A stretch of 64,000 nucleotides of DNA from NCBI GenBank assembly GCA_015520605.1, contig WAPT01000001.1, forward strand, positions 5,428 to 69,427, given 5' to 3'. This document shows positions 1 through 64,000 of the stretch, one piece after another. Made by a program: the position numbers and the translations under genes. Position 1 is the stretch's first letter. Each line of letters opens with the position of its first letter. The notes below the pieces were generated by a model. That model was not told the DNA's origin. It searched no databases and saw only the letters and a program-made list of their open reading frames with translations. The stretch is from Nanobdellati archaeon. Its GTDB lineage: Archaea; EX4484-52; WAPT01.

Positions 1-1038
1 CATTCTCCTTTAGGCACAACTAGTGAAATAAATCTAACAAATTTAACTGCCCCACGCGAGGATTCCGGAGTGTGGGGTGCAATCGCGAATTTGAACGTTA
101 GTTTCCCATCAATTGAAATAGGAAAATACACTCTCAGTTTTCATGCAATTTCTAAATTAAACAACGGTGAGGAAGTATATGAACAAATGCCATCACCTTC
201 AGCGGATATAGAGATTACCGGAATTCCCTTTGAAATTTGCACCTCTAAAGTACAATATCATTTTATAAATGAATGTTATGAGAACCTTTCATCAATTTTC
301 AAGGAAAATGAAAACATATATTTTGTGATGAAAATCGGATCAAATACTGATCCGGTTTCCGGTCTGAAACCAACGGATTTCATATTAAAAGATAGTGTAA
401 AAAACTTATCTGCAGAATTTCAACAAAATTTAATAGAAATTTCTCCCGGTACATACATTAGCAATATTTCCGCATCCTCCATAGGAGTGGGTAGGTACAT
501 ACTTGAAGTGGAGGTTTACAATGGCAACGTGTTAATTTCCTCCACCTCTCTTTCCGTGTACATCCAGCCATCCAAAAAGCACAAATTGCCCAACATAACG
601 GTGAGTGTTGAATCCCGACCCAACTTTATCGATACGTTCGTTCATGGTTGCGGGATGTTTGGAGAAGTGAACTTATCGGGAAGATATGCACTCACGGGCC
701 TTGTCTTCTGCGATGGTCACGCAATTTATTATGAGAACTCAAGCGATCATCTTGAAGTTGTGAAATCCGCATCCCCTCACAGAACGTTGCTAATCTTCAC
801 GAGAGATGCCCCCCAAAAGGTTGTGAAAAAACTCTCAAAAATTGAAAACGGGAAGTTTGATTTCACAGCCTTCGGGTATAAAAGCGACAGGGATCGAACC
901 TTAAGGATCATTATCCGGAGAAATTTCGAGATCGAAAATTTTATGATTCTCCGTCCGGGTAGGTATACTCTAAGGATTACGCATATGGGTCTCCTTGGCA
1001 ATGTGCCACGCCTATCTATAGAACCTTCATCCTCCTGA
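1..1038 (+). CDS. Hypothetical secreted or surface protein, C-terminal part. The reading frame is open to the window edge, so the gene is 5'-truncated here.
   Basis: Frame 1 has no stop from nt 1 to 1038. There are no recognisable catalytic motifs. The sequence is beta-rich with several N-x-S/T sequons, and the listed ORF start at nt 70 is internal. Confidence 0.4.
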   Translation, partial: HSPLGTTSEINLTNLTAPREDSGVWGAIANLNVSFPSIEIGKYTLSFHAISKLNNGEEVYEQMPSPSADIEITGIPFEICTSKVQYHFINECYENLSSIFKENENIYFVMKIGSNTDPVSGLKPTDFILKDSVKNLSAEFQQNLIEISPGTYISNISASSIGVGRYILEVEVYNGNVLISSTSLSVYIQPSKKHKLPNITVSVESRPNFIDTFVHGCGMFGEVNLSGRYALTGLVFCDGHAIYYENSSDHLEVVKSASPHRTLLIFTRDAPQKVVKKLSKIENGKFDFTAFGYKSDRDRTLRIIIRRNFEIENFMILRPGRYTLRITHMGLLGNVPRLSIEPSSS

Positions 1039-1116
1039 TCGTAGACAGGAATCGTAGAGAACGGACATCTTATTGCTCGTTCAATTATAATGATATCCCT
1101 TGTTTTAGAATATATT

Positions 1117-3726
1117 TCATAACCTCACGGAAACTGTTGTGATTTCAAATGGATTTAAAGATATAACCAAGTTATTTTCAGAAAATTTAATGTTTTTTTT
1201 TGATTTTTTATATTTCCTTTCTAAAATATCCACAATGCTTGCATCTTTTACTTCCTTGAAAAGTTTCAAAACGGCTCGTGTTTCACGACCCGCTGTTTCA
1301 TAAATCCTTGCTATGATTTTTCCTCCGTCTTCACTCCTTTTAAAAGCGCTGAGAACCACATTGGAAGGTTCCACTTCCAGAAAAGACCTGCTGCTACTGC
1401 ATTTTATTTTCTTTTTTAGGATCATCATCCTGTGGTTGAATTGATAAGCGTGTATGTACGGCTCGGACTTTCTCCACCCTTCCGTATAAGGTAGTAAAGC
1501 GTACTCAAAAACATGTTCTCCGAGCTCGGTAGCGTTTACTGGAATAATCGGACCTGCCTTTCCATCGCAGGACAGAACATTTACGGACCTTAGCAGAGTT
1601 AGATAAATGCTACCATCTCTGATTTCATTTTCAGGGATTCCTTTATTGATTACAGTCACCCCCAACCCGTCATCATCCTCATAAGCTATCCACCTCAAAG
1701 CCGGATACACGCCGGAGGGCGCTTCCTTATATCCTGTAAAATCATCGTAAAACAGGTTGGCTTTCCTTTCCACCACACCAAACTGTGTCTCACACCAGTA
1801 AGTTTTGTTATTTATGGGTGTTGTGAAGCGGACTCTCAGTCTTATTCTCGGGTGCTTGTTGAGAATGATTGTCGTGCAGTCTATTCTCGGCAAGTCCCTG
1901 TAAATGACGATTCTTTTCCTGAAGCTAAGTGTGTTGTGTCTCCACAACAAAGGTTTGAAGTGCTCCACAAGTCTGTAGGGCCATCTTAGAGAAAAGTAAT
2001 CACCCACAACATCTATGATAGCTCTGAGGTTGGAAGCTGTGATTTTCACCTCCTTTATTTTGAACTCGCCGTATTTGATTCCATCTCCACTTTCTGTCTT
2101 TATGGGATTCTTCAGCAGCTGTCTGTGAGAGTAGAGATCTCCTGATTCTTCCTCTATAACGAGCTCATTACCTCCAAAAATCCTTTTTTTGTTCATCCAA
2201 ACTTCAATCATGCCGTTTTCTTTGTTTACCTTCACTTCAAAAAATTTGTTTCGAATTGTGCTTTCGCTCACATGGATTTTGTCCCGGGTATTTGTGTTTT
2301 TACCCGTCTCTATTACTCTGTACGCTCTGTAGCCCAGCGGTGGAACATCCGCAATGAAACCAAGTTTTACTTTTTTAATAGAGCCGTCTCTGTGTTTTTC
2401 GGAAGCGATAACTTCCACATCAACCTTCTTATCCCCGCTTTCCAGAAGAACTCCACAGTTCTCACGTATTCTCCCGGCCTCAAGCTCCAGCTCAACTTCC
2501 ACCCAATCAATAACTCTCCACGGAAGCGGGTTAAATACGACAAAATCCGCACCCATTTCTCTGTTGGAGTCGCTTTCTACAATTGATGATAATATTTCTC
2601 GCATCATTTCTTCACATCTCCTATCTATAAGAGAAGCGCAACGCTCCGCTTCCTCAAGAGCAGCATCTGTGCTTGTGCCTGATATCACATCGTGGAAAGC
2701 TAAGAACAGCAGCTTTTTCCAGCAATCCTCCAGATATTCTGGATAGCGTCCAGTCAGTAAAAAATTCACTGTGGCAAATTTCTCTAAGGTTATGAGCTTG
2801 CACTCCAGTGCGCGGAGCGTCTTTTTTATTTTTATCCTGCTTGAGGCCGTATCGGGAAAAATTTCTGAGTACTTACAGGAATACATTTCCCCCTTTCTCA
2901 CAACCAATTCATTCCGATATTTTTCCAGTGCTCTGAAAAACTCTGAAGGTGTTGAGATCCTCATCTCCGCATCTTCGTGCTCCTTATTCCATTTTTTCAC
3001 AGCTTCAACTATCTCCTCACGCGGAAGGGTGACTCCGCTACCGCAAGGCATGAGTATGTGTGGCGATGCAGCCACACCTTTCAGAAATCTGTAGGATTCT
3101 TCCAGCCTGTCCAGATTCAGACCCGCTCTGTAACCTAAGGGCATAAAGTGAGCAAGAATTCTTGTTCCATCCAGAGCTTCCCAGATAAATTCAGAGGGTT
3201 TAATCTCGTGGGATCCGCGCCTGAATGCAACATATTTGTATCCTGCTTTTCTGTAAATTTGGGGGAGTTGTGCGTTCAGCCCGAAGCTGTCAGCCTGCCA
3301 CATAACTTCAACACCCTTCCCGAATTTTTCCTGCACATACTTCTTGCCCACAAGGATCTCTCTGATGAGCGTCTCCTCCTGCGGAATCATCGTATCCGCC
3401 ATTAAATACTCCCCGTCTGCAATCTCAATTTTACCTTCCTCTATGAATTTCGCGAGTTTTTTGAAAAGTTCCGGTTCTCTCTTTTCTATTTCTTCCAGAA
3501 GGTGTGTCTGCTCCAGAAGAAACCTGAATTCCTCATATTTTTCAAGAAGCTCAACAGCTTTTTTCAGTATCATAATGTTGATACGGAGGTAATCCTCCTT
3601 GCTGAAGATCCAGACCGCATCGTAGTGTGTGTGAGGCACAAGGTAGATTATATTTTTCTTCTTTTTCCTGCCTTTTTCGGTTCTCCCTCCCGCACAGGTC
3701 TTCCGTGTTTTGTTCGAGTTATCCAT
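1117..3726 (-). CDS. Glycoside hydrolase family 38 alpha-mannosidase
   Basis: The 869-aa product has an N-terminal 'YLVPHTHYDAVW' metal-binding motif. It also has 'WQADSFG' and 'FHDVISGTS' blocks and a long beta-rich C-terminus, which is the typical GH38 architecture. Confidence 0.7.
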   Translation of the reverse strand: MDNSNKTRKTCAGGRTEKGRKKKKNIIYLVPHTHYDAVWIFSKEDYLRINIMILKKAVELLEKYEEFRFLLEQTHLLEEIEKREPELFKKLAKFIEEGKIEIADGEYLMADTMIPQEETLIREILVGKKYVQEKFGKGVEVMWQADSFGLNAQLPQIYRKAGYKYVAFRRGSHEIKPSEFIWEALDGTRILAHFMPLGYRAGLNLDRLEESYRFLKGVAASPHILMPCGSGVTLPREEIVEAVKKWNKEHEDAEMRISTPSEFFRALEKYRNELVVRKGEMYSCKYSEIFPDTASSRIKIKKTLRALECKLITLEKFATVNFLLTGRYPEYLEDCWKKLLFLAFHDVISGTSTDAALEEAERCASLIDRRCEEMMREILSSIVESDSNREMGADFVVFNPLPWRVIDWVEVELELEAGRIRENCGVLLESGDKKVDVEVIASEKHRDGSIKKVKLGFIADVPPLGYRAYRVIETGKNTNTRDKIHVSESTIRNKFFEVKVNKENGMIEVWMNKKRIFGGNELVIEEESGDLYSHRQLLKNPIKTESGDGIKYGEFKIKEVKITASNLRAIIDVVGDYFSLRWPYRLVEHFKPLLWRHNTLSFRKRIVIYRDLPRIDCTTIILNKHPRIRLRVRFTTPINNKTYWCETQFGVVERKANLFYDDFTGYKEAPSGVYPALRWIAYEDDDGLGVTVINKGIPENEIRDGSIYLTLLRSVNVLSCDGKAGPIIPVNATELGEHVFEYALLPYTEGWRKSEPYIHAYQFNHRMMILKKKIKCSSSRSFLEVEPSNVVLSAFKRSEDGGKIIARIYETAGRETRAVLKLFKEVKDASIVDILERKYKKSKKNIKFSENNLVISLNPFEITTVSVRL

Positions 3727-3786
3727 CCCCTCCGACCCCGTTTAAGGCTAAGAACTGGTTTCTTATTGAGGGATTAACGTGAAGCT

Positions 3787-4743
3787 CTATATGAATTCTG
3801 GGTACTCCTCTCTGTAAGCAGCGTGTGCGGCCATACCGTTCAGCATGCACACAATCCTTTTTATTCTGAAATTTACCACTTCCAGAAGCTCTCCGACCGT
3901 TTGCTCCATCGTGCGGAACTTTATTATGTGCAACCGCCTTTTTCGGGCTTCCTCAACCAGAAATTCGTTTATTTTTGTACATGCCTCAAAATCCTCTTCT
4001 ATGAGCTGCCTATCAGTTTCTCCTTCCCTCAGTCTTTTTGAGAAGAACATTTGACGGTACGTTCCCTTTTCAGGTGCTTTCAGAAACACCTGTATCACAT
4101 TCGGTTTTTTAAGCAGATCTGACTCGAGAAGCCATGGAGTGACATGCACACCCTCAATGGCGACATCCTTTTTATCTTTGATGGATTTTTTCACGAGCTC
4201 GACTATGAAAGGACTTAGGAATTCGACCTGCTTCACAAACCCTTCTATCTCTGGATGTTCCGTGACTTCATGACCCGGAAGTTTTTTCCACACACGATAA
4301 GACGGTAGATGGAGAATCGGGTCTTCCTTTATCAGAACCTTCAGCACACGCCTTATGGCATCAGTGGTTATTGTTCGGGAAATTGCCAGACGAAAACCCA
4401 CATCAGTTAAAGACACCGTTTTTCCCACACCGGGAGGGCCGCCGACAAGGATTTGGAGGGGTTCAGCGATACCCCTCCTCCTGAGAACATTGTACCTGTG
4501 CCAGAGCTCGTATCTTTTCGTGAATTTGGAACCACAGATATTGGTAAGCGCATTCTTTGTTATCTCAAAAAGCTCTTCCGCAGCTATGCTTTTTCTGCCA
4601 AAAACGCTGTCCTTAACGTACTCCATAACTCTGACAGCATCCTCGAAAGGCACGCCCGTTTTAAGAACCGATCGGAAGATAAGATTCTCAGAGAACCTCA
4701 GCTTAAATCCGTTTATCTTCACGAAAGGTAAGTGACTTTCCAT
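3787..4743 (-). CDS. ATP-cone plus P-loop kinase of the 2-phosphoglycerate kinase family
   Basis: The N-terminus has an ATP-cone-like pattern (VKINGFKLRFSENLIFRSVLKTGVPFEDAVRVMEYV). This is followed by a Walker A motif, 'LVGGPPGVGKT'. The gene is divergent from the GTPase gene at 4914. Confidence 0.5.
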   Translation of the reverse strand: MESHLPFVKINGFKLRFSENLIFRSVLKTGVPFEDAVRVMEYVKDSVFGRKSIAAEELFEITKNALTNICGSKFTKRYELWHRYNVLRRRGIAEPLQILVGGPPGVGKTVSLTDVGFRLAISRTITTDAIRRVLKVLIKEDPILHLPSYRVWKKLPGHEVTEHPEIEGFVKQVEFLSPFIVELVKKSIKDKKDVAIEGVHVTPWLLESDLLKKPNVIQVFLKAPEKGTYRQMFFSKRLREGETDRQLIEEDFEACTKINEFLVEEARKRRLHIIKFRTMEQTVGELLEVVNFRIKRIVCMLNGMAAHAAYREEYPEFI

Positions 4744-4844
4744 ACGTTTTAATACTCAGAACACACTCATTAAAATATCTTTCTATCTTGAGATGGTCGC
4801 TCCTTTCCGCGGAAGACAATGTGTCTCCAAAAAGCTAAAATAAT

Positions 4845-4856
4845 CTTTATATACTT
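4845..4856 (+). promoter_or_regulatory. Candidate TATA box (ctttatatactt) in the divergent intergenic region between 4743 and 4914
   Basis: An A/T-rich TATA-like box lies about 60 nt upstream of the ATG at 4914. A GGTGAT ribosome-binding site sits 7 nt before that start. Confidence 0.3.
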
Positions 4857-4913
4857 GTACGACCCCATAAGAAAATAACGCCATGCAAATGCGGAAGAAT
4901 CAGGTGATGAGAA

Positions 4914-6056
4914 ATGAAAATAACCACGAGCATACCTAAACTTGATGAGCTTTTAGAGGGGGGTTTACCTGTCCATTCAACTGTGCTCCTGTTCGCGGAT
5001 CCTCTCGCAGACGCGGCAACTTTCGCGCAGCAAATACTCTCCCACAGACTGGAGGAAGAAGATGTGGGAATATATTTGAGTACTAACAAGCTTCCAAAAG
5101 ATGTTGAGAACAATATGTATAAACATGGGTTCAAAACACAGGAAATAATTTTCATAGACTGTCTGTCTTTCACCTTGAAAAGGAAAAGTGATGCAAAATA
5201 TACTCTTGATGAGATTATAACCAGCGGTAGGCCTGCATGGGAGAAAACAAAGGAGTTGTGGAAGAAGGCCATTCAGGAAGAGAAGGGTCAGAAACTAGCA
5301 GTCTGGGACTGTCTTGAAACATTCATGGGATTCGTGGATGAAATAATAGAGTTTGTTAAGGAATGTAAAAAGTTGAATGAAGAAAACAAAACAACATCTG
5401 TATTTATCCTTACAAACTGGGGTTATGATCCCAAAGATATCGAGAGGTTAAAGGAATCTTTTGACCTGGTTATAGATCTCGCCACAGTATCGAAAAAACT
5501 CATGTATCTGAACTACTACAAAGTGGATCACAAGCCTGCGATACCCTTCAAAATCACTCTGACAGGAGTCACTCTCTACATACCAAAGATATTGATTACG
5601 GGGCCTTACAATGCAGGGAAGTCCACAATGGTTAAGGCTCTTTCGGAGACCGCAGTGAGCATAGACAGGTTGGGTACAACCATAGCCTTGGATCACGGAT
5701 ATGTGGAAAAGAAGGGGTTTGCCTGTAATATTTTTGGCACCCCGGGTCAGGAAAGATTCGACTGGATAATGGAAGTCCTCTCTAGGGATGTGTGGGGTGT
5801 GATACTTATTGTGGATTCGACCAAACCGGAATCATTTCCCAGAGCGCTGGAAATGTTGGAAAAGGTAAAGAAGGAGAACATCCCGTTCATAGTGTTTGCA
5901 AACAAGCAGGACTTGGAGGGTGCACTTCCGCCTGAAGAAATAAAAGAAAGGCTTGGTGTTCCCATAGTGATCGGGGGATCCGCGAAAACAGGAGAAAATG
6001 TAGAAAAAGCTCTAATAACCTTATTTGAAGAAATCCTTAAAAGGAGAGTGTTTTGA
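4914..6056 (+). CDS. Fusion protein with a degenerate KaiC/RecA-like N-terminal domain that has lost its Walker A motif, followed by an MglA-like small GTPase domain
   Basis: Residues 1-200 begin 'IPKLDELLEGGLP...', paralogous to the KaiC-like protein at 6496-7173. Where that protein has GVPGAGKTT, this one has 'LLFADPLADAAT'. The C-terminal half carries G1 'ITGPYNAGKST', G3 'FGTPGQERF' (an MglA-type T-x-P-G-Q), G4 'ANKQD' and G5 'SAK'. Confidence 0.6.
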   Translation: MKITTSIPKLDELLEGGLPVHSTVLLFADPLADAATFAQQILSHRLEEEDVGIYLSTNKLPKDVENNMYKHGFKTQEIIFIDCLSFTLKRKSDAKYTLDEIITSGRPAWEKTKELWKKAIQEEKGQKLAVWDCLETFMGFVDEIIEFVKECKKLNEENKTTSVFILTNWGYDPKDIERLKESFDLVIDLATVSKKLMYLNYYKVDHKPAIPFKITLTGVTLYIPKILITGPYNAGKSTMVKALSETAVSIDRLGTTIALDHGYVEKKGFACNIFGTPGQERFDWIMEVLSRDVWGVILIVDSTKPESFPRALEMLEKVKKENIPFIVFANKQDLEGALPPEEIKERLGVPIVIGGSAKTGENVEKALITLFEEILKRRVF

Positions 6057-6131
6057 CCTTCCAAAAATCTTTAAATAATCCAAAAACCACAGTTTATACT
6101 GTACTTCAAAAATCAAAGGAGGGGTTGAAAG

Positions 6132-6506
6132 ATGCCTAAGGAAGAAGAATTGAAGGAAGCACTCTCAGATCTCAAAAATGTTTCAGGTGTGGTGGGAAAT
6201 GCTGTTGTGACTCCTGATGGCTTGCTTGTATTTTCAGATCTTCCAGAGACAGTAAACAAGAGGGCTCTAGCAGCAATGGCAGCGGCTATTGTGGGTACGG
6301 GCATGCAGGTGACTAAAGAGCTTAACATTGGAGCTTTAAGCCAAGTAATGGTGGACGCTCAAGAGGGTAAATTCATCTCCATTAGTGTAGGTTCTGATGA
6401 AGATTCTCCGATTCTCTCAACGCTCGTCCAGCCGAAAGCGAACTTAGGTTTGGTATTGCTGGAAATGGAAAAGGCGGCGAAAAAAATCCAGAAAATCATG
6501 GCATGA
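6132..6506 (+). CDS. Roadblock/LC7 domain protein (MglB-like GTPase regulator)
   Basis: The 124-aa protein has the Roadblock/LC7 pattern of an alpha-beta-beta-alpha-beta-beta fold ('VSGVVGNAVVTPDGLLVFSDLPE...'). A GGAGG ribosome-binding site sits at 6118-6124, immediately downstream of the GTPase gene. Confidence 0.65.
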   Translation: MPKEEELKEALSDLKNVSGVVGNAVVTPDGLLVFSDLPETVNKRALAAMAAAIVGTGMQVTKELNIGALSQVMVDAQEGKFISISVGSDEDSPILSTLVQPKANLGLVLLEMEKAAKKIQKIMA

Positions 6507-7173
6507 CCTCTATTCCGCTTTCACTTATTTTGAATTTAAGAGTTATTGGTAGGTTTCTCGTTTCCCTCATTCTGTTTATTTTTAACAGTCTTATATCATT
6601 CTCCATAATGAAATTTATCGTTCCGTCTGTAAGGCTGTTAAGGGCTGTGACGACGTCTGGTGTGTGCATACCCTCCTCCACGGCTATCAGTATGGTCATG
6701 CCTGCTCCTTTCAGCCTGGCAGATAGCATGGAAATGAATCTCAGACAGAGGTCTTTCGGCACGAAGAGGAACATGGTCGAAAGTGAGTCCATCACAACCC
6801 TTTTCACATTCTGATTTCTCATTTCCGTCAGGGCCTTTGTTACAGCTATGGTGAAGTTGGTGAGATTTGCTGGATTGACCACCTCCTTTCCCTCTTCAAC
6901 CCCCATCTGCCAAGAATATGCGTCTATAAACTTCAGAGGCTTCCCGTTTACATCCCACCCAAAAGATTTCATGCTGTTGATTATTTCCTCGGGAGATGCA
7001 TTAAGAGTGATGTGTATTGCTCCCTCCCCATTCTTTAGTCCCTCATAAATGAACTGGTTACAGAAGGTTGTCTTACCTGCCCCAGGCACTCCCACGAGGA
7101 GTATGGATGCTCTTTCCGGTAGTCCACCACCCATAGCTTCGTCGAGCTTCTGAATTCCGGTGGCTATTCTCAT
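6496..7173 (-). CDS. KaiC-like single-domain RecA-superfamily ATPase (COG0467 type)
   Basis: The N-terminus 'GIQKLDEAMGGGLPERASILLVGVPGAGKTT' has an intact Walker A. A Walker B-like 'RVVMDSLS' follows. The 225-aa size is typical of archaeal KaiC/ArlH-like proteins. Confidence 0.75.
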   Translation of the reverse strand: MRIATGIQKLDEAMGGGLPERASILLVGVPGAGKTTFCNQFIYEGLKNGEGAIHITLNASPEEIINSMKSFGWDVNGKPLKFIDAYSWQMGVEEGKEVVNPANLTNFTIAVTKALTEMRNQNVKRVVMDSLSTMFLFVPKDLCLRFISMLSARLKGAGMTILIAVEEGMHTPDVVTALNSLTDGTINFIMENDIRLLKINRMRETRNLPITLKFKISESGIEVMP

Positions 7174-7256
7174 ATCATCACCTCTGCAAGAGGAGTTAGC
7201 TCCTTCATCATTTTTATGATTTTCATCTTTTTTTATGATTTAATGTTTTCATAATA

Positions 7257-7270
7257 AAAGTATATAAATA
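7257..7270 (+). promoter_or_regulatory. Candidate TATA box (aaaagtatataaata) upstream of the methylthiotransferase gene
   Basis: An A/T-rich box lies about 50 nt upstream of the GTG start at 7322. A GGGAGGTG ribosome-binding site is directly before that start. Confidence 0.35.
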
Positions 7271-7321
7271 AGTTCCCGATTCAAACTGAATACAACCGAC
7301 TGCCATCTCCGCAACTGGGAG

Positions 7322-8584
7322 GTGATACATATTGCGAAAGTGAGCGTAACAAGCTTCGTGTGCGAATCCATGATACCAGCAGTGGAGATCATGGCGTCAA
7401 AAATACTTGCCGATGGCCACGAAATAGTTAAGGAGGAACATGCAGATATAGTGATTGTGGCAAGCTGCGCCCTCACACGGGAAATGATAAGGAAGTGCCT
7501 GTCGAGGGCACAGCAGGCAAGTACAATGGGTAAAAATGTTCTGATTATTGGCTGTCTCCCCGAAATAGGCGAGGAAAACATACTTGGGGTTGTGCCCTCG
7601 GCCAGCATTGCCGGAGTGAACTCCTTCCACCACATCGAAGATATTCTCAAAAAGATGGAGGAAGGATACAGGGTAAGGAGATTGAACGATCCACCAAGAA
7701 TGCCCTTAAGTACCGTTATGTGGAGACGTGTAAATCCCCTCACCGCTTACATACCGACCGGGGAGGGCTGTTCCAGACGATGTGAGTTCTGCATCTGCAG
7801 GATAACCAGAGGATCGCAGATATCTTATCCTCCGGAGAGCATAATAAATGCTGTTGCGAAAGCTGTTGAAAATAATGCAAGAGAGATTGTGCTCGTTTCC
7901 GAAGATGCTGGAGCATACGGAAGGGATATGGGAATAACGCTGCCTTCCCTGTTAAGAAAGATATTCACAATAAAAGGCGATTTCAAAATACGGTTGGGAT
8001 ACATAAACCCTGCGTCTATTTTGCCGTACTTTGATGATCTTCTATCCTGTCTTTCCCACCCGAAGATGTACAGATTTATGCATCTCAATATTCAGTCCGC
8101 CTCCCAGAAAGTTCTTGAGAGTATGAAAAGGGACTACACTCCGGAGGATGTTGCAATGATTTTCAACAGGATCAGAAAGGAGTTTAATGGCTTTACGATA
8201 ATAAGCGATATCCTTGTGGGTCATCCCGCCGAGAACGATGAGGACTTCGAGGAAACTGTAGAATTCCTCAAAAAGCTCAAGCCAGACTCCATTAACGTTT
8301 ACGCCTACTCCCCTCACAGGGGTGGTGAGGGTAGCTTACAACCCTCCTGGAAGGTCAAGCAGAGATATGAAGAGATGCTCGCTCTCAAATCCCGGCTTGA
8401 AATTGAGAGTTCAAAAAGATGGATAGGGTGGAGAGGTGAGGTTACAATAATTCAAAACGATGGCAACATGGCTCTAGGAAGGAATTATGCTTATCGGGAT
8501 GTCGTATTCAAAAGTTCTCTTACACCCGGGGAGAAAACCAAGGTGGAAATAAAAAACCATAAAGGCTACACGCTATTAGCCTGA
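7322..8584 (+). CDS. MiaB-like radical SAM methylthiotransferase (archaeal e-MtaB/CDKAL1 type) with a C-terminal TRAM domain
   Basis: The radical SAM motif is 'CSRRCEFCICR'. The N-terminal MTTase domain has three Cys. The C-terminal TRAM domain reads 'GEVTIIQNDG...KVEIKNHKGYTL'. The start is GTG with an upstream GGAGGTG. Confidence 0.8.
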   Translation: MIHIAKVSVTSFVCESMIPAVEIMASKILADGHEIVKEEHADIVIVASCALTREMIRKCLSRAQQASTMGKNVLIIGCLPEIGEENILGVVPSASIAGVNSFHHIEDILKKMEEGYRVRRLNDPPRMPLSTVMWRRVNPLTAYIPTGEGCSRRCEFCICRITRGSQISYPPESIINAVAKAVENNAREIVLVSEDAGAYGRDMGITLPSLLRKIFTIKGDFKIRLGYINPASILPYFDDLLSCLSHPKMYRFMHLNIQSASQKVLESMKRDYTPEDVAMIFNRIRKEFNGFTIISDILVGHPAENDEDFEETVEFLKKLKPDSINVYAYSPHRGGEGSLQPSWKVKQRYEEMLALKSRLEIESSKRWIGWRGEVTIIQNDGNMALGRNYAYRDVVFKSSLTPGEKTKVEIKNHKGYTLLA

Positions 8585-10440
8585 AGCTTCCTCTTTACTG
8601 TTTCCGCGACCTCCCTGCCGTCAGCCCTTCCTTGAAGTTTTTTCATGACTTCCCCCATCACCGCTTTAAAGTTTGCAGGTATCTTCCCTTCATTTATTAT
8701 TTCATCCACAACTCTCTCTATCTCCTCGCGTGATGCTTTGAGAAGGTTCTTTTCTCTTACTATAGTCTCCGGACGTTTCCCTTCGATGACACAATACTTG
8801 ATTATCAGAGGCACGGAGTCCCTGCTTATCTTTCCATCGTTCAGGAGTTCGAGCAACTCTAAGATATCATCGTCGCTCAGCAAACTAACGTCAACACCTT
8901 CCCTGCTTTTAACCTCAGGGATAGTATTGACGAGTATTGCGGCTATTGTCTTTGCACTCAGATTTGAGAATGTTTCGATGGCCTTCTCAAAAAGATAAAA
9001 GTAGTCTGAGTTCAAAAGCTGGTTCGCGAGCTCCTTCCCAAGTCCGAGCGAAATGAACTCCTTGATTTTTTCCTCCGGCGTTTTAGGAAGGGATGCTCTC
9101 ATCTCCTCTATCAAGTCGTTGGAAATGAAGACGGGAGGCACGTCTGTTTCTGGATACATCCTTGCAGCTCCAGGTAGAGGTCTCATGTATGCTGTGTCTC
9201 CGTTCTCAAGAGCGCGTCTTGTCTCTTCTGGAACGCGCTGCTGAAGTAGGAGTACTCTCTCTCTCACAACTTCCAGAGCTTTCTCGGCTTCTCCTCTCTC
9301 CTCCTCGCTATTGTAGACCACCATTACAACGAGGTCATCATCACTGCATTCCATTTTTTTCATGAGGGCTGTTATCTCTTCCTTGCTGATGCGATACTTT
9401 TCCAACTTTTCGTCGGTGTGGATTATCCCTTTCATTTTCGTTTTTGCTTTCACGTAGTCGGCAACTTCCCTCCCAACAGTTCTGAAAGAATTCAACTCTC
9501 TGACAAAATAGCCAGCCATCCCCTCTATTTTCATTGCGAGGACCTTCTTACCTCTGACGATCCTGCTTTGAGAAGTTGTGAACACATCGCTAACATCAAC
9601 GAAGAATGAGAACTTTATTTCCCTCTTTTTCAGCTCTTCCACGAGCTTTATCAGGCTGAGCTGCCTTTTGACTTCTTCCTTAACAAGACTCTCCAGAATG
9701 GAAAGATCCTGCACACCCTTAACTTCAATCCTGGCTCCTCCTTTCACCGATATGTTCACATCCTGTCTTATGCTCCCTATACCTCTCATCACCTTACCTG
9801 TGAGTCTCAACAACGTTCCGAGGGTTCTTGCGGCTTCCACCACTTTTTGCGGGGTGTCAAGCACAGGTGCTGTTGCTATCTCTATGAGAGGTATCCCGAG
9901 TCTGTTGAGCCCGTAAAGAACATGGTCATCGCCTTTCTCCAGAATTTGCGCGCTCTCCTCTTCAAGACATATCGTGGTTATGGGCACTTCTCCAAAGCTA
10001 CACTTTAGCCTGCCATCCATACCTATCATAGCTGTCCTCTGGAACCCGCTGGTGTTGGAGCCATCTATAACTATCTTCCTCATGAAGTGCACCTCATCAA
10101 CAATCTCCGCGTCAAGTAAAAGCGCTATCTCAAGGGCTATGCGTAGCGCTTCCTCATTTACGTTATGTGGTGGCTCCTCGTCACACTCTACAAGGCATGA
10201 GCTTTTCCTGTACATCCTGTAAATGTACCTTCTACCCTTCTGAAACTCGTGAAGCGCTGCTGGATCTATCTCTCCAAGCTCGCTTTTACTCACCCTCAAA
10301 TACCTGAAAAACTCGCCGTCACTTTCGTCTTCAAGCAAGGATTGGCAGTTACAGAAGAGCTTCCTCGTTTTCAGTCTGCGGTGGATCTCAATCCCGCATT
10401 TCAATCCAACGGAACTGTAATCAATATCTTCCACGCCCAT
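8566..10440 (-). CDS. gatE: Glutamyl-tRNA(Gln) amidotransferase subunit E
   Basis: The N-terminus 'GLKCGIEIHRRL...LFCNCQ' is characteristic of GatE, and the 624-aa size fits. The cognate gatD lies nearby. Confidence 0.9.
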   Translation of the reverse strand: MGVEDIDYSSVGLKCGIEIHRRLKTRKLFCNCQSLLEDESDGEFFRYLRVSKSELGEIDPAALHEFQKGRRYIYRMYRKSSCLVECDEEPPHNVNEEALRIALEIALLLDAEIVDEVHFMRKIVIDGSNTSGFQRTAMIGMDGRLKCSFGEVPITTICLEEESAQILEKGDDHVLYGLNRLGIPLIEIATAPVLDTPQKVVEAARTLGTLLRLTGKVMRGIGSIRQDVNISVKGGARIEVKGVQDLSILESLVKEEVKRQLSLIKLVEELKKREIKFSFFVDVSDVFTTSQSRIVRGKKVLAMKIEGMAGYFVRELNSFRTVGREVADYVKAKTKMKGIIHTDEKLEKYRISKEEITALMKKMECSDDDLVVMVVYNSEEERGEAEKALEVVRERVLLLQQRVPEETRRALENGDTAYMRPLPGAARMYPETDVPPVFISNDLIEEMRASLPKTPEEKIKEFISLGLGKELANQLLNSDYFYLFEKAIETFSNLSAKTIAAILVNTIPEVKSREGVDVSLLSDDDILELLELLNDGKISRDSVPLIIKYCVIEGKRPETIVREKNLLKASREEIERVVDEIINEGKIPANFKAVMGEVMKKLQGRADGREVAETVKRKLQANSV

Positions 10441-10464
10441 TTCGCTTCACCGTGCTTTCCAGAT

Positions 10465-11037
10465 TCAGCTTATTGCCTTCGCCACCTCCTCAAGGAACTT
10501 TTTCGCAAGCTCATGACTCTCTTTAGCGAGCTCCTTGCTCCTCTCAAAAAACAACGAGCCATACGCTCTGGAAATGAACTTGGATGCGTTCCTTAAAATA
10601 TCTGCCGAATCCCTGTAAGTTGGAAGTCTGGATGCTGTGATTATGAATTTTATCAGTCCGTGAGGGGAACATCTCTCCACATTTTCAGCATCACTAACAA
10701 CTCTCTCTTCCAAACTCTCAGGCATGCCTTCTTGTGCCCATACTCTGAAGTCGTGCTTTTTTATCGCGCTGCATATTGCGGCTCTCCTATCAGCAGAGAC
10801 ACTCAAATCCTTCAGAATTCGTTCTGCTGCTACAGCGCTTTCCTCAGCATGGGTCATTACATTTTTGCCATCAAAAGCAACATCATGGAGAAGGGCAGCC
10901 ACCCTCACAATCGTTTTGTTTGCTCCGACACTTTCTGCAATCTCTTCGGCAAGCTCCATCACTCTGAGCGCGTGAGGGTAACCGAAAAGAGCGTCATGCC
11001 CAAGTCTAGCCTTCACTATACGGTGTAGCTCTTCCAT
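10465..11037 (-). CDS. HD-domain phosphohydrolase
   Basis: An H...HD motif is present ('ALRVMELAEE...AALLHDVAF'). The product is 190 aa. Confidence 0.65.
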   Translation of the reverse strand: MEELHRIVKARLGHDALFGYPHALRVMELAEEIAESVGANKTIVRVAALLHDVAFDGKNVMTHAEESAVAAERILKDLSVSADRRAAICSAIKKHDFRVWAQEGMPESLEERVVSDAENVERCSPHGLIKFIITASRLPTYRDSADILRNASKFISRAYGSLFFERSKELAKESHELAKKFLEEVAKAIS

Positions 11038-11179
11038 AGCTTAGCTAAAGGGGAGATAATTTAAAATGTATTTGGACATACCTTTTCTAGTTTACGGAGC
11101 AATAAAAATTTTAGAAGATTTAGAAAAACTTGTTTTAATTCTCACCTAAGAGTCCTAAAGTGATGATTCCATATAGGAG

Positions 11180-12643
11180 TTGGATGTTTTCTTGAATGGG
11201 TGGAAGAAAAGTTCGAAACATCATACCTCAGAGCGGGGTGCGATTATCCAAGATTTATTAAAAAATTTTTGTTCTAAAATGAAAGGCATGACCACTTATT
11301 CTAAAAGGGTCGAGGAGTTACTTGGAAAAGCTGGGGCTGATGAAGGAGACATTGTGAAGGTTGAGCTTAAAACTGGAAAAACTTACGAAGGTCTGCTGAT
11401 GCCGCGAACAGGCTTTGGCAATAAAGACTGTCTTATCTTGAAGCTCAAAAACGGTTACAACATAGGAATTCTTATGGATAAAATCAAAAGCATCGAAGTT
11501 ATTAAGAAAGCTGAGAAAAGAAAAGCAACACCCTCTACAAAATCCAGAAAAAAAACAGGTAGCAGGAAGTTAAAGAAGGTTTCCATACTCCATACCGGAG
11601 GCACGATAGCATCACGTGTGGATTATGAAACTGGAGGGGTTAAAGCTCTCTTCACTCCAGAAGACCTCATAGATCTCTTCCCCGAAATTGAAAATTATGC
11701 TGAGATAAGCTCAAGACTCATAGCCAATGCCCTAAGTGAGAATCTGAGGTTTGAGCATTATAACATCATGATAGATGCGATAGTGGAGGAGATAAAGAAA
11801 GGTACGGATGGCATAATTCTGACTCACGGCACGGACACGATGGCTTATACCGCCTCAGCATTAGCTTTCGCGTTCGAGAACCTCCCTGTCCCGATAATTC
11901 TTGTGGGTGCGCAGCGCAGCTCGGACAGGCCGAGCAGTGATGCTGCCATTAACCTTATAGCTGCTGTGCAGTTTATAACCGGTACAGACTTCTGCGATGT
12001 GGGTATATGCATGCATGCAACAACCAGCGATGACTTCTGCCACATACTCCCAGCTTGCAAAACTCGTAAGATGCACACTTCAGCAAGGTATGCTTTTCAG
12101 GCCATAAACTCCCTACCATACGCTAAAGTGTGGCCGAAGGAAGAAAAAATAGAGTTTTTGAGGGACGATTACAGGAGAAGAAGCGATGTAAAGGACAAGC
12201 TAATCGTCAGAAAATTCAACCCTGCTGTGAAGGTGGGTGTTCTCAAAGCTCACCCAAACATGCTTCCGGAGGAAATAATGGTGTTTAAGGGCTTTGACGG
12301 CCTGGTTATAGAAGGTACTGGACTGGGACACATAGGGATAGAGAGCTTTGATGAGCACAGCAAGGAGAATGAGCGTGTGAGGGAAGCTCTGCAGGAGGTT
12401 ATAAATAGTGGGGCTGTCGTTGTGATGACTTCCCAGTGTCTCCATGGTAGAGTTAATATGAACGTTTACAGCACCGGCAGAAAGCTCGTTGAGATGGGGG
12501 TGCTCGGAAACCTCACGGACATGCTTCCCGAGGTTGCATTCATAAAGCTTGCATGGCTGCTCAGCAACTATCCGAAAGAAAGGGTAAAAGAGCTCTGGTA
12601 CGAGAACCTGAGAGGGGAGATCTCCCATAGAACCCTGCAGTAA
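11180..12643 (+). CDS. gatD: Glutamyl-tRNA(Gln) amidotransferase subunit D. The start may be an internal Met near 11282.
   Basis: The asparaginase-like domain has 'ILHTGGTIAS' and 'GIILTHGTDTMAYTASALAF'. The 487-aa ORF probably over-extends at its 5' end. Confidence 0.9.
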   Translation: MDVFLNGWKKSSKHHTSERGAIIQDLLKNFCSKMKGMTTYSKRVEELLGKAGADEGDIVKVELKTGKTYEGLLMPRTGFGNKDCLILKLKNGYNIGILMDKIKSIEVIKKAEKRKATPSTKSRKKTGSRKLKKVSILHTGGTIASRVDYETGGVKALFTPEDLIDLFPEIENYAEISSRLIANALSENLRFEHYNIMIDAIVEEIKKGTDGIILTHGTDTMAYTASALAFAFENLPVPIILVGAQRSSDRPSSDAAINLIAAVQFITGTDFCDVGICMHATTSDDFCHILPACKTRKMHTSARYAFQAINSLPYAKVWPKEEKIEFLRDDYRRRSDVKDKLIVRKFNPAVKVGVLKAHPNMLPEEIMVFKGFDGLVIEGTGLGHIGIESFDEHSKENERVREALQEVINSGAVVVMTSQCLHGRVNMNVYSTGRKLVEMGVLGNLTDMLPEVAFIKLAWLLSNYPKERVKELWYENLRGEISHRTLQ

Positions 12644-12647
12644 ATCA

Positions 12648-14084
12648 CTACTCAATTGTCTTTGCAAGGTATTTCTGGTAAGCGGAATAAAGGGCTCTCT
12701 TGCACACGCTTGTGTTTATGCACTCAAAGCCGAAGACATACTCAAGTGTTTTTTCATTAAAATAATCTTCAAGCTCTACTCCAAGCTTTCTTGCCGCAGC
12801 TATCCAACCTGTATAGCTCAGCCCGTACCTATATGCTTGGAGCAGCATCTTTCCAACCTTCTCATCTCCGATACTAAGCAAGGTCTGTATGGCTGCTCTT
12901 TTGGGGTTGGTAAAGTGTGCTCTTACTCTAAGCTTTTTCCTCAACAGTTTGTTCCTTCCACTGAGAACATCCACACCCTCAAAGGGTGCGAACTGCAGTG
13001 GTGTGTGCGGCTTTGGAATGAAGATGGAAAATGTGCACTTAACTCTCATCCCCGCAAGAGAGGAGCACAGGTTTACAAGATCGGCGCAAGCTTCAAGATC
13101 CTTGTCCTGCTCAGCGGGCAGACCCACCATAAAATAGAGTTTGAGATTTCTTGCTCCGCACAGCTTTGCTGTCCTCGCAGCCCTCAAAACATCCTCATCG
13201 CTGAACTTTTTGCCGAGCTCAAATCTTATCCTTTCGGAACTTTCCGGAGCGATTGTAATCGTTCTTGGCTTTATCAGCTTTAGCACATCTCTATATTCGT
13301 GGATGTCCGAAACATGAATGGACGGCATGCCAATCTCATAACCCGCCTTACGAAGGTAGGTGATTATATCTGGTAATTCTGGATTTGAGAAGGGATCCGA
13401 GCCTATAAGCATTACCTTCTCAACACTTCCCTTCTTTACTCTACTCAAAGCTAACCTGATATCATCCAGACTTCTGTATCTGCACCTCCCTCTAGTCCAT
13501 CCAATGAGGCAGAAGAGACATCTCCTTCTGCAACCTCTCTGCACCTCTATCATTACCGTTCCATCCACAGTGGCAAGAGGTGATCTCTCACCCTCCAGAT
13601 CACATACTGCTGTCTTTATCTCACATCTCCCTTCATAAAAAACATTTTCATGCCACACCACCGTGTCCATAATCTCTTGGAGTGTTAGGGTTCCCTTCCT
13701 TTCCTTCTTCTCCTTCAGAGTACGGAAAAGCGCCTCTCCATCTCCTATGAAAAAGAAATCAGCAACATGCTTTAACGGTAGAGGGTTGACTGTTGTTGGA
13801 CCTCCAACAAGAAGTTTTGGAAAGTCTCTATTTTCCTTTTGAAGACTCAGCCCCCCTTTATCTATCATCTGAAGAAGTATCGGATAATTGTTCTCGTAGT
13901 GAGAGCTAACCATTATCAGCCTGTGTTCCGACATTAGCCCGAGGTTTATGGAGTCTGCAAAGTAAACCCTGCTTCTTATTCCGAGTCTCTCGAGTTCTTC
14001 TTGCAGGAAATGGATGGATAGCGCCTCTCTTCCGACTTTTTTCTCCGCTGGATAAATTATACCAACCACATCGTTCATTTTCAA
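12648..14084 (-). CDS. Radical SAM protein with an N-terminal B12-binding-like domain
   Basis: The motif 'MIEVQRGCRRRCLFCLIGW' has C-x3-C-x2-C spacing. A Rossmann-like N-terminal domain typical of B12-binding rSAM enzymes precedes it. The gene lies 24 nt downstream of a pilin-like gene on the same strand. Confidence 0.7.
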   Translation of the reverse strand: MKMNDVVGIIYPAEKKVGREALSIHFLQEELERLGIRSRVYFADSINLGLMSEHRLIMVSSHYENNYPILLQMIDKGGLSLQKENRDFPKLLVGGPTTVNPLPLKHVADFFFIGDGEALFRTLKEKKERKGTLTLQEIMDTVVWHENVFYEGRCEIKTAVCDLEGERSPLATVDGTVMIEVQRGCRRRCLFCLIGWTRGRCRYRSLDDIRLALSRVKKGSVEKVMLIGSDPFSNPELPDIITYLRKAGYEIGMPSIHVSDIHEYRDVLKLIKPRTITIAPESSERIRFELGKKFSDEDVLRAARTAKLCGARNLKLYFMVGLPAEQDKDLEACADLVNLCSSLAGMRVKCTFSIFIPKPHTPLQFAPFEGVDVLSGRNKLLRKKLRVRAHFTNPKRAAIQTLLSIGDEKVGKMLLQAYRYGLSYTGWIAAARKLGVELEDYFNEKTLEYVFGFECINTSVCKRALYSAYQKYLAKTIE

Positions 14085-14108
14085 TGATTTTTCAAGTAAA
14101 TTTTAATT

Positions 14109-14819
14109 TCAGCTCGCTTCTCTTGTTTCCAGCTCGAGATAATCAGCATAGCTGGGGAGGGTTATGAGAAGTTCAAACTCCGTATCATTGACCACAAGAT
14201 GTGCTATCACCCTTCCTCGCGGTAGATTATTTCCGTACATTTCGGCATAAATATAGCCTGTAGCATTTTCAAACACACTATCCACAAGGACCCTCACCGT
14301 GCCATTAAACGTAACGTTTTCCTTTAACAGTTTTACACCTGCGATGATCCTGCTCATATTTATCTGCTGCCAGTTATCGGGGGTTCCTGCCTTGGTTATG
14401 TTCACCTCAAGATATGAGTTCCTCATTGTGATCACATTCCCATTATCCACCACACTAACATCGTCACCTTCCGCTATTATGATGTTCCCTTCCCGAATCA
14501 TAGCACTCCTTGCCACAAGCGGAGTGTCTGTTTTCATCCTGAACTCTATTAGATTTGAGCGGTTATCAATGATCAGCACACCCCTCCTTATAACCAGCGG
14601 GACAACTCTGGTGGAACCCTTACCTTCAGCGATGATTTCCTGGAGCGATGTCGCGAGATCATGCATCATGGTCTTAGCACTTTCAAACGCCGCTTTGTCC
14701 CTAAGTGATTGAACGTAGGGAGTTATCGTGCTTATTAGGATTGCTATCACAACGATTGCGATGGTCATGTAGAGCGTTCCCGCAAGAAGGGGCGATACAG
14801 CCTTTCTTTTTCTCAGCAT
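14109..14819 (-). CDS. Type IV pilin-like protein with a class III signal peptide
   Basis: The N-terminus 'MLRKRKA|VSPLLAGTLYMTIAIVVIAILIST' has a basic stretch and an Ala at the putative cleavage site, followed by an about 22-aa hydrophobic segment. The mature part is beta-rich with N-x-S/T sequons. Confidence 0.5.
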   Translation of the reverse strand: MLRKRKAVSPLLAGTLYMTIAIVVIAILISTITPYVQSLRDKAAFESAKTMMHDLATSLQEIIAEGKGSTRVVPLVIRRGVLIIDNRSNLIEFRMKTDTPLVARSAMIREGNIIIAEGDDVSVVDNGNVITMRNSYLEVNITKAGTPDNWQQINMSRIIAGVKLLKENVTFNGTVRVLVDSVFENATGYIYAEMYGNNLPRGRVIAHLVVNDTEFELLITLPSYADYLELETREAS

Positions 14820-14945
14820 GATTTTTTGTTAGATTCCAACAAATATATGTGTATGTGTATTCGCGCTCAGAGTGATCTTCACGATCAATCAAGAATTGAT
14901 GGCAAGGTCGCAGCTGCTGAGATTCCGGAAATGCAAGTCCGTTTT

Positions 14946-15170
14946 TCACTTCACATGGATATCGACAATTTCACCCAGCCGGATCACAGATTTTATTATT
15001 TCTGACTTGTCGGTAAAAAGGCTTACCATTCCGTCCCTGTGTTTCTTTAATACAATCTCCACTCGTTTTTCCACCGGACTGGCAAACACAGTTCCGTTGG
15101 GAAGCTCTATTTTTTCGTAACCTTCCAGTTCCAGCTCCGGTTCATTCTTCAGCACAATCTCCACGATCAT
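14946..15170 (-). CDS. Small hypothetical protein (74 aa) embedded in the pilin-like cluster
   Basis: This is an ORF with no signal peptide and nothing overlapping it. No motif was recognised. Confidence 0.3.
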   Translation of the reverse strand: MIVEIVLKNEPELELEGYEKIELPNGTVFASPVEKRVEIVLKKHRDGMVSLFTDKSEIIKSVIRLGEIVDIHVK

Positions 15171-15292
15171 TAACTTTACTAGTAGTTAAACGTTTATAAA
15201 GATTTTAAATATTTCACACGCAACCCGCGGATCTCAAAACAGGGACATCGCGAGATATTCCCGTAGCATCATCCCTGTAGTGTGTGACCGGT

Positions 15293-15877
15293 TCAGCAGG
15301 GTGTGAGTGTTCTTGTGGTGATGATCCTGGTGTTTCCCGCAAGATCGGTGGCGATCACCACAATACCTCCGTAATATTCTGTCTTCATCTCAGCGCGGAA
15401 GCACATGTCTGTATCCACACTATATACCCTAAAAGTGATATTTGCGGGAAGCGTTATGGAATAAGTCACCTCCTCGCGTTTCACATCCCAGGGTAGAAGG
15501 GGCGATGCAAAGACAATATTCCCATTCACATCCAGATAAAAGTTGGTTGTGTTTTCATTTCCATTGAAGAAAAGAAGGTCATAACCTGTGCCGTTTCTCT
15601 CCACCTCAAAAACGAACACGCTGACATTTTCACCTCTCTCTTTTAGTAGGGAAGATACCTCATCGTAAAATGAGACCACGGCATATCCATCGGTTTGCTT
15701 ATCAGCCAGCATCGCTACCAGCGATTGGTCGAGGAATGTTCTGAACGCTTCCCTGCTCGTTGAGATGGTCAGAAAACTCGTTCTTCTTCCCATCCGAGGT
15801 ACGGTCAGCAGTGATGACAGAACGAGGATGACCATTAAAGCCCCTATGATGAGCCACTGTCCCTTCCTCACTTTCAT
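15293..15877 (-). CDS. Type IV pilin-like protein with a class III signal peptide
   Basis: 'MKVRKG|QWLIIGALMVILVLSSLL' matches the classic archaeal prepilin peptidase site (K/R-G followed by Q and a hydrophobic stretch). The start overlaps the upstream gene by 4 nt. Confidence 0.55.
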   Translation of the reverse strand: MKVRKGQWLIIGALMVILVLSSLLTVPRMGRRTSFLTISTSREAFRTFLDQSLVAMLADKQTDGYAVVSFYDEVSSLLKERGENVSVFVFEVERNGTGYDLLFFNGNENTTNFYLDVNGNIVFASPLLPWDVKREEVTYSITLPANITFRVYSVDTDMCFRAEMKTEYYGGIVVIATDLAGNTRIITTRTLTPC

Positions 15878-16503
15878 TCGATTACCACCCTGATCTCGGC
15901 GTAATTTTGAGCATCCATAACCACGGGATAATAAACCTGTGCCACGTTATCAGTATCCTGGGTGTTGTTCCCACACACAGATTCCTTTCTCACCACGATC
16001 CAGGCCGGGTTGGTGCAAGAAACGGAAAGGTATACCAGCCCCTCCAGACTGGGTGGAATTTCGATTCTGTAAAGTCTTGTGACCGTATAGTTCCCGAGTG
16101 TTGTGGAATTAACCTTAAAAAAGCACGATGTCAGGGTGGTCTCCACCGGGATGACGTCTATGTATGCTGTTTCGTTCTCCGCTATAATAAGATTAAGGGA
16201 TGTGGAAAGGTTCGCAACTATGGCTTTTAAGCTCAGCATACCGATGTCAACATAGACCTTTTTTACCCCCACGTACGGTTGAACTATTCTCTTTATGCCT
16301 CCGGCATCACAGCTGATGGTATAATTTTGCAGCAGTGAAGCCCGTGCTGCGAAATCCATAATCTTCGAAAGCTTTTCGGTGTATATCCAATTGTCCCCCG
16401 TTTCTTTTTCCGGTAGAAGCAGCCACACCACAAAAGAGATAAGCAGCATTCCTGCTATAACACCCTCAATTATGTGAATGTAGCCCTTACGTCCTATCTC
16501 CAT
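15874..16503 (-). CDS. Type IV pilin-like protein with a class III signal peptide
   Basis: 'MEIGRKG|YIHIIEGVIAGMLLISFVVWLLL' shows R-K-G then a hydrophobic stretch containing a Glu, as in pilins. It overlaps both neighbours by 4 and 10 nt. Confidence 0.5.
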   Translation of the reverse strand: MEIGRKGYIHIIEGVIAGMLLISFVVWLLLPEKETGDNWIYTEKLSKIMDFAARASLLQNYTISCDAGGIKRIVQPYVGVKKVYVDIGMLSLKAIVANLSTSLNLIIAENETAYIDVIPVETTLTSCFFKVNSTTLGNYTVTRLYRIEIPPSLEGLVYLSVSCTNPAWIVVRKESVCGNNTQDTDNVAQVYYPVVMDAQNYAEIRVVIE

Positions 16504-17693
16504 AACCTGATCACCATATCGACCGGAGTTATTGTTCCGTTCTCATAAAGCAATATGCCGGTGTATTTTCTCACCCAGATGTTGGTGAAGAGAGGTTCCT
16601 TTTTCCCGAATGTGAAATTCCCGATGGTTACATTGAAATCGAAGCCTGTAACCCCCGAGTCCTCCTTTATTTTCTCATATGTGCTGTTCTTGATGCTGTT
16701 TAACGTGTTATCGCTCCAGATTCTCAACAAATAACGTCCTGCAACCGCCGTGGAGGAGTTGGTGAACAGCAAATTCTCACAATCTCCACAATTAACAGCA
16801 CCATCACAGAAGTATATTTCTGTTCTTTTTGTGTTCTCAAAGCTCACCCGTATGGTCAGGGTTCCAACCCTTACATTGCATGCGGAACTGTCGGTCAGAA
16901 AGTTCATGTTTACGCCCGTGTTGGTATCGTAAAGGGAAATGAAACCGGTGCTCACAGCATAATTCCAGCCGTTTACCAATGTGGTTGATGATGACCCATC
17001 ATACAATGTATCAAAGTCCCTTACAAGCACGAATGTGTAATTCTGGGGGTTCTCGGATATCAGCCATAGTCTCGGTGAGTAGGCATCCATGATGAGTTCC
17101 GTTGTGTTGAAGTCCAGCTCGATGAACGAGCACCCGTAGATAGAGCGCTGAAAGTTTGAGGGCATGAGCACGGGTTGAAATAGATAATTTGTGCCGTTGA
17201 AGTCCAGGGACGTTATGGAAGCTGTGCCGTATCCCACTTCTAGATACGTGTTCAGTATGCTATTCGTCCCTTCCCCGAGGTCGGACACGCATCCGTATGT
17301 TTTTATATCCCCGGAAGATACGCAGAGAAACGGCAATCCCGTGGTCACCACACTCCTTATTTTCCCGTCATGCACACCGACGGGAAGTGTTCTATTTTTC
17401 TGAAAGCATGTGGTTATGGATGAGTTAGCGGCTGTAAACTCAACTGGGTAATGCTCAACGCGGCATCCATTCACGACCCCCATATATGCCTCTGCGTCCG
17501 TGCTGAAAGCTTCGGCGACCCTTAGTATCTGGGCTGCCGCTAATCCTGGATCGTGTCTCTGAAAGGTGACCAGATACTTCGCGTTAAGAAATTTTAATGA
17601 AATTGTGAGCGTTGTCAGAAAGATGATCATTGCCAGAGTCCATTCAAAATATGTTGTGGCCTTTCTCGAATCTCTTATGGTTGTTCTTCTCAT
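16494..17693 (-). CDS. Type IV pilin-like protein with a class III signal peptide. This is the largest member at 399 aa and carries many N-glycosylation sequons.
   Basis: 'MRRTTIRDSRKA|TTYFEWTLAMIIFLTTLTISL' is the signal region. Sequons include NSS, NRT, NGT, NYT and NTT. Confidence 0.5.
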   Translation of the reverse strand: MRRTTIRDSRKATTYFEWTLAMIIFLTTLTISLKFLNAKYLVTFQRHDPGLAAAQILRVAEAFSTDAEAYMGVVNGCRVEHYPVEFTAANSSITTCFQKNRTLPVGVHDGKIRSVVTTGLPFLCVSSGDIKTYGCVSDLGEGTNSILNTYLEVGYGTASITSLDFNGTNYLFQPVLMPSNFQRSIYGCSFIELDFNTTELIMDAYSPRLWLISENPQNYTFVLVRDFDTLYDGSSSTTLVNGWNYAVSTGFISLYDTNTGVNMNFLTDSSACNVRVGTLTIRVSFENTKRTEIYFCDGAVNCGDCENLLFTNSSTAVAGRYLLRIWSDNTLNSIKNSTYEKIKEDSGVTGFDFNVTIGNFTFGKKEPLFTNIWVRKYTGILLYENGTITPVDMVIRLWR

Positions 17694-17716
17694 GCTCCCA
17701 AAACCCCCTCCTCCCG

Positions 17717-18277
17717 TTATCTTATTCTTATGTTTATCATAGTCGAATTGTACACCTTCCCTTCATTTCTCAATACAAGCGTTGTGGATCCCTCCGATAA
17801 AAACAGATTTCTTTCGAATGAACACGATTCGCACGGTATCATGATCCTGATCACAAAGTCTTTCGATAACCAGTCCTGCCCGTACCCGAACGTCGGGACG
17901 GCATCATCCGGAACCTCGCCAAAGTAAATGGACTTGCTCCTCCTTTCTATCTTTGAGTTATCTTTGGCTGTAAAAAAAATGTACATCTTGGATTCCAGTG
18001 GAGTAACAACGCTAACACCTGCTGATGTGTTCTGCCAGCTGGAATTATAGGTGGAGAAAAGCAGGATTCCGGCAGAATAGCTGTCAGTATTTCCGTAAAC
18101 TAAGGGTACCTCATCGCTCCTGTGGGTTTCGGTGAAGTTGCTCAAAATTTCAACTGAAAGCGACCGTGCTGAGATGTTCTGCGCCTTAACAAAGACGGAC
18201 AAGAGCGTGATGAGCACAGCTCCGACTATGACAAGCATGAATGAGATGAGAAGCGCTGAAGCTCTTGCTGTTTTCAT
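17717..18277 (-). CDS. Type IV pilin-like protein with a class III signal peptide. It is the first gene of the cluster.
   Basis: 'MKTARA|SALLISFMLVIVGAVLITLLSVF' is the signal region. Its promoter must lie in the 44-65 nt divergent gap at 18278-18342. Confidence 0.5.
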   Translation of the reverse strand: MKTARASALLISFMLVIVGAVLITLLSVFVKAQNISARSLSVEILSNFTETHRSDEVPLVYGNTDSYSAGILLFSTYNSSWQNTSAGVSVVTPLESKMYIFFTAKDNSKIERRSKSIYFGEVPDDAVPTFGYGQDWLSKDFVIRIMIPCESCSFERNLFLSEGSTTLVLRNEGKVYNSTMINIRIR

Positions 18278-18321
18278 GAAGAGGTAAATGGATTCGGAAC
18301 AATAAAAAATTTGACAACCAC

Positions 18322-19668
18322 ATGCTTTATTTGGTGATAAAAATGAATGAGAGCGTTTTGCTTGAAAACTGTTCGTGGATAGTGACGCAGAACGGAAATC
18401 GGGATGTTTTGAGGGACAAATACATAATCATCGAGGACGGTAAGATAAAGGCGATTACGGGTCATGTTGAAAGTAGCAGAAGATTCGACAGGGTCATAGA
18501 TTGCAAAGGCAGGGTTGTTCTTCCCGCACTGATAAACGGGCACACGCATGCCGCAATGACCCTTATGAGAGGGTACAACGACGATGCGGAGCTTCACGAA
18601 TGGCTGGACTCAGTGTGGAGGGTCGAGGCAAAGCTGACAGGAAGGGATGTTGAAGCCGGTACGTTGCTTGCCTGTCTTGAAATGCTTAAAACGGGCACGT
18701 GCTGCTTTGTGGACATGTACTTTTTCATGGAGGATGCTGCAAAAGCTGTTGAAAAAGCTGGGATAAAGGCCTTGCTTGGCTACGGCATGCTTGATTTTGG
18801 TAATGAAGAAAAGAGAAAGGAAGAGCTCAAGGAGTGTAAAAGGCTCCTCGAGCTTCTCAAGAAAAAAAGCAACAGAAGACTAAGAGGTGTTGTGGCCCCC
18901 CATGCAATTTATACATGCTCCGCTGAGCTACTGCAGGAAGCCATGGAAATAGCAAAAAGTTATGGCGTGCTTTACACAATTCACCTTTCCGAAACAAGAA
19001 AGGAGGTGCACGAGTGCTTCAGAACTCACAGAAAGTATCCAGTTGAGTATCTTGATGACCTCGGAGTGCTCAATGACAGGTTTGTTGGGTTCCATGCAGC
19101 TTGGCTTACAAGAAACGAGATATCCCTCCTTGCGAGAAAAGGTGGGGGGGTGGTGCATTGCCCTGTGTCTAACATGAAGCTGGCGACGGGTGGTGCTTTT
19201 CCGTTCAGAGAGTACCTCAAAGCGGGAGTGCTCACAGCGCTTGGCACGGATGGAGCGTGCTCAAACAACAGCCTGAACATGCTTGAGGAGATGAAATTTG
19301 CCGCACTCCTACAGAAGTGGTTCAGATGGAACGCAAGGGAAATGAGCGCACAGCAAGCTTTGGACATGGCAACTGTAAACGCGTCAAAATTGTTCCGGCT
19401 CAATAATGGTAGTGTCGAACCCGGAAAAGATGCGGATCTCCTCGTTCTAAATGCAAGCTCATGCTTTATGCTCCCTTATCATAATGTGGTTTCAAACATC
19501 GTTTACGCTTCTTCCTACTTCACCGTTGAGCACGTGTTGATCGATGGTGAGGTTGTGATAGAGCAGGGGAGGCATACCGCTTTAGATGAAGAGGAGGTTA
19601 TAAGCACCTTCCTGAAGAGGGTCGAAAGCCTAATGGAAAGAGCCGAAACGGGGGATGAGAAGCAATGA
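18322..19668 (+). CDS. Amidohydrolase of the 5-methylthioadenosine/S-adenosylhomocysteine deaminase (TRZ/ATZ) family. The start is probably the Met at 18343.
   Basis: The metal-binding 'PALINGHTHAAMTLMRGYNDD' motif is present, with 'HLSET' and 'GTDGACSNN' blocks. The 448-aa size fits. Confidence 0.7.
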   Translation: MLYLVIKMNESVLLENCSWIVTQNGNRDVLRDKYIIIEDGKIKAITGHVESSRRFDRVIDCKGRVVLPALINGHTHAAMTLMRGYNDDAELHEWLDSVWRVEAKLTGRDVEAGTLLACLEMLKTGTCCFVDMYFFMEDAAKAVEKAGIKALLGYGMLDFGNEEKRKEELKECKRLLELLKKKSNRRLRGVVAPHAIYTCSAELLQEAMEIAKSYGVLYTIHLSETRKEVHECFRTHRKYPVEYLDDLGVLNDRFVGFHAAWLTRNEISLLARKGGGVVHCPVSNMKLATGGAFPFREYLKAGVLTALGTDGACSNNSLNMLEEMKFAALLQKWFRWNAREMSAQQALDMATVNASKLFRLNNGSVEPGKDADLLVLNASSCFMLPYHNVVSNIVYASSYFTVEHVLIDGEVVIEQGRHTALDEEEVISTFLKRVESLMERAETGDEKQ

Positions 19669-20336
19669 GAGCTCTTGCTCTTCTCTCCGGGGGAAAGGAC
19701 AGCTGGTATGCTGCCTACCTGGCATCACTCATGGGTATGGAGTTAAAGCTAGCGGTAACCTTCATCCCGGAAAGCAAGGACTCTTACATGCTGCATTACC
19801 CAACTCTTGACCTCGTCCCTATTCAGTGTAAACTTGCCCGTATATCCCAGCTCAGTTTTGGTGTGTCCGGAGTGAAGGAGAAGGAAGTTGAGGAAATGAC
19901 ATCCCATCTCAGAAAATTGGTGGATGAGTATGATATAAAGGCCTTGGTTTGTGGCGCGGTTCAAAGCGAGTACCAGAAAATGCGCGTGGAGTTCATCGCC
20001 GAAGAGTTAGGATTGATTAGCTACGCCCCGTTATGGAAGAAAGATGAGCGCAACCTTCTGGAGGAGATTGTAAGAGATGCGGGCTTCAGATTCCTTGTGG
20101 TGAGGGTTGCCGCCGAAGGATTAGAAAATTGGATAGGAAAGATTGTTGACAACCGGAATTTTGATAGCTTCCTGAACGATTTGGAAAAGGCGAGGGCAAA
20201 TCCAATAGGAGAGGGAGGAGAGTACGAAACTCTCGTGATTTATATGCCGCTCTTTTCGAATGAGATTAGAATCAAAGGGTTTGATGTACTAAAGTATGGA
20301 AATTCCAAAGAAATCAAGATAAAAGGTGTGAATTAG
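19665..20336 (+). CDS. PP-loop ATPase resembling diphthine-ammonia ligase (Dph6/MJ0570-like)
   Basis: The N-terminal 'ALLSGGKDS' PP-loop and the 223-aa size fit this family. It overlaps the upstream gene by 4 nt. Confidence 0.55.
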   Translation: MRALALLSGGKDSWYAAYLASLMGMELKLAVTFIPESKDSYMLHYPTLDLVPIQCKLARISQLSFGVSGVKEKEVEEMTSHLRKLVDEYDIKALVCGAVQSEYQKMRVEFIAEELGLISYAPLWKKDERNLLEEIVRDAGFRFLVVRVAAEGLENWIGKIVDNRNFDSFLNDLEKARANPIGEGGEYETLVIYMPLFSNEIRIKGFDVLKYGNSKEIKIKGVN

Positions 20337-20370
20337 TGTTTGCATTTGAATGCCCTTCTAGCTGGCTCGT

Positions 20371-20380
20371 TTTAAAAATA
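20371..20380 (+). promoter_or_regulatory. Candidate TATA box (tttaaaaata) upstream of the TBP gene
   Basis: This A/T box lies 65-74 nt before the ATG at 20445. The leader contains a triple AGGTGTTAAG repeat. Confidence 0.3.
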
Positions 20381-20444
20381 AAAATCTTTTCATCACATTA
20401 TACCCTCAAGAGGTGTTAAGGTGTTAAGATAAAGAGGTGTTAAG

Positions 20445-20990
20445 ATGGGGGGACACCCTACCTCAATTCACAATGTTGTGGCATCATGCCAGACTGATTC
20501 TAAAATTCCGCTGGCAAAGCTTGCCAACGAGATTGAAGGTATAGAGTATGAGCCGGAGCAGTTTCCTGGGTTGGTTCTCAGACTGAACGAACCAAAGGCT
20601 GCAGCGCTCATTTTCAGTTCGGGCAAAATCGTATGCACGGGAACAAAATCTCCGGAAGAGGCGAAGAAAGCCGTTAACGCTCTGGTTGACCTCATGCGGA
20701 AGGTGGGAATAAACATCAACGAGATCAAGGCGGTGGACATTCAGAACATAGTGGCATCATCATATCTGGGTAAAGAGGTCAATCTCAACAAGATAGCCTA
20801 CGAACTCGATGACTGCGAGTATGAGCCGGAGCAGTTTCCCGGGCTTGTGCACAGGATGGATGAAGAGAATGTTGTGTTCCTCATTTTTACTTCCGGTAAG
20901 ATCATATGTACTGGAGGTAAGAGTATAGAACAGATAGAAAGGAGCATAGAAAAGCTCAAGCAGAAACTAAAAGCAATAGGCGCTCTTTAA
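20445..20990 (+). CDS. tbp: TATA-box binding protein
   Basis: The product has two direct repeats, each with 'EYEPEQFPGLV...(I)F.SGKI(V/I)CTG(T/G)KS'. The 181-aa size fits TBP. Confidence 0.92.
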   Translation: MGGHPTSIHNVVASCQTDSKIPLAKLANEIEGIEYEPEQFPGLVLRLNEPKAAALIFSSGKIVCTGTKSPEEAKKAVNALVDLMRKVGININEIKAVDIQNIVASSYLGKEVNLNKIAYELDDCEYEPEQFPGLVHRMDEENVVFLIFTSGKIICTGGKSIEQIERSIEKLKQKLKAIGAL

Positions 20991-21091
20991 CTGGAACCAT
21001 CAGCTTTTTGAATTTTAGGAATGACCAAACTCAAAAATAGTTCTTCTCACGCTTCCAAACAAATTAAAATGTTGGACGGAAATCTCTCCTC

Positions 21092-23107
21092 ATGGCTCTG
21101 GAATATGATGAACTTGTTCAAAGACTGGAGCTGTTCTTCTCTGAAGCAGCCTACAAGGAAATTCTCGAAGCAGCTCAAAAGAAAACGAGCGCGATCATAG
21201 ATTTTCAGAAGCTTGAGCTTTTTGATCCCGACCTGGCTGACTTTCTTGTTGAGAACCCGGACGAGTTCTTCAAAGCTGTTGATGAAGCCCTCCTCGCGAT
21301 TGATCTTGGTGAGGAGTTTGAAGGTAAGCTAAACGTCAGATTTTCCAATCTGCCTGAGGATTACGTTATTCCTATTAAGCACATAAGGAGCAAGCACATC
21401 AACAAGTTTATAGGCATTGAGGGTGTAATAAAACTTGCATCGGAGGTAAGGCCGGAGATAACTGCAGCCACGTTTGAGTGTGGGTACTGCGGTCAAAGGA
21501 TAACCCTCCTGCAGGAGAAACCAACACTTAAAAAACCAGCTATGTGTGACTGCGGGAACAAGAAGCATTTTGAGCTTGTGGATAGAAGGCTTGTCGATAT
21601 TCAGCACGTGGTCGTGGAGGAAATACCCGAGAAGGTTGAGGGAGCTCAGCCATCCAAAATATCGGTGTTCCTGAAAGATGACCTCGTTGATCCGAAGTTC
21701 CAGAAGAGAGTGGTTCCCGGAGCTAAAGTAAGGATGAGCGGAATATTGAGGGACAAACCTCTCGGGTTCGGGACGGAGAAGGAAACTAAAAGGAGAGATC
21801 TCTACATCGAGGCTAACTACATAGAACCGCTCGAGCTTGAGTATGAGGACATAGAGATAACGGAGGAGGACGAAAAGGAAATAAAAAAACTTGCCAAAAG
21901 GCCGGACATTTACGAGTTGCTGATAAAATCAATAGCCCCATCGATTTATGGTTATGAGGATGTGAAGGAAGCGATAGCACTGCAATTGTTCGGTGGCGTC
22001 AGGAAGGAGAGGAAGGATGGAACTGTAACGAGAGGGGACATTCACATTTTGCTGGTGGGAGATCCCGGTGCGGGTAAATCAGCCCTGCTGAAATATGTGG
22101 CCAAGTTGGCACCAAAAGCGAGATATGTGGTTGGTAGGGCAGCTACAGCTTCTGGTCTTACAGCAACGGTGGTGAGGGACGAGTTCCTTAAGGGCTGGGC
22201 TCTCGAAGCCGGGGCGCTCGTGCTGGCGAACAAGGGCATAGCCGTGGTGGATGAGATAGATAAGATGAGTGCTGAGGATAGAGTTGCCATGCACGAGATT
22301 ATGGAGCAGCAGACGTGTACTGTGGCTAAAGCAAACGTGCAGGCCACGCTCCAGGCACAAACTACAATACTCGCTGCGGCAAATCCAAAATTCGGAAGAT
22401 TTGATCCGTTCACACCCCTTCCGGAACAGATAGGACTGCCTGAAACCTTGCTTTCCAGGTTTGACCTTATCTTTGCAATAAGAGATGTACCCGATCCGGA
22501 AAGAGATAAACAGCTTGTGAGACATATCCTCAAGCTGCACGAGGATCCTGAGAGTGAGGAGCCACCCATAGATCCACAGCTCCTCAGAAAATACATAGCC
22601 TATGCAAGAAACAACGTGTTTCCCGGGATTACGAAGGCTGCTGAAAAATACATAGAGAATTTTTATGTCGGTCTGAGGAATAAATACTCCCAGGAAAATA
22701 CCGGTGGTGTGCCTATAACCACAAGGCAGCTTGAAGCCATAATAAGGTTGGCTGAAGCTTCTGCAAGGGTGCGGCTCTCCAAAAAAGTCACGAAAAAGGA
22801 TGCCGAAAGAGCTGTGAGAATAATGAAGAACTATCTTATGAAGCTCGGGCTCGATCCCGAAACGGGCTACCTGGACATAGATAGAATAGAGACGGGGATC
22901 TCCTCAAGCCAGCGCAACAAGATAAAGCTGCTCCTTGCATTGATAGAAAACCTCCAGAACGAAAGTCCTGAGGGTATGGTCAGCGTGTCCGACCTCCTCG
23001 CGGCAGCGGAGAGCAGCGGGATAAGTGATGCCGCAGAAATACTGGACAAGCTGAAGAGGAGCGGAGAGATATTCGAACCGCGCGCAGGCTATATAAAGAA
23101 GGTATGA
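21092..23107 (+). CDS. mcm: Minichromosome maintenance (MCM) replicative helicase. No intein is present.
   Basis: A zinc motif 'CGYCGQ...CDCGN' is followed by Walker A 'LLVGDPGAGKSALL', Walker B 'IAVVDEIDKM' and an arginine finger 'SRFDLIF'. A C-terminal winged-helix domain follows. Confidence 0.92.
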   Translation: MALEYDELVQRLELFFSEAAYKEILEAAQKKTSAIIDFQKLELFDPDLADFLVENPDEFFKAVDEALLAIDLGEEFEGKLNVRFSNLPEDYVIPIKHIRSKHINKFIGIEGVIKLASEVRPEITAATFECGYCGQRITLLQEKPTLKKPAMCDCGNKKHFELVDRRLVDIQHVVVEEIPEKVEGAQPSKISVFLKDDLVDPKFQKRVVPGAKVRMSGILRDKPLGFGTEKETKRRDLYIEANYIEPLELEYEDIEITEEDEKEIKKLAKRPDIYELLIKSIAPSIYGYEDVKEAIALQLFGGVRKERKDGTVTRGDIHILLVGDPGAGKSALLKYVAKLAPKARYVVGRAATASGLTATVVRDEFLKGWALEAGALVLANKGIAVVDEIDKMSAEDRVAMHEIMEQQTCTVAKANVQATLQAQTTILAAANPKFGRFDPFTPLPEQIGLPETLLSRFDLIFAIRDVPDPERDKQLVRHILKLHEDPESEEPPIDPQLLRKYIAYARNNVFPGITKAAEKYIENFYVGLRNKYSQENTGGVPITTRQLEAIIRLAEASARVRLSKKVTKKDAERAVRIMKNYLMKLGLDPETGYLDIDRIETGISSSQRNKIKLLLALIENLQNESPEGMVSVSDLLAAAESSGISDAAEILDKLKRSGEIFEPRAGYIKKV

Positions 23108-23120
23108 AAGGTAATGAAAT

Positions 23121-23870
23121 ATGAAGAAAAAAGCTCCAGCTGTTAGGTGCAGAATAAAGGACGTTCTTAAAGGAAAGTATGTACCCACAACCGATCTCAC
23201 CCCTGGGTATGTCCTCCTGCCTATTGGTGTAAGAGCTTATAAAGTCATGCTTCACGGTGTGGTCACCCAGATCTATATCAATGAGTCAAGAACTTACGGT
23301 TTCCTTGTGCTGGAGGACGGCACAGGAAGAATAAGAGCCAAGTTCTTCAGCGGGATAAAAATGCTTGAAAATATCAACCGGGGAGATAGCGTAGCTGTCA
23401 TCGGAAGGATCAGGGAGTACAATGAGGAGAGGTATCTTGCCGTTACGGGTATCAGAAAACTGCAAACTCCAGAGGAAGAAGCTACGTTCAGACTCGATAT
23501 GGCGGTTAAGCTGAGCAGAATGCTTGATGCTGCAAAGAGCATAGCTAAAGCAATAAAAAGTGCCGAGAGTTTGGATGAGGCTCTGAAGCTGTGCGGACAT
23601 CACCCAGAGTATCTCGTTGCCGGGGTTTATGAGCTCGAGAGGTTTGTGGAGGAGAAAAGTGCTGCCGAGAGCAGGAGCGCTGATGAGAAGGATCTGAAGG
23701 AAATCATATTAAGTATTATAAAGGATAATGATGAGGGGGATGGTGTGGATTACGTCAAGATAATACAGCTTGCGGGCCTTCCAGAGAGCGTGGTAGAAAG
23801 GGTGATAAATGAGCTGCTCGAAGAGGGATCATGCTACGAACCAAAACCAGGAAGGATAAAGATGGTCTGA
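23121..23870 (+). CDS. OB-fold plus C-terminal winged-helix protein (RPA32/Stn1-like architecture) immediately downstream of mcm
   Basis: The N-terminal beta-rich segment 'YKVMLHGVVTQIYINESRTYGFLVLEDGTGRIRAKFF...GDSVAVIGRIREY' looks like an OB fold. The C-terminus is helical and acidic, ending in a wH-like 'VDYVKIIQLAGLPESVVERVINELLEEG'. Confidence 0.4.
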   Translation: MKKKAPAVRCRIKDVLKGKYVPTTDLTPGYVLLPIGVRAYKVMLHGVVTQIYINESRTYGFLVLEDGTGRIRAKFFSGIKMLENINRGDSVAVIGRIREYNEERYLAVTGIRKLQTPEEEATFRLDMAVKLSRMLDAAKSIAKAIKSAESLDEALKLCGHHPEYLVAGVYELERFVEEKSAAESRSADEKDLKEIILSIIKDNDEGDGVDYVKIIQLAGLPESVVERVINELLEEGSCYEPKPGRIKMV

Positions 23871-23881
23871 GGTGGTGAAAG

Positions 23882-24304
23882 ATGGCCGAAATGGACATAA
23901 TGGATTATGATGCTCTGCTGGAAAGGGCAAAGAAACAGCTTCCGGAATCCGTTCTCGTTAAGGAAAGGTTCGAGATTCCTGTGCTCAGATCCATAATAGT
24001 AGGTAACAGAACCTTCATAAAGAAGTTCACGGATGTGTGCGATTATATAAGAAGGGATCCGAAACATCTCCTGAAATTCTTAGCAAAGGAGCTGGGTACT
24101 CAAGGTGAGATTGAGGGCGGTGATGCTGTTTTCCAGGGCAAATTCAGCAATGCCGTAATAAACAAGAAGTTTGAAAGATATGTCAAGGACTATGTGCTGT
24201 GCCACGAGTGTGGCAAACCGGATACAAAGCTCTTCAAGGAGGGCAGGATAATGATGCTCAAGTGTGAGGCGTGCGGGGCCATAAGACCTGTGGAGAAAAT
24301 ATAA
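23882..24304 (+). CDS. Translation initiation factor 2 beta subunit (aIF2-beta)
   Basis: The C-terminal zinc ribbon reads 'CHECGKPDTKL...KCEACG'. The 140-aa size fits. Confidence 0.85.
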   Translation: MAEMDIMDYDALLERAKKQLPESVLVKERFEIPVLRSIIVGNRTFIKKFTDVCDYIRRDPKHLLKFLAKELGTQGEIEGGDAVFQGKFSNAVINKKFERYVKDYVLCHECGKPDTKLFKEGRIMMLKCEACGAIRPVEKI

Positions 24305-24314
24305 GGGCAGGCCT

Positions 24315-24629
24315 ATGGAAAAGTTCTATCTCACTGTAAGGGATAGCCCGCACGGTAGTGTAGTTGCAGTATGTGACAAGGAGATTTTCGGAAAGAAATT
24401 CGAAGAAGGGGATCTAGTTCTCGATCTCACGACCGCCTTCTATTTTGAAGAGGGAAAAACCACCGAAACCGAGGATGTTGAGTTGATCGTGAAGAAAGTA
24501 AGAGAGGCCTTTACCTCAAACATAGTGGGTAATAGTATTGTTGATGCGCTTCTGGAGAGAGGAATCATAAAGAGAAGTGGTGTAAAGAGCATAGCTGGAG
24601 TTAAATATGCCATGACATTTAAAATATAG
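24315..24629 (+). CDS. Conserved archaeal small protein (DUF424-like)
   Basis: The pattern 'HGSVVAVCDKEIFGKKFEEGDLVLDL..FY' and the 104-aa size resemble DUF424. Confidence 0.4.
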   Translation: MEKFYLTVRDSPHGSVVAVCDKEIFGKKFEEGDLVLDLTTAFYFEEGKTTETEDVELIVKKVREAFTSNIVGNSIVDALLERGIIKRSGVKSIAGVKYAMTFKI

Positions 24630-24647
24630 AATATATCACTGTGTTCT

Positions 24648-25385
24648 ATGAGAAAGAAAAAACTCGTCAGGATCTGTGCTAAGTGCGGAAAGCGGGTTGA
24701 GGAGTTGCATGAAGGTTTGTGCGAGGAATGTTTCTCCATTATGAAAGGTTTGAGGAGATCCCAAAAACAGGAAATGGTCGAGGTTAACTGGTGTAGGTGC
24801 GGTTTGGTTTCAGCTTGCAAAAAAGAACTCGGTTTTGCCTCAACATTCGGGGAGTTGCTGGAACTCGTGCTCTCACACAGTTTGGATAAAGAAGCTCGAG
24901 ATGCTGAGCTTACCTTTGAGGTTGAGGAGGTTCAAAACATGGGTAGGGATGTGTATAGAGTGGTGGGTGTTCTCGATGGAAAGGACAGGACGGTGGTTGA
25001 AATCAAGCTAACCCGTAAGCTCTGTGAGAGCTGCAGGTACAGATCTGGCGGGTATTATGAAGCGACACTACAGCTAAGAGGTGATGAAGACTTTCTTGCT
25101 AATATGCTGGAGCTTGTTGAGGATATAGCGAATAAATGGAGAGAGTTCGACAAAAAATCTTTCATAACCTCCATGGAAGGAGTTAGGGGCGGGATAGACG
25201 TGAAACTGGGATCAAAAAGACTCGCCAAGAAAATCGTTAGCCAAGCTAAAAAATATAAAAAAGATATCATTATAAAATGTTCGAAAAAGTTAAAAACTGT
25301 GAAGGACGGAAAGAAAATTTACAGGTACACATTTGCGGTAAAGGTTGATAATTATGGGAAAAAGAGGACAAGAAAGGGACGGTAA
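24648..25385 (+). CDS. NMD3-family protein, a short archaeal form with an N-terminal Cys4 zinc-binding region
   Basis: 'CAKCGKRVEELHEGLCEECF' and a second 'CESCRYRSGGYYEATLQLRG' block match the NMD3 N-domain pattern. Confidence 0.5.
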   Translation: MRKKKLVRICAKCGKRVEELHEGLCEECFSIMKGLRRSQKQEMVEVNWCRCGLVSACKKELGFASTFGELLELVLSHSLDKEARDAELTFEVEEVQNMGRDVYRVVGVLDGKDRTVVEIKLTRKLCESCRYRSGGYYEATLQLRGDEDFLANMLELVEDIANKWREFDKKSFITSMEGVRGGIDVKLGSKRLAKKIVSQAKKYKKDIIIKCSKKLKTVKDGKKIYRYTFAVKVDNYGKKRTRKGR

Positions 25386-25704
25386 TAAAGGTATTCTGAC
25401 AGATGAGGAAATAGAAAAGAAGGTGATACTGCCCAAAGGCAAACAGGTCTTCGGAGTTGTGGAGTCAAGGCTCGGGTATGGGAGGATGAATACAATCTGT
25501 TCCGACAAAAAGATAAGAGTTTGCCGCGTACCCGGCAGATACGCGAGGAGGATCTGGATCAGAGAGGGTGATGTTGTTATCGTTGAACCATGGCCCATTC
25601 AGGGCGATAAAAAAGGTGACATAATTCACAAATACAGACCGGTGGAGGTGGATTGGCTCAGGAGGAAGGGCTTTCTGAAAGGTTTGGAAGAATTCATAAT
25701 TTGA
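25345..25704 (+). CDS. Translation initiation factor 1A (aIF1A). The start could be the ATG at 25354.
   Basis: The S1-like OB domain reads 'GQVFGVVESRLGYGRMNTICSDKKIRVCRVPGRYARRIWIREGDVVIVEPW'. The ORF overlaps the 3' end of the upstream gene. Confidence 0.85.
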   Translation: MIIMGKRGQERDGNKGILTDEEIEKKVILPKGKQVFGVVESRLGYGRMNTICSDKKIRVCRVPGRYARRIWIREGDVVIVEPWPIQGDKKGDIIHKYRPVEVDWLRRKGFLKGLEEFII

Positions 25705-25762
25705 TTTGATTTTTCAAAAATAATGGAAAAGTATATATATCAAGAAATACTCTATATTCAAC

Positions 25763-27427
25763 ATGGTGTTTTGTGCGAGAGGGATTTATGATAAAGTAAT
25801 GATTGTAGGTATCGTATTGTCTGTCATTTTTTGCGCTTCCACCGCGTTCGCACTCGAGAACCATAATTTAATGTTCTGGAATGGTGATATGCAAATATTC
25901 TTGAACAAAAATGTCTATTCTGCCGGAGAGAATCTAAAAGCGACAATCAGAATTTCTAATGGTGAGAATTATTTTATCACGGATGGAAAAATTGTTATTG
26001 AGATTGTGTACGGATGTGACACGCCCACATATCCTGCGCAGGTTTCCGATTGCGACGATGTTATTTACGAAAAGGTGCTTAGAGACATTCACATCCCTCC
26101 GAAAGGAAACAGAGAGATAAATTTCAGCTACTCATTACCGCAGGATCTGCGTGAGGGTACCTACAGGGTTGACGCATACTTTACTGCAAATAGAGCACCG
26201 GTAAAGGGGATTCACTTCATCTTTCTGCCGGGAGCTTATCAGGACTTCCGGGTGGAGAACACGGCGGGAGACTACCCATCTTTGAAGATACTGAGGACAA
26301 AAACAGTTTTTAATGGTGAGCGTGGACAGGTCGCTGCTCCGGTCCAGCCGGGTGGTGTGATCAACGGGACTGTGTGGGTTGAAGCTCTCGACGACAGCGC
26401 GATAGGTAAGAACTACATGCTGAGATTGCGGTTGTGTTCATGGGATGACACCAACTGCGATGGATATAACCTAACGAAACGGTTTTATCTGGACTCGAAA
26501 GTTCAAAGTATATGGGTGAAAATGAAAGCCCCGACCAAACCGGACGCATACGCCATAAGAATTGAGATAGTGGATGAAAACGAGAGGTTGCAGTCCCTTT
26601 ACAGAAGCAGGATAATCGTGACCGGGATAACGGCCAAGATAAGGAAGGTTCAGCTCGCTTCAGTGGTGTTGAGGAAAGGTACACCCACGGAACTCAATGT
26701 GCTTGTGGGTACATCTCCGGATCATTATACCGAACCCGAGGTTAGAAATGTTGTTTGTGCGGTGAAGATCACCGATAAACCATCCGAAAAACTTGTGTTT
26801 ACTGGTAAAAAGACCATAGAAAAACTCTCTTCAAAAGACAACATAATTTTCGTTCCCCTGAGTTTCTCGATAACCCCGAACACGGATACGAAAAATTTCA
26901 GGGTGTGTATCGAGCTGCGTTCTGAAGCGGGAAAACTTTTTGATAAATATTGTTTTGATGTGAACGCCAACGACTATAAGGATGTACTTCTACCCGATTA
27001 TAGTGCCAAGCTTTTGAAATACTTTGAGAACAACCGCACAGCGGTGCTTGAAGTCTGCGCTAGGTACAGCATTATTGATAAGGATGCCAACATAATGGCC
27101 GATCTTCTTCTTTACAAAAATAACGGAATCATAAAAATGGTTCGCAATGTTAAAATAAATGGATGTAAGCTGTTCTCCTTCGATAAAATTGAGGGAGAGC
27201 CTGGCGTTAATTACACGTTGGTTTTAAACGATAAGGTAAACGATCTGCAGTATATTTTTAACTTCTCACCACGGAGCGCTTCAGAAAATACGGCAGTTCC
27301 GGCATCCCGGGAACAGAGGACGGGAATCGGTAACGGTAAACTTGTGCTGTGCATAATGTCCCTTGTCGCTGTCGTGGTTATTATCGCTTTTATCATGAGG
27401 AACTGGAAAGGTGGTGAAAATGCATGA
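25763..27427 (+). CDS. Secreted, C-terminally membrane-anchored surface protein (554 aa). It is translationally coupled to the downstream giant gene.
   Basis: An N-terminal signal or TM segment reads 'MIVGIVLSVIFCASTAFALE'. The body is beta-rich. The C-terminus 'LVLCIMSLVAVVVIIAFIMRNWKGG' is a TM anchor with a basic tail. The last 17 nt overlap the next ORF, and AT content is higher than the local average. Confidence 0.5.
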   Translation: MVFCARGIYDKVMIVGIVLSVIFCASTAFALENHNLMFWNGDMQIFLNKNVYSAGENLKATIRISNGENYFITDGKIVIEIVYGCDTPTYPAQVSDCDDVIYEKVLRDIHIPPKGNREINFSYSLPQDLREGTYRVDAYFTANRAPVKGIHFIFLPGAYQDFRVENTAGDYPSLKILRTKTVFNGERGQVAAPVQPGGVINGTVWVEALDDSAIGKNYMLRLRLCSWDDTNCDGYNLTKRFYLDSKVQSIWVKMKAPTKPDAYAIRIEIVDENERLQSLYRSRIIVTGITAKIRKVQLASVVLRKGTPTELNVLVGTSPDHYTEPEVRNVVCAVKITDKPSEKLVFTGKKTIEKLSSKDNIIFVPLSFSITPNTDTKNFRVCIELRSEAGKLFDKYCFDVNANDYKDVLLPDYSAKLLKYFENNRTAVLEVCARYSIIDKDANIMADLLLYKNNGIIKMVRNVKINGCKLFSFDKIEGEPGVNYTLVLNDKVNDLQYIFNFSPRSASENTAVPASREQRTGIGNGKLVLCIMSLVAVVVIIAFIMRNWKGGENA

Positions 27428-30400
27428 ATCGAAAAACATGATGGGTGTCGGAATCATTATTTTGGTAAGCATGTTTTTTGGCATTGCGATTAGCTCGAAA
27501 ATTTCCTTTGGGTGGTGGAATGATGATTGGAAATACAGGATACCGATAAACGTGAGCTATGATGGATCCTCAGAGATCGATAATTATCAGCTCAAATTGG
27601 TGATCAATTATCAGGAGGGCATGCAATGCGATTTTCGAGACATACGGTTCACACAAGTTATTAACGGTGATGAGATCGAGATCCCCTACTTTATTGAGAA
27701 TTATACTGATTGTCAAGAAGCATTTGTTTGGATTAAGATGATAAAATTGACTCCCGGAGAAAATACAGTGTATCTTTATTTTGGAAATCCTAATGTTTCC
27801 TCAAAGAGTTCCAGTAGCGATGTGTTCCTCGGAAAAATAAGCAACGTTGCCGGGTGTTGGTACTTTGATAAAGAGACAAACAACATCGTCATAGATTGTT
27901 CGGGAGTGGGGAACCCGATGACTCTGTACAATGGTGCTACCCTGGGGGATGGAAAATACGGATATGCCCTCGAGCTGGACGGCAATGACGATTATGCAAG
28001 CTCAGACCTTAACGGAATCAACTTCCAAAAAAATGAGATCGCAATCCTCTTCTGGTTGCTTGATGATATGGAAAGCAATGGCAATAGGGAATGGTTTATA
28101 AATAAGCTGACCACTCAACCTTCCACGGGTTTTGGATTTTATACAACAGACACAGACGAGAACAACCTTAGAAGGCTCGTTTTTTCTGTCGGTAGTACTG
28201 CGGCTTCCAAAGAAGTCAGCATCATGATACCGTCTCACACATGGGTGAGTGTTGGGGGAGTTGTAAGACTCTATAACTCCACCCATTATAGGGTTGAGTT
28301 ATGGATAAACGGGAGTATGGTTAATTATACCTACATAGAAGACGCCTCGCTTAAACTGGAGAATACGGAGCCGCTAACGATAGGTATGTTCAACAACAGC
28401 TTCTATGCTTACGGAAGGGTGGACGAGCTCTATATTTTCAACACATCTTTAGACGGAAACACTATAGAACAACTTTCGGTTGCTCGCGGTGTGGTTCTGC
28501 CAGAAGAGCCGCTAACCTTATATCTTACACAATACGCATCCCCGCAGCCAGCATACACCATCGGAGCCATCGAGAAGTATCTCAAAGCTGTTGGTGAGCC
28601 ATGTACAAGTGACGACGAATGTGAAACTGGACACTGCGCTGTCGATTACGATGGGAATGGGGCATGGTGCATGCCCAAAACATCCTGTGCTCATAATGGT
28701 ATAGAGTATAAGGACGGTAGCTATGCACCGGAGTGTTTATCCAAGACATCCACATGGAAATGTTCTGCTGGAACATGGCAGGAATTCAATTGTGGCAGGT
28801 GGAGTGTGTGTAAGAGCGGAAAATGTTTATTGAAGGATAGTGATGGGGATGGTGTTCCGGATAGGGACGATCTGTGTCCCGGAACTCCGGCTGGGTGTAA
28901 AGTGTATGCCAACAATGGATGTCCGAAGGTACCGTTCAAATACCACATAAAAAACAATATATCCTCATCATGTCCCGGATCTTCCATACCCGTAGATCCC
29001 GAGCACTACTGTCTGAGCACATCCCAAGACCCAAAGATCAAATTTTATGTTGGGACCGTGCTTGCAAACTCTGAGCCCTACTGCGATCCTCTGTATGGCA
29101 CTGAGGGATGGCATGATGTAGAAGACGGAAGAAATTATTGCGAATTCCCAATCCCTGTAAGCATAAACCCCGGAAAATACACATTGTATGCCGAGTATGA
29201 GCTTGGGGGGAGAACCTACAAGGATGTCGTAGAGTCCGGGTTCGTGGTGAAAAGTTCGTGTTCCACGAGAACCCGATGTAACCATGGGGGGCACATGGAA
29301 TCCAACCCCACGTACAACATCGCATTCTCTAACGGCCAGTGTGAGGTGTCCGGAGGCATCTATTATTGTAAGAACGGAACCACCGTTTCACTAACCTCAA
29401 TATCCAGAGTTGTCCCGCACTGTAGTGATGGTGCATACGCGTCAGCAAGACCTCCTGGATTGCTCGCATGGGTGTATTCCGGTAACGTATTTTTGGCTGA
29501 AAAAGACAACAAGTACGCTGGATGTTCGCTGTGGAATCCTTCAGTTAACGACAGGAGATATTTATTCAGTCTAAAAGTTGGGTTTAGGTGGGCGTGCAAC
29601 ATTGGATGGGCAAGCGGGGCGAAATACAACCATATAAACAACATATACACATTTAAAAAACCTGGCAAATACATGCTTTACGTTGATTTGATAAACGCTG
29701 TGTGTGATTCTCCAGATTATATCTGTCCGACCAACTGTAGTGGATACAAGTGTTTATGCTACATAGGAACTATGAAAGGTGATCAGTGGGGGTTCCTAAA
29801 CCTCGGAAAATACGAAATTGCGGTAGTTGACCCAGAGCTGAAGTTTATAAGCACTCCCAGTAGCCCCATCAAACTGGATGGGTCTCCATCGATAACCTTG
29901 ACATGGAAAATCAGGAATACCGGCATTGGCGATATCGACGTTAAAGTAGCTCCCGTATGTCCGGCGGGGTGGAAATGCGTGGTTGATCCAACCCGTGTCA
30001 GAAATGTGAAGGAAAACAACAATGTTACAATTACACTCACGGTCTACAACAAAAAGCCACCGGCAATGGTAAATGCCAAGCGGATTCCAGTTGGAATAAA
30101 CATAAGTTATTTTGATTCTTACGGACTCTATCCAGAAAAAAGAACAGGAAATTCCGTAATTCTCATCCTAGATAATCGGCCCCCGGTCGTGGGGTTCAGC
30201 GCACCTTCGGGATATGGCTGGAGCGCTTCGGATCTGCCATTCAAAATAACCTGCGATGACAACCCATACACCAGCTACGGAACTTATGGCGGATGCAATA
30301 AAATATATTATCTGGTCGTGAATTCGTCTCAAAAATGTCCGCAGGATCTGAACAGTTATAAAGTATATTCATCTAACCCTCAGGAGACGCTAACGTTTTT

Positions 30401-31415
30401 GGGCAAAATAACATGCCCTGAAGGAACCGTTTGCAAAAAGAAGGTCTGCTATGCGGCGGAAGACAGATTTGGGTACAGGAGTCCGATAACTGCTAGCGAT
30501 GAGTTCAGGATTGATAAACAGCCACCGGTCATCAACGCCACGGTTCTACCCTCCCCTGTGCTCTCATCGTTCGGCCCAGAGAAAGAAAAGGTCTTCATCA
30601 TTTTAAGATGTGACGATGGTGACGGGAGCGGATGTGCTATAACTAAAATCTCCAGCACAGCACTTTTCTCCTCCAAACCATGTGAGTTGCAAGGAGATGG
30701 CGAGACCATATGCGAATTTATCGCTCCCGACTGTACTGGTTTAATCAGCAGAACACAGCCCTATTCTGTAGAAAGTGAAGACATGGTTCACAATTCAATT
30801 TCACATACTTACGAATATGAAGTCAAATTTAATACAGGATGCAGTTGTTACACAGGCAACGAATGTTATAGCGGTTCTTGTGTTGATGGTAGATGTAAGG
30901 GGGTTATAAATGTAACGCAGGGAGGAAATGTTGTTCAACCACAACGACCTTCATCCAACCCGATCGAAGTAAATATTTCACACACGTCCCTTCGGTTGAT
31001 GGTTGGGGAGGTTTATCGGGGAGTTATAGATGTCAAGAACAACAATAACTTCATGGACACTGTTGTGCTACACATAAACACCAATCCCGAATATCCATGG
31101 AAACACTGGGTGTATTTTGAGGGTGAAAAATTCTCCATGAACGGTGATCAGTTCGTTATCAACCTGAAGGGCGAGGAGGAAAGGAGAGTTGTGTTTATAA
31201 TAGAACCCAACATGGTAACCATTTCGCCGATAACCGTGAATATTACCGCTGAAGGTTTGATCTCTGGAGGAAAGTCAACACAAACCATGAAAGTGGATGT
31301 TGTGGCACATGGAAGCAACGGGGCAAAAAGTTCACTACCTGGAATTGAGTTTTACAATGTATGGGTGATCGCACTGATGGCTGCGTTCCTCTCCTATTTA
31401 AATTTCCGGAAATAA
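27411..31415 (+). CDS. Giant (1334 aa) cell-surface protein with DUF2341-like, LamG/ConA-like, thrombospondin type 3-like and cysteine-rich modules plus a C-terminal TM anchor
   Basis: 'WKYRIPINVS...DFRDIRFT' matches the DUF2341 pattern. 'LELDGNDDYASS' is LamG-like. 'DSDGDGVPDRDDLCPGTPAG' is a TSP3-like Ca-binding repeat. Multiple Cys-rich blocks follow, and the C-terminus is 'LPGIEFYNVWVIALMAAFLSYLNFRK'. Confidence 0.55.
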   Translation: MVKMHESKNMMGVGIIILVSMFFGIAISSKISFGWWNDDWKYRIPINVSYDGSSEIDNYQLKLVINYQEGMQCDFRDIRFTQVINGDEIEIPYFIENYTDCQEAFVWIKMIKLTPGENTVYLYFGNPNVSSKSSSSDVFLGKISNVAGCWYFDKETNNIVIDCSGVGNPMTLYNGATLGDGKYGYALELDGNDDYASSDLNGINFQKNEIAILFWLLDDMESNGNREWFINKLTTQPSTGFGFYTTDTDENNLRRLVFSVGSTAASKEVSIMIPSHTWVSVGGVVRLYNSTHYRVELWINGSMVNYTYIEDASLKLENTEPLTIGMFNNSFYAYGRVDELYIFNTSLDGNTIEQLSVARGVVLPEEPLTLYLTQYASPQPAYTIGAIEKYLKAVGEPCTSDDECETGHCAVDYDGNGAWCMPKTSCAHNGIEYKDGSYAPECLSKTSTWKCSAGTWQEFNCGRWSVCKSGKCLLKDSDGDGVPDRDDLCPGTPAGCKVYANNGCPKVPFKYHIKNNISSSCPGSSIPVDPEHYCLSTSQDPKIKFYVGTVLANSEPYCDPLYGTEGWHDVEDGRNYCEFPIPVSINPGKYTLYAEYELGGRTYKDVVESGFVVKSSCSTRTRCNHGGHMESNPTYNIAFSNGQCEVSGGIYYCKNGTTVSLTSISRVVPHCSDGAYASARPPGLLAWVYSGNVFLAEKDNKYAGCSLWNPSVNDRRYLFSLKVGFRWACNIGWASGAKYNHINNIYTFKKPGKYMLYVDLINAVCDSPDYICPTNCSGYKCLCYIGTMKGDQWGFLNLGKYEIAVVDPELKFISTPSSPIKLDGSPSITLTWKIRNTGIGDIDVKVAPVCPAGWKCVVDPTRVRNVKENNNVTITLTVYNKKPPAMVNAKRIPVGINISYFDSYGLYPEKRTGNSVILILDNRPPVVGFSAPSGYGWSASDLPFKITCDDNPYTSYGTYGGCNKIYYLVVNSSQKCPQDLNSYKVYSSNPQETLTFLGKITCPEGTVCKKKVCYAAEDRFGYRSPITASDEFRIDKQPPVINATVLPSPVLSSFGPEKEKVFIILRCDDGDGSGCAITKISSTALFSSKPCELQGDGETICEFIAPDCTGLISRTQPYSVESEDMVHNSISHTYEYEVKFNTGCSCYTGNECYSGSCVDGRCKGVINVTQGGNVVQPQRPSSNPIEVNISHTSLRLMVGEVYRGVIDVKNNNNFMDTVVLHINTNPEYPWKHWVYFEGEKFSMNGDQFVINLKGEEERRVVFIIEPNMVTISPITVNITAEGLISGGKSTQTMKVDVVAHGSNGAKSSLPGIEFYNVWVIALMAAFLSYLNFRK

Positions 31416-31425
31416 AAGGAATTTT

Positions 31426-32166
31426 ATGCCGGAGTTCAGGGAGGAGAGGGTATTTGATGAGAACGATTACAAGTACTTCTCAAAGGTCTTTGATTTCTTC
31501 ACGTTTGATGCGATAAGAACGTTTGAAATAAGACGGGTCATAAAAAGGGCTTCGGGTGTTATAAAGGAGGGTAAAGAGTCCATCATCGTCCTGTGCGAGG
31601 GCCCTGAAAATGATTACCGCATCCTCAAAATTTACAAGATAGAAACTTCCGACTTTAAGAGAATGGAAGAATACATAGTTGGGGATCCCCGCTTTAAATC
31701 TGTGAGAAAGAAGAAGAGGGATCTCATTTACCAGTGGTGCAGAAAGGAATTCTCCAACCTGAAAAAAGCTCAAAAAGCAGGAGTTTCGGCTCCAAAACCG
31801 TATGCCTTCATGAGAAACATGCTTATCATGGAATGCGTGATGGACGGAGATAACATAGCGAGATCCTTAGACGATATGAATGAGGGTGAGCTTGATGATC
31901 CAGAGGAATTTTTCTGGAAAATTGTTGAAGAGCTGAGAAAGCTTTACAAGAATGCAAAGCTTATCCATGCCGATATAAGCGAGTTCAACATATTGAAGAG
32001 TAACAACAAACCTGTGCTCATAGATTTCGCGCAGGCTGTTCTCCAAACGCACCCAATGGCCGATAGGTTTCTGGAGAGAGATGTGAGTAACCTCACTAAA
32101 TTCTTCAGGAGAGCTTATCGGCTCAATTTTTCTTGCAATGACGTGCTTCAATACATAAAAAACTGA
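31426..32166 (+). CDS. RIO-type serine/threonine protein kinase (Rio1-like)
   Basis: The catalytic loop 'LIHADISEFNIL' and metal-binding 'LIDFAQAV' are present. The 246-aa size fits, and the gene is adjacent to the KH gene as in the conserved Rio1-Dim2 arrangement. Confidence 0.8.
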   Translation: MPEFREERVFDENDYKYFSKVFDFFTFDAIRTFEIRRVIKRASGVIKEGKESIIVLCEGPENDYRILKIYKIETSDFKRMEEYIVGDPRFKSVRKKKRDLIYQWCRKEFSNLKKAQKAGVSAPKPYAFMRNMLIMECVMDGDNIARSLDDMNEGELDDPEEFFWKIVEELRKLYKNAKLIHADISEFNILKSNNKPVLIDFAQAVLQTHPMADRFLERDVSNLTKFFRRAYRLNFSCNDVLQYIKN

Positions 32167-32186
32167 TACAAAAGAAATTAACAATC

Positions 32187-32750
32187 ATGAAAGGTGAAGA
32201 TGACGTGCATGACGACTTTCAGATATTCGAGGAAAGTTTAAGAATTCCGGAAGAAAGGGTGCCTGTGCTCATCGGCAGGAGGGGCCAAACCAAAAGAGAA
32301 ATTGAAAAAAAGCTTGAGTGCGAGATAAAGGTTTCATCTGATGGAGAAATCGTGATAAGAGGCACACCAATCAACCTCATGAAAGCACGGGAAATCGTTC
32401 TCGCGATAGGCAGGGGTTTCTCTCCCGAAAATGCGATGAAACTCTTTGACATCAAAGTAATGCTGGATATTATTGACCTCAACGAGCTGCTTGGCAGAAA
32501 TCAAAACAGGCTGATACGTCAGAGAGCAAGGATAATCGGCACGAAAGGCAGCGCAAAGAAACAGATAGAAAACATGACAAACACCATCATCTCCGTTTAT
32601 GGAAAGACCGTAGCCATAATCGGTCCGCCATCGAACGTGAGAGTTGCGAGAGAAGCCATAGTGATGCTTGCCGAAGGTGCTAAGCACACCACCGTTTATA
32701 ATTACATAAAGAGGAACACCCATGCCATAGATGACTATCCATTCAAGTAG
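32187..32750 (+). CDS. KH-domain RNA-binding protein (Dim2/Pno1-like)
   Basis: Two KH motifs are present: 'VLIGRRGQTKREIE' and 'IIGTKGSAKKQIE'. Confidence 0.75.
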   Translation: MKGEDDVHDDFQIFEESLRIPEERVPVLIGRRGQTKREIEKKLECEIKVSSDGEIVIRGTPINLMKAREIVLAIGRGFSPENAMKLFDIKVMLDIIDLNELLGRNQNRLIRQRARIIGTKGSAKKQIENMTNTIISVYGKTVAIIGPPSNVRVAREAIVMLAEGAKHTTVYNYIKRNTHAIDDYPFK

Positions 32751-32843
32751 CGAATTTTTTATTAATGGGGAATTTCCCAACAGGAAGTATGGAGTATACC
32801 GAATGATGGCTGAGGAGGTAGGCTGTGTGTTAAGGTGTGAGAG

Positions 32844-34691
32844 ATGAGTGCCGACCCAAACAATTATGCAAGTGATATGTCGAGGCTTCAGATGGAGATC
32901 AGCGTCGCGGAGTTTTTTGAGAAAAACCGCCACCTCTTGGGTTTTGAGAACCCCACAAAGGCGATGCTTACTTGTGTGAGAGAAGCTGTTGATAACTCTC
33001 TCGATGCGTGTGAGGAAGCGAAGATTCTGCCGGAAGTCTATGTGGAGATAAAAGGTGTTAACGGTTCCGAGGATCATTATCTGATCGTTGTTGAAGACAA
33101 CGGCCCGGGAATAGTCAAGAGCGAGGTTCCTTACGTATTCGGGAAGCTTCTTTTTGGCTCGAAATTTCACAGGCTGAAACAGAGCAGAGGTCAGCAGGGC
33201 ATAGGAATAAGCGGAGCTGTGCTTTACGCGCAGCTCACAACCGGAAAGCCCACGAGAGTATATTCACGGGTAGGAGATGGCAAGGTGTATGTGTTTGATG
33301 TCATGATAGACACCCAGAAAAACGAACCAAGAATTCTGAATTATATGGAGCTTGATAGCGAAGGACACGGCGTTAGGATAGAGATGGAAATAAAGGGTAG
33401 GTATGTAAGGGGAAGGCAGTCCGTACTTGAGTACCTGAGGGCTGTTTCCTTAATGAATCCGTTTGCCCAGATCGTATTTGTTGAACCGAACGGAAATGAG
33501 TTGGTTTTTGAGAGAAAAATCGAAGAACTTCCTCCTGAAGCCAAGGAAATAAAGCCACATCCGCACGGCATAGAGTTCGGGATGTTTCTTAGGATGTTAA
33601 AGGATACAAAGGCAAAAACCCTCGTGAACTTCTTTGTCAATGAGTTCTCGAGGGTGGGGAAAGATACCGCCATGGAGATATGCGCGCTAGCGGAAATAAG
33701 CCCGGACAGGACACCGCAGAGGATAACGAGGGAGGAAGCTGAAAGGATATGGGATGTTGTGCAGAAGATGAAGTTTTATGCTCCCCCAACAAATTGTCTC
33801 TCTCCGGTGGGAAGCGAAGCAATAGAAAAGAGTTTAAAGGCGGAGTTTAACCCGGAGTTCGTGGCTGCGGTCAGCAGAAAACCCTCTGTTTATAGAGGAA
33901 ATCCGTTTCTGGTGGAGGTCGGTATAGCCTACGGTGGGGATCTTGACCCTGAGGGCCCGGTCACCATTTACCGTTTTGCGAACAAGATGCCTCTGCTTTA
34001 CCAACAGCCCGCATGTGTTATAACAAGGGCGATAGCGGATGTGGACTGGAAAAGGTATGGGTTAAGTCAACCATCCGGATCCCTTCCTTACGGGCCTCTT
34101 GCCATAGCTGTGCACTTCGCTTCCGTCTGGGTTCCGTACACTTCTGAGGGGAAAGAAGCAATAGCAGCATATCCGGAGATCATGAAAGAGATAAAGCTCA
34201 CATTGCAGGAGGTCGGGAGGAAACTCAGCACATATCTCTCTGCAAAGAAAAGGGAAAAGATGAGGCAGAGAAGGATAAGCATATTTATGAGGTATTCTCC
34301 TGAGGTTGTGGCTGCCATCCACAAGCTTACCTGTGTTGATGAAAAAACCGTAGAGGAAGCCATCACTAATCTTCTCAGGACAAAAGGTCTTCACAACAAG
34401 GAAGAAACGGAAGCTGTGGTTGAAGATGTTGTACAGGAAGCTGAAGAGGTGGAAGACATCATTGAAGGTGTAGAGGATAAGGATGTTGACTCGGGGCAGG
34501 AGAGCAAGGGTCTAAAGGAGAAAAGAATCGAAGATATTAACGAAGGTGTTAAGTTCCAGTCAAATCCACCTGCTGATGTTACTGAAAATGACTCGACTAT
34601 AGAATCTCGGGAGGGTAAAAACGAAAACAAAGGTAATGATGAAGACGCATCCACACCATCAACCCTCAAGAAGTGGATGGTGATAGAATGA
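32844..34691 (+). CDS. top6B: DNA topoisomerase VI subunit B, with an acidic low-complexity C-terminal tail of about 90 aa
   Basis: The Bergerat ATP-binding fold has 'REAVDNSLDA', 'VVEDNGPGI' and 'SRGQQGIGISGAVLY'. The tail is rich in E, D and K. Confidence 0.9.
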   Translation: MSADPNNYASDMSRLQMEISVAEFFEKNRHLLGFENPTKAMLTCVREAVDNSLDACEEAKILPEVYVEIKGVNGSEDHYLIVVEDNGPGIVKSEVPYVFGKLLFGSKFHRLKQSRGQQGIGISGAVLYAQLTTGKPTRVYSRVGDGKVYVFDVMIDTQKNEPRILNYMELDSEGHGVRIEMEIKGRYVRGRQSVLEYLRAVSLMNPFAQIVFVEPNGNELVFERKIEELPPEAKEIKPHPHGIEFGMFLRMLKDTKAKTLVNFFVNEFSRVGKDTAMEICALAEISPDRTPQRITREEAERIWDVVQKMKFYAPPTNCLSPVGSEAIEKSLKAEFNPEFVAAVSRKPSVYRGNPFLVEVGIAYGGDLDPEGPVTIYRFANKMPLLYQQPACVITRAIADVDWKRYGLSQPSGSLPYGPLAIAVHFASVWVPYTSEGKEAIAAYPEIMKEIKLTLQEVGRKLSTYLSAKKREKMRQRRISIFMRYSPEVVAAIHKLTCVDEKTVEEAITNLLRTKGLHNKEETEAVVEDVVQEAEEVEDIIEGVEDKDVDSGQESKGLKEKRIEDINEGVKFQSNPPADVTENDSTIESREGKNENKGNDEDASTPSTLKKWMVIE

Positions 34692-35788
34692 GAGACGACG
34701 TTCCCGATGAGGAGATAATAGAGGCGCTTAGCGAAATTGGGAGGAAAGTGCTCATGCAGATGATGGAAGGCGAGAACCCTTACATCGAGATGAAGGTCAG
34801 AACCCTTTCCAATGTTTATTTTGACGAAAAAGAGAGGATAATAAAACTCGGTGACATGAAGCAGAGGAGATATTTCCTGAATGCGGGGCAGGCCAAAAAG
34901 TTCATGCAAACTCTGCTCGTTGCTGAACGCATAAAGTGGCTACTGGAGCGGAACAGGAGCCTGAGCAAGAGGCAGCTGTTCTACACGCTGAAGCACACCA
35001 TCCCGGGCACGAAGGAGAACACGTTTGACGAGCAGAATGAGAGCGACGAAATCCTGGAGGATCTCGAGGTAACCATAGATGTGCTTGTGGAGAGGTTTAA
35101 CATAATAGCCGATTCGAAAGGTGTTATGGCTGGACCGCTTGTGGTGGAGGACAAGGGCGACACGATAGATCTCACCAAAATGGGTAGTGCCGGCTACGCT
35201 GTTCCCGGGATAGTTGAACCGGACGTCGTTAAATTTAAAGAGTGCTCAGCAGATTATGTTCTGGTTGTGGAGAAAGCCGCTGTGTGGAACCTGCTTAATG
35301 AGGACAGGTACTGGCAGAAGGAGAACTGCATACTGATAACGGGCAAGGGTCAGCCGTCAAGGGCTGAAAGGAGGATGGTTCACCGCCTCCATAAGGAGCT
35401 CGGCCTGCCCGTTTATGTTTTCACGGACATGGATCCGTGGGGGTATTACATTTATTCGGTTTACAAGCAGGGCTCCATAAACCTCGCGCATTTTTCCATG
35501 AAGTGCGGTGTTCCTGAAGCAAAGTTCATAGGGTTCTGCACCTCCGACGTTAATGAATTCAACATGCCGAGTGACGCGTTCATAAAAATGAAGGACATAG
35601 ATTTCAAGAGGATTAAGGAGCTCAAGAACTACGAATGGTTCAAAAACAGAGAATGGCAGAAAGAGCTGGACAGCCTGCGCAAGTTCGGTTACAAGATAGA
35701 GCAGGATGCACTGGTCATGAAGGGCCTTGAGTTCACCGCCAAGGAATACCTGCCAACTAAGATAGAAAACAACATGTTCCTGCCGTGA
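34673..35788 (+). CDS. top6A: DNA topoisomerase VI subunit A (Spo11 homologue)
   Basis: The 5Y-CAP region around 'RQLFYTLKH' carries the Tyr. The Toprim domain has 'LVVEKAAV' and 'VFTDMDPWG'. It overlaps top6B by 19 nt. Confidence 0.9.
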   Translation: MDGDRMRDDVPDEEIIEALSEIGRKVLMQMMEGENPYIEMKVRTLSNVYFDEKERIIKLGDMKQRRYFLNAGQAKKFMQTLLVAERIKWLLERNRSLSKRQLFYTLKHTIPGTKENTFDEQNESDEILEDLEVTIDVLVERFNIIADSKGVMAGPLVVEDKGDTIDLTKMGSAGYAVPGIVEPDVVKFKECSADYVLVVEKAAVWNLLNEDRYWQKENCILITGKGQPSRAERRMVHRLHKELGLPVYVFTDMDPWGYYIYSVYKQGSINLAHFSMKCGVPEAKFIGFCTSDVNEFNMPSDAFIKMKDIDFKRIKELKNYEWFKNREWQKELDSLRKFGYKIEQDALVMKGLEFTAKEYLPTKIENNMFLP

Positions 35789-35803
35789 GACGGTGAATGA
35801 TTT

Positions 35804-36631
35804 ATGAAGAGTGCACGCCATCTCCCGAAAAACATGCGTCTCTGGGATGGAAAGGGCTACATAGCCATAATGCTCTTTGGGCTTTTGCTGAACGGAAACC
35901 TAAGCACAATACACCCGAAACAACTTGTGGCTTTCACGCTTGCGTCCGTACTTTACGTTGGTTACGCGTTCAGCATAAACAACTGCTTCGACACGGACAC
36001 AGATTCTTTAAATGCGCGCAAGAAATCTAAGAACCCTGTCGTGAGCGGAAAGATATCCAGAAAACTTGCGTTGATCTTTTCCGCGTGCCTCATCACTGCA
36101 GGTATTCTGATCGTTGCTCTTGCATTCAACACGGATATGTTCATCACTTACGTCACGATGTGTGTGCTTGCAACCCTCTATTCTGCACCGCCGAGACTTA
36201 AGGCAACGCCATTTTTGGATGTACTCTCACACGGTCTGTTTTTCGGAACGCTTCCTGTTTATTTTGGAGCGTTTTTTGACGGCACACTCACCCACACTGA
36301 GATAATGTCAGGAGTTGCGTTTTTCGTCTATTCCTGCTTCCTCCAGCTGAGAAACCTGTTGGAAGATTATGAGAGTGATTTGAAAGCCGGGTTACGCACA
36401 ACACCCAGCATAATAGGAGTAAGGAACACTACGATCCTTACATTAACAAGTGGTACCTTAAGCAGTATGCTTCTTGCCCGGACACTCCTAAAATTTTGTC
36501 CATTGCTTCTGATTTTTCCAATCGTAACCACACTATTGTTTCTGTTCTTTGAGAAGGAAAAGATTAATAAAATCTTGGACTTCATCATGACACTGTTATG
36601 TTTGCTTATAATTCTGAGCGTAAACCTCTAA
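35804..36631 (+). CDS. UbiA-family prenyltransferase (DGGGP-synthase-like)
   Basis: 'NNCFDTDTDSLN' matches N-x-x-D-x-x-x-D. The product is a polytopic membrane protein of 275 aa. Confidence 0.65.
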   Translation: MKSARHLPKNMRLWDGKGYIAIMLFGLLLNGNLSTIHPKQLVAFTLASVLYVGYAFSINNCFDTDTDSLNARKKSKNPVVSGKISRKLALIFSACLITAGILIVALAFNTDMFITYVTMCVLATLYSAPPRLKATPFLDVLSHGLFFGTLPVYFGAFFDGTLTHTEIMSGVAFFVYSCFLQLRNLLEDYESDLKAGLRTTPSIIGVRNTTILTLTSGTLSSMLLARTLLKFCPLLLIFPIVTTLLFLFFEKEKINKILDFIMTLLCLLIILSVNL

Positions 36632-37494
36632 GCGAGCTTAAGCCACTTAAATTTCTTCAGATGATGTTCGGGGTTTTTGCGGTGTTTTATCTCCTGAAAC
36701 TGATGGAATATAATGAGGTTGTGGTGGCGATCAGAAATATGGAGCTGAGGTATCTGTTTCTGTGCGGCATGCTCTCGATGTCCCATCTTCTCCTTTCCTC
36801 CCTGAGGTGGTACATTTTTTTGCTCCCCAACCAACAGAGGAGACTGCGCTATCTTCAGATTATCAAGGCCAACCTTAAGGGATATTCCATAATGTTCTCC
36901 ATGCCGTTTGGCGCCACAGGACACCTTATAAAGCCTAAGCTTATACCGGGTGATTACAAAGACAACCTTTTTTCTCTGATCTTGAGCCAGACCATGGAGA
37001 TAAACGCCCTGCTTGCTGTATTTCTCTTCTGGAAGTTCGGAATGAAGGGTCTGATTTTGCCCGTTGCGGCGTGTGTTGCCATACTACTCTTGAGAAAAAT
37101 GAGAGAGACCACATTTTTAGTGAAGCTGTTTAACGGGTTCATTGAGAGGGTGCGGATCCCACACGATAAGGTTTTGGTGAGCGGGTTCATCCTTGGGGTT
37201 ATGACCCTTCTTGTGCAGGCAGCGGGAATCATCTTCGCTTTTAGAGCAACGGGCTTGGATGTGGGAATGAGTAATGCAATCCTCGCGGTTGTGCTCTGCC
37301 ATGTATTCGGAGCTCTCTCTCCGTTTCCCGCCGGAATTGCTGTGGGTGAGATGGGGATAGTACTCGCCACGGGTCAAGAGACCCACGCGGTTATTGCTGC
37401 GTTCATTTACCGGTTCATTTTTCAGTATGTTTATTCCGCACTAGGATCCCTGCTGTTCATTAGGGAAGGGGTCAAGAAGGGTGTGCGCACATGA
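36598..37494 (+). CDS. Polytopic membrane protein resembling the lysylphosphatidylglycerol-synthase TM region / flippase-like family (UPF0104)
   Basis: The hydrophobic profile has a 'LSSLRWYIFL' motif. It overlaps both the UbiA and GT4 genes, giving a three-gene operon. Confidence 0.45.
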   Translation: MFAYNSERKPLSELKPLKFLQMMFGVFAVFYLLKLMEYNEVVVAIRNMELRYLFLCGMLSMSHLLLSSLRWYIFLLPNQQRRLRYLQIIKANLKGYSIMFSMPFGATGHLIKPKLIPGDYKDNLFSLILSQTMEINALLAVFLFWKFGMKGLILPVAACVAILLLRKMRETTFLVKLFNGFIERVRIPHDKVLVSGFILGVMTLLVQAAGIIFAFRATGLDVGMSNAILAVVLCHVFGALSPFPAGIAVGEMGIVLATGQETHAVIAAFIYRFIFQYVYSALGSLLFIREGVKKGVRT

Positions 37495-38684
37495 TGGTGG
37501 CTCTGATCAGTGACTGGTACTACCCCGTAATAGGAGGGGTTGCAAGCCACATGCATGCCCTCGCTTTGAAGCTGAAGGAAAAGGGGCTGGAAGTTGCAAT
37601 AATAACCAACGACTGGAACACCGGGAAGGAGGAGGAACTTGAAGATAATGGCATAAGTCTAGTGAAAATAGGTGGAAAGACAAGCCCAATCGTGAGAGTT
37701 AACCTCTCCGTCATGCTGAATCCCGATCCGCTCTCTAGAGTTCTAAGGGATTTTGACGTGGTGCACGCACATCATGCTTTTGTGCCCCTTTCATTCAAAG
37801 CTATCGGCTGTGCATCCTCGCTGAACCTGCCGACAGTTCTCACAAATCACACCATCTCCTTCATGTACGATTTCAGACTATGGAAGGTGATAGGAGGAAG
37901 GTTATCTATAATTAAGGGTAGCATAAACCGCGCAAACAGGATAATTGCTGTAAGTAGCGCTGCCGCAAAGTTCATAGAGCACTTTCTGGACGAGGAGAAC
38001 AGGGATAAAGTTGAAATCATCCCCAACGGTGTCAATACAGCAAGGTTCACACCACCTTCCCCAGAGGAGAGGGAAAAAATTAAGTCGGAACTCGGCATAG
38101 AGTCCGAAAAGGTTGTGCTCTACCTGAGCAGGATGAGTATAAGAAAGGGTCCTAACATCCTGCTCAAGGCGTTCAGCTCTCTTCTTGATGAGCTTGACAG
38201 CGAGACGAGAAAAACAACCCTTCTCATTATGGCCGGAAGCGGTGAAATGCTCCCTGCACTTAAAGCCCAAGCAAAAATGCTCGGTGTTGAAAAGAACGTC
38301 ATGTTCACCGGAAAGGTTGGTGACGAGCTTGTGCCCAAACTTTTTAAAATCGCGGATATTTTTGTACTGCCTTCGATAACAGCTGAAGCTTTCGGAATGG
38401 TGATACTGGAAGCCATGGCCTCCGGCGTTCCCGTGGTGGCAACCAGAGTTGGAGGGATACCAGAGATCTTAAAGAGATCAAAGTGTGGTGTGCTTGTTGA
38501 GCCTCTCAGCGAGGTGGAACTGACTGTAGCAATGCTAAGACTGCTTGAAAATCCCGATATGGCCGCGAAAATGGGAAAGAAAGGAAGATATGCTGCCGAA
38601 AAATATTACAGCTGGGACGTTATCAGCAAAAAGGTTGTTGATGTGTACAGAGGTGTTGCTACCTCGCATCGCGGGTCAGTTTAA
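37491..38684 (+). CDS. Family 4 (GT-B) glycosyltransferase
   Basis: The N-terminus 'DWYYPVIGGVASHMHALA' is typical. The C-terminal 'EAFGMVILEAMASGVPVVATRVGGIPEI' is the E-x7-E motif. Confidence 0.8.
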   Translation: MMVALISDWYYPVIGGVASHMHALALKLKEKGLEVAIITNDWNTGKEEELEDNGISLVKIGGKTSPIVRVNLSVMLNPDPLSRVLRDFDVVHAHHAFVPLSFKAIGCASSLNLPTVLTNHTISFMYDFRLWKVIGGRLSIIKGSINRANRIIAVSSAAAKFIEHFLDEENRDKVEIIPNGVNTARFTPPSPEEREKIKSELGIESEKVVLYLSRMSIRKGPNILLKAFSSLLDELDSETRKTTLLIMAGSGEMLPALKAQAKMLGVEKNVMFTGKVGDELVPKLFKIADIFVLPSITAEAFGMVILEAMASGVPVVATRVGGIPEILKRSKCGVLVEPLSEVELTVAMLRLLENPDMAAKMGKKGRYAAEKYYSWDVISKKVVDVYRGVATSHRGSV

Positions 38685-38726
38685 ATTTTTAAACATTTTG
38701 GAGATAGATAAAATTTAGGCTTCTGT

Positions 38727-38802
38727 GCCCCCGTAGCTCAGCAGGTAGAGCGCGCGGCTGTTAACCGCGTTGTCCCAGGTTCGAGTCCTGGCGGGGGCGC
38801 CA
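38727..38802 (+). tRNA. tRNA-Asn (anticodon GTT) with encoded 3' CCA
   Basis: Folded manually. Acceptor stem is GCCCCCG/CGGGGGC, D arm GCUC..GAGC, anticodon stem CGCGG/CCGCG with loop CUGUUAA, and T arm CCAGG-UUCGAGU-CCUGG. The discriminator is G, followed by CCA. Confidence 0.9.
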
Positions 38803-38909
38803 TTTTGCTACTTCTAAAAATGATTAAAGAATTGTGCAAATTTTTCGAAAATTATAAACGTCACTTGCCGAAATAATTTCTCGTTAAATAACGAAAAATT
38901 TATATATTT

Positions 38910-39614
38910 ATGTGGAAAAGTAATTGTCTCATGCGCAGAACAAAGATAATATGTACGATAGGTCCGGCATCCCAACACCTCATAGAAGAGTTAAAACAAG
39001 CTGGGATGGATGTTGCAAGGATAAACACTGCATACACCGATGATGTGAATATAGGCTTCAGGGATGTGCTGATTGATGTAAGGCACTGGAGCGTTCTCGA
39101 GAGGCTGGAACTTCCAGAGAATGCCACCATTGCGCTCTCCTTTGTCAGGAGAAGATCATGCTTGGAAAACGCAAGAAAGATTGTTGATCTGCCAATTTGT
39201 GCCAAGATAGAAACAATGGAAGCTATCCAGAACTTGGAGGACATTGTGAAGGAAAGCGACATGATCATGATTGCCAGAGGCGATCTCGGTAAAGAGTTCG
39301 GAATTCATATGGTTCCGATGCTACAGCAGAGAATAATAGAGGTATGCAACCGCTATGACAAGCCATTCATAGTCGCAACGGAAGTACTTAAATCCATGGT
39401 TAATAACGCTGAGCCAACAAGAGCTGAGGCGGTGGATGTTTTCAATGCTGTGAATGCGGGCGCATGGGGGATCATGCTGGCTGAAGAGACTGCAATAGGA
39501 AATTATCCTGTTGAGACGGCGAGATGGCTCGACGTTCTCATAAGAGCTGCCGAAAACCATAGGGAAGGCGGGTGTTTAGCTTTAAGTTTGCCACCGAGAT
39601 CTCCCACAGGATAA
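38910..39614 (+). CDS. Minimal pyruvate-kinase-like TIM-barrel protein lacking the B (lid) and C-terminal domains. The start is probably the Met at 38931.
   Basis: 'TKIICTIGPAS' is the PK N-terminal signature. 'CAKIETMEAI' (K/E), 'MIARGDLG', 'ATEVLKSM' and 'NAVNAGAWGIMLAEETAIGNYP' are also present. The 234-aa length leaves no room for the B or C domains. Confidence 0.55.
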   Translation: MWKSNCLMRRTKIICTIGPASQHLIEELKQAGMDVARINTAYTDDVNIGFRDVLIDVRHWSVLERLELPENATIALSFVRRRSCLENARKIVDLPICAKIETMEAIQNLEDIVKESDMIMIARGDLGKEFGIHMVPMLQQRIIEVCNRYDKPFIVATEVLKSMVNNAEPTRAEAVDVFNAVNAGAWGIMLAEETAIGNYPVETARWLDVLIRAAENHREGGCLALSLPPRSPTG

Positions 39615-39911
39615 CAGGACATTACAAAAAAGACGATTGTGAGCACCCACAAGCCATAGCATGAACGAGATAGCAAAAGTGAAAGGGGATTACTCACGAC
39701 CAATGGTGTTCTAATCAACACAGGTGGATATTTTTGATCGATGATAGGATAATCTGTTATTTTTATACCAGTAAATATTCTTTCTTGGTGAGTGTTGCAT
39801 TAAGCTATAAAACCGTTCACCGTCGTGAGGCGATGCGTCCTTTTTCAACTTACCTCCACGGTGATTTAAATTAAACAAGGTGACATATGCAGTATTCAAT
39901 TGATTGATTCC

Positions 39912-39929
39912 CTATAAATTTAAAAATAA
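39912..39929 (+). promoter_or_regulatory. Candidate TATA box (ctataaatttaaaaataa) for tRNA-Phe
   Basis: This A/T box lies about 23-40 nt upstream of the mature tRNA 5' end. Confidence 0.35.
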
Positions 39930-39951
39930 TCAGAGAAAAAATCATCCTAGC

Positions 39952-40028
39952 GGGGCGGTAGCTCAGCCTGGGAGAGCGCGCGGCTGAAGACCGCGGTGTC
40001 CGGGGTTCGAATCCCCGCCGCCCCACCA
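39952..40028 (+). tRNA. tRNA-Phe (anticodon GAA) with encoded 3' CCA
   Basis: Folded manually. Acceptor stem is GGGGCGG/CCGCCCC, D arm GCUC..GAGC, anticodon stem CGCGG/CCGCG with loop CUGAAGA, and T arm CGGGG-UUCGAAU-CCCCG. The discriminator is A, followed by CCA. Confidence 0.9.
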
Positions 40029-40064
40029 TGACTTTAAAAAATTTCTTTCATTCTCTATATTTCC

Positions 40065-40652
40065 ATGGCCGAGAATAAAAGCAGAAAAGAAAGCAACAAA
40101 ATAATCGCACATGCTGAACTTCTCGGGACGAGAGTGGTTGTGTGGGATGAAGAAGAAGGAAATAAAATTTACAGTGAGAAATACTTTGGGAAGTGGATAG
40201 AGGAAGAAAAGGTTAAGTTTCTTCAATTAATGCTGGAGGAAGCGATGCTCCTGCTTGAAAGGGGTTTCATCGAAATAAAGGAGAGCGGGAAAGTTCTTGA
40301 TGTCCGTGAATTTTACAGGAGATGCTGCGAGATTGATCCGGAACTCCCCTTCAAATACATAGTATATAGGGATCTCAGAAACAGGGGATTCATAGTCAAA
40401 TCTGGCTTTAAGTTTGGTACTCATTTTAGAGTGTATGAGAGAGGTGTGAATCCCTACAAAAGAGGTGAGAAAAGCTCGAGGGAACACACGAAGTACAATG
40501 TTCATGCTGTGCCTGAAAACATAGACTGGAGCCTAGCCGATTTGTCGAGATTCGTTAGGCTTAGCCAGAACATAAGGGCAAAGCCATTGCTCGCAGTTGT
40601 AGATGAAGAGGGAAGCGTAACATATTACATCATAAAGCATGTGAGCCCTTGA
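40065..40652 (+). CDS. endA: tRNA-splicing endonuclease, short alpha4-type subunit
   Basis: The catalytic region is 'YIVYRDLRNRGFIVKSGFKFGTHFRVYE'. The 195-aa size indicates the homotetramer type. Confidence 0.75.
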   Translation: MAENKSRKESNKIIAHAELLGTRVVVWDEEEGNKIYSEKYFGKWIEEEKVKFLQLMLEEAMLLLERGFIEIKESGKVLDVREFYRRCCEIDPELPFKYIVYRDLRNRGFIVKSGFKFGTHFRVYERGVNPYKRGEKSSREHTKYNVHAVPENIDWSLADLSRFVRLSQNIRAKPLLAVVDEEGSVTYYIIKHVSP

Positions 40653-40685
40653 AAAGTTCGTTCATAATCCATTCGTGAGTTAAAC

Positions 40686-41203
40686 TCAAACTTTCTTTTT
40701 GGTTTCTTCCCCGTAAAATTTGTGGTTCAGCTCATTCATAATCTCCAGTTTTGCACCCTCTCCTTTATAAAATTTCAGAAATTTCAATCCTTCTGGTGGA
40801 GATACAGCATCGCCCCTCTCATCATAAATCAGAAGTACGGGAAATTCAAGCTTGTTTATTGCTTCAGCTGAGCTGTACTTCATGCTGTCCTTAATGTAAT
40901 CCTTTGATTGAACGAAATCGTCATACATTAAAGACCTTTCCTCTCAAATTCTTCGAACCACATCCTTGCTCAAAAATCCCTCAGATCGGAAACTCTACCC
41001 GTTCAGTATACCACACCAACCACATGCCTCATTTTTTGAGACGCAAAGAACGACACGTAAAAACCTTGGCTGTGGCCGATAAGCACACGATTCTTCCGTT
41101 GACTTGTGTTGCAAGAGCCATGGAAATCAAATCTTATGACGTTCAAGCCTTTTAGAGATAAAGAATCATGCAGCCGTGACGAGATGATCAATATGATTGT
41201 CAC
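40686..41203 (-). pseudogene. Frameshifted alpha/beta-hydrolase (esterase/lipase-like) gene remnant
   Basis: The N-terminal fragment (41003-41203) has the nucleophile elbow 'LIGHSQG'. The C-terminal fragment (40686-40928) is in another frame and has 'PVLLIYDERGDAV...NHKF', the Asp and His of a catalytic triad. The fragments are separated by about 75 nt. Confidence 0.4.
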
Positions 41204-41206
41204 GGT

Positions 41207-42796
41207 TTATCGATCTCTACCTTTCAGCTCTTCAAAACTTATCTCTCCCTCAATCAGCTTTTCCAAAATGTCTGTAAGCTCATCAATTTTAACGCGCACC
41301 TGCTCTCTCGTATCCCTGTCCCTGATTGTCACAGTGTTATTCTGCAGCGTATCATAGTCGATGGTCACACAGTATGGTGTGCCTATCTCATCCTGCCTTG
41401 CGTATCTTCGCCCTATACTTCCCTTTTCATCATAGAAAGCCACGAACTTCCTCTTCAGCATTCTATATACTTCCCTTGCCTTCTCCGGCAAACCATCTTT
41501 AGTCACGAGGGGGAACACCGCCACCTTGTAGGGTGCAAGTTTAGGATGAAGCTTCAGCACAACCCTTCCATCTTCCTCTTCATGATACGCATCTATTATG
41601 AAAACGAGGAATGCTCTATCAACCCCCTGTGATGGCTCAACAACAACATACGGGATAACTTTCTTTTTGCTTTCCTCATCAAAGTAGGTCAGATCCTTTC
41701 CGCTGAACTTCATATGTTGTTCGAGGTCGAAAGTCGTTCTGTTAGCCATACCGTGTATCTCCTTCCATCCAAATGGAAAATGGTATTCTATATCCCAGGT
41801 GTCAAGGGCGTAATGACTCCTTTCTTCGGGTAAGTGCTGCCTTATCCTTAACTTTTCTGGATTAACACCCAGATCTATAAACCACTTGCACATCTCGTAA
41901 AGCCAGTAGACATGCCACTTCGTTTTGATTATCCCCTTCTCAAGCGCTTCCCTAAGCTTCATTTTTCTGTGCTGCTCACCCATTTTTTGCATTTCAGCGG
42001 AGAGCACGTTCATCTCAAAGTCAAGGATCTCGTCTGTCAGATAGGGGCATTCATTTATTTTATCGGGATGTACAAAGTATTCTATCTCCATCTGCTCAAA
42101 CTCCCTCATCCTAAATAGAAAGTTTCTTGGGCTTATCTCGTTTCTGTAAGCTCTACCGATCTGCGCTATACCAAATGGGAGCTTCACCCTCGTGGTTTCA
42201 AGGATCAGCTTGAAGTTAACGAATATAAGCTGGGCTGTCTCCGGTCTCAAATACGCTATGCTGCGCTCATCCTCAGTCGGCCCGACAAAGGTCTTGAACA
42301 TGAGGTTGAAGGTTCTTGCCTGAGTCAATTCACCACCACATTTCGGGCACTTTAAGTTGTGTTCTTTGATCAGCTGGTTTATCCTCTCAAGGCTTATGCC
42401 ATCAACCGCAATTCCGAGAGCATCCTCAATCAAGTGGTCTGCCCTGTGCCTCGTGTGGCATTTTTTGCACTCAACAAGAGGATCAACGAAACATTCGACG
42501 TGGCCCGAAGCTCTCCACACCATTGGATGGTTGATGGTGCACGCATCCATCCCAACGACGTCGTCACGCTGCCTAACAAATCTGTTCCACCACTCATCCT
42601 TTATGTTCTTTTTAAGTTCCGCTCCAAGCGGGCCGTAGTCGTAAAAACCAGCAAACCCTCCATAGATCTCACAGGAGGGATAAACAAAACCCTTCCTCTT
42701 GCAGAAGGTTGCTATCTTCTGTATAAATGATTTCATCTCTTTTTCGTTGACGTCCGGCATGTTTCTCCTCCCTGATTCTCTACGAGGATTCATCAT
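41207..42796 (-). CDS. glyS: Glycyl-tRNA synthetase (archaeal/eukaryotic class II type). The start is possibly an internal Met at 42760 or 42736.
   Basis: 'FVYPSCEIYGGFAGFYDYGPLG' and the 'FRMREFEQMEIEYF' motif 2 region are present. The anticodon-binding C-terminus and the 529-aa size fit. Confidence 0.9.
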   Translation of the reverse strand: MMNPRRESGRRNMPDVNEKEMKSFIQKIATFCKRKGFVYPSCEIYGGFAGFYDYGPLGAELKKNIKDEWWNRFVRQRDDVVGMDACTINHPMVWRASGHVECFVDPLVECKKCHTRHRADHLIEDALGIAVDGISLERINQLIKEHNLKCPKCGGELTQARTFNLMFKTFVGPTEDERSIAYLRPETAQLIFVNFKLILETTRVKLPFGIAQIGRAYRNEISPRNFLFRMREFEQMEIEYFVHPDKINECPYLTDEILDFEMNVLSAEMQKMGEQHRKMKLREALEKGIIKTKWHVYWLYEMCKWFIDLGVNPEKLRIRQHLPEERSHYALDTWDIEYHFPFGWKEIHGMANRTTFDLEQHMKFSGKDLTYFDEESKKKVIPYVVVEPSQGVDRAFLVFIIDAYHEEEDGRVVLKLHPKLAPYKVAVFPLVTKDGLPEKAREVYRMLKRKFVAFYDEKGSIGRRYARQDEIGTPYCVTIDYDTLQNNTVTIRDRDTREQVRVKIDELTDILEKLIEGEISFEELKGRDR

Positions 42797-42855
42797 ATTG
42801 AATATCTTTAAATTTAAAAAACTGCAAATAATTATCGGGAAATGCCTGGAGGAGC

Positions 42856-43584
42856 GTGTTGATCATGCAGTACAGGATAATCTCGAAACCGTCATACAGT
42901 CTTGTCGAATTATATCTGAATGGCGGGGAGGAGGTTATAGCGGAAGCCGGGGCTATGGCATACATGAAGAACGTGGATATAATAACAGAGACAAGAGGGA
43001 TCGGTGGTGCTTTAAAGAGGAGTCTGCTCGGTGGGGAGAGCTTCTTTCTGAACAGATTCAGGTGTAATGATTCCACAGGACTTGTTGGGCTCGCTCCGCG
43101 CTTCCCAGGGGATGTTGAGATCGTTGAGATGAACAACAGCACGCTCTACGTTCAGAGCGGCTCCTTTCTTGCTGGGGCGCCAACGATCAACATCGACACA
43201 AAATGGAGCGGAGCGAAAGGGTTCTTCAGCGGGGAGGGGATTTTCCTTCTGAAGATCACCGGGAATGGAGGGATTTTTCTATCATCTTTTGGCGGGATAG
43301 AGAGGATCGATCTGCAGGGAGATGAAATAACGGTTGACACGGGGCACATAGTCGCCTTTACGGACGGGTTGGAGTGGAGTGTTGGAAAAGCTGGAAATCT
43401 CAAATCTTTCCTCTTTAGCGGGGAGGGACTTGTGGCAAGGTTCAGGGGGGTGGGCAGCATCTGGATTCAGACAAGAACATTAGATTCCTTCCTTGAGTAC
43501 ATTGCCACGCGCATCCATAAAGACAGCGGCAAATCCGCGATCGCCCTCGGATTGCTCGGGGGAATCCTCAAGGCAAGGGAATGA
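42856..43584 (+). CDS. AIM24/DUF124 family protein
   Basis: Repeated beta-strand Gly-rich segments ('GEGIFLLKITGNGGIFLSSFGGI', 'FSGEGLVARFRGVGSIWIQT') and the 242-aa size fit this family. Confidence 0.6.
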   Translation: MLIMQYRIISKPSYSLVELYLNGGEEVIAEAGAMAYMKNVDIITETRGIGGALKRSLLGGESFFLNRFRCNDSTGLVGLAPRFPGDVEIVEMNNSTLYVQSGSFLAGAPTINIDTKWSGAKGFFSGEGIFLLKITGNGGIFLSSFGGIERIDLQGDEITVDTGHIVAFTDGLEWSVGKAGNLKSFLFSGEGLVARFRGVGSIWIQTRTLDSFLEYIATRIHKDSGKSAIALGLLGGILKARE

Positions 43585-43648
43585 TAACAATTTAAAAACG
43601 TGCCAGACTTATCTTTCAGAGTAATGAGTCCAATTGTGGTGCTGCTGA

Positions 43649-44746
43649 ATGGTGAAGCTTGATCCCTGGGGGTCAGCGCAGATAGAAAGCTATGAAAGGC
43701 TGATGAGAGAGTTCGGCATACTGCCGTTCAGCGATGTGTTAAATAAAGTTGTTGACCCACATCCTTATATGAGAAGGGGCATAATTTACGGTCACAGAGA
43801 TTTTGAAAGGATTCTCGATGCCATGAAAAAAGGTAAAGGCTATGCGATGATGACGGGATTCATGCCTTCTGGCAAGCCCCACCTTGGACATAAAATGGTG
43901 ATGAACCAGATAGTGTGGTACCAGAAGCGCAAAGCCATACTTTATGTTTGTGTGGCGGACATAGAAGCGTACACGGTAAGGAGGATTGACAGGAACAAGT
44001 GTGTTAACTTCGGCCTCGAATATCTGTCTTATCTTGTGGCAAGCGGGCTTGAGCTTGATGATAACACTGTCATTTACTTCCAGAGCGCGAAAAATGCTGG
44101 CTATCACGCCTTCAGCAAGCTTGCCGCAAGAAAGGTGACGTTCAACGAGCTTGAAGCGATATACGGAACGCTAACTCCGGGCAAGATAGTCTCAGCACTG
44201 ACTCAAGTTGCTGATATCCTACTTCCACAGCTTGAGCATGGACCGATACCCACTGTCGTGCCCGTAGGTTCGGATCAGGATCCGCACATAAGGCTCACAA
44301 GGGACATAGCATCCCGCTTTAAAGCCGAATACCGGTTCATCTTACCATCATCCACCTACCACAAGTTCCAGACAGGACTTGATGGAGGGAAGATGAGCTC
44401 CTCAAAGCCATCATCTTACATAGCTCTAAATGAGCGTGAGGAGGAGATAAGGAAGAAAATTATGAATGCTTTTACCGGAGGGAGAGTAACGCTTGAGGAG
44501 CAAAAAAGGCTTGGGGGTAATCCCGAAATCTGCACAGTCTTCGAGCTCTTTGCCTACCACCTTGAAATGGACGATAAGGCCTTAGAGGAAATCTACAGGT
44601 CATGTAAAGAAGGCAGGAGGCTCTGTGGCCCGTGTAAAAAAGAATGTATAGAAAAGCTCGTTGAGATGCTCCACACTCTCAATGAGAAAAAGGAAGAAGC
44701 GATGGAAAGAGTAAAGGAATTTGTGGTGCTGCCCGATGGAGCTTGA
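43649..44746 (+). CDS. trpS: Tryptophanyl-tRNA synthetase (class I). The archaeal tyrosyl enzyme is the less likely alternative.
   Basis: The HIGH-type motif is 'GKPHLGHKM' and the KMSKS-type motif is 'KMSSSKP'. The 365-aa size fits. Confidence 0.7.
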   Translation: MVKLDPWGSAQIESYERLMREFGILPFSDVLNKVVDPHPYMRRGIIYGHRDFERILDAMKKGKGYAMMTGFMPSGKPHLGHKMVMNQIVWYQKRKAILYVCVADIEAYTVRRIDRNKCVNFGLEYLSYLVASGLELDDNTVIYFQSAKNAGYHAFSKLAARKVTFNELEAIYGTLTPGKIVSALTQVADILLPQLEHGPIPTVVPVGSDQDPHIRLTRDIASRFKAEYRFILPSSTYHKFQTGLDGGKMSSSKPSSYIALNEREEEIRKKIMNAFTGGRVTLEEQKRLGGNPEICTVFELFAYHLEMDDKALEEIYRSCKEGRRLCGPCKKECIEKLVEMLHTLNEKKEEAMERVKEFVVLPDGA

Positions 44747-46223
44747 GAGAAATGAAGCGCTGGTGTTGAAGGCTATAGTGGATGGACATGAATACAGTCT
44801 TGGAGAGCTTGTTGAAAAGACTCGCCTCGCTTTGCCTGCTGTGGTTAAAGCTATTGAGGGTCTGAAAAAGTATGGACTTGTGAGCGTAAGGGAAGAAAAA
44901 AGTTCTGAGTATAGTCTCACAAATGAGGGAGAACTCTCCTTGAGGGAGGGACTCGTTGAAAGAAAACTCGTTAGGGAGCTTATTGACGCTGGAGGTAACA
45001 AAAAGGTGGAAGATATTGAAACCCAACCAAAGGAAGTGGCGATTGGATGGGCAATAAGGAAGGGGTGGGTGAGAATTGAAGGTGAGGGAAAAGAGAAAAG
45101 TGTTGTTCTCACCGACAAAGGCAAGGAGCATGCCGAAACTCCGGACGAGATGGAGCTTGCACTTGAAAAAATAAGGAAAGGTGAGGATGTTGACAGAAAA
45201 ATCTTGGAAATGCTTAGAAAAAGAGGGCTTATAGAGCTGGAGGAAAAAGTGGAGAGGTTCGTCAGGATAACAGGGAGGGGTGCGGAAAAAGCGAGGGAAA
45301 TAAAGGAAATTAAGGAAGAGATCACCGCTTTAACTCCCGAAATAATAAGGACAGGTAAGTGGAAGCACGCTGAAATAAAGAGGTATGATGTTAAGGATCC
45401 TGTTCGTGAAATTTATCCTGCCAAAAAGCAACCTTACAGGGCTTTTCTTGATGAGGTAAAAAGAAAGCTTGTATCGATGGGTTTCAAGGAGATGGAAGGT
45501 CCCCTCATAGAGCTTGAATTCTGGAATTTCGATGCGCTTTTCCAGCCCCAAAATCACCCAGCAAGAACGTGGACTGATACATACAGGCTGAAATATCCCA
45601 GCCACGGTAGGCTTCCATCCAAGAAACTGGTGGAGAGGGTCAAAAAAACTCATGAAAATGGCTGGAAGACTGGCTCGAAAGGGTGGGGATACAAATGGAG
45701 TGAGGAAATAGCGAGCAGGCTGATGCCGAGAGCACAAGGTACAGCGCTTTCTGCAAGAACTCTCGCCTCTCTTCCGGAGATTCCCGGCAAGTATTTTGCG
45801 ATAGCGAGGTGTTACAGACCGGATAAGCTTGATGCCACCCATCTAATTGAGTTCAATCAGGTGGAAGGGATAGTTATAGGGAAGGGTCTGAACTTCAGGC
45901 ACATTCTTGGCATCCTGAAGAAGTTTGCTGTGGAGGTGGCAAGAGCTGAAGACGTGAGATTTTATCCCGATTATTACCCCTTCACCGAGCCATCCGTTCA
46001 GCTCTCAGCCAAGCATCCTGAGCTAGGCTGGGTTGAGCTGGGAGGAGCGGGGATCTTCAGGGAGGAGGTCACAAAGCCTCTCGGAATCGATGTGCCGGTA
46101 ATCGCCTGTGGGTTGGGCATTGACAGGCTCGCAATGTTCAAACTTGGCATAAGAGATATAAGGTATCTTTTCAGCTACGACCTCAAATGGATAAGAAAGC
46201 ACAGCTCGATCATAACCCTTTGA
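44736..46223 (+). CDS. pheS: Phenylalanyl-tRNA synthetase alpha subunit. The start is set at the Met 15 nt inside the listed ORF.
   Basis: N-terminal wH repeats are followed by a class II core with 'FQPQNHPAR', 'RCYRPDKLDATH' and 'GAGIFREEV'. It overlaps the 3' end of trpS. Confidence 0.9.
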   Translation: MELERNEALVLKAIVDGHEYSLGELVEKTRLALPAVVKAIEGLKKYGLVSVREEKSSEYSLTNEGELSLREGLVERKLVRELIDAGGNKKVEDIETQPKEVAIGWAIRKGWVRIEGEGKEKSVVLTDKGKEHAETPDEMELALEKIRKGEDVDRKILEMLRKRGLIELEEKVERFVRITGRGAEKAREIKEIKEEITALTPEIIRTGKWKHAEIKRYDVKDPVREIYPAKKQPYRAFLDEVKRKLVSMGFKEMEGPLIELEFWNFDALFQPQNHPARTWTDTYRLKYPSHGRLPSKKLVERVKKTHENGWKTGSKGWGYKWSEEIASRLMPRAQGTALSARTLASLPEIPGKYFAIARCYRPDKLDATHLIEFNQVEGIVIGKGLNFRHILGILKKFAVEVARAEDVRFYPDYYPFTEPSVQLSAKHPELGWVELGGAGIFREEVTKPLGIDVPVIACGLGIDRLAMFKLGIRDIRYLFSYDLKWIRKHSSIITL

Positions 46224-46243
46224 GCTTGAAGGGTGGTTGGTTT

Positions 46244-47920
46244 ATGCCTACAATAGAGGTAAAGAGGGATGATCTTGAAAGCCTTATAGGTAGGAAAGCT
46301 TCAAGCATCGAGGAACTGGAAGAGTGGCTGATGTGGGCGAAAGCAGAACTTGATGGTGTAGATGACAACATTCTCAAGGTTGATGTGAAGGACACGAACC
46401 GCCCGGATTTATGGAGTGTGGAGGGTATAGCGAGGGAGATAAAGGGAAGGCTGAAAATAGAGAGAGGTCTTCCACAGTACAGAGTTGAAAGTAGTGATGT
46501 TGAGGTTTTTGTGGATAAGAAGCTTAAGGACATCAGGCCAGCCATAGCATGTGCCATAGTTAAGGGTGTGGATCTCGATGATGAGGCCATAAGGCAACTC
46601 ATGCAGCTTCAGGAAAAGATACACCACACCTTCGGGAGAAGAAGGGAGTACGTTGCGATTGGTGTTTCTAATTTCGATAAGATAAGTCCGCCCATATATT
46701 ATAAGGCCGTAAAGCCGAAGGAGATAAAATTCCCTCCGCTGGGATATGATGAGGAGATGACGCCTGCGGAGATTCTGGAAAAACATCCTAAGGGGCAGGA
46801 ATACGGCCACCTCATAAACGGATTTTCACGCTATCCCATACTTGTTGATTCAAAGGGAGAAGTTATCTCGATGCCTCCGATAATAAACTCAAACACGATA
46901 GGGAAAGTTGATGAGCACACCAGAAATCTGTTTATAGATGTTACAGGGCTGAGATATGAGGATGTTCTCACGGCTCTCAACGTTATGGTGACCGTGCTCG
47001 CTGATAGAGGGGGCAGGATACACTCTGTCGTTATTCATAGTCCAGACGGAGATATAACAACTCCAGACCTCACCCCAAAGGAGGTGGTGGTGGATGCTAA
47101 CAAAGTGAGGGAGATACTGGGTGTTGAGATTTCGGATCATGAAATAGTTGAGCTCCTGAAGGATGCGAGGTATGATGCAGAAGTTGCTACGGAGGGCAAA
47201 ATTGTTGCGAGGTATCTCCCCACAAGGAACGACATTCTTCACTGGAGGGATGTTGCAGAGGATGTTGCAATAAGCTTTGGTTACAACGACTTCCTGCCGG
47301 AAGAGGTCAGAATAGGAACAACGGGCGAGCTGAGCAGGAGGGAGCTTCTATCTGATAAGATAAGGGAGCTGATGATAGGCTACGGGCTGCAGGAGGTGAT
47401 GACATTCACCCTCACCAACAAGGATGTGCTCTTCAAAAAGATGAACAGGAAGGAGGAAGATGTGGTGAAGATCGCAAACCCCGTATCCTCCAGCTGGACA
47501 ACAATTAGGAACGCAATACTGCCCTGTCTCATTGAATTTTTATCACGAAACACTCATGTTGAATATCCCCAGCGTGTATTTGAGGTGGGAGAGGTTGTTG
47601 TAATAGATCCAAGTGATAAGGAAAGCGGCACGAGGACCAAAAGACATCTTGCAATAGCCATAGCCTCAAGTACGGCATCCTTCACCGAAATAAAGGAGAT
47701 CGTTGATTCATTCGCAAAGCAGCTCAAACTCTCGTTCGATTACGAGGAGACCGAGGATGGTGCTTTTCTGGAAGGGAGACGCGCAGCAATAATGCTTGAA
47801 GGAAAAAGGATAGGAGTTATGGGCGAGGTGCACCCCGCCGTGCTGAACAACTGGGATATCGAAATGCCGATGGTAGCAGCTGAGATTGATCTGGAGGAGA
47901 TCTTTAGGGTTCTGAAGTAG
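46244..47920 (+). CDS. pheT: Phenylalanyl-tRNA synthetase beta subunit (archaeal type). The start is set at the ATG after the pheS stop.
   Basis: The B3/B4 N-terminus is 'MPTIEVKRDDLESLIGRK'. The 'GVMGEVHP' C-terminal region and the 559-aa size fit. Confidence 0.9.
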   Translation: MPTIEVKRDDLESLIGRKASSIEELEEWLMWAKAELDGVDDNILKVDVKDTNRPDLWSVEGIAREIKGRLKIERGLPQYRVESSDVEVFVDKKLKDIRPAIACAIVKGVDLDDEAIRQLMQLQEKIHHTFGRRREYVAIGVSNFDKISPPIYYKAVKPKEIKFPPLGYDEEMTPAEILEKHPKGQEYGHLINGFSRYPILVDSKGEVISMPPIINSNTIGKVDEHTRNLFIDVTGLRYEDVLTALNVMVTVLADRGGRIHSVVIHSPDGDITTPDLTPKEVVVDANKVREILGVEISDHEIVELLKDARYDAEVATEGKIVARYLPTRNDILHWRDVAEDVAISFGYNDFLPEEVRIGTTGELSRRELLSDKIRELMIGYGLQEVMTFTLTNKDVLFKKMNRKEEDVVKIANPVSSSWTTIRNAILPCLIEFLSRNTHVEYPQRVFEVGEVVVIDPSDKESGTRTKRHLAIAIASSTASFTEIKEIVDSFAKQLKLSFDYEETEDGAFLEGRRAAIMLEGKRIGVMGEVHPAVLNNWDIEMPMVAAEIDLEEIFRVLK

Positions 47921-47928
47921 TAAAAAGC

Positions 47929-48141
47929 TCATTCATTCATCATTTTTCCTCGGGACTTAGAAGAGCTCTTACCATTCGGAAGCACATCCTGAAGTGCTTT
48001 CAAAAGCTCCTCAGCCTGATGAATATCGAGAAACACTCTGCAGGAATCTCCGAACTGGATCACATAATCATACCTCATACCGTTGTACTTTCTCACCACC
48101 ACCTTATCAACATTGTCGAGAAGCACTGAACCTCTAAACAT
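47929..48141 (-). CDS. Small hypothetical protein (70 aa)
   Basis: This is an ORF only, directly downstream of the GH130-like gene. No motifs were recognised. Confidence 0.25.
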   Translation of the reverse strand: MFRGSVLLDNVDKVVVRKYNGMRYDYVIQFGDSCRVFLDIHQAEELLKALQDVLPNGKSSSKSRGKMMNE

Positions 48142-48229
48142 GGATTATCCCCGCAGTTAGGAAGGAAGCGTGCAAAAATTATTAAAGATTCCTTCAGGCT
48201 ATGTGCTACGCTTGTGTGGTTATTGTGTC

Positions 48230-49375
48230 TTACTCCATCCTTCCTTTGTCCAAGATGTGCATAAGCTCATCGAGAGGTATCCTTGCGATACACGCAAAGG
48301 AATCTGCTGCTCCGTAGGAAATCAGAATGCTGTCATCAACTTTAACGGCTCCGCAAGGGAAGATGGTGAGGGAATTATCGCCGAAGAGTTCGTAGGGCTC
48401 ACGCGGGCTCATTATGTAAAAAGGTGTGATCGCCTCCACTTCCATATTATTTCTGTTCATTAACATCGCGAACACGCTGTATCTCTCCAACTCCCTCTCC
48501 ACCGCATGAAGAAAGATCAGGAGCTTCCCGTCAATTTCAAGCGGAGGTGTTCCCCACCCGACCTTGTCCTCAAACCTCTCCTGCAGCAGTATTTCTCGAG
48601 TGTTCTTAACTTCAATCTCCTTTAGCCCTGAAGAGTTGAAATCGATTCCATCAACACCGCTCACTAACATGGAAAATCTACCCCTAAGATCGTGGGCTCT
48701 GTGAAAGAACATTACACCGTCTTTACTTCTCACAAAAAATGCATTTTTGTTGGACACAATACCAAGCTTTCTCGTTGATTCCTCCCCGAAATCGGTTGCG
48801 AATTTTTTCACCCATTCACCTTTCTCGAGTACTGCGGTAACCGGTATTGTTCTTCTAAGGGCTCCCCGAATAAAATAATTGTGAGTCCTGCCCGTGTAGG
48901 TCATTAGGAGTTTGTTGTCCATCCAGTAAACCCTTGGATCCTCAGCACCCATCACATCGTATTTGGTGTTCGGGTAGGTTACGATTTTTGCCCTCCATTT
49001 ATCTCCGTTCTTTTCTTTTTGGTCTAGCTCAACAATCCCGCTGACGTATCTGTAGTAGCCAATAACAACCCTCGCATATATTTTGAGGGCATCATCCACA
49101 AGGACTACGGATGGGTTGAATATTGCTGCGGGTCTGGAAACGGGGAAGTTTTCTATCACAACTTTTTCAGAAGAGATCACAACCTCCCTTTTGGCTATAT
49201 CTTTAGTTGTGTTTTCCCTTCTACCTCTTAAATCCAGAAAGGTGGGGAATGCGGATCCGGGAGTGCTTCCATCTTCAGCTTTTAGCCCTCCCATCCTATC
49301 CACGCTTCCATAGCCATAATTATTGTTATAATTTCGTGCACAATATGCTGTACACGAACGTGTTTTGCACACCAC
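48230..49375 (-). CDS. GH130/DUF377-family beta-propeller glycosidase or phosphorylase
   Basis: 'IFNPSVV', 'GAEDPRVYWMDN' and 'KVGWGTPPL' blocks are typical of GH130/DUF377. The start lies 5 nt after the MinD stop. Confidence 0.5.
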   Translation of the reverse strand: MVCKTRSCTAYCARNYNNNYGYGSVDRMGGLKAEDGSTPGSAFPTFLDLRGRRENTTKDIAKREVVISSEKVVIENFPVSRPAAIFNPSVVLVDDALKIYARVVIGYYRYVSGIVELDQKEKNGDKWRAKIVTYPNTKYDVMGAEDPRVYWMDNKLLMTYTGRTHNYFIRGALRRTIPVTAVLEKGEWVKKFATDFGEESTRKLGIVSNKNAFFVRSKDGVMFFHRAHDLRGRFSMLVSGVDGIDFNSSGLKEIEVKNTREILLQERFEDKVGWGTPPLEIDGKLLIFLHAVERELERYSVFAMLMNRNNMEVEAITPFYIMSPREPYELFGDNSLTIFPCGAVKVDDSILISYGAADSFACIARIPLDELMHILDKGRME

Positions 49376-49379
49376 CGGA

Positions 49380-50153
49380 TTATCTTCTCAGGAAACCAAA
49401 AAGCCTAGCGAGTAGTCCCCTCCTCTCAACCGACGGAGGTGTCCATTCAATACCCGCAAGTTTCGCTGCAAGCGCTTTTATTTCAATGGCCGCCCTCGAA
49501 TCCGGAGCGTACAAAACAAGAGGTGTTTTCGCTGCTATGGACTCATCAACTTTGGGTTCTTCCGGAACCATCGATATTACCGGGTATCCGAGCAGGGACT
49601 CGACATCATCCACTGTAAGCTCATGCTGTGTGTTCTTTACCCTGTTGAGCACAACCCCCAAAATGTGTGAGCCGAATTCCTCAGCCAGCTTGATAACCTT
49701 GAGAGCATCAGTAACTGAGGGCAAGTCAGGGTTGGTCACCACCAGCACTTCATCCGTGGCTTCCATCCCGGTGAGTGGTTCCCTTCCAAGCCCCGCAGCT
49801 CCGTCGAGAATGACAAAGTCGTGAGTTCCCAACAGCTCAAGAAGTATCTCAGTCAGTTTTTCTGGCTTGGTCGACTTAAGATCTGATATGGATATGCTCC
49901 CAGGGATTACTTTCAGTCCAGAAGGATGCACGTATATCGCTTCCTCGATGTTGGCCTCCCCCCTTAAAATGTCGTGTATGGTTTTAGGGTAGAGAGGCAC
50001 ACCGAGATGAAAACCGAGGTGAGGGGTCGTAAAGTTACCGTCTATGATTAGAGTGTTCATGCCAAACTCGTTCAGCGCCGCTCCGAGGTTTGCGGCCACA
50101 GTGGTTTTCCCCACACCACCCTTTCCAGAAGCAACACATATGAGCCTGGTCAT
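49380..50153 (-). CDS. minD: MinD/ParA-family ATPase
   Basis: The deviant Walker A reads 'ASGKGGVGKTTVAANLG'. The 257-aa size fits. Confidence 0.8.
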   Translation of the reverse strand: MTRLICVASGKGGVGKTTVAANLGAALNEFGMNTLIIDGNFTTPHLGFHLGVPLYPKTIHDILRGEANIEEAIYVHPSGLKVIPGSISISDLKSTKPEKLTEILLELLGTHDFVILDGAAGLGREPLTGMEATDEVLVVTNPDLPSVTDALKVIKLAEEFGSHILGVVLNRVKNTQHELTVDDVESLLGYPVISMVPEEPKVDESIAAKTPLVLYAPDSRAAIEIKALAAKLAGIEWTPPSVERRGLLARLFGFLRR

Positions 50154-50595
50154 CTCCCATCACCAATTTTACGGATTGTTTAATATATCGAGAGAAAGTA
50201 ATTTAAAAGTAAAAGTCTTCCGCTTGGGCGAAAGAAAACCCTGAGAACAATCTCAGGGAGTATCCAAAGTTTTTTTACTTCGGTAGATAGCAACCCGATC
50301 AGCGCCATTAGAAATGATTTTTCGATAATAATGGGTCGTCGTTTTCGGCCAACATCATTCCCGCAGACGTAGCCATCCACGACTGCAAATAACTCAGCAC
50401 GACTCTCCTTCTGTATTGCAAGAAGATCCGACAGAAGCTCCGACAGCACCTCATGAATTTTTTAGATAATTGTGCGAATGCACTCTAAGCTTTTGGAGAA
50501 AAAGATGCCTGTTCCATATTGGTCAGCAGGATGTGGTCTGTACTGCTTCAGAAGATGTTCCTAACCGCGGGCCACCAAACTTCACACCACACCGC

Positions 50596-51558
50596 TCATT
50601 CCCGAAAAAACACACCCATAGCAATTACCCCAACCAGAACTGCGAACCAGAGAGTTAATGCCCTGAAAACCAGTGTTGCTGCTGTCGCGCTTGCCCTTTC
50701 CATTCCAGAAAGCGAGAGCAGAGATATCATTGAAAGCTCCGCTACACCGATTCCTCCCGGAAGCATGCTGATTACCCCTGCAAGCGTTGAGAGCGCAAAG
50801 ATAAAAACAGCCGAGCTGAGGGAAACTTTAAATGATAGCGCTTTCAAGATGAGGTAAAGACCAAGGCATTCCATAAACCATGATCCCGCGCTCAACAAAC
50901 TCATCAGTAACAAAGGCTTCAAGCCAAACATCCTCTGAACATCTTTGGCAAAATCATTATGTTTTATCCCTTTTCTCCTACGAGCGGGAACTCTGCTCAG
51001 GAGAACCTTGAGGAACATGTTCCTCCTTACAATTAGGACAAAGATCAAGAAGAAAAGAACAACCAATATAGACGCCTTTAGAACTGAAGACAGTAAGCTT
51101 TTGTCATCCCCTATAGTAAGATAAGTAAGATTTCCTCTGGAGAATTCTATTCCAATGGCTCCGATCCCCAGAAGTACAGCCATGGCTATAACATCCGTCA
51201 CCCTCTCCGCAAGGATGGCAAGAACACCCTTCCTCATTTCTACACCGTGCCTCTCCTTTAAAAGGTATGCCTTGACAACCTCACCAAACTTTCCGGGACT
51301 TAAGGTTAAGGATAGACCTGCAAGGAATATTTTAGTGTTGTCAGAGAACGGTACTTTCGCTCCGGCAAGCTTTGTGTAGTAGTGCCACTTAACACTTCTC
51401 AACAGATAGTTGGTCATGCTAAGCACACACACGAGAAGCACCACAGGAAGCTCTATGTTTATTATCAGCATGGATGTCTCATTCCAGTTTGACCAGATCA
51501 GAAGAGAAAGATAAAGGAGAGACGCAGCAACGATAATAAATGATATGCGCATATTCAT
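50596..51558 (-). CDS. Second flippase-like / lysylphosphatidylglycerol-synthase-TM-region family membrane protein
   Basis: The polytopic protein has 'LRSVKWHYY' and a 'GKFGEVVKAYLL' motif, as in the paralogue at 36598-37494. Confidence 0.5.
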   Translation of the reverse strand: MNMRISFIIVAASLLYLSLLIWSNWNETSMLIINIELPVVLLVCVLSMTNYLLRSVKWHYYTKLAGAKVPFSDNTKIFLAGLSLTLSPGKFGEVVKAYLLKERHGVEMRKGVLAILAERVTDVIAMAVLLGIGAIGIEFSRGNLTYLTIGDDKSLLSSVLKASILVVLFFLIFVLIVRRNMFLKVLLSRVPARRRKGIKHNDFAKDVQRMFGLKPLLLMSLLSAGSWFMECLGLYLILKALSFKVSLSSAVFIFALSTLAGVISMLPGGIGVAELSMISLLSLSGMERASATAATLVFRALTLWFAVLVGVIAMGVFFRE

Positions 51559-51763
51559 TCAAACAAGGGTAAAAGTAAATTTTAAATAAGTGTTGACACT
51601 CATTATTACGGTATTATGAAAATGATCAACAGGTTCTGTGCAAGGAATGGTAGAGAGAAGGCTGAGAGAGATCTCGATCTTCTTCTTCTAAGGCTAGTGG
51701 TACTACTACAGTGATCATCTCACAGGTTCCTTCCTGCTAACTCTTCTTTTCACTCAGTTTTGT

Positions 51764-52171
51764 TTGATTTTTCTTAAAAAACTTCCGGAGGTGGTTGTGA
51801 TGTCCTCTCAACATACCTCTGCGGTGGAAAAGGAAAGGGCTGATGGCTGGCTGGATAAGATTTACAGGGAGATGGCGAAGCTTGACCCATACATGAATGA
51901 GGAGGAGATGAGGGAAGCTCTTCCAGAATGGCAGCTGAAACCTATAGCAAACTTTTGGGGATGTCCAAGTAATGGAGAATATAAGAATGTGGAAGAAGTT
52001 GCCAGCCAATGTTACCGTGTTTTTGAAGAAGCGTTCAGCGAGGCGATGAGGTTCGGAAACTACAAAAAGCCTATAAGCGATGTTTATGCATGCGGTAACA
52101 GACTTACCATCTGGGTTGCAGAGGGGCAGAAGCAGATCGTGTTTGAAAGGGAGAACGGCACCATAATTTAA
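51764..52171 (+). CDS. Hypothetical protein. The likely start is the Met at 51800.
   Basis: This is an ORF with a GGAGGTG ribosome-binding site upstream of the internal ATG. No motif was recognised. Confidence 0.35.
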   Translation: MIFLKKLPEVVVMSSQHTSAVEKERADGWLDKIYREMAKLDPYMNEEEMREALPEWQLKPIANFWGCPSNGEYKNVEEVASQCYRVFEEAFSEAMRFGNYKKPISDVYACGNRLTIWVAEGQKQIVFERENGTII

Positions 52172-52216
52172 ATTAATTGATAGCCGACTGTGTAAAAGTG
52201 GTCCGGGGTGGTGAAG

Positions 52217-55063
52217 ATGGTGAATTTCAGAGAAATAGAGAAGAAATGGCAGGAGGTATGGGAAAAGGAAAAGGTATTTGAAGCTGACGTTGACAGCTCA
52301 AAGCCAAAGTTCTTCATAACCTTCCCGTATCCTTATGTAAATGGTGCTCCACACATAGGGCACGGATACTCGTTTTTGAGGACTGATGCATATGCAAGAT
52401 ACAAAAGGATGAGAGGCTTCAACGTTCTCTTCCCGCAGGGCTTTCATGCGACTGGCGAGCCAATAGTTGGTGTGTGGGAAAGGCTTAGAAATAATGATGA
52501 GAAGCAGATAGCCACGTTAAAGAAGAGCGGAGCGACTGATGAGGATATAGAGCGCTTCAAGGAAACTCCCGAGAACATCGTGCGGTTCTGGATGAAGAGG
52601 TGGATGGAAGACCTCAAAATGGTGGGCGCTTCAATCGACTGGAGGAGAACATTTGTTACGACAACCATGACCCTCCAGTACTCCCGCTTCATAGAGTGGC
52701 AGTACAACACCCTGAGAAAGAGGGGCTACATAAAGAAGGGTACCCATCCTGTCATCTGGTGTCCGCACTGTGAAAGTCCTACCGGAGACCATGACAGGCT
52801 GGAGGGCGAGGGAGAAAGTCCTGTAGACTATGTGCTCATAAAGTTCAGGCTTGTGGATGAGGATGCTTTTCTCGTTGCGGCAACTCTCAGATCCGAGACG
52901 GTATTTGGTGTGACTAACATTTGGGTTAAGGAAGATGCTGATTACGTCAAAGCGAGAGTTAATGGTGAAGTATGGATCATTAGTAAAGATGCTGTTCCAA
53001 AACTTGCCGACCAGCTAAAGGAAGTTGAAGTGCTTGAGGAGATCAAGGGCAGGGACCTGCTCGGAAAGAGGTGTGCCAACCCTGTTAACGGTAAACATGT
53101 GCCGATCCTTCCAGCGGATTTTGTCGATCCATCTAATGCAACTGGCGTTGTGATGTCCGTTCCTGCACATGCGCCATTTGATTATGCTGCTGTTATGGAT
53201 CTCCTGAAGGACAGAGATAAGCTTGTAAGATATGGTGTTTCAGCTGATGAGCTGGAACCCATAAGCCTGATAGATGTGAAGGGCTTTGGAAAGCTTCCTG
53301 CTAAAGAAATCGTTGAAAAGACGGGAATAAGATCTCAGACCGAAAAAGAGAAACTTGAGGAGGCAACGAGAAAACTCTACAAAAATGAGTTCCATCTCGG
53401 AAAACTGAAGGAAACATGCGGCGAATTTGCGGGAATGAAGGTCTCAGAAGTCAAGGAAAAAATAGCCGAGTGGTTGAAGGAAAGGGGTTATGCTGACGTC
53501 ATGTGGGAGTGCACTGGGAGAGTTGTGTGTAGATGTGGGACCACATGCCACGTTAAGATCCTCAAGGACCAGTGGTTCCTCGCGTACTCTGATGAGGACT
53601 GGAAGAGGAAAGTTATAGAACACATAAAACGAATGAAATTCTACCCGGAGGATGTCAGGCAGCAGTTCATAAACACCGTAGAGTGGTTGAAAGACAAGGC
53701 ATGTGTCAGAAAAACAGGCCTCGGTACGCCCCTTCCCTGGGATAAGGAGTGGATAGTGGAGACCCTTTCAGATTCAACAATCTACATGGCATACTACACC
53801 ATAGCAAGAATAATAAATGAAAGGAAAATAGAGGCGGAAAAGCTCACAGATGAGGTATTCGACTACATCTTTTTGGGGAAGGGAAATGCCAACGAGGTGG
53901 CAAAAAACTCAGGGCTTGATGTTGAGACTCTGGAAGAAATGAGAAGGGAGTTTGAGTACTTCTACCCAGTTGATCTGAGGAACAGCGGTAAGGACCTCGT
54001 GCAGAACCACCTCACATTCTATCTAATGCACCACATAGCAATATGGGACGGTATGCCTGAAAAGTGGCCTGTTGCCATAAGCGTCAATGGTAGGGTTATG
54101 GTTGAAGGAGAGAAGATGAGCAAAAGTAAGGGTAACATCATTCCGCTCAGAAACCTTGTGGAGGAATTTGGTGCTGATCCCGTTAGGCTCAACATAGTTT
54201 GCTCCGCTGAAGGGATGGAGGAAGCTGACTGGAGAGTTGAAAACATCAAGGGTTATGTGTCCAGGCTTGAATATCTTGATGGCCTTGTGGAATCATTAAA
54301 CGCCATGAAGGGTAAAAGTGTTACAAATGCTGAAAGGTATCTGAACAGCAAGCTTCAGAAGATGATAATTGAGGTCACAAACGCCTACGAGGAAATGAAA
54401 TTCAGAACCGCAATAACGCATGTGCTCTTCTATGGTGTGAACCATCTCAAATGGTACTTCAGGAGAGTGGGATGCATAGAGAGGGCAAATAGGGAGGTTG
54501 TTGAGCGCTTCCTCAAAGCTGTGATAAAAATGCTTTCTCCAATAGCACCTCACTTTTCCGAAGAGATGTGGCACAGAATGGGGGAGAGCACGCTTATAGT
54601 CAGGGAGAGCTGGCCGGAAGCGGACGAGAGCTTAATTAACGAAAAAGCTGAAGTGCTTGAAAATTACCTCGAATCGCTGATGGATGACATCAACAGTGTT
54701 GTGAGGCTTGTCGGTGCAAAACCCGAAAAGGTTAAGGTATACGTTGCATCTCAATGGAAACGTGATGTTTACGCACTTGTTCTCCAAAAGAAGGAAGAAG
54801 CGATGAAAATAATAGGGAACGATGATAGGTTTGCTGAAGTAAGGACCAAAGCAATTGAACTCGCTAAAAATCTTCTCAAAAAATATTATGAACTTGAAAA
54901 GACAATATTATTACAGGAGGATGAACTCGCGATACTTGAGGAAGCGAGAGAATTCCTTGAAAAGGAGCTTGGGTGTGAACTTGAGGTTATGAAAGAGGAA
55001 GATGCTAGCTCAACGAGAGCATCAAAGGCAATGCCTATGAAACCAGGTATAGAGGTGGTGTAA
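52217..55063 (+). CDS. leuS: Leucyl-tRNA synthetase (archaeal type)
   Basis: The HIGH motif is 'PYVNGAPHIGH' and the KMSKS motif is 'KMSKSKGN'. A CP1 editing insertion is present. The product is about 950 aa. The ATG start follows a GGTGGTG ribosome-binding site. Confidence 0.92.
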   Translation: MVNFREIEKKWQEVWEKEKVFEADVDSSKPKFFITFPYPYVNGAPHIGHGYSFLRTDAYARYKRMRGFNVLFPQGFHATGEPIVGVWERLRNNDEKQIATLKKSGATDEDIERFKETPENIVRFWMKRWMEDLKMVGASIDWRRTFVTTTMTLQYSRFIEWQYNTLRKRGYIKKGTHPVIWCPHCESPTGDHDRLEGEGESPVDYVLIKFRLVDEDAFLVAATLRSETVFGVTNIWVKEDADYVKARVNGEVWIISKDAVPKLADQLKEVEVLEEIKGRDLLGKRCANPVNGKHVPILPADFVDPSNATGVVMSVPAHAPFDYAAVMDLLKDRDKLVRYGVSADELEPISLIDVKGFGKLPAKEIVEKTGIRSQTEKEKLEEATRKLYKNEFHLGKLKETCGEFAGMKVSEVKEKIAEWLKERGYADVMWECTGRVVCRCGTTCHVKILKDQWFLAYSDEDWKRKVIEHIKRMKFYPEDVRQQFINTVEWLKDKACVRKTGLGTPLPWDKEWIVETLSDSTIYMAYYTIARIINERKIEAEKLTDEVFDYIFLGKGNANEVAKNSGLDVETLEEMRREFEYFYPVDLRNSGKDLVQNHLTFYLMHHIAIWDGMPEKWPVAISVNGRVMVEGEKMSKSKGNIIPLRNLVEEFGADPVRLNIVCSAEGMEEADWRVENIKGYVSRLEYLDGLVESLNAMKGKSVTNAERYLNSKLQKMIIEVTNAYEEMKFRTAITHVLFYGVNHLKWYFRRVGCIERANREVVERFLKAVIKMLSPIAPHFSEEMWHRMGESTLIVRESWPEADESLINEKAEVLENYLESLMDDINSVVRLVGAKPEKVKVYVASQWKRDVYALVLQKKEEAMKIIGNDDRFAEVRTKAIELAKNLLKKYYELEKTILLQEDELAILEEAREFLEKELGCELEVMKEEDASSTRASKAMPMKPGIEVV

Positions 55064-55064
55064 T

Positions 55065-55898
55065 TTGAAAATTCAGATGCCGAAACATCTGGAGTTTGTG
55101 GAGATCGATAGTGAGGCTCCTGAAAAAATCTTTGTGGATGGAAAGGAGATTATTGGTGATGTGAGGAGATTCAAAGAAATGGCAACGCTTTACTACGACA
55201 ACATGGGGGATTGGGTAGACAACATGGACTTCAACACATCCCTCTACTACATGTTCAGGAACGTGTGCAAGGAGGAAGATCGCGCTAACATCGCTAATCA
55301 CAAGCTGAGGTATGATATCACCATAATGCTTCCCCTCCGCTTTGGTTCCGGGCCAAAGGAATACAACAAGACGGTCGGACATTATCATCCCATAGTTCCG
55401 GGTGCGAGGATCAGCTATCCAGAACTGTATGAGGTTATCCATGGGGAGTGTTACTTCATAATCCAGAAGGTGCGCAACAAATATGAAGTGGTGGATGCGC
55501 TGATTATAAAAGCTGAGAGGGGTGACAAGATCATAATACCTCCCGATTATGGACACGTGATGGTGAACAGCGGAAGGGAGCTTTTGATTACTGCCAACTG
55601 GGTCTCCTCAGCATTCTCCAGCATTTATGAGCCCTACCGGGAGATGAAAGGTGCGTGTTACTACATTCTTGAGGAGTATCTTCAACCCAAGATAGTCAAA
55701 AACGAGGCTTACGACAACGTACCTGAACCAAAAATCGTCAGAAGCAGGGCTCACGAATTTTTAAAGATCGGAAAGGACGAATCCATGTACAGACTGGCCA
55801 AAGAGCTTGAGAAGCTGGATTTCCTCAACCATCCACAAAACCATCCCGCGCACTTTAACCCTTCAGTAATTTTTGAGGTCTTCCACCAGACTTCCTGA
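55065..55898 (+). CDS. Cupin-type glucose-6-phosphate isomerase (cPGI-like) with an N-terminal extension
   Basis: 'TVGHYHP...ELYEVIHGECYFIIQ...IIIPPDYGHVMVNSGRE' matches the cupin PGI metal-binding signature T-x-G-H-x-H...E-x-Y...H. Confidence 0.55.
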   Translation: MKIQMPKHLEFVEIDSEAPEKIFVDGKEIIGDVRRFKEMATLYYDNMGDWVDNMDFNTSLYYMFRNVCKEEDRANIANHKLRYDITIMLPLRFGSGPKEYNKTVGHYHPIVPGARISYPELYEVIHGECYFIIQKVRNKYEVVDALIIKAERGDKIIIPPDYGHVMVNSGRELLITANWVSSAFSSIYEPYREMKGACYYILEEYLQPKIVKNEAYDNVPEPKIVRSRAHEFLKIGKDESMYRLAKELEKLDFLNHPQNHPAHFNPSVIFEVFHQTS

Positions 55899-56108
55899 GG
55901 AAACGGATGCGAGCTTTATCTCAAGTTTTCTGACCTTTTTTTCCAGCCTTTCGAGTCTGCTGGAAAGCTCAAGCAGAGTCACCCAGATCTGTGCTATTGC
56001 CGGTTCCTCAGCATGCTGGTAAACACTCTCATATCTCTGAATTCTTGAGAGAAGAGATACGAGCTGCTTCTTTTTCTCAACATCAAGCTCAGCGACCCAA
56101 TCCGACAT
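55863..56108 (-). CDS. Small coiled-coil hypothetical protein (81 aa)
   Basis: Heptad-like 'LERLEKKVRKLEIKL' repeats are present. It overlaps the 3' end of the cPGI gene. Confidence 0.3.
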   Translation of the reverse strand: MSDWVAELDVEKKKQLVSLLSRIQRYESVYQHAEEPAIAQIWVTLLELSSRLERLEKKVRKLEIKLASVSSGSLVEDLKNY

Positions 56109-56174
56109 GCTTATTTAAATTTTACCCATCTTTTAAATTATTCACCTTCGCTTTCATTTGCAACGTGGTGCTCT

Positions 56175-56951
56175 ATGGAAAAAGGGGACTTTGTGGAAAT
56201 AGAATACACGGGAAGGGTTAAGAGTTCCGGAGAATTGTTTGACACCACTGATGAAGAAGTTGCAAAAAAAACAGGAATATACTCTGAACACACGAGGTAC
56301 GGCCCCATAACTGTGGTAGTAGGAGCTGGACACGTTATAGAAGGGCTGGATGAAGCTCTTCTCACAATGAAGGAAGGCGATAAAAAAGTCATAGAGCTTC
56401 CGCCCGAGAAGGCATTCGGCAGAAGGGATCAGAAACTTGTTAAGGTTTTCTCTCTTGCGATGTTCAGGAAAAGGGGAATAACACCTAGAGTGGGGGAGGT
56501 TCTTTACTTCAATAATGTTGAAGGTAGAATTGTGGGTGTCTCTTCTGGGAGAGTTGTGGTCGATTTCAATCACCCTCTTGCGGGAAAGAGCGTTGAGTAC
56601 GAACTGAAGGTAATAAGGAAAGTTACGGATCCTACTGAAAAAGTTAAGGCCATCTTTAAGTATCACACCTTCATGCCGGATGATGGGTTTGATGTTAAGA
56701 TCGAGGGTAAGAAAGCGACAATTAAGGTTAAGATGATCATTGCAAAACAGATAGCAGATAGGATAAAGGAAGAAATAACGAAATACGTGAAAGAGGTTGA
56801 AAGCGTTGAAATTATAATGGGTGGTGAAGAAGAGAAAAAGGGTGAAAAGAAAGAAACTCGAGCAGATGGGAGAAGCGCCGAGATGCGTGAGGATTCTGAA
56901 TCAAAGGATAATGAAAAATCGAAAAACGAAAAGGAACAACCTAAAACTTAA
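56175..56951 (+). CDS. Long-type FKBP peptidyl-prolyl cis-trans isomerase (SlyD-like, with IF insertion and a charged C-terminus)
   Basis: 'GDFVEIEYTGRVKSSGELFDTT', 'VVGAGHVIEGLDEALLTMKEGDKKV' and 'PPEKAFG' are FKBP motifs. The tail is K/E-rich. Confidence 0.85.
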   Translation: MEKGDFVEIEYTGRVKSSGELFDTTDEEVAKKTGIYSEHTRYGPITVVVGAGHVIEGLDEALLTMKEGDKKVIELPPEKAFGRRDQKLVKVFSLAMFRKRGITPRVGEVLYFNNVEGRIVGVSSGRVVVDFNHPLAGKSVEYELKVIRKVTDPTEKVKAIFKYHTFMPDDGFDVKIEGKKATIKVKMIIAKQIADRIKEEITKYVKEVESVEIIMGGEEEKKGEKKETRADGRSAEMREDSESKDNEKSKNEKEQPKT

Positions 56952-57006
56952 AAATTTAAGACATGATTATAAGACATAATCAATACTCACCGGGGAGTGA
57001 TGCAAG

Positions 57007-58119
57007 ATGGTGCAGGATATTAAGGATGTTGAAGGATCTTCTAAACCTGAAGTTGAGGCTCATGCTCGACAAAAAACGGAGGCGAATGGCGAGCTTGAAG
57101 AACTTTTGAAGACCAGGAAGGCCGAGATTGTCGTTGTTGGAGCTGGCGGAGCCGGATGCAACACGATCTCAAGGCTCATGCAAGTTGGAGTTGAGGGTGT
57201 GAAGACCATAGCGATAAATACCGATGCGCAGGATCTTCTGTACACCGATGCGGATGTTAAGATACTCATAGGAAAGGAGATCACAAGGGGGCTTGGCGCT
57301 GGGGCCAATCCAAAGATAGGAGAGGCTGCAGCCAAAGAATCCAAAGAGACAATAAAGAAGTCCCTTGAAGGAGCGGACATGGTGTTCATAACATGCGGTC
57401 TGGGTGGGGGTACTGGAACTGGTTCAGCACCGATCATAGCTGAAATAGCCAAGAAGCTTGGTGCGCTAACAGTTGCAATAGTGACCCTCCCGTTCTCCAT
57501 GGAGGGAGCGCACAGAGCTGCAAATGCGAAAACGGGGCTTGAACAGCTGGAGGGGGTTGTTGATACCCTCATAGTCATACCAAACGACAAACTACTCGAG
57601 ATCGTGCCTGACGTCTCTATAAATACAGCTTTTAAGGTTGCTGACGAGATACTGGTAAATGCTGTGAAGGGTATAGCCGAGCTTGTTACGAAGCCGGGGT
57701 TAATTAACCTTGATTTTGCTGACATAAAGGCTGTGATGGATAGCGGGGGTCTTGCTCTTATAGGTATGGGTCAGAGCGACACCGAAAACAGGGCTTATGA
57801 AGCCGTGCAGAAAGCTCTTAACAACCCGTTGCTCGATGTTGACATAGAGGGTGCGAGAGGTGCCCTCATCAACGTTGTTGGTGGTCAGGACCTGACGCTT
57901 AGAGAAGCAAAGGAGGTTGTTAACGCCGTTACCTCAAGACTCTCTCCTGACGCAAAGGTTATATGGGGTGCACAGATAGATAGAAGCCTGGGAGAATCAT
58001 TGAGGGTGATGGTCATAGTGACTGGCGTGCAGAGCCCACAGATCTACGGGCCTGAAAGACCGTTCAGTGAGGAGAAAAAGAAGGACATAGAAAGGAAGCT
58101 CGGCATAGATTTCATCTGA
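57007..58119 (+). CDS. ftsZ: Cell division GTPase FtsZ
   Basis: The tubulin signature 'GGGTGTGSAP' and 'VVGAGGAGCN' are present. The 370-aa size fits. Confidence 0.92.
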   Translation: MVQDIKDVEGSSKPEVEAHARQKTEANGELEELLKTRKAEIVVVGAGGAGCNTISRLMQVGVEGVKTIAINTDAQDLLYTDADVKILIGKEITRGLGAGANPKIGEAAAKESKETIKKSLEGADMVFITCGLGGGTGTGSAPIIAEIAKKLGALTVAIVTLPFSMEGAHRAANAKTGLEQLEGVVDTLIVIPNDKLLEIVPDVSINTAFKVADEILVNAVKGIAELVTKPGLINLDFADIKAVMDSGGLALIGMGQSDTENRAYEAVQKALNNPLLDVDIEGARGALINVVGGQDLTLREAKEVVNAVTSRLSPDAKVIWGAQIDRSLGESLRVMVIVTGVQSPQIYGPERPFSEEKKKDIERKLGIDFI

Positions 58120-59552
58120 TTTCCTCGTCAACATTCCTCTTATTTCTATTTTTTGTGAAAGAATCAGCAGCAATTATGCCGGAAATGATAGCATCCACAT
58201 TACCCCTACATATTCCGTTCATATCACCAAGCACATAGATTTCGCTTTCCACTCTATCTGTTTTAAGCCTCATCGTGAAGGGGTCGACATTTATTCTGGA
58301 CGGCTTCAGAATTATTAAGGGAGCATACATTAAAGTTGATGGTTCCGCAAGCCCGTTGATAACAGCATCCAGCTTCTTTATGCCGTCGTATATGTTATCC
58401 ATAACTCTATCGGGATATGCAAAACTTATATCTCCAGGAGTCATATCATTGAACGTGAGGGTAGGTCGGACAAGTCTGTTGTTTTTATTCTTTTTTCCGT
58501 GCTTCTCCTGCCTTTCTCGTAATCGCCCAGCCTCTGTATTATGGGCTTACCACCGCCGAGCATAAGCGTGTTCTCGCTGAGCCTCTTTCCGTAAAGGTGT
58601 GTGTCGTTGAACGGTTCGATGAACCTGATTTCTGTCACGATCCCTAACACTGTGTTGTCACTCTTCTTGTTTTCATCCATTATGCCGTTTACACATCTGA
58701 TGCCATTTCCGTAATCCACCACCGCAACTCTTCCGTGAGGATAATAACCATAAGTACGGACGACATCGTCCCTTCTTCCGCTTATCAGGGTGAGTTTGGG
58801 CTCGCACATATAACTCATAGCCTCGGGGAATATTGTTTCTGTGGCCTCGAGAACCACACCACCGAGCAGGCTCTTTTCACCGTTTTCCTCTCTTATATAG
58901 CCTTGCGCTTTAAGCTCATCGAACATACCGTTTGTTATACCCTCCCTCCCGCACGCAAGAAAGACCGCATCTCTGTATCTCACTTTATCACCATTCTCAA
59001 GCACAGCACAGTTCTTCTCAGGAGATACCCTCCTCACGAATCCATTCACAACATCGACATTAGAACACTCGTTCTTTAGATGGTCATAAAGGCTATTCAA
59101 AAGGACACACGTGCTGTTAACTCCACCTATAAATATAACATCAGAGATAGTAACGCTTATTCCCTTTTTATGGCATTTCTCACAAACCTTTCTATTTCCT
59201 CACGTTTTTCCGTATCCGGATACTCATTATAGTTTATTCCAGTTTCCTTCGCCCAGTTGTAAAGCGAGTCCTTGGCTTTTTCCTCCAGCTTCAGAAACTC
59301 ATCAACCCTGCCGTTTCTGTAAAAATGATCCTGCAGTTCTCCACCGGGTCTCCTATAATCAGGATTTGCGCGAATTTCATCATTTAAAGAAAAGATAAAC
59401 TTGCCGTTATTCGGTCTTGGATATTTTTCCGGACCGATAACACAGATGGAGTAATTATCTTTATTTTCAAGCTCTTTTCAAGCTCTAAGGCTGCAACTAA
59501 TCCCGATAAACCACCACCTACAATAAGGACATCGTAACTTTTTGAAGGCATG
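58112..59552 (-). pseudogene. Fragmented FAD-dependent (pyridine-nucleotide-disulfide-type) oxidoreductase gene
   Basis: An unlisted 55-aa minus-strand ORF (59552 down to about 59385) encodes 'MPSKSYDVLIVGGGLSGLVAALEL', a FAD Rossmann motif. It is followed by a frameshift at an 11-nt tandem duplication. A second frame continues to about 59156, then come ORFs 58441-59100 and 58112-58444. The last carries the C-terminal FAD motif 'EIYVLGDMNG'. Confidence 0.4.
59464..59485. repeat. Perfect 11-nt tandem duplication (ttttcaagctc x2) inside the flavoprotein gene remnant
   Basis: I counted the positions directly: 59464-59474 is identical to 59475-59485. Removing one copy restores an about 130-aa open frame. 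Confidence 0.85.
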
Positions 59553-59756
59553 CCATTTAGGAAATTCCGGTAGCAACATTTTTAAGTGTGTCGCTCGTGT
59601 ACAGTATTGAGATGTCGAAAATCCGGAGTTCGTGTTCTTGCCTTTTATAAATATTTTTAAATTTTAACCACAATAAACTTGCCTATCGCCCGCCGTACTG
59701 CCCGCTGGGGCAGGAGGGGCGGATTCTTGGGACGTAAATGGCATCGGGGAGAAATC

Positions 59757-59954
59757 ATGGGGATGAAGGAGAAAATAATATCGTTCGTGAACCAGTGTAT
59801 CAGAGTGCTTAAAATAATGAAAAAACCCAGCTTGGAGGAGATCAAACTCACCATCAAAATAACGCTTCTCGGAATGACACTCATAGGTGCGATAGGATAT
59901 TTAATATTTGCGATCTTCGTGCTCCTCTCAAATTATGGAATCATAAGAATGTAA
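59757..59954 (+). CDS. secE: Protein translocase subunit SecE (Sec61-gamma)
   Basis: The 66-aa protein has a C-terminal TM helix 'LLGMTLIGAIGYLIFAIFVLL'. Its position before the spt5-rpl11 operon fits. The listed ORF is over-extended at its 5' end. Confidence 0.7.
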   Translation: MGMKEKIISFVNQCIRVLKIMKKPSLEEIKLTIKITLLGMTLIGAIGYLIFAIFVLLSNYGIIRM

Positions 59955-59972
59955 GTCTGTTTGGGTGAGAAG

Positions 59973-60413
59973 ATGGTCATATTTACTGCCAGAATCACTA
60001 TAGGAAGGGAGAAAATAGTTATGGATTCCCTTGAAGCGAAAGTTAAGGCTAACAAGCTGGGGATAAAGGCGATACTCGCGCCTGCGGAACTCAAGGGGTA
60101 CATATTCATCGAGGGAAATAACATCGATGAGGTAAGAAAGCTCGTCACGGGCGTACCTCACGTTAGAGGACTCATAGAAAAGGAGGTCAAAATAGAAGAT
60201 ATCGAGAACTTCCTTGAAGCCAAAGCCCCCGAAATAAAGATAAAGGAGGGGGACATAGTCGAGATAATTGGTGGTCCGTTCAAGAGGGAGAAAGCCAAGG
60301 TAATAAAGGTTGATGAGGAAAAAAGAGAGGCGAAGATAGAACTTATAGATTCCGCAGTGCCAATCCCCATAACCATAAAGGCTGATCTGCTTAAGGTCAT
60401 AAAGGAAGAGTGA
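59973..60413 (+). CDS. spt5: Transcription elongation factor Spt5 (NusG homologue)
   Basis: An NGN domain is followed by the KOW motif '[22 protein letters not shown]'. The ATG start lies at 59973. Confidence 0.85.
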
Positions 60414-60418
60414 GAGTT

Positions 60419-60901
60419 ATGCCAGAGAAAATCGTTGAAGCACTGGTGGAAGGAGGAAAAGCAACACCAGCTCCACCTCTCGGCCCGGCTTTGGGCCAGC
60501 TGAAGGTAAACATAAAGGAAGTCATAGATGAGATAAATCGCAAAACCAAGGACTTTGCAGGAATGAAAGTTCCCGTCAAGATCATAGTTGATACCGATAC
60601 AAAGGAGTTCAGAGTGGAAGTGGGATCACCTCCAGTCTCTCAGCTCATAAAAAAAGAGCTCGGTGTTGAGAAACTAGCTAAGGAGCCGGGTAAGGAGTGG
60701 GCAGGAAACCTATCCATGGAACAGGTTGTCAAGATAGCGAGGATGAAGAGGGATAGCATGCTTGCTAAGACGCTTAAGGGAGCTGTGAAGTGCATAGTCG
60801 GATCATGTATCTCATGCGGAGTTACGGTTGAGGGCAAACATCCAAAGGAAGTGCTGAAGGAGATAGATGAGGGTAGATATGATCACCTCCTGAAGGAGTG
60901 A
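60419..60901 (+). CDS. rpl11: 50S ribosomal protein L11
   Basis: '[26 protein letters not shown]' is the canonical L11 N-terminus. Confidence 0.92.
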
Positions 60902-61539
60902 TGCCAATGAATATTGACGAAGCTCTGAAAAAAATGAGAGAGAACAGCAAGAAGAGGAAATTCGTGCAGACGGTGGACCTTATAATAAATTTAAGAGATG
61001 TTGATGTCAAAAACCCCTCTAACAGGTTCGTACTGGAGATTCCTCTACCAGCAGGCAGAGGTAAAAACGTGAGAGTCTGTGTTATTGGGAAGAGTTTGGC
61101 TGAGGTTGCCAAGGAGCTTGCGGATGAAGTTGTAGATGAGAAAACGCTGGAGAAAATAGAGGAGGACAAGAAGGCTATAAAGAAACTCGTCAAAAGAAAC
61201 GATTTTTTCCTTACTGAACCGCAACTGATGGCAAGGATAGGTAAGTCTATGGGTAGGTTCATGGGTCCACGTAACAAGATGCCAAAACCCGTTCCACCTC
61301 AAGCAGATATAAAGTCCATAATTGAGAAGCTGAAGAGAAGCATAAGAGTTGTACTTAAAGATAGCCCGCTTATCCAGTGTCCGATAGGAACTGAAGACAT
61401 GAGCGATGAGGACCTCAAAAAGAACTTCGAAGCTGTGATTAATGCTGTTATTCAGAAGTTGCCAGCTGGAAAACAAAATATAAAGAGCATATATATCAAG
61501 ACCACGATGGGATCTCCAGTTAAAGTGGATGAGCTTTAA
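60901..61539 (+). CDS. rpl1: 50S ribosomal protein L1
   Basis: The L1 fold pattern includes 'KKRKFVQTVDLIINL' and 'GKSMGRFMGPRNKMP'. The start overlaps the L11 stop. Confidence 0.9.
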   Translation: MPMNIDEALKKMRENSKKRKFVQTVDLIINLRDVDVKNPSNRFVLEIPLPAGRGKNVRVCVIGKSLAEVAKELADEVVDEKTLEKIEEDKKAIKKLVKRNDFFLTEPQLMARIGKSMGRFMGPRNKMPKPVPPQADIKSIIEKLKRSIRVVLKDSPLIQCPIGTEDMSDEDLKKNFEAVINAVIQKLPAGKQNIKSIYIKTTMGSPVKVDEL

Positions 61540-61551
61540 GGTCGTTGCCCT

Positions 61552-62406
61552 ATGGTAAAGGAAGAAAAAATAAGGAGGGTCAAGGAACTTGCTGACCTCA
61601 TAAAGAAGTACGGGGTTGTGGGGATCATAGATATTTACGGTTTGCCGTCAGATCCATTCCAGCAGATAAGGAAAGAACTGAGAGGGAAAGCTATAATAAG
61701 GGTTGAGAAAAAAAGCATACTTGAGCGTGCAATCAGAGAAGCCAATAAGTCCAATCTCAAAAAGCTCCTCGAGCTGGATGTTAAAATGCCAGCAATACTT
61801 CTCACCGATGATAATCCTTTCCGTCTGTTTAAATTGCTCAAGAAGAAGAGAACCCCGACTTTCGCAAAGTCAGGAGAAAGGGCTGAGAGAGAGGTTGTCG
61901 TTCCTGCAGGTCCAACGGGACTCCCACCGGGGCCCATAATCAGCGATCTCAAATCAGTTGGTATAAAAGCCTCAATTCAAGGGCAAGATATAGTTGTACA
62001 AGAGGATTGTAAGCTACTCGACCCCGGAGACGTTATAGACGAAAAGGTTGCAAACGTGCTCATGAAGCTCGGAATAAAGGCATCGTCCATAGGGCTTAAG
62101 CTTGTAGGAGCGTGGGAGAATGGGGTTGTGTACACACATGACGTGCTTGATGTCAGCGCTGAAGAGTATGAGAATGAGATTATCGAGGCTGTGCAGCAGT
62201 CCTTCAACCTTGCTTACAACATAGACTATCCAGCAAGAGAGGTCGTTGAGATTAAGCTTGTTAAGGCTACACAGCACGCGCTCAACCTTGCTTACAACGC
62301 CGTGATATACGAAAAGGAAGTCATCGAAATGCTCCTTCAGAAGGCGCAGTTTGAAGCCATGGCTTTAAATGAAGCGGTTGAAGATAAAAAAATGATAAGG
62401 GGGTAG
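61552..62406 (+). CDS. rpl10: 50S ribosomal protein L10 (acidic stalk protein P0). At 284 aa it is a short form without an acidic C-terminal tail.
   Basis: The N-terminus is 'MVKEEKIRRVKELADLIKKYGVVGIIDIYGLPS'. The product ends 6 nt before the P1 gene with no Ala/Glu-rich tail. Confidence 0.85.
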   Translation: MVKEEKIRRVKELADLIKKYGVVGIIDIYGLPSDPFQQIRKELRGKAIIRVEKKSILERAIREANKSNLKKLLELDVKMPAILLTDDNPFRLFKLLKKKRTPTFAKSGERAEREVVVPAGPTGLPPGPIISDLKSVGIKASIQGQDIVVQEDCKLLDPGDVIDEKVANVLMKLGIKASSIGLKLVGAWENGVVYTHDVLDVSAEEYENEIIEAVQQSFNLAYNIDYPAREVVEIKLVKATQHALNLAYNAVIYEKEVIEMLLQKAQFEAMALNEAVEDKKMIRG

Positions 62407-62412
62407 TTAAAG

Positions 62413-62745
62413 ATGGAGTACATATACGCGGCTCTACTCCTGCACAAAGCAGGGAAGGAGATAAACGAAGATAATATAAAGAAAATTGTGAAGGCTGCAG
62501 GGATACAGCCAGATGAGGCAAAGATAAAAGCGCTCGTGGCAGCGTTGGAGGAAGTGAACATTGAGGAAGCGATAAGCAAAGCGCCGACCATCGCTGTGGG
62601 AGCTCCTGTTGCCGCTGCTCCGGCTGGCGAGGCAGCAGCAGCCGGCGGTGAGGCCCCAGCAAAGGAAGAGGAAAAAAAGGAAGATGAGGGCAAGAAGGAG
62701 GAGGAGGCTGCAGCAGGTCTTGGTGCGCTGTTCGGAGGATTTTAA
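62413..62745 (+). CDS. rpl12: 50S ribosomal protein L12 (stalk protein P1)
   Basis: '[24 protein letters not shown]' is followed by an Ala-rich hinge and the acidic tail '[14 protein letters not shown]'. Confidence 0.9.
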
Positions 62746-62760
62746 AGGAGAACAGCAACC

Positions 62761-62790
62761 CTTTTTTATTTTTTAAATTTTTTAATATAT
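62761..62790 (+). terminator. T-rich tract (cttttttattttttaaattttttaatat) after the ribosomal stalk operon. It is also positioned to terminate the convergent minus-strand gene.
   Basis: Oligo-T runs directly follow the L12 stop and resemble archaeal intrinsic terminators. Confidence 0.4.
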
Positions 62791-62827
62791 TTATTAAATT
62801 TAATATTTATTAGCTCTATTTAGTTTT

Positions 62828-63376
62828 TCATTTGTTGGATGCGTTTTTTATTGTTTCTTCAGTTGAATTCCCAATTATCTCATTTAAAACACACATAGTT
62901 GGTTTTGGGTTAACTATACTACACAGGTAGTTTTCAATAACGGTAATGTTGGATGCGTTTTTTATTGTTTCTAAGGGAGTATAAAGATTTAGGACTATGT
63001 TGGAGACGTTGCCCCCATAGGTGGAAAGATATAGGATGGGGTAGAATATCCTAATAAGCTGCACGGACTGATTATATATGGACATGCATTCTTCGCTGCA
63101 ATTCTTTGGCACGATGACTTCAAGCACAGCTTTGCCATTCGAAAGAATGTAATTGATCTCCTCAGCTGAAAGTGGTCTGTTTATCTCTAAGTTTGATGGA
63201 AGTTTTTGTTTTTTTGAGTGTGCAAACATACCACCGCTATAAGCCGCGGCGAAAACCGAAAATGTCAGCATGAATGCAATGAGTAGGGAAAAATACAAAT
63301 CCTTCCTTTCGTTCTTATCCACCTCCCTCCTCCCTCTCTTCCTTTTTGTGGGTCTTGGTTTGGCCATAATGCTCAA
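62828..63376 (-). CDS. Membrane-anchored hypothetical protein with an internal in-frame sequence repeat
   Basis: A basic N-terminus is followed by the TM 'LYFSLLIAFMLTFSVFAAAY'. 'ETIKNASN' occurs twice because of a 26-nt perfect DNA direct repeat (62833-62858 and 62947-62972). Confidence 0.4.
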   Translation of the reverse strand: MSIMAKPRPTKRKRGRREVDKNERKDLYFSLLIAFMLTFSVFAAAYSGGMFAHSKKQKLPSNLEINRPLSAEEINYILSNGKAVLEVIVPKNCSEECMSIYNQSVQLIRIFYPILYLSTYGGNVSNIVLNLYTPLETIKNASNITVIENYLCSIVNPKPTMCVLNEIIGNSTEETIKNASNK

Positions 63377-64000
63377 CCCTTCAACAGTTGAGAGATCGCC
63401 AACACCCGTTTTCTATAATTTTTTATTGCGGACTCTTTAAGGCCTGCTCTCTTCAAGGTATCATCGTCAGCCTTCATAAAGTCAACAACGTTCCATATCC
63501 CGAGAGGAATAAGCGCTCTCCTATCTCTCAAAGGCATGCTGATTACTGTGAGTGGATATGCTTTCATCTCATTTACCCAGTCCGCAAAACTATGTCCTTC
63601 GGGAAATCTCCAACTCAGAAGTTTGATGCCTCTGCACTTCGCGTATCTAATAGCGTGATCCGAAAATTTTGTGTTTGTCGTCACCCAGGCTTCAGATGGA
63701 TTTATGGCGTTTTTCTTCCCTAGATCCCATCCTTCTCTCAGGTCTATTAATCTAGCATGTTGTCGCATCACCACATCAAGCCCCGTAAATGTTCTCTCCC
63801 TGTAGTGATGCTTGCACTCCACAATGATGATTTTATCATTTTTTTCGGCCAGAACATCTATTTCGTGTTCCACACACTTTCCCTCAGGTTTTGGTTCCGG
63901 GCTTCTCTTAACCCTGTAGCCGCGCAACCTGAAAAGAGAAGCCACATAACATTCAAATTCGTGAATATCGGGGTTAAGAGAAGCAATCGCATCCTTTAGC
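63373..64000 (-). CDS. Mrr-type (PD-(D/E)xK) restriction-endonuclease-like protein, N-terminally truncated by the window edge
   Basis: 'HEFECYVASLFRLRGYRVKRSPEPKPEGKCVEHEIDVLAEKNDKIIIVECKHH' fits the Mrr catalytic domain pattern F-E-x-l-v-a-x-L-l...G-y...D-x-G-I-D...(E/Q)-x-K. The frame stays open to nt 64000 upstream of the listed GTG start. Confidence 0.5.
   Translation of the reverse strand, partial: LKDAIASLNPDIHEFECYVASLFRLRGYRVKRSPEPKPEGKCVEHEIDVLAEKNDKIIIVECKHHYRERTFTGLDVVMRQHARLIDLREGWDLGKKNAINPSEAWVTTNTKFSDHAIRYAKCRGIKLLSWRFPEGHSFADWVNEMKAYPLTVISMPLRDRRALIPLGIWNVVDFMKADDDTLKRAGLKESAIKNYRKRVLAISQLLKG

Follow-up and report, generated by a model that had tools for sequence, protein, structure and literature searches.

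The window analyzed here, a 64-kb stretch of archaeal DNA, carries three closely spaced genes, the features of which are collected in Table 1. The first encodes a fusion protein in which a KaiC-fold domain precedes a small GTPase, the second a Roadblock/LC7 protein and the third, on the opposite strand, a single-domain KaiC-like protein. All three were confirmed as open reading frames where a preliminary description of this DNA had placed them. The gap between the fusion and Roadblock genes, which had been put at 76 nt, measures 75 nt, and the GGAGG ribosome-binding site noted before the Roadblock gene is present, 9 nt from the ATG. The 11-nt overlap of the Roadblock gene with the convergent KaiC-like gene was likewise found, at 6496–6506. 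In the Pfam profile check that the preliminary description had proposed, KaiC, Arf/Ras small GTPase and Robl_LC7 were all matched.

Table 1. Features of the three-gene locus, in window coordinates; residue numbers refer to the encoded proteins.
Feature	Position	Strand	Basis
Fusion gene, inactivated KaiC-like domain plus predicted MglA-family (Group 2–5 type) small GTPase	4914..6056	+	380 aa ORF, Pfam, AF2
iKaiC (predicted pseudo-ATPase) domain, residues about 1–222	4914..5579	+	PF06745, Foldseek
Degenerate Walker A position FADPLADAAT, residues 27–36	4992..5021	+	Aligned to neighbor's GVPGAGKTT
Walker-B-like strand AVWDCLETF, retained; D132 at least 90% conserved	5298..5324	+	Homologue alignment
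Zero-linker junction, KaiC C-terminal hairpin GVTLYIP to GTPase strand beta-1 KILIT	5565..5600	+	Invariant columns, model
G1 / P-loop GPYNAGKST, residues 230–238	5601..5627	+	Motif read
G2 / switch I LGTT, residues 253–256; no Arg finger beside G2 Thr	5670..5681	+	T255, T256 invariant
G3 GTPGQ, residues 275–279; Q279 invariant	5736..5750	+	Register from Rab1 alignment
G4 NKQD, residues 330–333	5901..5912	+	Motif read
G5 SAK, residues 356–358	5979..5987	+	Motif read and Rab1 alignment
75-nt spacer, A/T-rich TATA-like stretches, GGAGG at 6118–6122	6057..6131	+	Sequence read
Roadblock/LC7 (MglB-type) gene, 124 aa, Asp-Gly pair in VVTPDGLLV	6132..6506	+	Pfam, sequence read
Single-domain KaiC-like 'type A' gene, 225 aa; Walker A/B kept, catalytic Glu pair lost	6496..7173	-	Pfam, alignment
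KaiC-like neighbor's Walker A GVPGAGKTT	7066..7092	-	Alignment
KaiC-like neighbor's Asn58-Ala59, KaiC catalytic Glu-Glu position	6997..7002	-	HMMER alignment

Residues 4–192 of the fusion match the KaiC profile PF06745 with 42.2 bits, above the Pfam gathering cut-off of 26.6. The top Foldseek match of this N-terminal domain is PH0284 (2dr3), a hexameric KaiC-like protein (TM 0.79, rmsd 2.7 Å), and the domain is 30% identical to the neighboring KaiC-like protein (E 9e-15). Both proteins had been said to open with a GGGLP motif, but the fusion reads EGGLP. FADPLADAAT and the GVPGAGKTT that it was said to replace are both present as quoted, and the two align with one another. The Walker A pattern GxxGxGK[ST] was found in none of the 120 closest homologues of the fusion, and the position of the Glu-Glu pair is occupied by STN. 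These findings support, at the level of alignment and model, the identification of the domain as a KaiC/RecA-fold pseudo-ATPase, that is, an inactivated KaiC (iKaiC), in line with the dead domain predicted earlier.

Other parts of the domain are retained. F37, Y54 and D82 are invariant in the homologue alignment, while D132 and D184 show conservation of 90% or more; no conserved Arg equivalent to the KaiC Arg finger was seen when the alignments were inspected by eye. As the Walker A motif is absent from 120 homologues while core residues are conserved, the loss of the P-loop is, judged from these alignments, old and selected for. The proposal that the domain is paralogous to the neighboring type of KaiC was borne out by a comparison of 81 fusion N-domains, every one of which scores best against standalone KaiC neighbors without the catalytic Glu.

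Database searching returned more than 660 homologues of the fusion, with more than 100 fusion clusters at 50% identity, mostly from DPANN archaea. Hundreds of independent assemblies carry the full-length architecture, the most distant at about 36% identity. A domain layout shared by hundreds of proteins in the databases is far beyond chance, and the fusion is no local oddity. The AF2 model of the window's protein is confident throughout (pLDDT 90.8, pTM 0.86), with strands running continuously over residues 209–229. G218, P224 and K225 are invariant at the junction, which is among the most conserved parts of the fusion, and the neighboring KaiC stops at the Pro equivalent to that of the junction. 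A pTM of 0.86 for two domains, together with an invariant junction of zero length, implies that, as modeled, the domains are held in a fixed geometry. From the destroyed Walker A motif alone, an assembly or frameshift error might be suspected, or a KaiC pseudogene joined to a GTPase by accident. Such an origin is hardly credible and is refuted by the hundreds of assemblies, the conserved junction and the confident model.

Residues 223–375 match small GTPase profiles in Pfam (Arf 53.3 bits, Ras 50.3 bits). The G1 and G4 motifs are those read previously, GPYNAGKST at 230–238 and NKQD at 330–333. The Thr thought to replace the Asp of G3, however, was a register error. HMMER aligns I-F-G-T-P-G-Q of the fusion with I-W-D-T-A-G-Q of Rab1; the Asp position is therefore Gly and the motif is GTPGQ. 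Residues 274–280 of the window's protein read FGTPGQE, and GTPGQE is present in 113 of 121 family members and NKQD in 88 of 121. G1 and GTT are nearly invariant across the family, and T255 and T256 are invariant. With all its nucleotide-binding motifs kept, the domain should cycle between GTP and GDP.

A survey of MglA proteins by Wuichet and Sogaard-Andersen (2014), which took single-domain proteins of 150–240 aa and excluded longer ones, gives Groups 2–5 a signature of GTPGQ in G3 and Thr-Thr in G2, and Group 1 one of TVPGQ in G3 with an intrinsic Arg finger beside the Thr of G2 (PMC4316618). In that survey, archaeal-type MglA has no G1–G2 insertion, the MglB partners of Groups 2–5 carry an Asp-Gly pair, and Group 4 has no conserved gene neighbors (PMC4316618). 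The fusion shares GTPGQ, Thr-Thr, the catalytic Gln and the lack of a G1–G2 insertion with Groups 2–5, including the archaeal Group 4; aligned to Myxococcus xanthus MglA, it has a gap of ~10 residues between G1 and G2. Whereas the surveyed proteins are single-domain, the fusion is 380 aa long, 222 residues of which form a KaiC-fold domain ahead of the GTPase. Unlike Group 4, it is found mainly in DPANN archaea, not methanogens, and has conserved KaiC-like neighbors. By motifs and Roadblock coupling, assignment of the GTPase to the MglA family holds in the broad sense, as a Groups 2–5 type. The MglA–MglB systems of Myxococcus and Thermus (6hjh, 3t12, 3t1q) resemble the fusion in their Ras-like GTPase and their non-Asp G3 with Pro-Gly-Gln, and also in the control of the GTPase by a Roadblock dimer, which is predicted for the fusion. 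Group 1 identity was rejected, as the fusion has GTPGQ and Thr-Thr and not TVPGQ and Arg; the G1–G2 insertion and free-standing form of Group 1 MglA were not found in it either.

The preliminary description had set the GTPase with MglA and apart from Ras or Arf. This stands for the GTPGQ and Thr-Thr motifs, the Roadblock coupling and the missing insertion, but not for score and fold, which lie nearer Arf/Arl/Rab. Among solved proteins, Rab1, Arl and Arf come nearest in both sequence and fold. MglA is missing from the top 50–60 solved relatives, both in the sequence search and in a Foldseek search with a GTPase-only model, which was built for fold ranking, the list for the full model being dominated by KaiC matches. 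In direct comparison the domain scores 40 bits with MglA versus 52 with Rab1B, and it is 27% identical to MglA (hhalign probability 96.7%). By overall similarity of sequence and modeled fold it is thus nearer to Arf/Arl/Rab than to any characterized MglA, which makes carry-over from MglA/MglB biochemistry a long reach. Arf proteins have as their hallmarks a D-x-G-G-Q/H motif and an N-terminal amphipathic helix. An Arf/Arl/Sar identity was rejected: Pfam and fold matches are best with this group, yet Gly takes the place of the G3 Asp, Pro that of the second Gly, and a KaiC fold occupies the N-terminus. A crude NJ tree groups 85 of 94 GTPase domains from fusions in one clade. Their closest standalone relatives mostly carry GTPGQ and GTT too, and D251, R252, H261 and R310, in the switch region, are conserved in the fusion clade and absent from the standalone relatives.

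The product of the second gene matches Robl_LC7 (PF03259) with 41.3 bits (Pfam; cut-off 23). Its closest solved relatives are the Asgard Roadblock proteins 7f8m and 7yh1, and CvnB (3leq) is a further one. Of 63 loci, 45 have a same-strand Roadblock gene no more than 300 nt downstream of the fusion, and about 55 have one within 1.5 kb. Among the 32 loci flanked by at least 2.5 kb of sequence on each side, 29 have one within 2.5 kb, and the partner described beside the fusion is thus a conserved one. As in MglA Groups 2–5, the adjacent Roadblock gene in the window encodes an Asp-Gly pair. Roadblock proteins also serve roles unconnected with GTPases.

The convergent gene encodes a protein that matches KaiC with 129.4 bits (Pfam) and was described earlier as an intact ATPase. 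It is indeed a single domain with Walker A (GVPGAGKTT) and Walker B (VVMDSL), but it reads iTLNASP where KaiC has vTFEESP (HMMER), so that both catalytic glutamates are lost. We take the altered site to be the equivalent of E77/E78 in KaiC CI. LNA, FNA or LDA recurs here in the orthologues, whereas other KaiC neighbors keep FEE or LEE; ArlH/FlaH is likewise not known to carry the KaiC catalytic Glu pair. The window's paralogue is probably able to bind ATP and poor at hydrolysis, and an ATPase-driven cycle is doubtful in the window because this neighbor is without catalytic glutamates. Circadian KaiC is a double CI–CII protein of about 500 aa. Identity as a bona fide circadian KaiC was rejected for the 225-residue, single-domain neighbor, whose 68 bits with NCBIfam circ_KaiC fall short of the cut-off of 546. 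Of the 32 loci, 21 have a KaiC-like paralogue no more than 2.5 kb from the fusion, and in 11 of these there are two or more; another 11 loci have none within that distance, and the convergent KaiC is missing beside two fusion relatives of 73% identity (L003 and L010). The fusion can thus do without a KaiC gene beside it.

The reading we favor, with moderate confidence, is that of a conserved KaiC-hub module, mainly of DPANN archaea, in which a rigid coupling ties a GTPase under Roadblock control to a pseudo-ATPase scaffold. The module is built of known parts and forms a large, conserved archaeal family, of which the window carries one member. From the observed domain identities, motif states, conservation and gene linkage, we infer Roadblock GAP action, oligomerization with KaiC-like paralogues, the direction of signaling and the output. 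Here, the GTPase would cycle between GTP and GDP states using the catalytic Gln279, and the Roadblock protein encoded downstream would be the regulator dedicated to it, most probably a dimeric GAP and perhaps also a GEF, in the way that MglB serves MglA. The iKaiC domain would no longer bind or hydrolyze ATP in the canonical way and would instead act as a rigidly coupled adaptor that attaches the switch to, or builds it into, oligomers of the co-encoded KaiC-like paralogues. The state of the GTPase may then affect the nucleotide state of the KaiC-like ring, and vice versa. Both ring assembly and the docking of Roadblock on the fusion are conjectural.

PH0284, other archaeal KaiC-like hexamers and ArlH/FlaH, which the window's neighbor resembles, share with the fusion N-domain the same fold and a single RecA-like domain. 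The latter differs from the PH0284 type in being without any P-loop, and the GTPase sits where KaiC has CII. A possible but tentative elaboration of the favored module is a mixed ring of fusion and KaiC-like subunits, in which up to six GTPases would form a second tier replacing CII, the states of the two tiers being mechanically coupled via the junction and gated by Roadblock dimers. If true, this would be an undescribed ATPase/GTPase hybrid signaling machine, widespread in DPANN archaea.

The fixed interdomain geometry could also mean that the dead KaiC domain acts in cis, as an intramolecular partner of the GTPase (effector, GDI-like or sensing surface), with no ring. The fusion, as monomer or dimer, would then work together with the Roadblock dimer, and the KaiC-like neighbors would be no more than loosely co-regulated paralogues. 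The switch-region residues confined to the fusion clade could be interdomain contacts, and a third of the fully flanked loci are without an adjacent KaiC-like gene. We consider this unlikely, however, given that the structure best matched by the N-domain is that of a hexameric KaiC-like ATPase, that the Walker-B Asp and other core residues are still conserved, and that KaiC-like paralogues are strongly enriched beside the fusion, often in pairs.

In Group 1 MglA–MglB, a Roadblock dimer regulates the GTPase, and roles in polarity and type IV pili are known. The pilin-like operon noted near the module exists, at 14.1–18.3 kb of the window, and might point to an MglA/MglB-like archaeal switch for spatial control of type IV pili or other surface filaments. 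It lies 7.6 kb from the module, with five unrelated genes on both strands between them, and no T2SSE or T2SSF gene was recognized in the 64 kb (by Pfam to about 23 kb, the rest by eye). Elsewhere, pilin-type clusters and/or T2SSF/T2SSE genes do adjoin the module (L006, L008, L079, the L016-18 group and L084), and archaeal type IV pilus loci are reported to include KaiC-like ATPases as well as Roadblock proteins (arCOG02603) (PMC4858521). A Walker-A motif search, a heuristic that gives a weak negative, found no T2SSE in the locus flanks. The neighborhood survey that had been suggested thus upheld co-occurrence with Roadblock and KaiC-like genes but, of 27 locus groups (dereplicated, at least 9 kb of sequence), only about 5 had pilus genes near the fusion. 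The recurrent neighbors are signaling proteins (FIST, HAMP, PAS-histidine kinase, V4R and TrmB), which are as frequent. With the Group 1 hallmarks TVPGQ and intrinsic Arg also lacking, a polarity switch is improbable. In the favored module, inputs and outputs would differ by lineage, involving these signaling proteins and, in a minority, the type IV pilus.

The combination of a KaiC-like NTPase with a GTPase could also belong to an anti-phage defense system, and PADLOC gave weak matches at the P-loop level (LeoA 13 bits, mad8 27 bits, IetA 16 bits). This similarity is confined to the P-loop, the surrounding genes are housekeeping and signaling genes, and no effector partner such as a nuclease or toxin came to light. 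A defense role is therefore very improbable and was rejected.

KaiC-like and iKaiC domains have been proposed as archaeal signaling hubs (Makarova, Galperin and Koonin 2017, as cited in PMC5847659), and the iKaiC fusions recorded in PMC5847659 are with REC, HalOD1 and similar domains. CirA is an experimental example of the hub idea (PMC10983859). The fusion resembles these proposed hubs in its lost catalytic motifs, its signaling domain and the KaiC paralogues and sensor proteins around it. No description of a fusion between iKaiC or KaiC and a small GTPase was found in the full-text literature searched, a coverage outside which Makarova 2017 itself lies. A proteomics paper on N. equitans and Ignicoccus mentions KaiC and Roadblock apart, with no bearing on the fusion.

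In the eukaryotic Rag GTPase–Ragulator system and the Asgard GTPase–Roadblock/longin fusions, Roadblock-fold dimers regulate the GTPase, which is fused to a Roadblock or longin domain (PMC10933270). The likeness to the fusion described here is a small GTPase placed permanently on a scaffold (PMC10933270). In contrast to those systems, the GTPase here shares its chain with a pseudo-ATPase of the RecA superfamily, and a gene of its own encodes Roadblock.

Little is understood of how archaea transduce signals, and MglA/Roadblock pairs are regarded as GTPase switches of ancient origin. To our knowledge, KaiC-like hubs and MglA/Roadblock switches are biochemically unstudied in most archaea. The fusion family physically unites the two. 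With a rigid junction, partner genes that are conserved and proteins of modest length (380 + 124 + 225 aa), the module is a compact system for probing crosstalk between a Ras-like switch and a RecA-type ring. It also offers a route to Roadblock roles that predate eukaryotic recruitment into Rag/Ragulator and dynein. DPANN archaea have reduced genomes and host-dependent lifestyles, and the abundance of the module there suggests that it is indispensable to such cells.

An ORF reading of the window recovers the fusion gene, the Roadblock/LC7 gene and the convergent KaiC-like gene exactly as they were first described, including the GGAGG ribosome-binding site 9 nt ahead of the Roadblock ATG and the 11-nt overlap at the convergent end; the fusion-Roadblock spacer, given as 76 nt, measures 75 nt. 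The domain assignments are also borne out by Pfam: fusion residues 4–192 match KaiC (PF06745; 42.2 bits, cut-off 26.6), residues 223–375 match a small GTPase (Arf, 53.3 bits; Ras, 50.3 bits), the middle gene product is Robl_LC7 (41.3 bits) and the convergent product is KaiC (129.4 bits). Beyond this, NCBIfam contributes nothing more than small_GTP, a generic domain, and KaiC/ArlH models that stay below threshold. The nearest relative of the locus (L001) comes from a "Nanobdellati archaeon" MAG, Nanobdellati being the DPANN kingdom, at 96% identity. None of the module components was recognised a second time in the 64-kb window.

Coordinates of the genes and sites discussed (L numbers denote fetched loci that carry relatives of the fusion)
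Feature	Sequence	Position	Strand	Basis or remark
GH38 alpha-mannosidase gene, 869 aa	window	1117-3726	-	Pfam, 200 bits
P-loop protein gene	window	3787-4743	-	resembles 2-phosphoglycerate kinase
Fusion gene, 380 aa	window	4914-6056	+	ORF
Fusion-clade conserved residues 251-262	window	5664-5699		family alignment
Fusion-clade conserved residues 310-311	window	5841-5846		family alignment
Roadblock ribosome-binding site	window	6118-6122		GGAGG
Roadblock/LC7 gene, 124 aa	window	6132-6506	+	ORF
Overlap of Roadblock and KaiC-like genes	window	6496-6506		11 nt
KaiC-like neighbour gene, 225 aa	window	6496-7173	-	ORF
Probable pilin-like operon, five to six small/medium ORFs	window	14109-18277	-	class-III-signal-like N-termini
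Two large adjoining ORFs, 554 and 1334 aa	window	25763-31415	+	hydrophobic N-terminal segments
ORF, 257 aa	window	49380-50153	-	by eye, MinD/ParA-like
Doubly degenerate standalone KaiC-like gene	L008	7179-7928		motifs
FIST/V4R/HAMP/multi-PAS histidine-kinase genes by module	L029; L067; L081; L072	3597-4847; 6003-6569; 11007-11861; 103-3039

Several other genes of the window deserve mention. The P-loop protein gene is divergent from the fusion gene, with which it has an upstream region of 170 nt in common, and is conserved in L001; its product scores 162 bits against an NCBIfam cut-off of 343 and has no Pfam match. The GH38 enzyme is encoded by an apparently small-genome DPANN archaeon, and a GH57 enzyme and a glycosyltransferase are found near the module in L008. 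The two large adjoining ORFs probably encode secreted or surface proteins.

The N-terminal domain of the fusion was thought to be a paralogue of the neighbouring KaiC that has lost its Walker A motif. Both points hold, as the two are 30% identical (E 9e-15) with FADPLADAAT opposite GVPGAGKTT, and the motif is absent from all 120 closest homologues, which have ISDMLIDKAM, LADLVVDKMK, LTGTLIDKSS and similar at these positions. Nevertheless, F37, Y54 and D82 are invariant in the family alignment, while conservation is 90% or more at D184 and at D132, the Walker-B Asp. Since core residues are conserved despite the loss of Walker A in all 120 homologues, this inactivated KaiC (iKaiC) domain is an old pseudo-ATPase kept by selection and not a decaying gene. 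The AlphaFold2 (AF2) model of the full-length protein (pLDDT 90.8, pTM 0.86) is uncertain only in switch I, residues 251–256. Among known structures it is matched best by PH0284 (2dr3; TM 0.79, rmsd 2.7 Å), a hexameric, single-domain KaiC-like ATPase that has the fold of the iKaiC domain.

The neighbour, which had been called intact, does keep its Walker A (GVPGAGKTT) and Walker B (VVMDSL) but lacks the catalytic Glu pair (iTLNASP versus vTFEESP). This loss is common to its orthologues in related loci (LNA, FNA, LDA), where a second kind of adjoining KaiC retains FEE, LEE or IDE. The neighbour therefore probably binds ATP, and canonical hydrolysis is doubtful. As the best-scoring standalone KaiC is of the Glu-less type for 81 of the 81 fusion N-domains in the locus set, and of the canonical type for none, the paralogy is real, and the KaiC branch concerned had itself become partly degenerate. 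In many loci, a standalone KaiC-like gene directly 3′ of the fusion has a degenerate Walker A (GPPGxEK…) and a replaced Walker-B Asp (…FQS/FHS/FRS…), as seen in L008, L023, L039, L045, L051, L056, L058, L060, L064 and L078, so that standalone paralogues with full inactivation are common partners of the fusion.

The second domain is a GTPase that had been assigned to MglA and not Ras or Arf, partly from a G3 motif with Thr in place of Asp. That reading was in the wrong register: HMMER aligns I-F-G-T-P-G-Q with I-W-D-T-A-G-Q of Rab1, and G3 is therefore GTPGQ with Gly at the canonical Asp. Among prokaryotic Ras-superfamily GTPases, absence of this Asp is restricted to the MglA family, in which Group 1 (Myxococcus, Thermus) combines TVPGQ with an intrinsic Arg beside the G2 Thr, and Groups 2–5, archaeal Group 4 included, have GTPGQ and a Thr in place of that Arg; a G1–G2 insertion is carried by bacterial members and absent from archaeal ones, and MglB/Roadblock genes are coupled with MglA genes (PMC4316618). 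The fusion has LGTT (G2) and GTPGQ (G3); GTPGQE occurs in 113/121 family members, and T255, T256, P277, G278 and Q279 are invariant. Alignment with Myxococcus xanthus MglA (sequence identical to PDB 6hjh_A; 27% identity, 40 bits, hhalign probability 96.7%) requires a gap of ~10 residues between G1 and G2. Because of GTPGQ, the Thr-Thr pair, this gap and the Roadblock coupling, the domain is predicted to fall within the MglA family, broadly taken (Groups 2–5).

The exclusion of Ras and Arf fares less well, as overall similarity is closer to eukaryote-type GTPases than to MglA. Here, Rab1B scores 52 bits (phmmer), the best Pfam model is Arf, and the top 50 fold matches of a GTPase-only AF2 model (pLDDT 89.5) feature Arl6, Arf, Arl2/3, Rab1 and FeoB, with MglA absent. 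This agrees with a comment in the literature that places Group 4 MglA close to Arf/Sar, and it makes analogies with Myxococcus MglA distant ones. In sub-branches of the family (e.g. sequences P0067, P0068 and P0072–P0089 of the alignment), NKQD of G4 is replaced by NFQN (14/121) or NKAN (8/121), which suggests that some lineages have changed or lost guanine specificity.

The fusion is widespread. A word-indexed search returned at least 660 matches. They bear no more specific name than "GTP-binding protein" or "ATPase domain-containing protein", and their sources are Aenigmatarchaeota, Micrarchaeota, Altiarchaeota, Burarchaeum and one Methanocellales MAG. As full-length matches recur down to ~36% identity, the view that the fusion is an artefact is poorly supported. 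An exhaustive phmmer search of 1.84 billion representatives, with the GTPase domain alone as query, gave 77 matches at E ≤ 1e-30. Among the best 150, about 100 proteins measure 360–415 aa and have a C-terminal GTPase; next come standalone GTPases (160–250 aa, 36–49% identity), most with GTPGQ and GTT. One clade of a crude NJ tree holds 85/94 fusion GTPase domains, its other members being mostly truncated fragments, and this is consistent with one main origin.

In the AF2 model, the hairpin that ends the KaiC fold (…IPFKITLTGVTLYIP) leads directly, without a linker, into GTPase strand β1 (KILITGP). Together with invariant G218, P224 and K225 at the junction, and a standalone neighbour that stops at the equivalent Pro, this speaks for a rigid, mechanical link between the two domains. 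The same junction favours the main rival to the mechanism proposed below, namely that the iKaiC domain works only in cis on the GTPase, as do residues within and close to the switch regions whose conservation is specific to the fusions (D251, R252, H261, R310). D251-R252 just ahead of the G2 Thr-Thr, H261 in the interswitch and R310-A311 are conserved in the fusion clade and not in standalone relatives. R252, 3–4 residues ahead of the G2 Thr, is reminiscent of the intrinsic Arg finger of G-alpha and could be catalytic or contact iKaiC.

Gene linkage was assessed in 87 related loci, whose ORFs were all scanned with our own HMMs for Roadblock, KaiC and the fusion. A Roadblock gene lies downstream on the same strand within 300 nt in 45/63 eligible loci, and within 1.5 kb in ~55/63. 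Where at least 2.5 kb flanks each side (n = 32), Roadblock is present in 29, at least one KaiC-like gene in 21 and two or more in 11, the most frequent combination being one canonical (Walker A and Glu present) and one with both motifs degenerate. KaiC placement varies: in Aenigmatarchaeota the gene directly precedes the fusion on the same strand, in the window's lineage it is downstream and convergent, and in the 73%-identity relatives L003 and L010 no KaiC-like gene lies within 2.5 kb. Recurrent neighbours, each in 4–6 of 65 dereplicated groups, are FIST, HAMP, PAS-histidine kinase, V4R, TrmB, rhomboid, AIR-synthase-like, T2SSF and pilin-like proteins. As sensor-type genes (FIST, V4R, HAMP, PAS-histidine kinase) recur beside the module in different lineages, the pattern suggests that sensory inputs vary.

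A type IV pilin-like operon had been noted near the module. The genes look genuine, with N-termini such as MLRKRKAVSPLLAGTLYMTIAIVVIAIL and MEIGRKGYIHIIEGVIAGML, and probably form such an operon, but their DUF7266/DUF7289 matches are sub-threshold (Pfam) and five unrelated genes intervene. In the 64-kb window, whose ORFs were scanned with Pfam to about 23 kb and by eye beyond, there was no recognisable T2SSE, T2SSF, assembly ATPase or TadC gene. The 257-aa ORF begins MTRLICVASGKGGVGKTT, a segment that by eye resembles a MinD/ParA-type deviant Walker A; such ATPases are reported close to archaeal T4P loci (PMC4858521). In related loci, pilin-type clusters (class III signals such as …RAQISTEF…) and/or T2SSF/T2SSE occur in only ~5/27 groups for which 9 kb or more of sequence is available, so that a dedicated pilus-polarity switch is poorly supported. 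A defence system is also poorly supported.

What is directly established for the module is its composition, motif states, conservation and gene linkage. We propose that the GTPase cycles, as it retains the catalytic Gln and every nucleotide-binding motif. Its GAP, and perhaps also its GEF, would be the Roadblock protein, which presumably dimerises as do the Asgard and MglB Roadblocks of known structure (PMC10933270). The iKaiC domain would attach this switch to oligomers of KaiC-like paralogues, or itself form such oligomers, thereby coupling the ATP-dependent state of the ring with the GTP state of the switch. Inputs would be lineage-specific sensors, and outputs would also be lineage-specific, occasionally type IV pili. 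This fits a published proposal, cited in PMC5847659, that KaiC-like and inactivated KaiC domains are archaeal signalling hubs, and the experimental case of CirA, which controls archaellum expression (PMC10983859).

All parts of the module are known families, and the literature already has both the iKaiC concept and the pairing of MglA with Roadblock in archaea. The MglA survey left out proteins >240 aa, and its archaeal group was without conserved neighbours (PMC4316618). The widespread, linker-less iKaiC-MglA fusion looks new, although the 2017 KaiC-hub paper may mention it, and so does its conserved link, in DPANN archaea, with Roadblock and with paralogues of the KaiC-like type, for which an earlier mention is likewise possible. 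With its mechanism as a proposal, the module is a worthwhile, experimentally tractable system, though not a categorically new one.

Follow-up and report, generated by a model that had tools for sequence, protein, structure and literature searches.

Comparison with described pilus systems

Bacterial minor pilins and pseudopilins form tip complexes, such as GspH-I-J-K and FimU-PilV-W-X with PilY1. The Epd pilus of Methanococcus maripaludis (clade 1 or "system 1", also reported in DPANN) combines several class III pilin-like proteins (the minor pilins EpdA-D) with a separately encoded major pilin. In Methanococcus, the EppA substrates EpdB, EpdC and EpdD are processed at a KGQ motif (PMC4371748). 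In Haloferax volcanii, the genes of PilA1-6, small interchangeable major pilins with a near-identical hydrophobic domain, are unlinked to the ATPase/platform operon (PilB3-C3). The minor pilin arCOG02911 is 250–550 aa long, all-beta, FlaFind-positive and prone to duplication (Makarova et al. 2016). Archaeal type IV pili are known to have pilin sets located away from ATPase/TadC genes, minor pilins numbering five or more, and adhesin-like DUF2341 proteins; DUF2341 has been linked to PilY, and clade 1 loci have been reported to encode two large proteins with this domain (PMC4858521). For the uncharacterised archaeal pilin-like families DUF7287, DUF7288, DUF7289 and DUF7266, no publication was found.

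We analysed a cluster of five consecutive minus-strand genes (P1–P5) in a 64,000-nt stretch of contig WAPT01000001.1 (the window) from a Nanobdellati archaeon. The first-pass annotation had read all five as a set of type IV pilin-like minor pilins with their machinery elsewhere. This idea held for four of the five, P2–P5, based on motif conservation, the predicted structure of P5 and genomic linkage in a relative. We estimate a probability of about 75% that P2–P5 are type IV pilin-like proteins, each starting with a class III signal peptide and a long hydrophobic helix and ending in a glycosylated head rich in beta structure, and that they serve as minor subunits of a pilus whose machinery is encoded elsewhere. 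The annotation had also raised the prospect of an undescribed filament; since in-trans pilin sets, minor pilins in such numbers and DUF2341 proteins are already established, the filament would not be undescribed in kind.

The locus resembled the Epd pilus in its several class III pilin-like proteins and separately encoded candidate major pilin, in the KGQ-type processing site of P4, in the acidic residue near +5 of some members and in the two-TadC arrangement found in the relative L023. Unlike Epd, the module did not adjoin ATPase, TadC or EppA genes, its proteins had no detectable similarity to Epd families, and the candidate major pilin had 151 aa and a globular domain, whereas EpdE-type pilins have approximately 70 aa and lack one. 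As in H. volcanii, the pilin genes were unlinked to an ATPase/platform operon, and the [RK]-A/V-S processing site of P5 (in sequences written out here and below, a slash separates positions −1 and +1) was identical to that of PilA4-6; in contrast to PilA1-6, the four proteins were larger, dissimilar and encoded in a fixed order. The gene order matched that of the DUF7287/DUF7288/DUF7289 (and DUF7266) families, and the genes at the P2 and P3 positions in L019, L020, L011 and L023 matched DUF7287/DUF7288, whereas the window's own proteins were all below threshold or without a match. Only by description, the length range, internal duplications and fusions of the P5 family recall arCOG02911. Unequal in size and mostly with a conserved acidic residue near +5, the four adjoining pilin-like genes, accompanied by a non-pilin secreted partner and DUF2341/PilY-like adhesins, were also reminiscent of the bacterial tip complexes. 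This is an analogy without detectable homology. The predicted processing, with a charged residue at −2, is archaeal, and N-glycosylated beta-sandwich heads are predicted.

Gene layout

All five genes were present as annotated. P1 (17717..18277, 186 aa) headed a tight P1–P4 unit and was separated by 23 nt from P2 (16494..17693, 399 aa), the largest of the pilin-like proteins, which was preceded by a strong Shine-Dalgarno sequence (GGGAGGAGGGGG). P2 overlapped P3 (15874..16503, 209 aa) by 10 nt, and P3 overlapped P4 (15293..15877, 194 aa) by 4 nt. P5 (14109..14819, 236 aa), the most conserved of the pilin-like proteins, lay 473 nt from P4. A TATA-like box, ACATATATTT, was read on the minus strand at 14841..14850, 22–31 nt upstream of the P5 ATG, and was kept upstream of the P5 homologues in L009 and L006. 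It is probably the promoter of the P5 unit, which may comprise P5 and the radical SAM gene that follows. Because of the distance of P5 from P4 and its own conserved box, the proposed tightly packed five-gene operon was retained for P1–P4 only. The cluster was not more AT-rich than its neighbours, as had been noted at first pass: its GC content of 0.456 compares with 0.450 for the window as a whole and falls at the 64th percentile of stretches of equal size.

Between P4 and P5, the annotated 74-aa ORF without a signal peptide (14946..15170, minus strand) was found, with its own TTTATAAA box at 15193–15200. The ORF matched no family in Pfam or NCBIfam. Besides the window, only the 95% relative L009 had it, with 9 synonymous and 6 non-synonymous differences between the two. 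It was absent from the 68% relative L006, where the P4–P5 gap was 35 nt; it is a lineage-specific insertion and probably does not belong to the module.

Processing motifs and glycosylation sequons

In the window, P1–P5 each had exactly one N-terminal hydrophobic segment preceded by [KR][GA]. When all window ORFs were scanned for this signature, the only real genes recovered were those of the cluster and one 554-aa surface protein, with P2 just under the hydrophobicity cut-off used. In P2–P5, [KR] at −2 and G/A at −1 stood directly before a hydrophobic segment of approximately 20 residues and were kept in relatives with 16–30% identity. Each family additionally conserved residues of its own: D/E at +5 in P2 (SRKA/TTYFEW), E at +6 in P3 (GRKG/YIHIIE), Q at +1 in P4 (VRKG/QWLIIGA) and [VI]-[ST]-P in P5 (RKRKA/VSPLL). 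The P2 pattern, [GA] followed by xxx[LFI][DE]W, was preserved in L006, L007, L011 and L014 at 17–30% identity. Six homologues each of P3 and P4 showed invariant K(−2) and G/A(−1), together with E(+6) in P3, at 16–20% overall identity, and with Q(+1) and G(+6) in P4. P3 was fast-evolving, with 29 synonymous and 32 non-synonymous differences to L009. By sequence, the P2–P5 motifs follow the rules published for substrates of archaeal prepilin peptidases (PMC4371748).

The cluster proteins were, as reported at first pass, loaded with N-glycosylation sequons: 32 fell within their 1224 aa, whereas cytosolic proteins had 47 across 13,989 aa (approximately 8-fold enrichment, Poisson P = 3e-18). Five were in P1 and ten in P2, which also contained nine Cys. 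The count exceeded the expectation from composition 2.5-fold (12.7 ± 3.1 in composition-preserving shuffles; 0 of 2000 reached the observed count), which supports surface exposure of these proteins.

Protein families and predicted structure

P2, P3 and P4 had no significant match to any pilin family, including Pilin_N, Class_IIIsignal and Arch_flagellin, and P2 had no Pfam match. An hhalign comparison of P2, P3 and P4 with the P5 family gave probabilities of only 2.5–49%, the highest for P2 (E 1.7e-4), within the beta-domain. The positional equivalent of P2 in L019 passed DUF7287 (29.2 bits, cut-off 27), and the P3 homologue in L011 matched DUF7288 weakly (E 3.4e-4). The P5 family was large (977 representatives), with internal duplications and fusions, and bordered Pfam DUF7289, with which it overlapped in 54 of 96 members. 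P5 itself scored below the DUF7289 and DUF7266 cut-offs and is, judged by sequence, a peripheral member of the DUF7289 family. The predicted model of P5 (pLDDT 93.6) was pilin-shaped, with a continuous helix at residues 10–65 (56 residues) followed by a beta-sandwich; the beta-rich mature domains described for the whole set at first pass were verified for P5 only. The P5 head resembled the periplasmic beta-sandwich of membrane-anchored YidC and also carbohydrate-binding folds.

P1 differed from the other four. Its homologues (34% identical in L006, 20% in L011) did not keep [KR][GA], and their alignment showed a conserved small-residue site past the hydrophobic core (VFA/M, VKA/Q) in the style of a Sec signal peptide. 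P1 had no match in Pfam or NCBIfam, and a 5428-aa protein of L011 ended in a similar domain. The assignment of P1 as a class III protein was not supported, since the R-A motif is not conserved and the N-terminus looks Sec-type. P1 looks like a secreted or anchored accessory protein whose N-terminal signal is Sec-type or ambiguous.

Conservation of the module and linkage to pilus machinery

P2, P3 and P5 had homologues in identical order in L006, L007, L011 and L014, where the P4 position was taken by a gene of the KGQ type. In L019/L020, the matching positions were occupied by DUF7287, a weak DUF7288 match, an unassigned gene and a P5-like gene. The window contained no T2SSE, T2SSF or A24 peptidase gene, and no ATPase, platform or prepilin peptidase gene was found in the 78 kb of the contig inspected (positions 31960–110279), in agreement with the first-pass annotation. 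In one distant relative, L023, the P5 family was physically linked to a T2SSE/T2SSF/pilin locus: a T2SSE ATPase gene (97 bits), two T2SSF (TadC-like) genes and two Pilin_N-like small pilins were followed by P2-like (ASQIDF), P3-like (LKTLEA) and P4-like (NKG/QIF) genes, equated by motif and order only and not detected by the HMMs built here, and, further on, by a P5-family gene. A canonical pilin directly followed the P5 homologue in L007 and L011.

The strongest competing explanation, which we consider unlikely, is that the cluster proteins are type II uncleaved-anchor or Sec-processed surface glycoproteins, forming envelope or S-layer-associated components or a short, membrane-bound pseudopilus or bindosome-like assembly instead of an extended pilus. 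The Sec-type appearance of P1, the lack of nearby machinery, the lack of a pilin family match at threshold and the likeness of the P5 head to YidC and carbohydrate-binding folds are in line with it, and some archaeal class III proteins bind substrates and are not part of a filament (preprint 10.64898/2026.04.22.720090). However, a plain anchor needs neither the invariant K-[GA] nor Q(+1) or E(+5/+6), the predicted P5 helix far exceeds the length of a membrane anchor, and the family was linked to the pilus locus of L023 and, in L007 and L011, to canonical pilins.

The radical SAM gene

Downstream of P5 on the same strand was a gene (12648..14084) for a radical SAM enzyme with a B12-like N-terminal domain (PF04055, 69.9 bits; PF19864, 52.8 bits), at a distance of 24 nt from its TTG start, as annotated, or 30 nt from the ATG used by gene callers. 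The radical SAM part of the earlier "B12-binding radical SAM" label stood, while the B12 part was below threshold (PF02310, 19 bits against 32; TIGR03960, 158 against 462). A dedicated co-expressed maturase, making the locus a pilin-modification system comparable to AapX, needed for Sulfolobus Aap pili, appears very unlikely. In the window, L009 and L005/L006, the gene followed P5 on the same strand after 24–30 nt, and a radical SAM gene also came after the P5-like gene in L023. The L023 enzyme, however, belonged to an unrelated subfamily (PFL/NrdG-activase-like; BLASTP E 0.32) and was followed by housekeeping genes. Adjacency of the enzyme itself was restricted to relatives with at least 68% P5 identity, and no radical SAM gene was found beside the module in four more distant contexts (L007, L011, L014 and L017). 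Additionally, the enzyme is cytosolic without a TM segment, whereas the pilin heads would be extracellular, and the published description of AapX is of a membrane-anchored protein with FAD-domain homologues, and not of a radical SAM enzyme (PMC11178815). Functional coupling to the module was not supported, and the enzyme is probably a neighbour not functionally tied to the pilins.

Pilin and DUF2341 proteins elsewhere on the contig

The first-pass annotation had overlooked a nearby canonical pilin and two DUF2341 proteins, one inside the window and one at its edge. The C-terminal part of a 793-aa DUF2341 surface protein (72 bits) was encoded at 70..1038 on the plus strand, its gene starting outside the window. 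Upstream of it (L022) were genes for a 176-aa pilin-like protein and a 151-aa canonical pilin (MKKKKA/ITPFLASVLL), the latter approximately 1.4 kb beyond the window start and 16 kb from the module. The 151-aa pilin is by sequence the orthologue of the pilin that directly follows the P5 homologue in L007 (40% identity, E 5e-36), and it was 29% identical (E 6e-13) to a pilin of the L023 locus. At 25763..31415 (plus strand), the 554-aa protein and a 1334-aa protein (DUF2341 and Laminin_G_3, Pfam) were encoded as a pair, each with a signal or anchor at the N-terminus and a TM segment at the C-terminus; as candidates for pilus-associated adhesins, they may belong with the module. An archaellum-related accessory set (ArlF/ArlG-like stator or anchor) in place of adhesion-pilus subunits is highly improbable, since the 151-aa pilin and the L023 ATPase scored far below the cut-offs of the models they matched (NCBIfam ArlF, E 2.8e-8, 34 bits against 110; FlaI, 398 bits against 550), no ArlB/C/D/E/H/I/J gene was found in the 78 kb inspected, and the two split TadC-like genes of L023 are the hallmark of system 1 pili, not archaella.

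Proposed role of the module

As minor pilins, P2–P5 would be cleaved by a prepilin peptidase after the conserved [KR]-[GA] and pulled out of the membrane by an ATPase/TadC machine encoded elsewhere in the genome. They would co-assemble through their N-terminal helices as low-abundance subunits, most likely as the priming or tip complex of a filament with the 151-aa pilin as its main subunit. This complex would display P1, and perhaps both DUF2341 proteins as well, as non-pilin partners, much as bacterial minor pilins display PilY1. The conserved block of four pilin-like surface glycoprotein genes and one secreted partner most likely supplies the accessory minor pilins of an archaeal type IV pilus of the ordinary kind; it is a real and uncharacterised module but not a new kind of system. 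Since the organism is a member of the DPANN (Nanobdellati), the module would likely serve to adhere to a surface or host cell.

Gene organisation and genomic setting

The window lies within a metagenomic scaffold of 110 kb, and the same DNA is also present in GCA_027056545.1. Five minus-strand ORFs, flagged in the first-pass annotation as pilin-like genes with class III signal peptides, were found where that annotation had placed them: P1 (17717–18277), P2 (16494–17693), P3 (15874–16503), P4 (15293–15877) and P5 (14109–14819). The overlaps between P2 and P3 (10 nt) and between P3 and P4 (4 nt) were verified. The genes flanking the cluster were ordinary archaeal housekeeping genes (GatD/E, MCM, TBP, Topo VI and aminoacyl-tRNA synthetases). 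The GC content of the cluster was 0.456 and the window mean 0.450, so the description of the region as AT-rich was wrong. The tight five-gene operon was seen in part: P1–P4 were packed, but P4 and P5 were 473 nt apart and P5 had a separate TATA-like box, which was kept in two relatives. An ORF of 74 aa, which had a TTTATAAA box to itself, lay in the 473-nt gap; this ORF was present only in the window and in L009, the locus of a relative. A 107-aa ORF at 18274–18597 (minus strand), upstream of and overlapping P1, lay antisense inside an amidohydrolase gene; no homologues or family matches were found for it and it is probably spurious. The true divergent intergenic region between P1 and the amidohydrolase gene measured just 44 nt.

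Prepilin motifs

In substrates of archaeal prepilin peptidases, G, A or S at position −1 follows a charged residue at −2, close to the N-terminus and directly ahead of the hydrophobic domain; the site is KGQ in EppA substrates and RAVS in Haloferax PilA4-6 (PMC4371748). These published criteria were applied by eye and by script (FlaFind-type rules). Such a site preceded the N-terminal hydrophobic domain in P2–P5, with the −2/−1 residues K-A (P2), K-G (P3), K-G (P4) and K-A (P5), and it was kept across homologues, one P2 homologue reading R-T-A. The module genes occurred in the same order in relatives, with P5 identities of 95% (L009), 68% (L005/L006), 50% (L007), approximately 33% (L011) and lower still in L014. 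The motifs were still kept in P2, P3 and P4 homologues down to 16–30% identity. Written with a slash between positions −1 and +1, the P2 homologues shared [GA]/xxx[LFI][DE]W, with the acidic residue at +5, and the P3 homologues K-[GA]/x[ILV][HN]x[ILV]E, with an invariant E at +6. The P4 homologues shared K-[GA]/Q and did not vary at Q(+1) or G(+6), and [KR]K[GA]/[IV][ST]P was kept in P5 and 13 homologues. The P4 site was exactly the KGQ site of EppA substrates, and that of P5 exactly the RAVS site of Haloferax PilA4-6. The R-A of P1 was present in the window but was not kept in homologues, in which the kept feature was instead a site of small residues following the hydrophobic core, as in Sec signal peptides. 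Of the five class III proteins proposed, four therefore stand as candidates (P2–P5).

None of P1–P5 matched Pilin_N (PF07790), Class_IIIsignal (PF04021) or Arch_flagellin (PF01917) at E ≤ 1. Near-threshold Pilin_N scores (19.8–23.5 bits vs. 25.2) were obtained only for neighbouring small pilins of L007 and of L023, the locus of a distant relative. Matches to pilins and archaellins in profile searches against the PDB were N-terminal only and insignificant (E 0.1–0.8). Comparison of the P3 and P4 families with the P5 family by hhalign gave no significance; their K-[GA] motifs were nonetheless in register. Word-indexed searches gave just six P5 and three P2 homologues, and locus scans of genomes and of metagenomes gave two loci each. 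In L011, a gene for a 5428-aa protein (L011:1-6685) with a P1-like C-terminal stretch (approximately 90 residues, E 1.7e-9) was located directly upstream of the module and was followed by a P1-like 173-aa gene (L011:6722-7243).

Predicted surface exposure

Each of P1–P5 contained exactly one hydrophobic segment, which was N-terminal. When all window ORFs were scanned by script for a hydrophobic stretch preceded by [KR][GAS], the only real genes found were this cluster, of which P2 was just under the hydrophobicity cut-off, and one gene for a 554-aa surface protein. The richness in N-x-S/T sequons noted in the first-pass annotation was borne out, with 32 in 1224 residues vs. 47 in 13,989 cytosolic residues (Poisson P = 3e-18). 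The count was 2.5 times that expected from the composition of P1–P5 and was reached in 0 of 2000 shuffles. P1–P5 are almost certainly extracellular glycoproteins. The top sequon density of the window, 3.85 per 100 aa, belonged to a protein of approximately 180 aa (62828–63376, minus strand) with a long, highly basic N-terminus, a single transmembrane segment and no family matches. The window, a DPANN genome fragment, also encoded a GH38 alpha-mannosidase (1117–3726, minus strand) and a GH130 mannoside phosphorylase (48230–49375, minus strand), which may have a role in mannose or N-glycan salvage.

P5 family and predicted fold

An exhaustive HMMER search placed 977 representatives in the P5 family, 405 of them at E ≤ 1e-10. 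Most members were full-length (approximately 235 aa), some were internally duplicated, and others formed the N-terminus of proteins of up to 2265 aa. P5 itself scored 17.2 bits (E 0.004) against DUF7289 (PF23960), under the 27-bit gathering threshold, yet 54 of 96 aligned full-length homologues matched this family at E ≤ 0.01 (best 2.8e-10). By these profile scores P5 is therefore a peripheral relative of DUF7289 rather than a scored member. An AlphaFold2 model built with the 96 distant homologues aligned reached a pLDDT of 93.6, compared with 35 for a six-sequence alignment, and consisted of a continuous helix (residues 10–65) followed by an all-beta domain. The modelled shape is thus pilin-like, with a predicted head that is unlike known pilin heads and is galactose-mutarotase-like (a sugar-binding type). 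The P5/DUF7289 module was also observed at the N-terminus of giant proteins and in fusions with Laminin_G_3, and other members were internal duplications; examples from these observations are P0110 (2261 aa), P0126 (2265 aa), P0072 (458 aa) and L015:10001-11377. The giant and Laminin_G_3 proteins may be pilin-anchored adhesins.

Associated pilin, DUF2341 and accessory genes

A small canonical pilin was encoded directly after the P5 homologue in L007 (KKG/VSPLL) and L011 (KKG/ITPII). The source genome had a radical SAM gene in this slot instead; an orthologous 151-aa pilin (MKKKKA/ITPFLASVLL), 40% identical to the L007 pilin (E 5e-36), was encoded approximately 1.4 kb outside the window start. 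Its gene belonged to an operon that crosses the window start and reaches to approximately 1.4–2.4 kb ahead of it (L022:12689-16096, a locus on the source contig). On the side far from the window it adjoined the gene of a 176-aa pilin-like protein (RKKNG/IRIMMF), and it was followed by a gene for a 793-aa DUF2341 protein, the C-terminus of which is the window ORF at 70–1038 (plus strand). We regard the 151-aa protein as the probable major pilin of the filament. Two further surface proteins, the 554-aa protein and a 1334-aa protein (DUF2341, Laminin_G_3), were encoded at 25763–31415 (plus strand). Both had a signal or anchor at the N-terminus and a transmembrane segment at the C-terminus; this gene pair was syntenic in loci L001, L002 and L005. 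The DUF2341 proteins are possible adhesins.

The window also contained all of four accessory gene types described by Makarova et al. These were a Diphthami_syn_2 gene (19665–20336, plus strand), a Roadblock/LC7 gene (approximately 6132–6506, plus strand), KaiC-like ATPases and a MinD-like ATPase (49380–50153). One KaiC-like ATPase was fused to a small Ras/Arf-type GTPase (4914–6056, plus strand) and a second was encoded at 6496–7173 (minus strand). The set of KaiC–GTPase fusion, Roadblock/LC7 and KaiC-like genes (4914–7173) resembled an MglA/MglB module, and an association of MglA/MglB-like genes with type IV pilus loci of archaea has been reported (PMC4858521). For the Diphthami_syn_2 family, co-transcription with the clade 1 pilus genes of methanogens has been reported.

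The gene downstream of P5 had been labelled a B12-binding radical SAM gene. The radical SAM part of the label held (PF04055, 69.9 bits; CxxxCxxC core present as CRRRCLFC), and the N-terminal domain passed as Radical_SAM_N2 (PF19864, 52.8 bits), but the B12 models were under their cut-offs (PF02310, 19.2 vs. 32.1; TIGR03960, 158 vs. 462). The gene followed P5 only where P5 identity was 68% or higher and was not found in this position in L007, L011, L014 or L017; comparison of seven contexts thus ruled it out as a conserved module partner. A second P5–radical SAM adjacency was seen in L023, where a PFL/NrdG-activase-like gene (Fer4_12; L023:9366-10451) directly followed a P5-like gene. It belonged to a subfamily unrelated to that of the window gene, and the adjacency is probably a coincidence. 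Sulfolobus AapX, which is needed for Aap pili, was considered as an earlier example of a radical SAM protein in a pilus system and rejected; the parallel is weak because AapX was published as a membrane-anchored Fe-S oxidoreductase of unassigned function and not as a radical SAM enzyme.

Assembly machinery

In agreement with the first-pass annotation, no T2SSE, T2SSF or A24 peptidase genes were found in the window, nor in the 78 kb of source scaffold inspected. In archaea, the ATPase and TadC genes often lie apart from the pilin sets, which are then encoded in trans (Makarova et al., PMC4858521). Linkage to T2SSE and T2SSF genes was seen in L023, which encoded, in order, a T2SSE ATPase (97 bits; with the FlaI model 398 bits, under cut-off), two T2SSF proteins, the two near-threshold Pilin_N pilins, a class III-like protein, proteins starting ASQIDF, LKTLEA and NKG/QIF, two others and a P5-family protein (28% identity). 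The ASQIDF protein, a weak DUF7287 match, can be compared with P2 of L014 (ASQLDW), the LKTLEA protein with P3 (YIHTLEA) and the NKG/QIF protein with P4; these P2–P4-like genes were not picked up by the P1–P4 HMMs. At the same positions, L019/L020 contained a DUF7287 gene (above threshold), a weak DUF7288 match, a gene without a family and a P5-like gene, all embedded in extensive arrays of genes for pilin-like and LamG proteins.

Archaeal 'system 1', which has been reported from methanogens, Thermococcales and DPANN, has two platform genes as its hallmark (preprint 10.64898/2026.04.22.720090). The clade 1/system 1 inventory comprises an ATPase with two TadC proteins, at least five minor pilins, two DUF2341 proteins, MinD and a dedicated peptidase. 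From this inventory, the source contig encoded the minor pilin set, a pair of DUF2341 proteins of 793 and 1334 aa, and the MinD-like ATPase; no ATPase, TadC or dedicated peptidase genes of this kind were found in 78 kb of the scaffold, and the two-TadC arrangement was seen in L023 only.

Interpretation

We consider it likely, with a probability of roughly three in four, that four class III proteins and a secreted partner (P1), encoded at this locus, make up a conserved minor-pilin module for an archaeal type IV pilus-like filament with its ATPase, platform and peptidase encoded elsewhere. Both the pilin architecture and the in-trans arrangement are already established in archaea, and a new type of machine was not revealed by the locus. 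The families are uncharacterised, and P1–P4 are without a Pfam model. By analogy with bacterial minor pilins, we infer that the module may have a tip or priming role. A more specific and rather doubtful extension is that P2–P5 would assemble, as four fixed subunits, into a tip or priming complex that is conserved among DPANN-type archaea and is the archaeal functional counterpart of the bacterial minor-pilin complexes GspHIJK or FimU-PilVWX. Recognition of the host cell surface by the episymbiont would then fall to P5, through its sugar-binding-type head, and to P1 and the DUF2341 proteins.

DPANN archaea are mostly host-dependent, and their attachment to hosts is poorly understood. The locus presents four uncharacterised pilin-like families in a conserved order, of which three lack a Pfam model. 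It connects them with a canonical small pilin and with DUF2341 adhesin-like proteins, and in a relative they are linked to a pilus machine that has two TadC genes. The P2–P5 families are concrete candidates for work on minor pilins and tip complexes, and for better pilus-detection models.

What the first reader, a model, noticed from the sequence alone, without database searches (positions are those of the whole stretch)
38727..40028. Minimal pyruvate-kinase-like barrel protein (no lid, no C-domain) sandwiched between tRNA-Asn and tRNA-Phe
ORF 38910-39614 (234 aa) begins with the pyruvate kinase hallmark TKIICTIGPAS. It retains the A-domain catalytic blocks: K/E in CAKIET, MIARGDLG, ATEVLKSM, and NAV..G..GIMLAEETAIGNYP. 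The B/lid domain is precisely and in-frame absent, since RINTAYT runs straight into ALSFVRRR. The entire C-terminal allosteric domain is also missing. A size of 234 aa is far below any functional PK of about 450-480 aa. The product could be a stand-alone PEP/pyruvate-binding TIM barrel with another function such as a lyase or mutase, or a domesticated fragment. It lies in a 1.3 kb segment bounded by two tRNA genes, which are classic integration hotspots. A 337-nt AT-rich non-coding stretch follows it.
Basis: partly seen in the sequence, partly recalled or inferred. Interest (0 to 1): 0.55.

Follow-up and report, generated by a model that had tools for sequence, protein, structure and literature searches.

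The report
Lidless single-domain pyruvate kinase homologue
This gene encodes a roughly 227-residue pyruvate kinase homologue that keeps the catalytic barrel but has lost the lid and the regulatory domain, and it belongs to a large, apparently unstudied family in tiny-genome (DPANN) archaea, which asks whether the "essential" lid is dispensable.

Summary
An intact ORF (38910-39614; the real start is probably ATG 38931, giving 227 aa) sits between tRNA-Asn and tRNA-Phe.

- **It is a pyruvate kinase relative.** It matches only the PK barrel (Pfam PF00224, E 1.6e-49). It aligns to PK residues about 4-50 and 190-341.
- **What is missing.** The B (lid) domain and the C (allosteric) domain are absent. 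In this clade helix alpha2 is absent too.
- **The barrel is complete.** AlphaFold gives a confident eight-stranded barrel (pLDDT 93.9).
- **It is not a truncation or artefact.**
  - The exact protein occurs on 7 independent contigs.
  - dN/dS against a 92% relative is 0.11, like its neighbours.
  - A profile search returned 120 of 120 top hits of 208-259 aa, from Nanoarchaeota, Woesearchaeota and Pacearchaeota MAGs.
- **The active site is kept.** The PK catalytic residues are invariant across 120 family members.
- **A parallel exists in CPR bacteria.** They carry lidless, C-less PK barrels fused to phosphoglycerate mutase, in both gene orders. This ties lidless barrels to lower glycolysis.
- **The tRNA "integration hotspot" idea is not supported.**

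The best reading is a minimal, unregulated PEP-to-pyruvate phosphotransferase (about 0.55). A changed activity remains possible. I call it a new variant of a known kind.

The parts
38727..38802 (+). tRNA-Asn (GTT), upstream neighbour. Not functionally linked to the ORF.
   Evidence: ARAGORN. Rfam tRNA 70.6 bits. The same arrangement is seen in L081.
38892..38906 (+). Putative archaeal BRE/TATA promoter element (CGAAAAA-TTTATATA). It would give a leaderless or near-leaderless transcript starting at about 38929.
   Evidence: Sequence read. The 38803-38909 region is about 96% identical to L081, although dS of the flanking genes is about 0.34. This is an inference, not tested.
38931..39614 (+). 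Coding sequence of the lidless single-domain PK homologue (227 aa from ATG 38931; the mechanical ORF starts at 38910 and gives 234 aa).
   Evidence: ORF list. Pfam PF00224 E 1.6e-49. The exact 227-aa protein is in public collections on 7 contigs. AlphaFold pLDDT 93.9, pTM 0.89. dN/dS 0.115.
39018..39035 (+). Strand beta2 motif R37-I-N39-T-A41-Y42, equivalent to canonical R72-x-N74-F-S76-H77. Arg and Asn are kept. The K+-ligand Ser is replaced by Ala (Lys in most of the family). His is replaced by Tyr.
   Evidence: Alignments to PK. Family conservation.
39027..39065 (+). Loop (residues 40-52) that replaces helix alpha2. This extra deletion is specific to the window clade.
   Evidence: DSSP of the model shows no helix between E35-39 and E53-57. 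Broad-family member P0296 has alpha2 at H37-48. P0023 carries the longer segment here in the alignment.
39066..39092 (+). Strand beta3 (V53-L-I-D56-V-R58) and the junction where the B (lid) domain is inserted in canonical PKs. D56 corresponds to canonical Asp112.
   Evidence: Model strand E53-57. The profile aligns family 'iliDiks' to 2e28 'ILLDTKG' ending at residue 70, then resumes at residue 185. D56 is invariant in 120/120.
39204..39212 (+). K99-I-E101, equivalent to catalytic Lys269 and the Mg2+ ligand Glu271 (rabbit muscle numbering).
   Evidence: Offset taken from the alignment to 1a49 and related chains. Invariant in 120/120.
39276..39290 (+). R123-G124-D125-L-G. D125 corresponds to the Mg2+ ligand Asp295.
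   Evidence: R, G, D and L invariant in 120/120.
39375..39383 (+). A156-T157-E158. T157 corresponds to the proton-donor Thr327. E158 replaces canonical Gln328 and is a family signature.
   Evidence: E in 96% of short forms; Q in 88% of full-length PKs.
39480..39509 (+). L190-A-E-E193-T-A-I-G-N-Y-P motif. E193 corresponds to Glu363. A191 replaces Ser361 in this clade only.
   Evidence: E193, G197 and P200 invariant; position 191 is Ser in 103/120 and Ala in 17/120.
39615..39951 (.). 337-nt non-coding spacer. The 3' two-thirds (39730-39951) are conserved against L081. It contains the likely tRNA-Phe promoter. It holds no PK remnant.
39952..40028 (+). tRNA-Phe (GAA), downstream neighbour.

Best explanation
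The ORF encodes a naturally minimised pyruvate kinase homologue. It is a single (beta/alpha)8 barrel, the PK A domain, without the B 'lid' domain, without the C-terminal allosteric and tetramerisation domain, and in this clade without helix alpha2.

It is a vertically inherited housekeeping gene of an uncultured hydrothermal-vent archaeon. Submitters named the close relatives Nanoarchaeota (DPANN). It belongs to a large DPANN-wide family of proteins of about 225 aa.

**Proposed mechanism (inferred, not shown)**
- PEP and Mg2+ bind at the C-terminal mouth of the barrel.
  - Binding uses R37, K99, E101, G124/D125 and T157, which correspond to Arg72, Lys269, Glu271, Gly294/Asp295 and Thr327.
- The phosphoryl group passes to a nucleoside diphosphate held on an open, lidless site.
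- T157 and E193 protonate the enolate to give pyruvate.
- With no C domain and a relaxed PTRAE interface segment, the enzyme would be constitutive (non-allosteric), and at most dimeric through the A-A interface.
- The usual K+ site is remodelled. Ser76 becomes Lys in most of the family and Ala here. A basic residue sits at or near position 114/117.
- The enzyme is therefore probably independent of K+.
For: **Identity as a PK barrel**
- Pfam PK barrel E 1.6e-49.
- PDB PKs E 1e-40 to 1e-31, aligned in two blocks that skip PK residues about 51-189.
- Foldseek: all 50 listed hits are PKs, with TM-score (normalised to the query) 0.73-0.81 and best rmsd about 2.4 A.

**Complete barrel**
- AlphaFold2 gives pLDDT 93.9 with 8 strands.
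- The family representative P0296 gives pLDDT 91.9 with 8 strands and all helices.

**Real and selected**
- dN/dS is 0.115 at dS 0.34, against 0.10 and 0.045 for the neighbouring genes.
- The identical protein is found on 7 contigs from separate samples.
- 16 close clusters share 55-92% identity.
- The profile search gave 120/120 top hits of 208-259 aa with PF00224 only.

**Catalytic residues**
- R37, N39, D56, K99, E101, G124, D125, T157 and E193 are invariant in 120/120.
- 41 of the 65 aligned A-domain positions that are at least 85% conserved in canonical PKs (two further such columns fall in this protein's short C-terminal tail) are kept at 85% or more.

**Link to glycolysis**
- At least 120 clusters of CPR-bacterial proteins fuse a B-less, C-less PK barrel to dPGM, in both orders.
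- The window encodes sugar catabolism genes: GH38, GH130 and cupin-type PGI.
- A Pacearchaeota 'pyruvate kinase' was among the few DPANN proteins seen in a vent metaproteome (PMC11537232). Its length was not verified.
Against: - No enzyme assay exists for any member.
- From my knowledge of PK structures, the B domain supplies nucleotide and phosphate ligands (Arg119, Lys206) and closes over the site. A lidless enzyme may be a poor kinase or may hydrolyse PEP.
- Family-specific active-site changes hint at altered chemistry or acceptor: S76K/A, H77Y and Q328E.
- NCBIfam PK equivalog scores are far below their cut-offs (207 against 306 bits).
- No conserved glycolytic neighbours were found.
- I could not test whether the same genomes also carry a canonical PK, or whether they have enolase.
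- A preprint reports that PK-annotated genes occur in Pacearchaeales that lack upstream glycolysis.
- The CPR fusions are a separate lineage. They keep Gln328 and a short stub in place of the B domain.
Confidence: 0.55

Rival explanations
1. Neofunctionalised barrel. The protein still binds PEP, pyruvate or oxaloacetate with Mg2+ but no longer works as an ADP-dependent kinase. Possible activities are oxaloacetate decarboxylase (a known side activity of PK that needs no nucleotide), PEP phosphatase, or PEP-dependent phosphorylation of a different acceptor.
For: - The lid and its nucleotide ligands are lost.
- Family-wide substitutions occur at active-site positions: S76 to K, H77 to Y and Q328 to E.
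- PK-annotated genes are reported in Pacearchaeales that cannot make PEP by glycolysis (preprint).
- There is no glycolytic gene neighbourhood.
Against: - Every residue specific to phosphoryl transfer and enolate protonation in PK is invariant.
- The TIGP motif and an aromatic residue at the His77 position are kept. From my knowledge, these line the nucleotide pocket.
- Lidless PK barrels are fused to phosphoglycerate mutase in CPR bacteria.
- There is no significant similarity to aldolase, lyase or mutase members of the superfamily.
Confidence: 0.25
2. The barrel is one subunit of a split enzyme, or needs a partner. Another protein would supply lid-like or regulatory functions in trans. Alternatively it has a non-catalytic (binding or regulatory) role.
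For: - Nanoarchaeota are known for split genes (my knowledge).
- The loss of alpha2 in the window clade might expose a surface (speculative).
- A Peptidase_M24 gene recurs nearby in three lineages.
Against: - No B- or C-domain-like ORF exists anywhere in the 64 kb.
- Neighbourhoods differ between lineages and are made of informational genes.
- The missing piece is internal, which is unlike known split genes.
- Strict conservation of the catalytic residues argues for catalysis.
Confidence: 0.1
3. The short ORF is a pseudogene or an assembly or sequencing artefact, that is, a truncated remnant of a full-length PK.
For: - It is half the length of characterised PKs.
- Its scores are below the NCBIfam cut-offs.
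Against: - The frame is intact and dN/dS is 0.11.
- The identical protein occurs on 7 independent contigs.
- More than 120 clusters share the same architecture across NCBI, JGI, ENA and Logan assemblies.
- The fold is confident and complete.
- No remnants of the missing domains are found.
Confidence: 0.02
4. The gene is cargo of a mobile element integrated between or at the tRNA genes.
For: It is flanked by two tRNA genes and by AT-rich spacers.
Against: - No integrase is present, and there are no att-like direct repeats.
- GC and GC3 are close to those of the surrounding genes.
- The locus is syntenic in a relative at dS 0.34.
- Family members elsewhere are not next to tRNAs.
- The window clade is monophyletic inside a DPANN family.
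Confidence: 0.03

Closest known systems
Canonical pyruvate kinase (EC 2.7.1.40), for example G. stearothermophilus 2E28, M. tuberculosis 5WRP, rabbit muscle 1A49
   Same: - The A-domain TIM barrel is shared: 35-50% identity over the barrel, TM-score about 0.8, rmsd about 2.5 A.
- The PEP/Mg2+ catalytic residues are all present: Arg72, Asn74, Asp112, Lys269, Glu271, Asp295, Thr327 and Glu363.
   Different: - There is no B lid domain (PK residues about 71-184 are missing) and no C domain (PF02887 absent).
- The window clade also lacks alpha2.
- Changes at Ser76, His77 and Gln328.
- The PTRAE interface segment is relaxed.
- The length is about 225 aa, against 450-600.
Engineered B-domain-deleted human liver PK (PDB 7QDN)
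   Same: The barrel lacks the lid and still folds. It appears among the Foldseek hits (rank 40).
   Different: - 7QDN is a laboratory construct that keeps the C domain.
- I could not find activity data for it.
- The window protein is natural and also lacks the C domain.
B-less PK barrel fused to phosphoglycerate mutase in CPR/Patescibacteria (P0263, P0385, P0402 and others, found here)
   Same: - A natural PK barrel without the lid and without the C domain, in an ultra-small-genome lineage.
- In the NJ tree, P0263 falls on the same side of the split as the short forms (weak support).
   Different: - It is bacterial.
- It is fused to dPGM.
- It keeps alpha2, a stub of about 20 residues at the B site, and canonical Gln328.
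- The RxN-to-ARGD spacing is 128 aa, against 97 aa in the DPANN short forms and 207 aa in full-length PKs.
B-less PK that retains the C domain (P0028, 381 aa)
   Same: The same clean excision of the lid. It aligns in one HSP to window 38931-39566 (42% identity, E 1.5e-44).
   Different: It has PF02887. It may represent an intermediate architecture.
HpcH/HpaI aldolase / citrate lyase beta family (PF03328) and other PEP/pyruvate-domain barrels
   Same: The same superfamily fold, a similar size, and no lid.
   Different: Only a sub-threshold local match (E 0.019, 14.7 bits against a cut-off of 25). The catalytic constellation is that of PK.

Membership tests
Pyruvate kinase family (Pfam PF00224 barrel; EC 2.7.1.40) | Significant match to the PK barrel domain model | tested here: met
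   169.2 bits against a cut-off of 30, E 1.6e-49, in two stretches.
Pyruvate kinase family (Pfam PF00224 barrel; EC 2.7.1.40) | Catalytic residues Arg72, Asn74, Asp112, Lys269, Glu271, Asp295, Thr327 and Glu363 (rabbit muscle numbering) | tested here: met
   They correspond to R37, N39, D56, K99, E101, D125, T157 and E193. All are invariant in 120/120 short forms.
Pyruvate kinase family (Pfam PF00224 barrel; EC 2.7.1.40) | B (lid) domain inserted between beta3 and alpha3 | tested here: not met
   The alignments skip PK residues about 51-189 or 71-184. The model goes from beta3 directly to a short alpha3.
Pyruvate kinase family (Pfam PF00224 barrel; EC 2.7.1.40) | C-terminal alpha/beta domain (PF02887) carrying the effector site and the C-C tetramer interface | tested here: not met
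   No PF02887 hit. The protein ends about 15 residues after alpha8. No remnant is found in the window.
Pyruvate kinase family (Pfam PF00224 barrel; EC 2.7.1.40) | Score above the NCBIfam equivalog cut-off (TIGR01064 pyruv_kin) | tested here: not met
   206.9 bits against a cut-off of 306.4. The other PK models are also below their cut-offs.
Pyruvate kinase family (Pfam PF00224 barrel; EC 2.7.1.40) | Monovalent-cation site ligand Ser76 (K+-dependent type) or Lys117 (K+-independent type) | tested here: inconclusive
   - Ser76 is replaced by Ala here and by Lys in 101/120 family members.
- The position aligned to 117 is Ser here and Lys in 67/120.
- R58 occupies position 114.
- The register after beta3 is inferred.
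Pyruvate kinase family (Pfam PF00224 barrel; EC 2.7.1.40) | PEP + ADP to pyruvate + ATP activity | not testable with these tools
   This needs an enzyme assay.
HpcH/HpaI aldolase / citrate lyase (PF03328) | Match to the family model above the gathering score | tested here: not met
   14.7 bits against a cut-off of 25, E 0.019, over 39 residues only.
tRNA-targeted integrated element / genomic island | Integrase, att direct repeats derived from the tRNA 3' end, atypical composition, patchy presence | tested here: not met
   - No integrase in the flanks.
- The only repeat is the similarity between the two tRNAs.
- GC 46.5% against 45% for the window.
- The locus is syntenic in relatives.
DPANN short PK-like family (defined here) | About 205-260 aa, PF00224 only, beta3 joined directly to alpha3, signatures NT(K/A)Y, ATE(M/V)L and ML(S/A)EETA | tested here: met
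   The window protein aligns end to end with 119 members. Its clade is monophyletic in the NJ tree.

The most novel reading that the evidence does not exclude
The lidless barrel is not a glycolytic kinase. It is instead a PEP-driven phosphotransferase, or a PEP/oxaloacetate-processing enzyme, with a new acceptor or reaction.

Examples:
- a promiscuous regenerator of (d)NTPs from (d)NDPs for nucleotide-scavenging symbionts;
- a phosphoryl donor to a protein partner, by analogy with the lid-free PEP-utilising barrels of PPDK and Enzyme I.

In that reading, DPANN archaea (and in parallel CPR bacteria) evolved this activity during genome reduction.
Probability: 0.25. Interest if true: 0.8.

Novelty: new variant of a known kind. 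Interest (0 to 1): 0.6.

Why it matters
**For enzymology.** By textbook structural enzymology (my knowledge), PK catalysis needs the B domain to close over the active site, and its regulation and tetramer need the C domain. A large natural family that has dropped both while keeping every catalytic residue under purifying selection raises two options. Either the barrel alone suffices for PEP-to-pyruvate phosphoryl transfer, or the PK active site has been recruited for something else. Either answer would be informative, and it can be tested directly with a 227-aa thermostable protein.

**For metabolic reconstruction.** These proteins are variously annotated 'pyruvate kinase' or 'hypothetical'. 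They fall below curated model cut-offs. Published statements about whether DPANN and CPR organisms can make ATP by substrate-level phosphorylation therefore depend on how this family is counted.

**For evolution.** The parallel lidless-PK fusions to phosphoglycerate mutase in CPR bacteria suggest convergent, or horizontally shared, minimisation of lower glycolysis in ultra-small cells.

Tried and rejected
**Searches that failed or were unavailable**
- The genome-contig scan with the family alignment was swamped by ordinary bacterial PKs. The scan was wasted.

**Literature**
- I found no paper on natural B-less PKs, on activity of the engineered delta-B PKL, or on the CPR PK-PGM fusion.
- The library lacks most subscription journals, so absence there is not proof.
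- The supplement of PMC11537232 did not show whether the proteomically detected Pacearchaeota PK is the short form.

**Ideas tested and rejected**
- Conserved operon partner: rejected. Neighbourhoods differ between lineages.
- Island at a tRNA: rejected.
- Structured ncRNA in the conserved 39730-39951 spacer: no support. Fold z-scores are -1.2 and -1.1, and there is no Rfam hit.
- Split or frameshifted PK: rejected.

**Weak evidence**
- The NJ tree gives only weak support (branch 0.005) for a single origin of the short forms.
- The MAFFT placement of the beta3/alpha3 segment inside the B-domain columns in A2 is arbitrary. I relied instead on the profile alignment and the models.
Full report
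**1. Observation**

The window carries the ORF as described: 38910-39614, plus strand, 234 aa, with the quoted PK motifs. tRNA-Asn(GTT) lies at 38727-38802 and tRNA-Phe(GAA) at 39952-40028. The 337-nt spacer 39615-39951 is non-coding, with 36.5% GC against 45% for the window.

The probable start is the second ATG, at 38931.
- The exact 227-aa product MRRTK... is what the public collections hold. The 234-aa version is not in them.
- A BRE/TATA-like CGAAAAA-TTTATATA at 38892-38906 abuts ATG 38910. It would start transcription at about 38929, giving a leaderless mRNA (sequence; inference).

**2. What it is**

The protein matches only the pyruvate kinase barrel model.
- Pfam PF00224 gives E 1.6e-49. 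HpcH/HpaI gives only E 0.019, below its threshold.
- NCBIfam PK models hit, but far below their cut-offs: 207 against 306 bits for TIGR01064.
- Against solved structures, it aligns to M. tuberculosis PK residues 4-50 and 190-341.
- A profile of the wider family aligns to G. stearothermophilus PK residues 3-70 and 185-341. Family 'iliDiks' pairs with canonical 'ILLDTKG'.

So strand beta3 is present, and what is excised is the B (lid) domain. The C-terminal domain (PF02887) is entirely absent.

The AlphaFold2 models agree.
- The window protein gives pLDDT 93.9 and pTM 0.89.
  - It has eight strands: 12-16, 35-39, 53-57, 73-76, 96-100, 118-122, 153-156 and 187-190.
  - It has no helix alpha2; residues 40-52 form a loop. 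Helix alpha3 is short, at 60-64.
- A member of the broader family (P0296) gives pLDDT 91.9 with the full set of eight strands and helices, including alpha2.
- In Foldseek against the PDB, all 50 listed hits are PKs.
  - TM-score normalised to the query is 0.73-0.81, and the best rmsd is about 2.4 A.
  - The list includes the engineered B-deleted human liver PK, 7QDN.

Those residues supply beta3 and alpha3 and keep the barrel closed.

**3. Not a truncation, artefact or island**

- tblastn with seven full-length PKs finds no B- or C-domain remnant in any frame of the 64 kb.
- The identical protein is encoded on 7 contigs from independent samples.
- Against a relative at 92% identity (L081), dN/dS is 0.115 at dS 0.34. 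This is the same regime as the neighbouring glycosyltransferase (0.10) and tRNA-splicing endonuclease (0.045).
- The locus is syntenic in those relatives, in the order GT4, tRNA-Asn, PK-like, tRNA-Phe, EndA, GlyRS.
- The gene's GC matches the window.
- The only flanking repeat is the mutual similarity of the two tRNAs.
- Family members in other lineages are not beside tRNAs.

**4. A large family**

- The first search found 16 clusters of 212-245 aa at 55-92% identity.
- A profile search then returned 120 of 120 top hits of 208-259 aa carrying PF00224 only.
  - Submitters named them Nanoarchaeota, Woesearchaeota, Pacearchaeota or 'archaeon', plus one Omnitrophota MAG.
  - They annotated them either 'pyruvate kinase' or 'hypothetical'.
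- Some sit on contigs of 0.4-0.6 Mb.
- Neighbourhoods are informational or housekeeping genes and differ between lineages. A Peptidase_M24 gene recurs nearby in three of them.
- In a neighbour-joining tree of barrel columns, all 120 short forms fall on one side of a split.
  - Only seven other sequences share that side. They include a B-less but C-containing PK (P0028) and a full-length PK that shares the 'NTKH' motif (P0189).
  - The supporting branch is very short.
- The window clade (motif DVRHW, alpha2 lost) is monophyletic. It is the most reduced form.

The host is an uncultured archaeon.
- The window encodes TBP, MCM, Topo VI, GatDE, EndA and FtsZ.
- It also encodes sugar-catabolic genes: GH38, GH130 and cupin-type PGI.
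- Sample names point to deep-sea hydrothermal vent metagenomes (my inference).

**5. Active site**

Numbering uses the offsets, in rabbit muscle numbering.

| Window residue | Canonical residue |
|---|---|
| R37 | Arg72 |
| N39 | Asn74 |
| D56 | Asp112 |
| K99 | Lys269 |
| E101 | Glu271 |
| G124/D125 | Gly294/Asp295 |
| T157 | Thr327 |
| E193 | Glu363 |

- All of these are invariant in 120/120 members, as is the TIGP motif.
- Within the aligned A domain, 65 positions are at least 85% conserved in canonical PKs (two further such columns fall in this protein's short C-terminal tail). Of these 65, 41 are kept at 85% or more in the short family.
- The systematic changes are:
  - Ser76 to Lys (Ala in the window clade);
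  - His77 to Tyr;
  - Gln328 to Glu.
- Constraint is relaxed in the PTRAE segment and at the DGxD aspartate.
- From my knowledge of PK structures, those two regions serve the subunit interface and allostery. Their relaxation fits the loss of the C domain.
- Ser361 is kept in most members and is Ala in this clade.

**6. Function**

Shown: a folded, selected barrel of PK type, with the PEP/Mg2+ and proton-relay residues intact.

Inferred: it still converts PEP to pyruvate with phosphoryl transfer to an NDP, constitutively and without K+ or effector control.

Independent support comes from a 'Rosetta stone'.
- In CPR bacteria, at least 120 clusters encode a B-less, C-less PK barrel fused to a cofactor-dependent phosphoglycerate mutase.
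- The fusion occurs in both domain orders.
- The RxN-to-ARGD spacing is 128 aa in these fusions, 207 aa in full-length PKs and 97 aa in the DPANN short forms.
- This links lidless PK barrels to lower glycolysis.

A Pacearchaeota 'pyruvate kinase' was one of very few DPANN proteins detected in a vent-chimney metaproteome (PMC11537232). I could not confirm that it is the short form.

Several points count against the kinase reading.
- The lid normally supplies phosphate ligands and shields the site (my knowledge).
- The substitutions near the cation and nucleotide site could mean a different acceptor or reaction.
- A preprint notes PK-annotated genes in Pacearchaeales that lack upstream glycolysis.
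- No glycolytic neighbours are seen.

I put the minimal-kinase reading at about 0.55, a changed activity at about 0.25, partner-dependence or a non-catalytic role at about 0.1, and artefact or island at 0.05 or less together.

**7. Comparison and novelty**

It works like, and descends from, pyruvate kinase. It fails two architectural criteria of the family (the B and C domains) and the curated equivalog thresholds. I file it as a new variant of a known kind rather than a plain member.

I found no paper describing natural lidless PKs or the CPR PK-PGM fusion in the searchable library. That library is incomplete.

The specific window gene is one member, the most reduced clade, of this family.

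**8. Verdict**

Interest is 0.6.

Noticed in passing
window 39730-39951 and 38803-38909: These intergenic stretches flanking the gene are about 90-96% identical to the relative L081, although synonymous sites of the neighbouring genes have diverged (dS about 0.34). Indels break the small ORFs there. The window also has about 90 extra nucleotides at 39615-39730. I found no Rfam hit and no significant fold (z -1.2 and -1.1). They may be promoters or an unrecognised small RNA.
   Followed up: partly
P0263, P0385 (PK-PGM order); P0402, P0490, P0436 (PGM-PK order); L100 46-1494: CPR/Patescibacteria encode at least 120 clusters of a B-less, C-less pyruvate kinase barrel fused to cofactor-dependent phosphoglycerate mutase, in both domain orders. 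I found no publication on this.
   Followed up: partly
L098 4887-7193 (JGI 3300025150 Ga0210057_1000023); the same in L099: The short PK gene (6001-6699) lies exactly between an RsmB/F-type RNA methyltransferase ORF (4887-5999) and a separate ORF that is the PUA domain of that methyltransferase (6696-7193). It looks as if it was inserted into a split gene.
   Followed up: no
L085 8674-9678, L087 8904-9944, L098 7237-8259: A Peptidase_M24 gene (methionine aminopeptidase or prolidase type) lies next to, or one gene away from, the short PK gene in three divergent lineages. It is absent at the window locus.
   Followed up: no
P0028 (381 aa): This PK lacks the B domain but keeps the C-terminal PK_C domain. 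It is a possible intermediate architecture between full-length and single-domain forms.
   Followed up: partly
P0121 (1051 aa): A protein combining PK barrel sequence with an adenylate kinase domain, that is, another fusion of PK with a nucleotide-handling enzyme.
   Followed up: no
L086 10634-10709 (minus strand) against the ORF at 10001-10738: The called short-PK ORFs P0014 and P0015 carry a C-terminal tail (GFEPG...PEAGVLTKLDYGP). This tail is read-through across a tRNA-Pro gene on the opposite strand. The real protein probably ends earlier, or the genes overlap.
   Followed up: partly
window 27411-31415: A 1334-aa ORF. Its counterparts in L081 and L089 (about 1,330 aa) carry DUF2341 and Laminin_G_3 domains. 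It is probably a large surface protein, upstream of the RIO1, KH, Topo VI, UbiA and GT4 genes.
   Followed up: no
window 1117-3726 (minus), 48230-49375 (minus), 55065-55898 (plus): Genes for GH38 alpha-mannosidase, GH130 (mannoside phosphorylase type) and a cupin-type glucose-6-phosphate isomerase. The organism appears to feed mannosides or hexoses into glycolysis.
   Followed up: partly
window 14109-18277 (minus strand): A run of five ORFs (236, 194, 209, 399 and 186 aa) with no Pfam match at E 1e-5.
   Followed up: no
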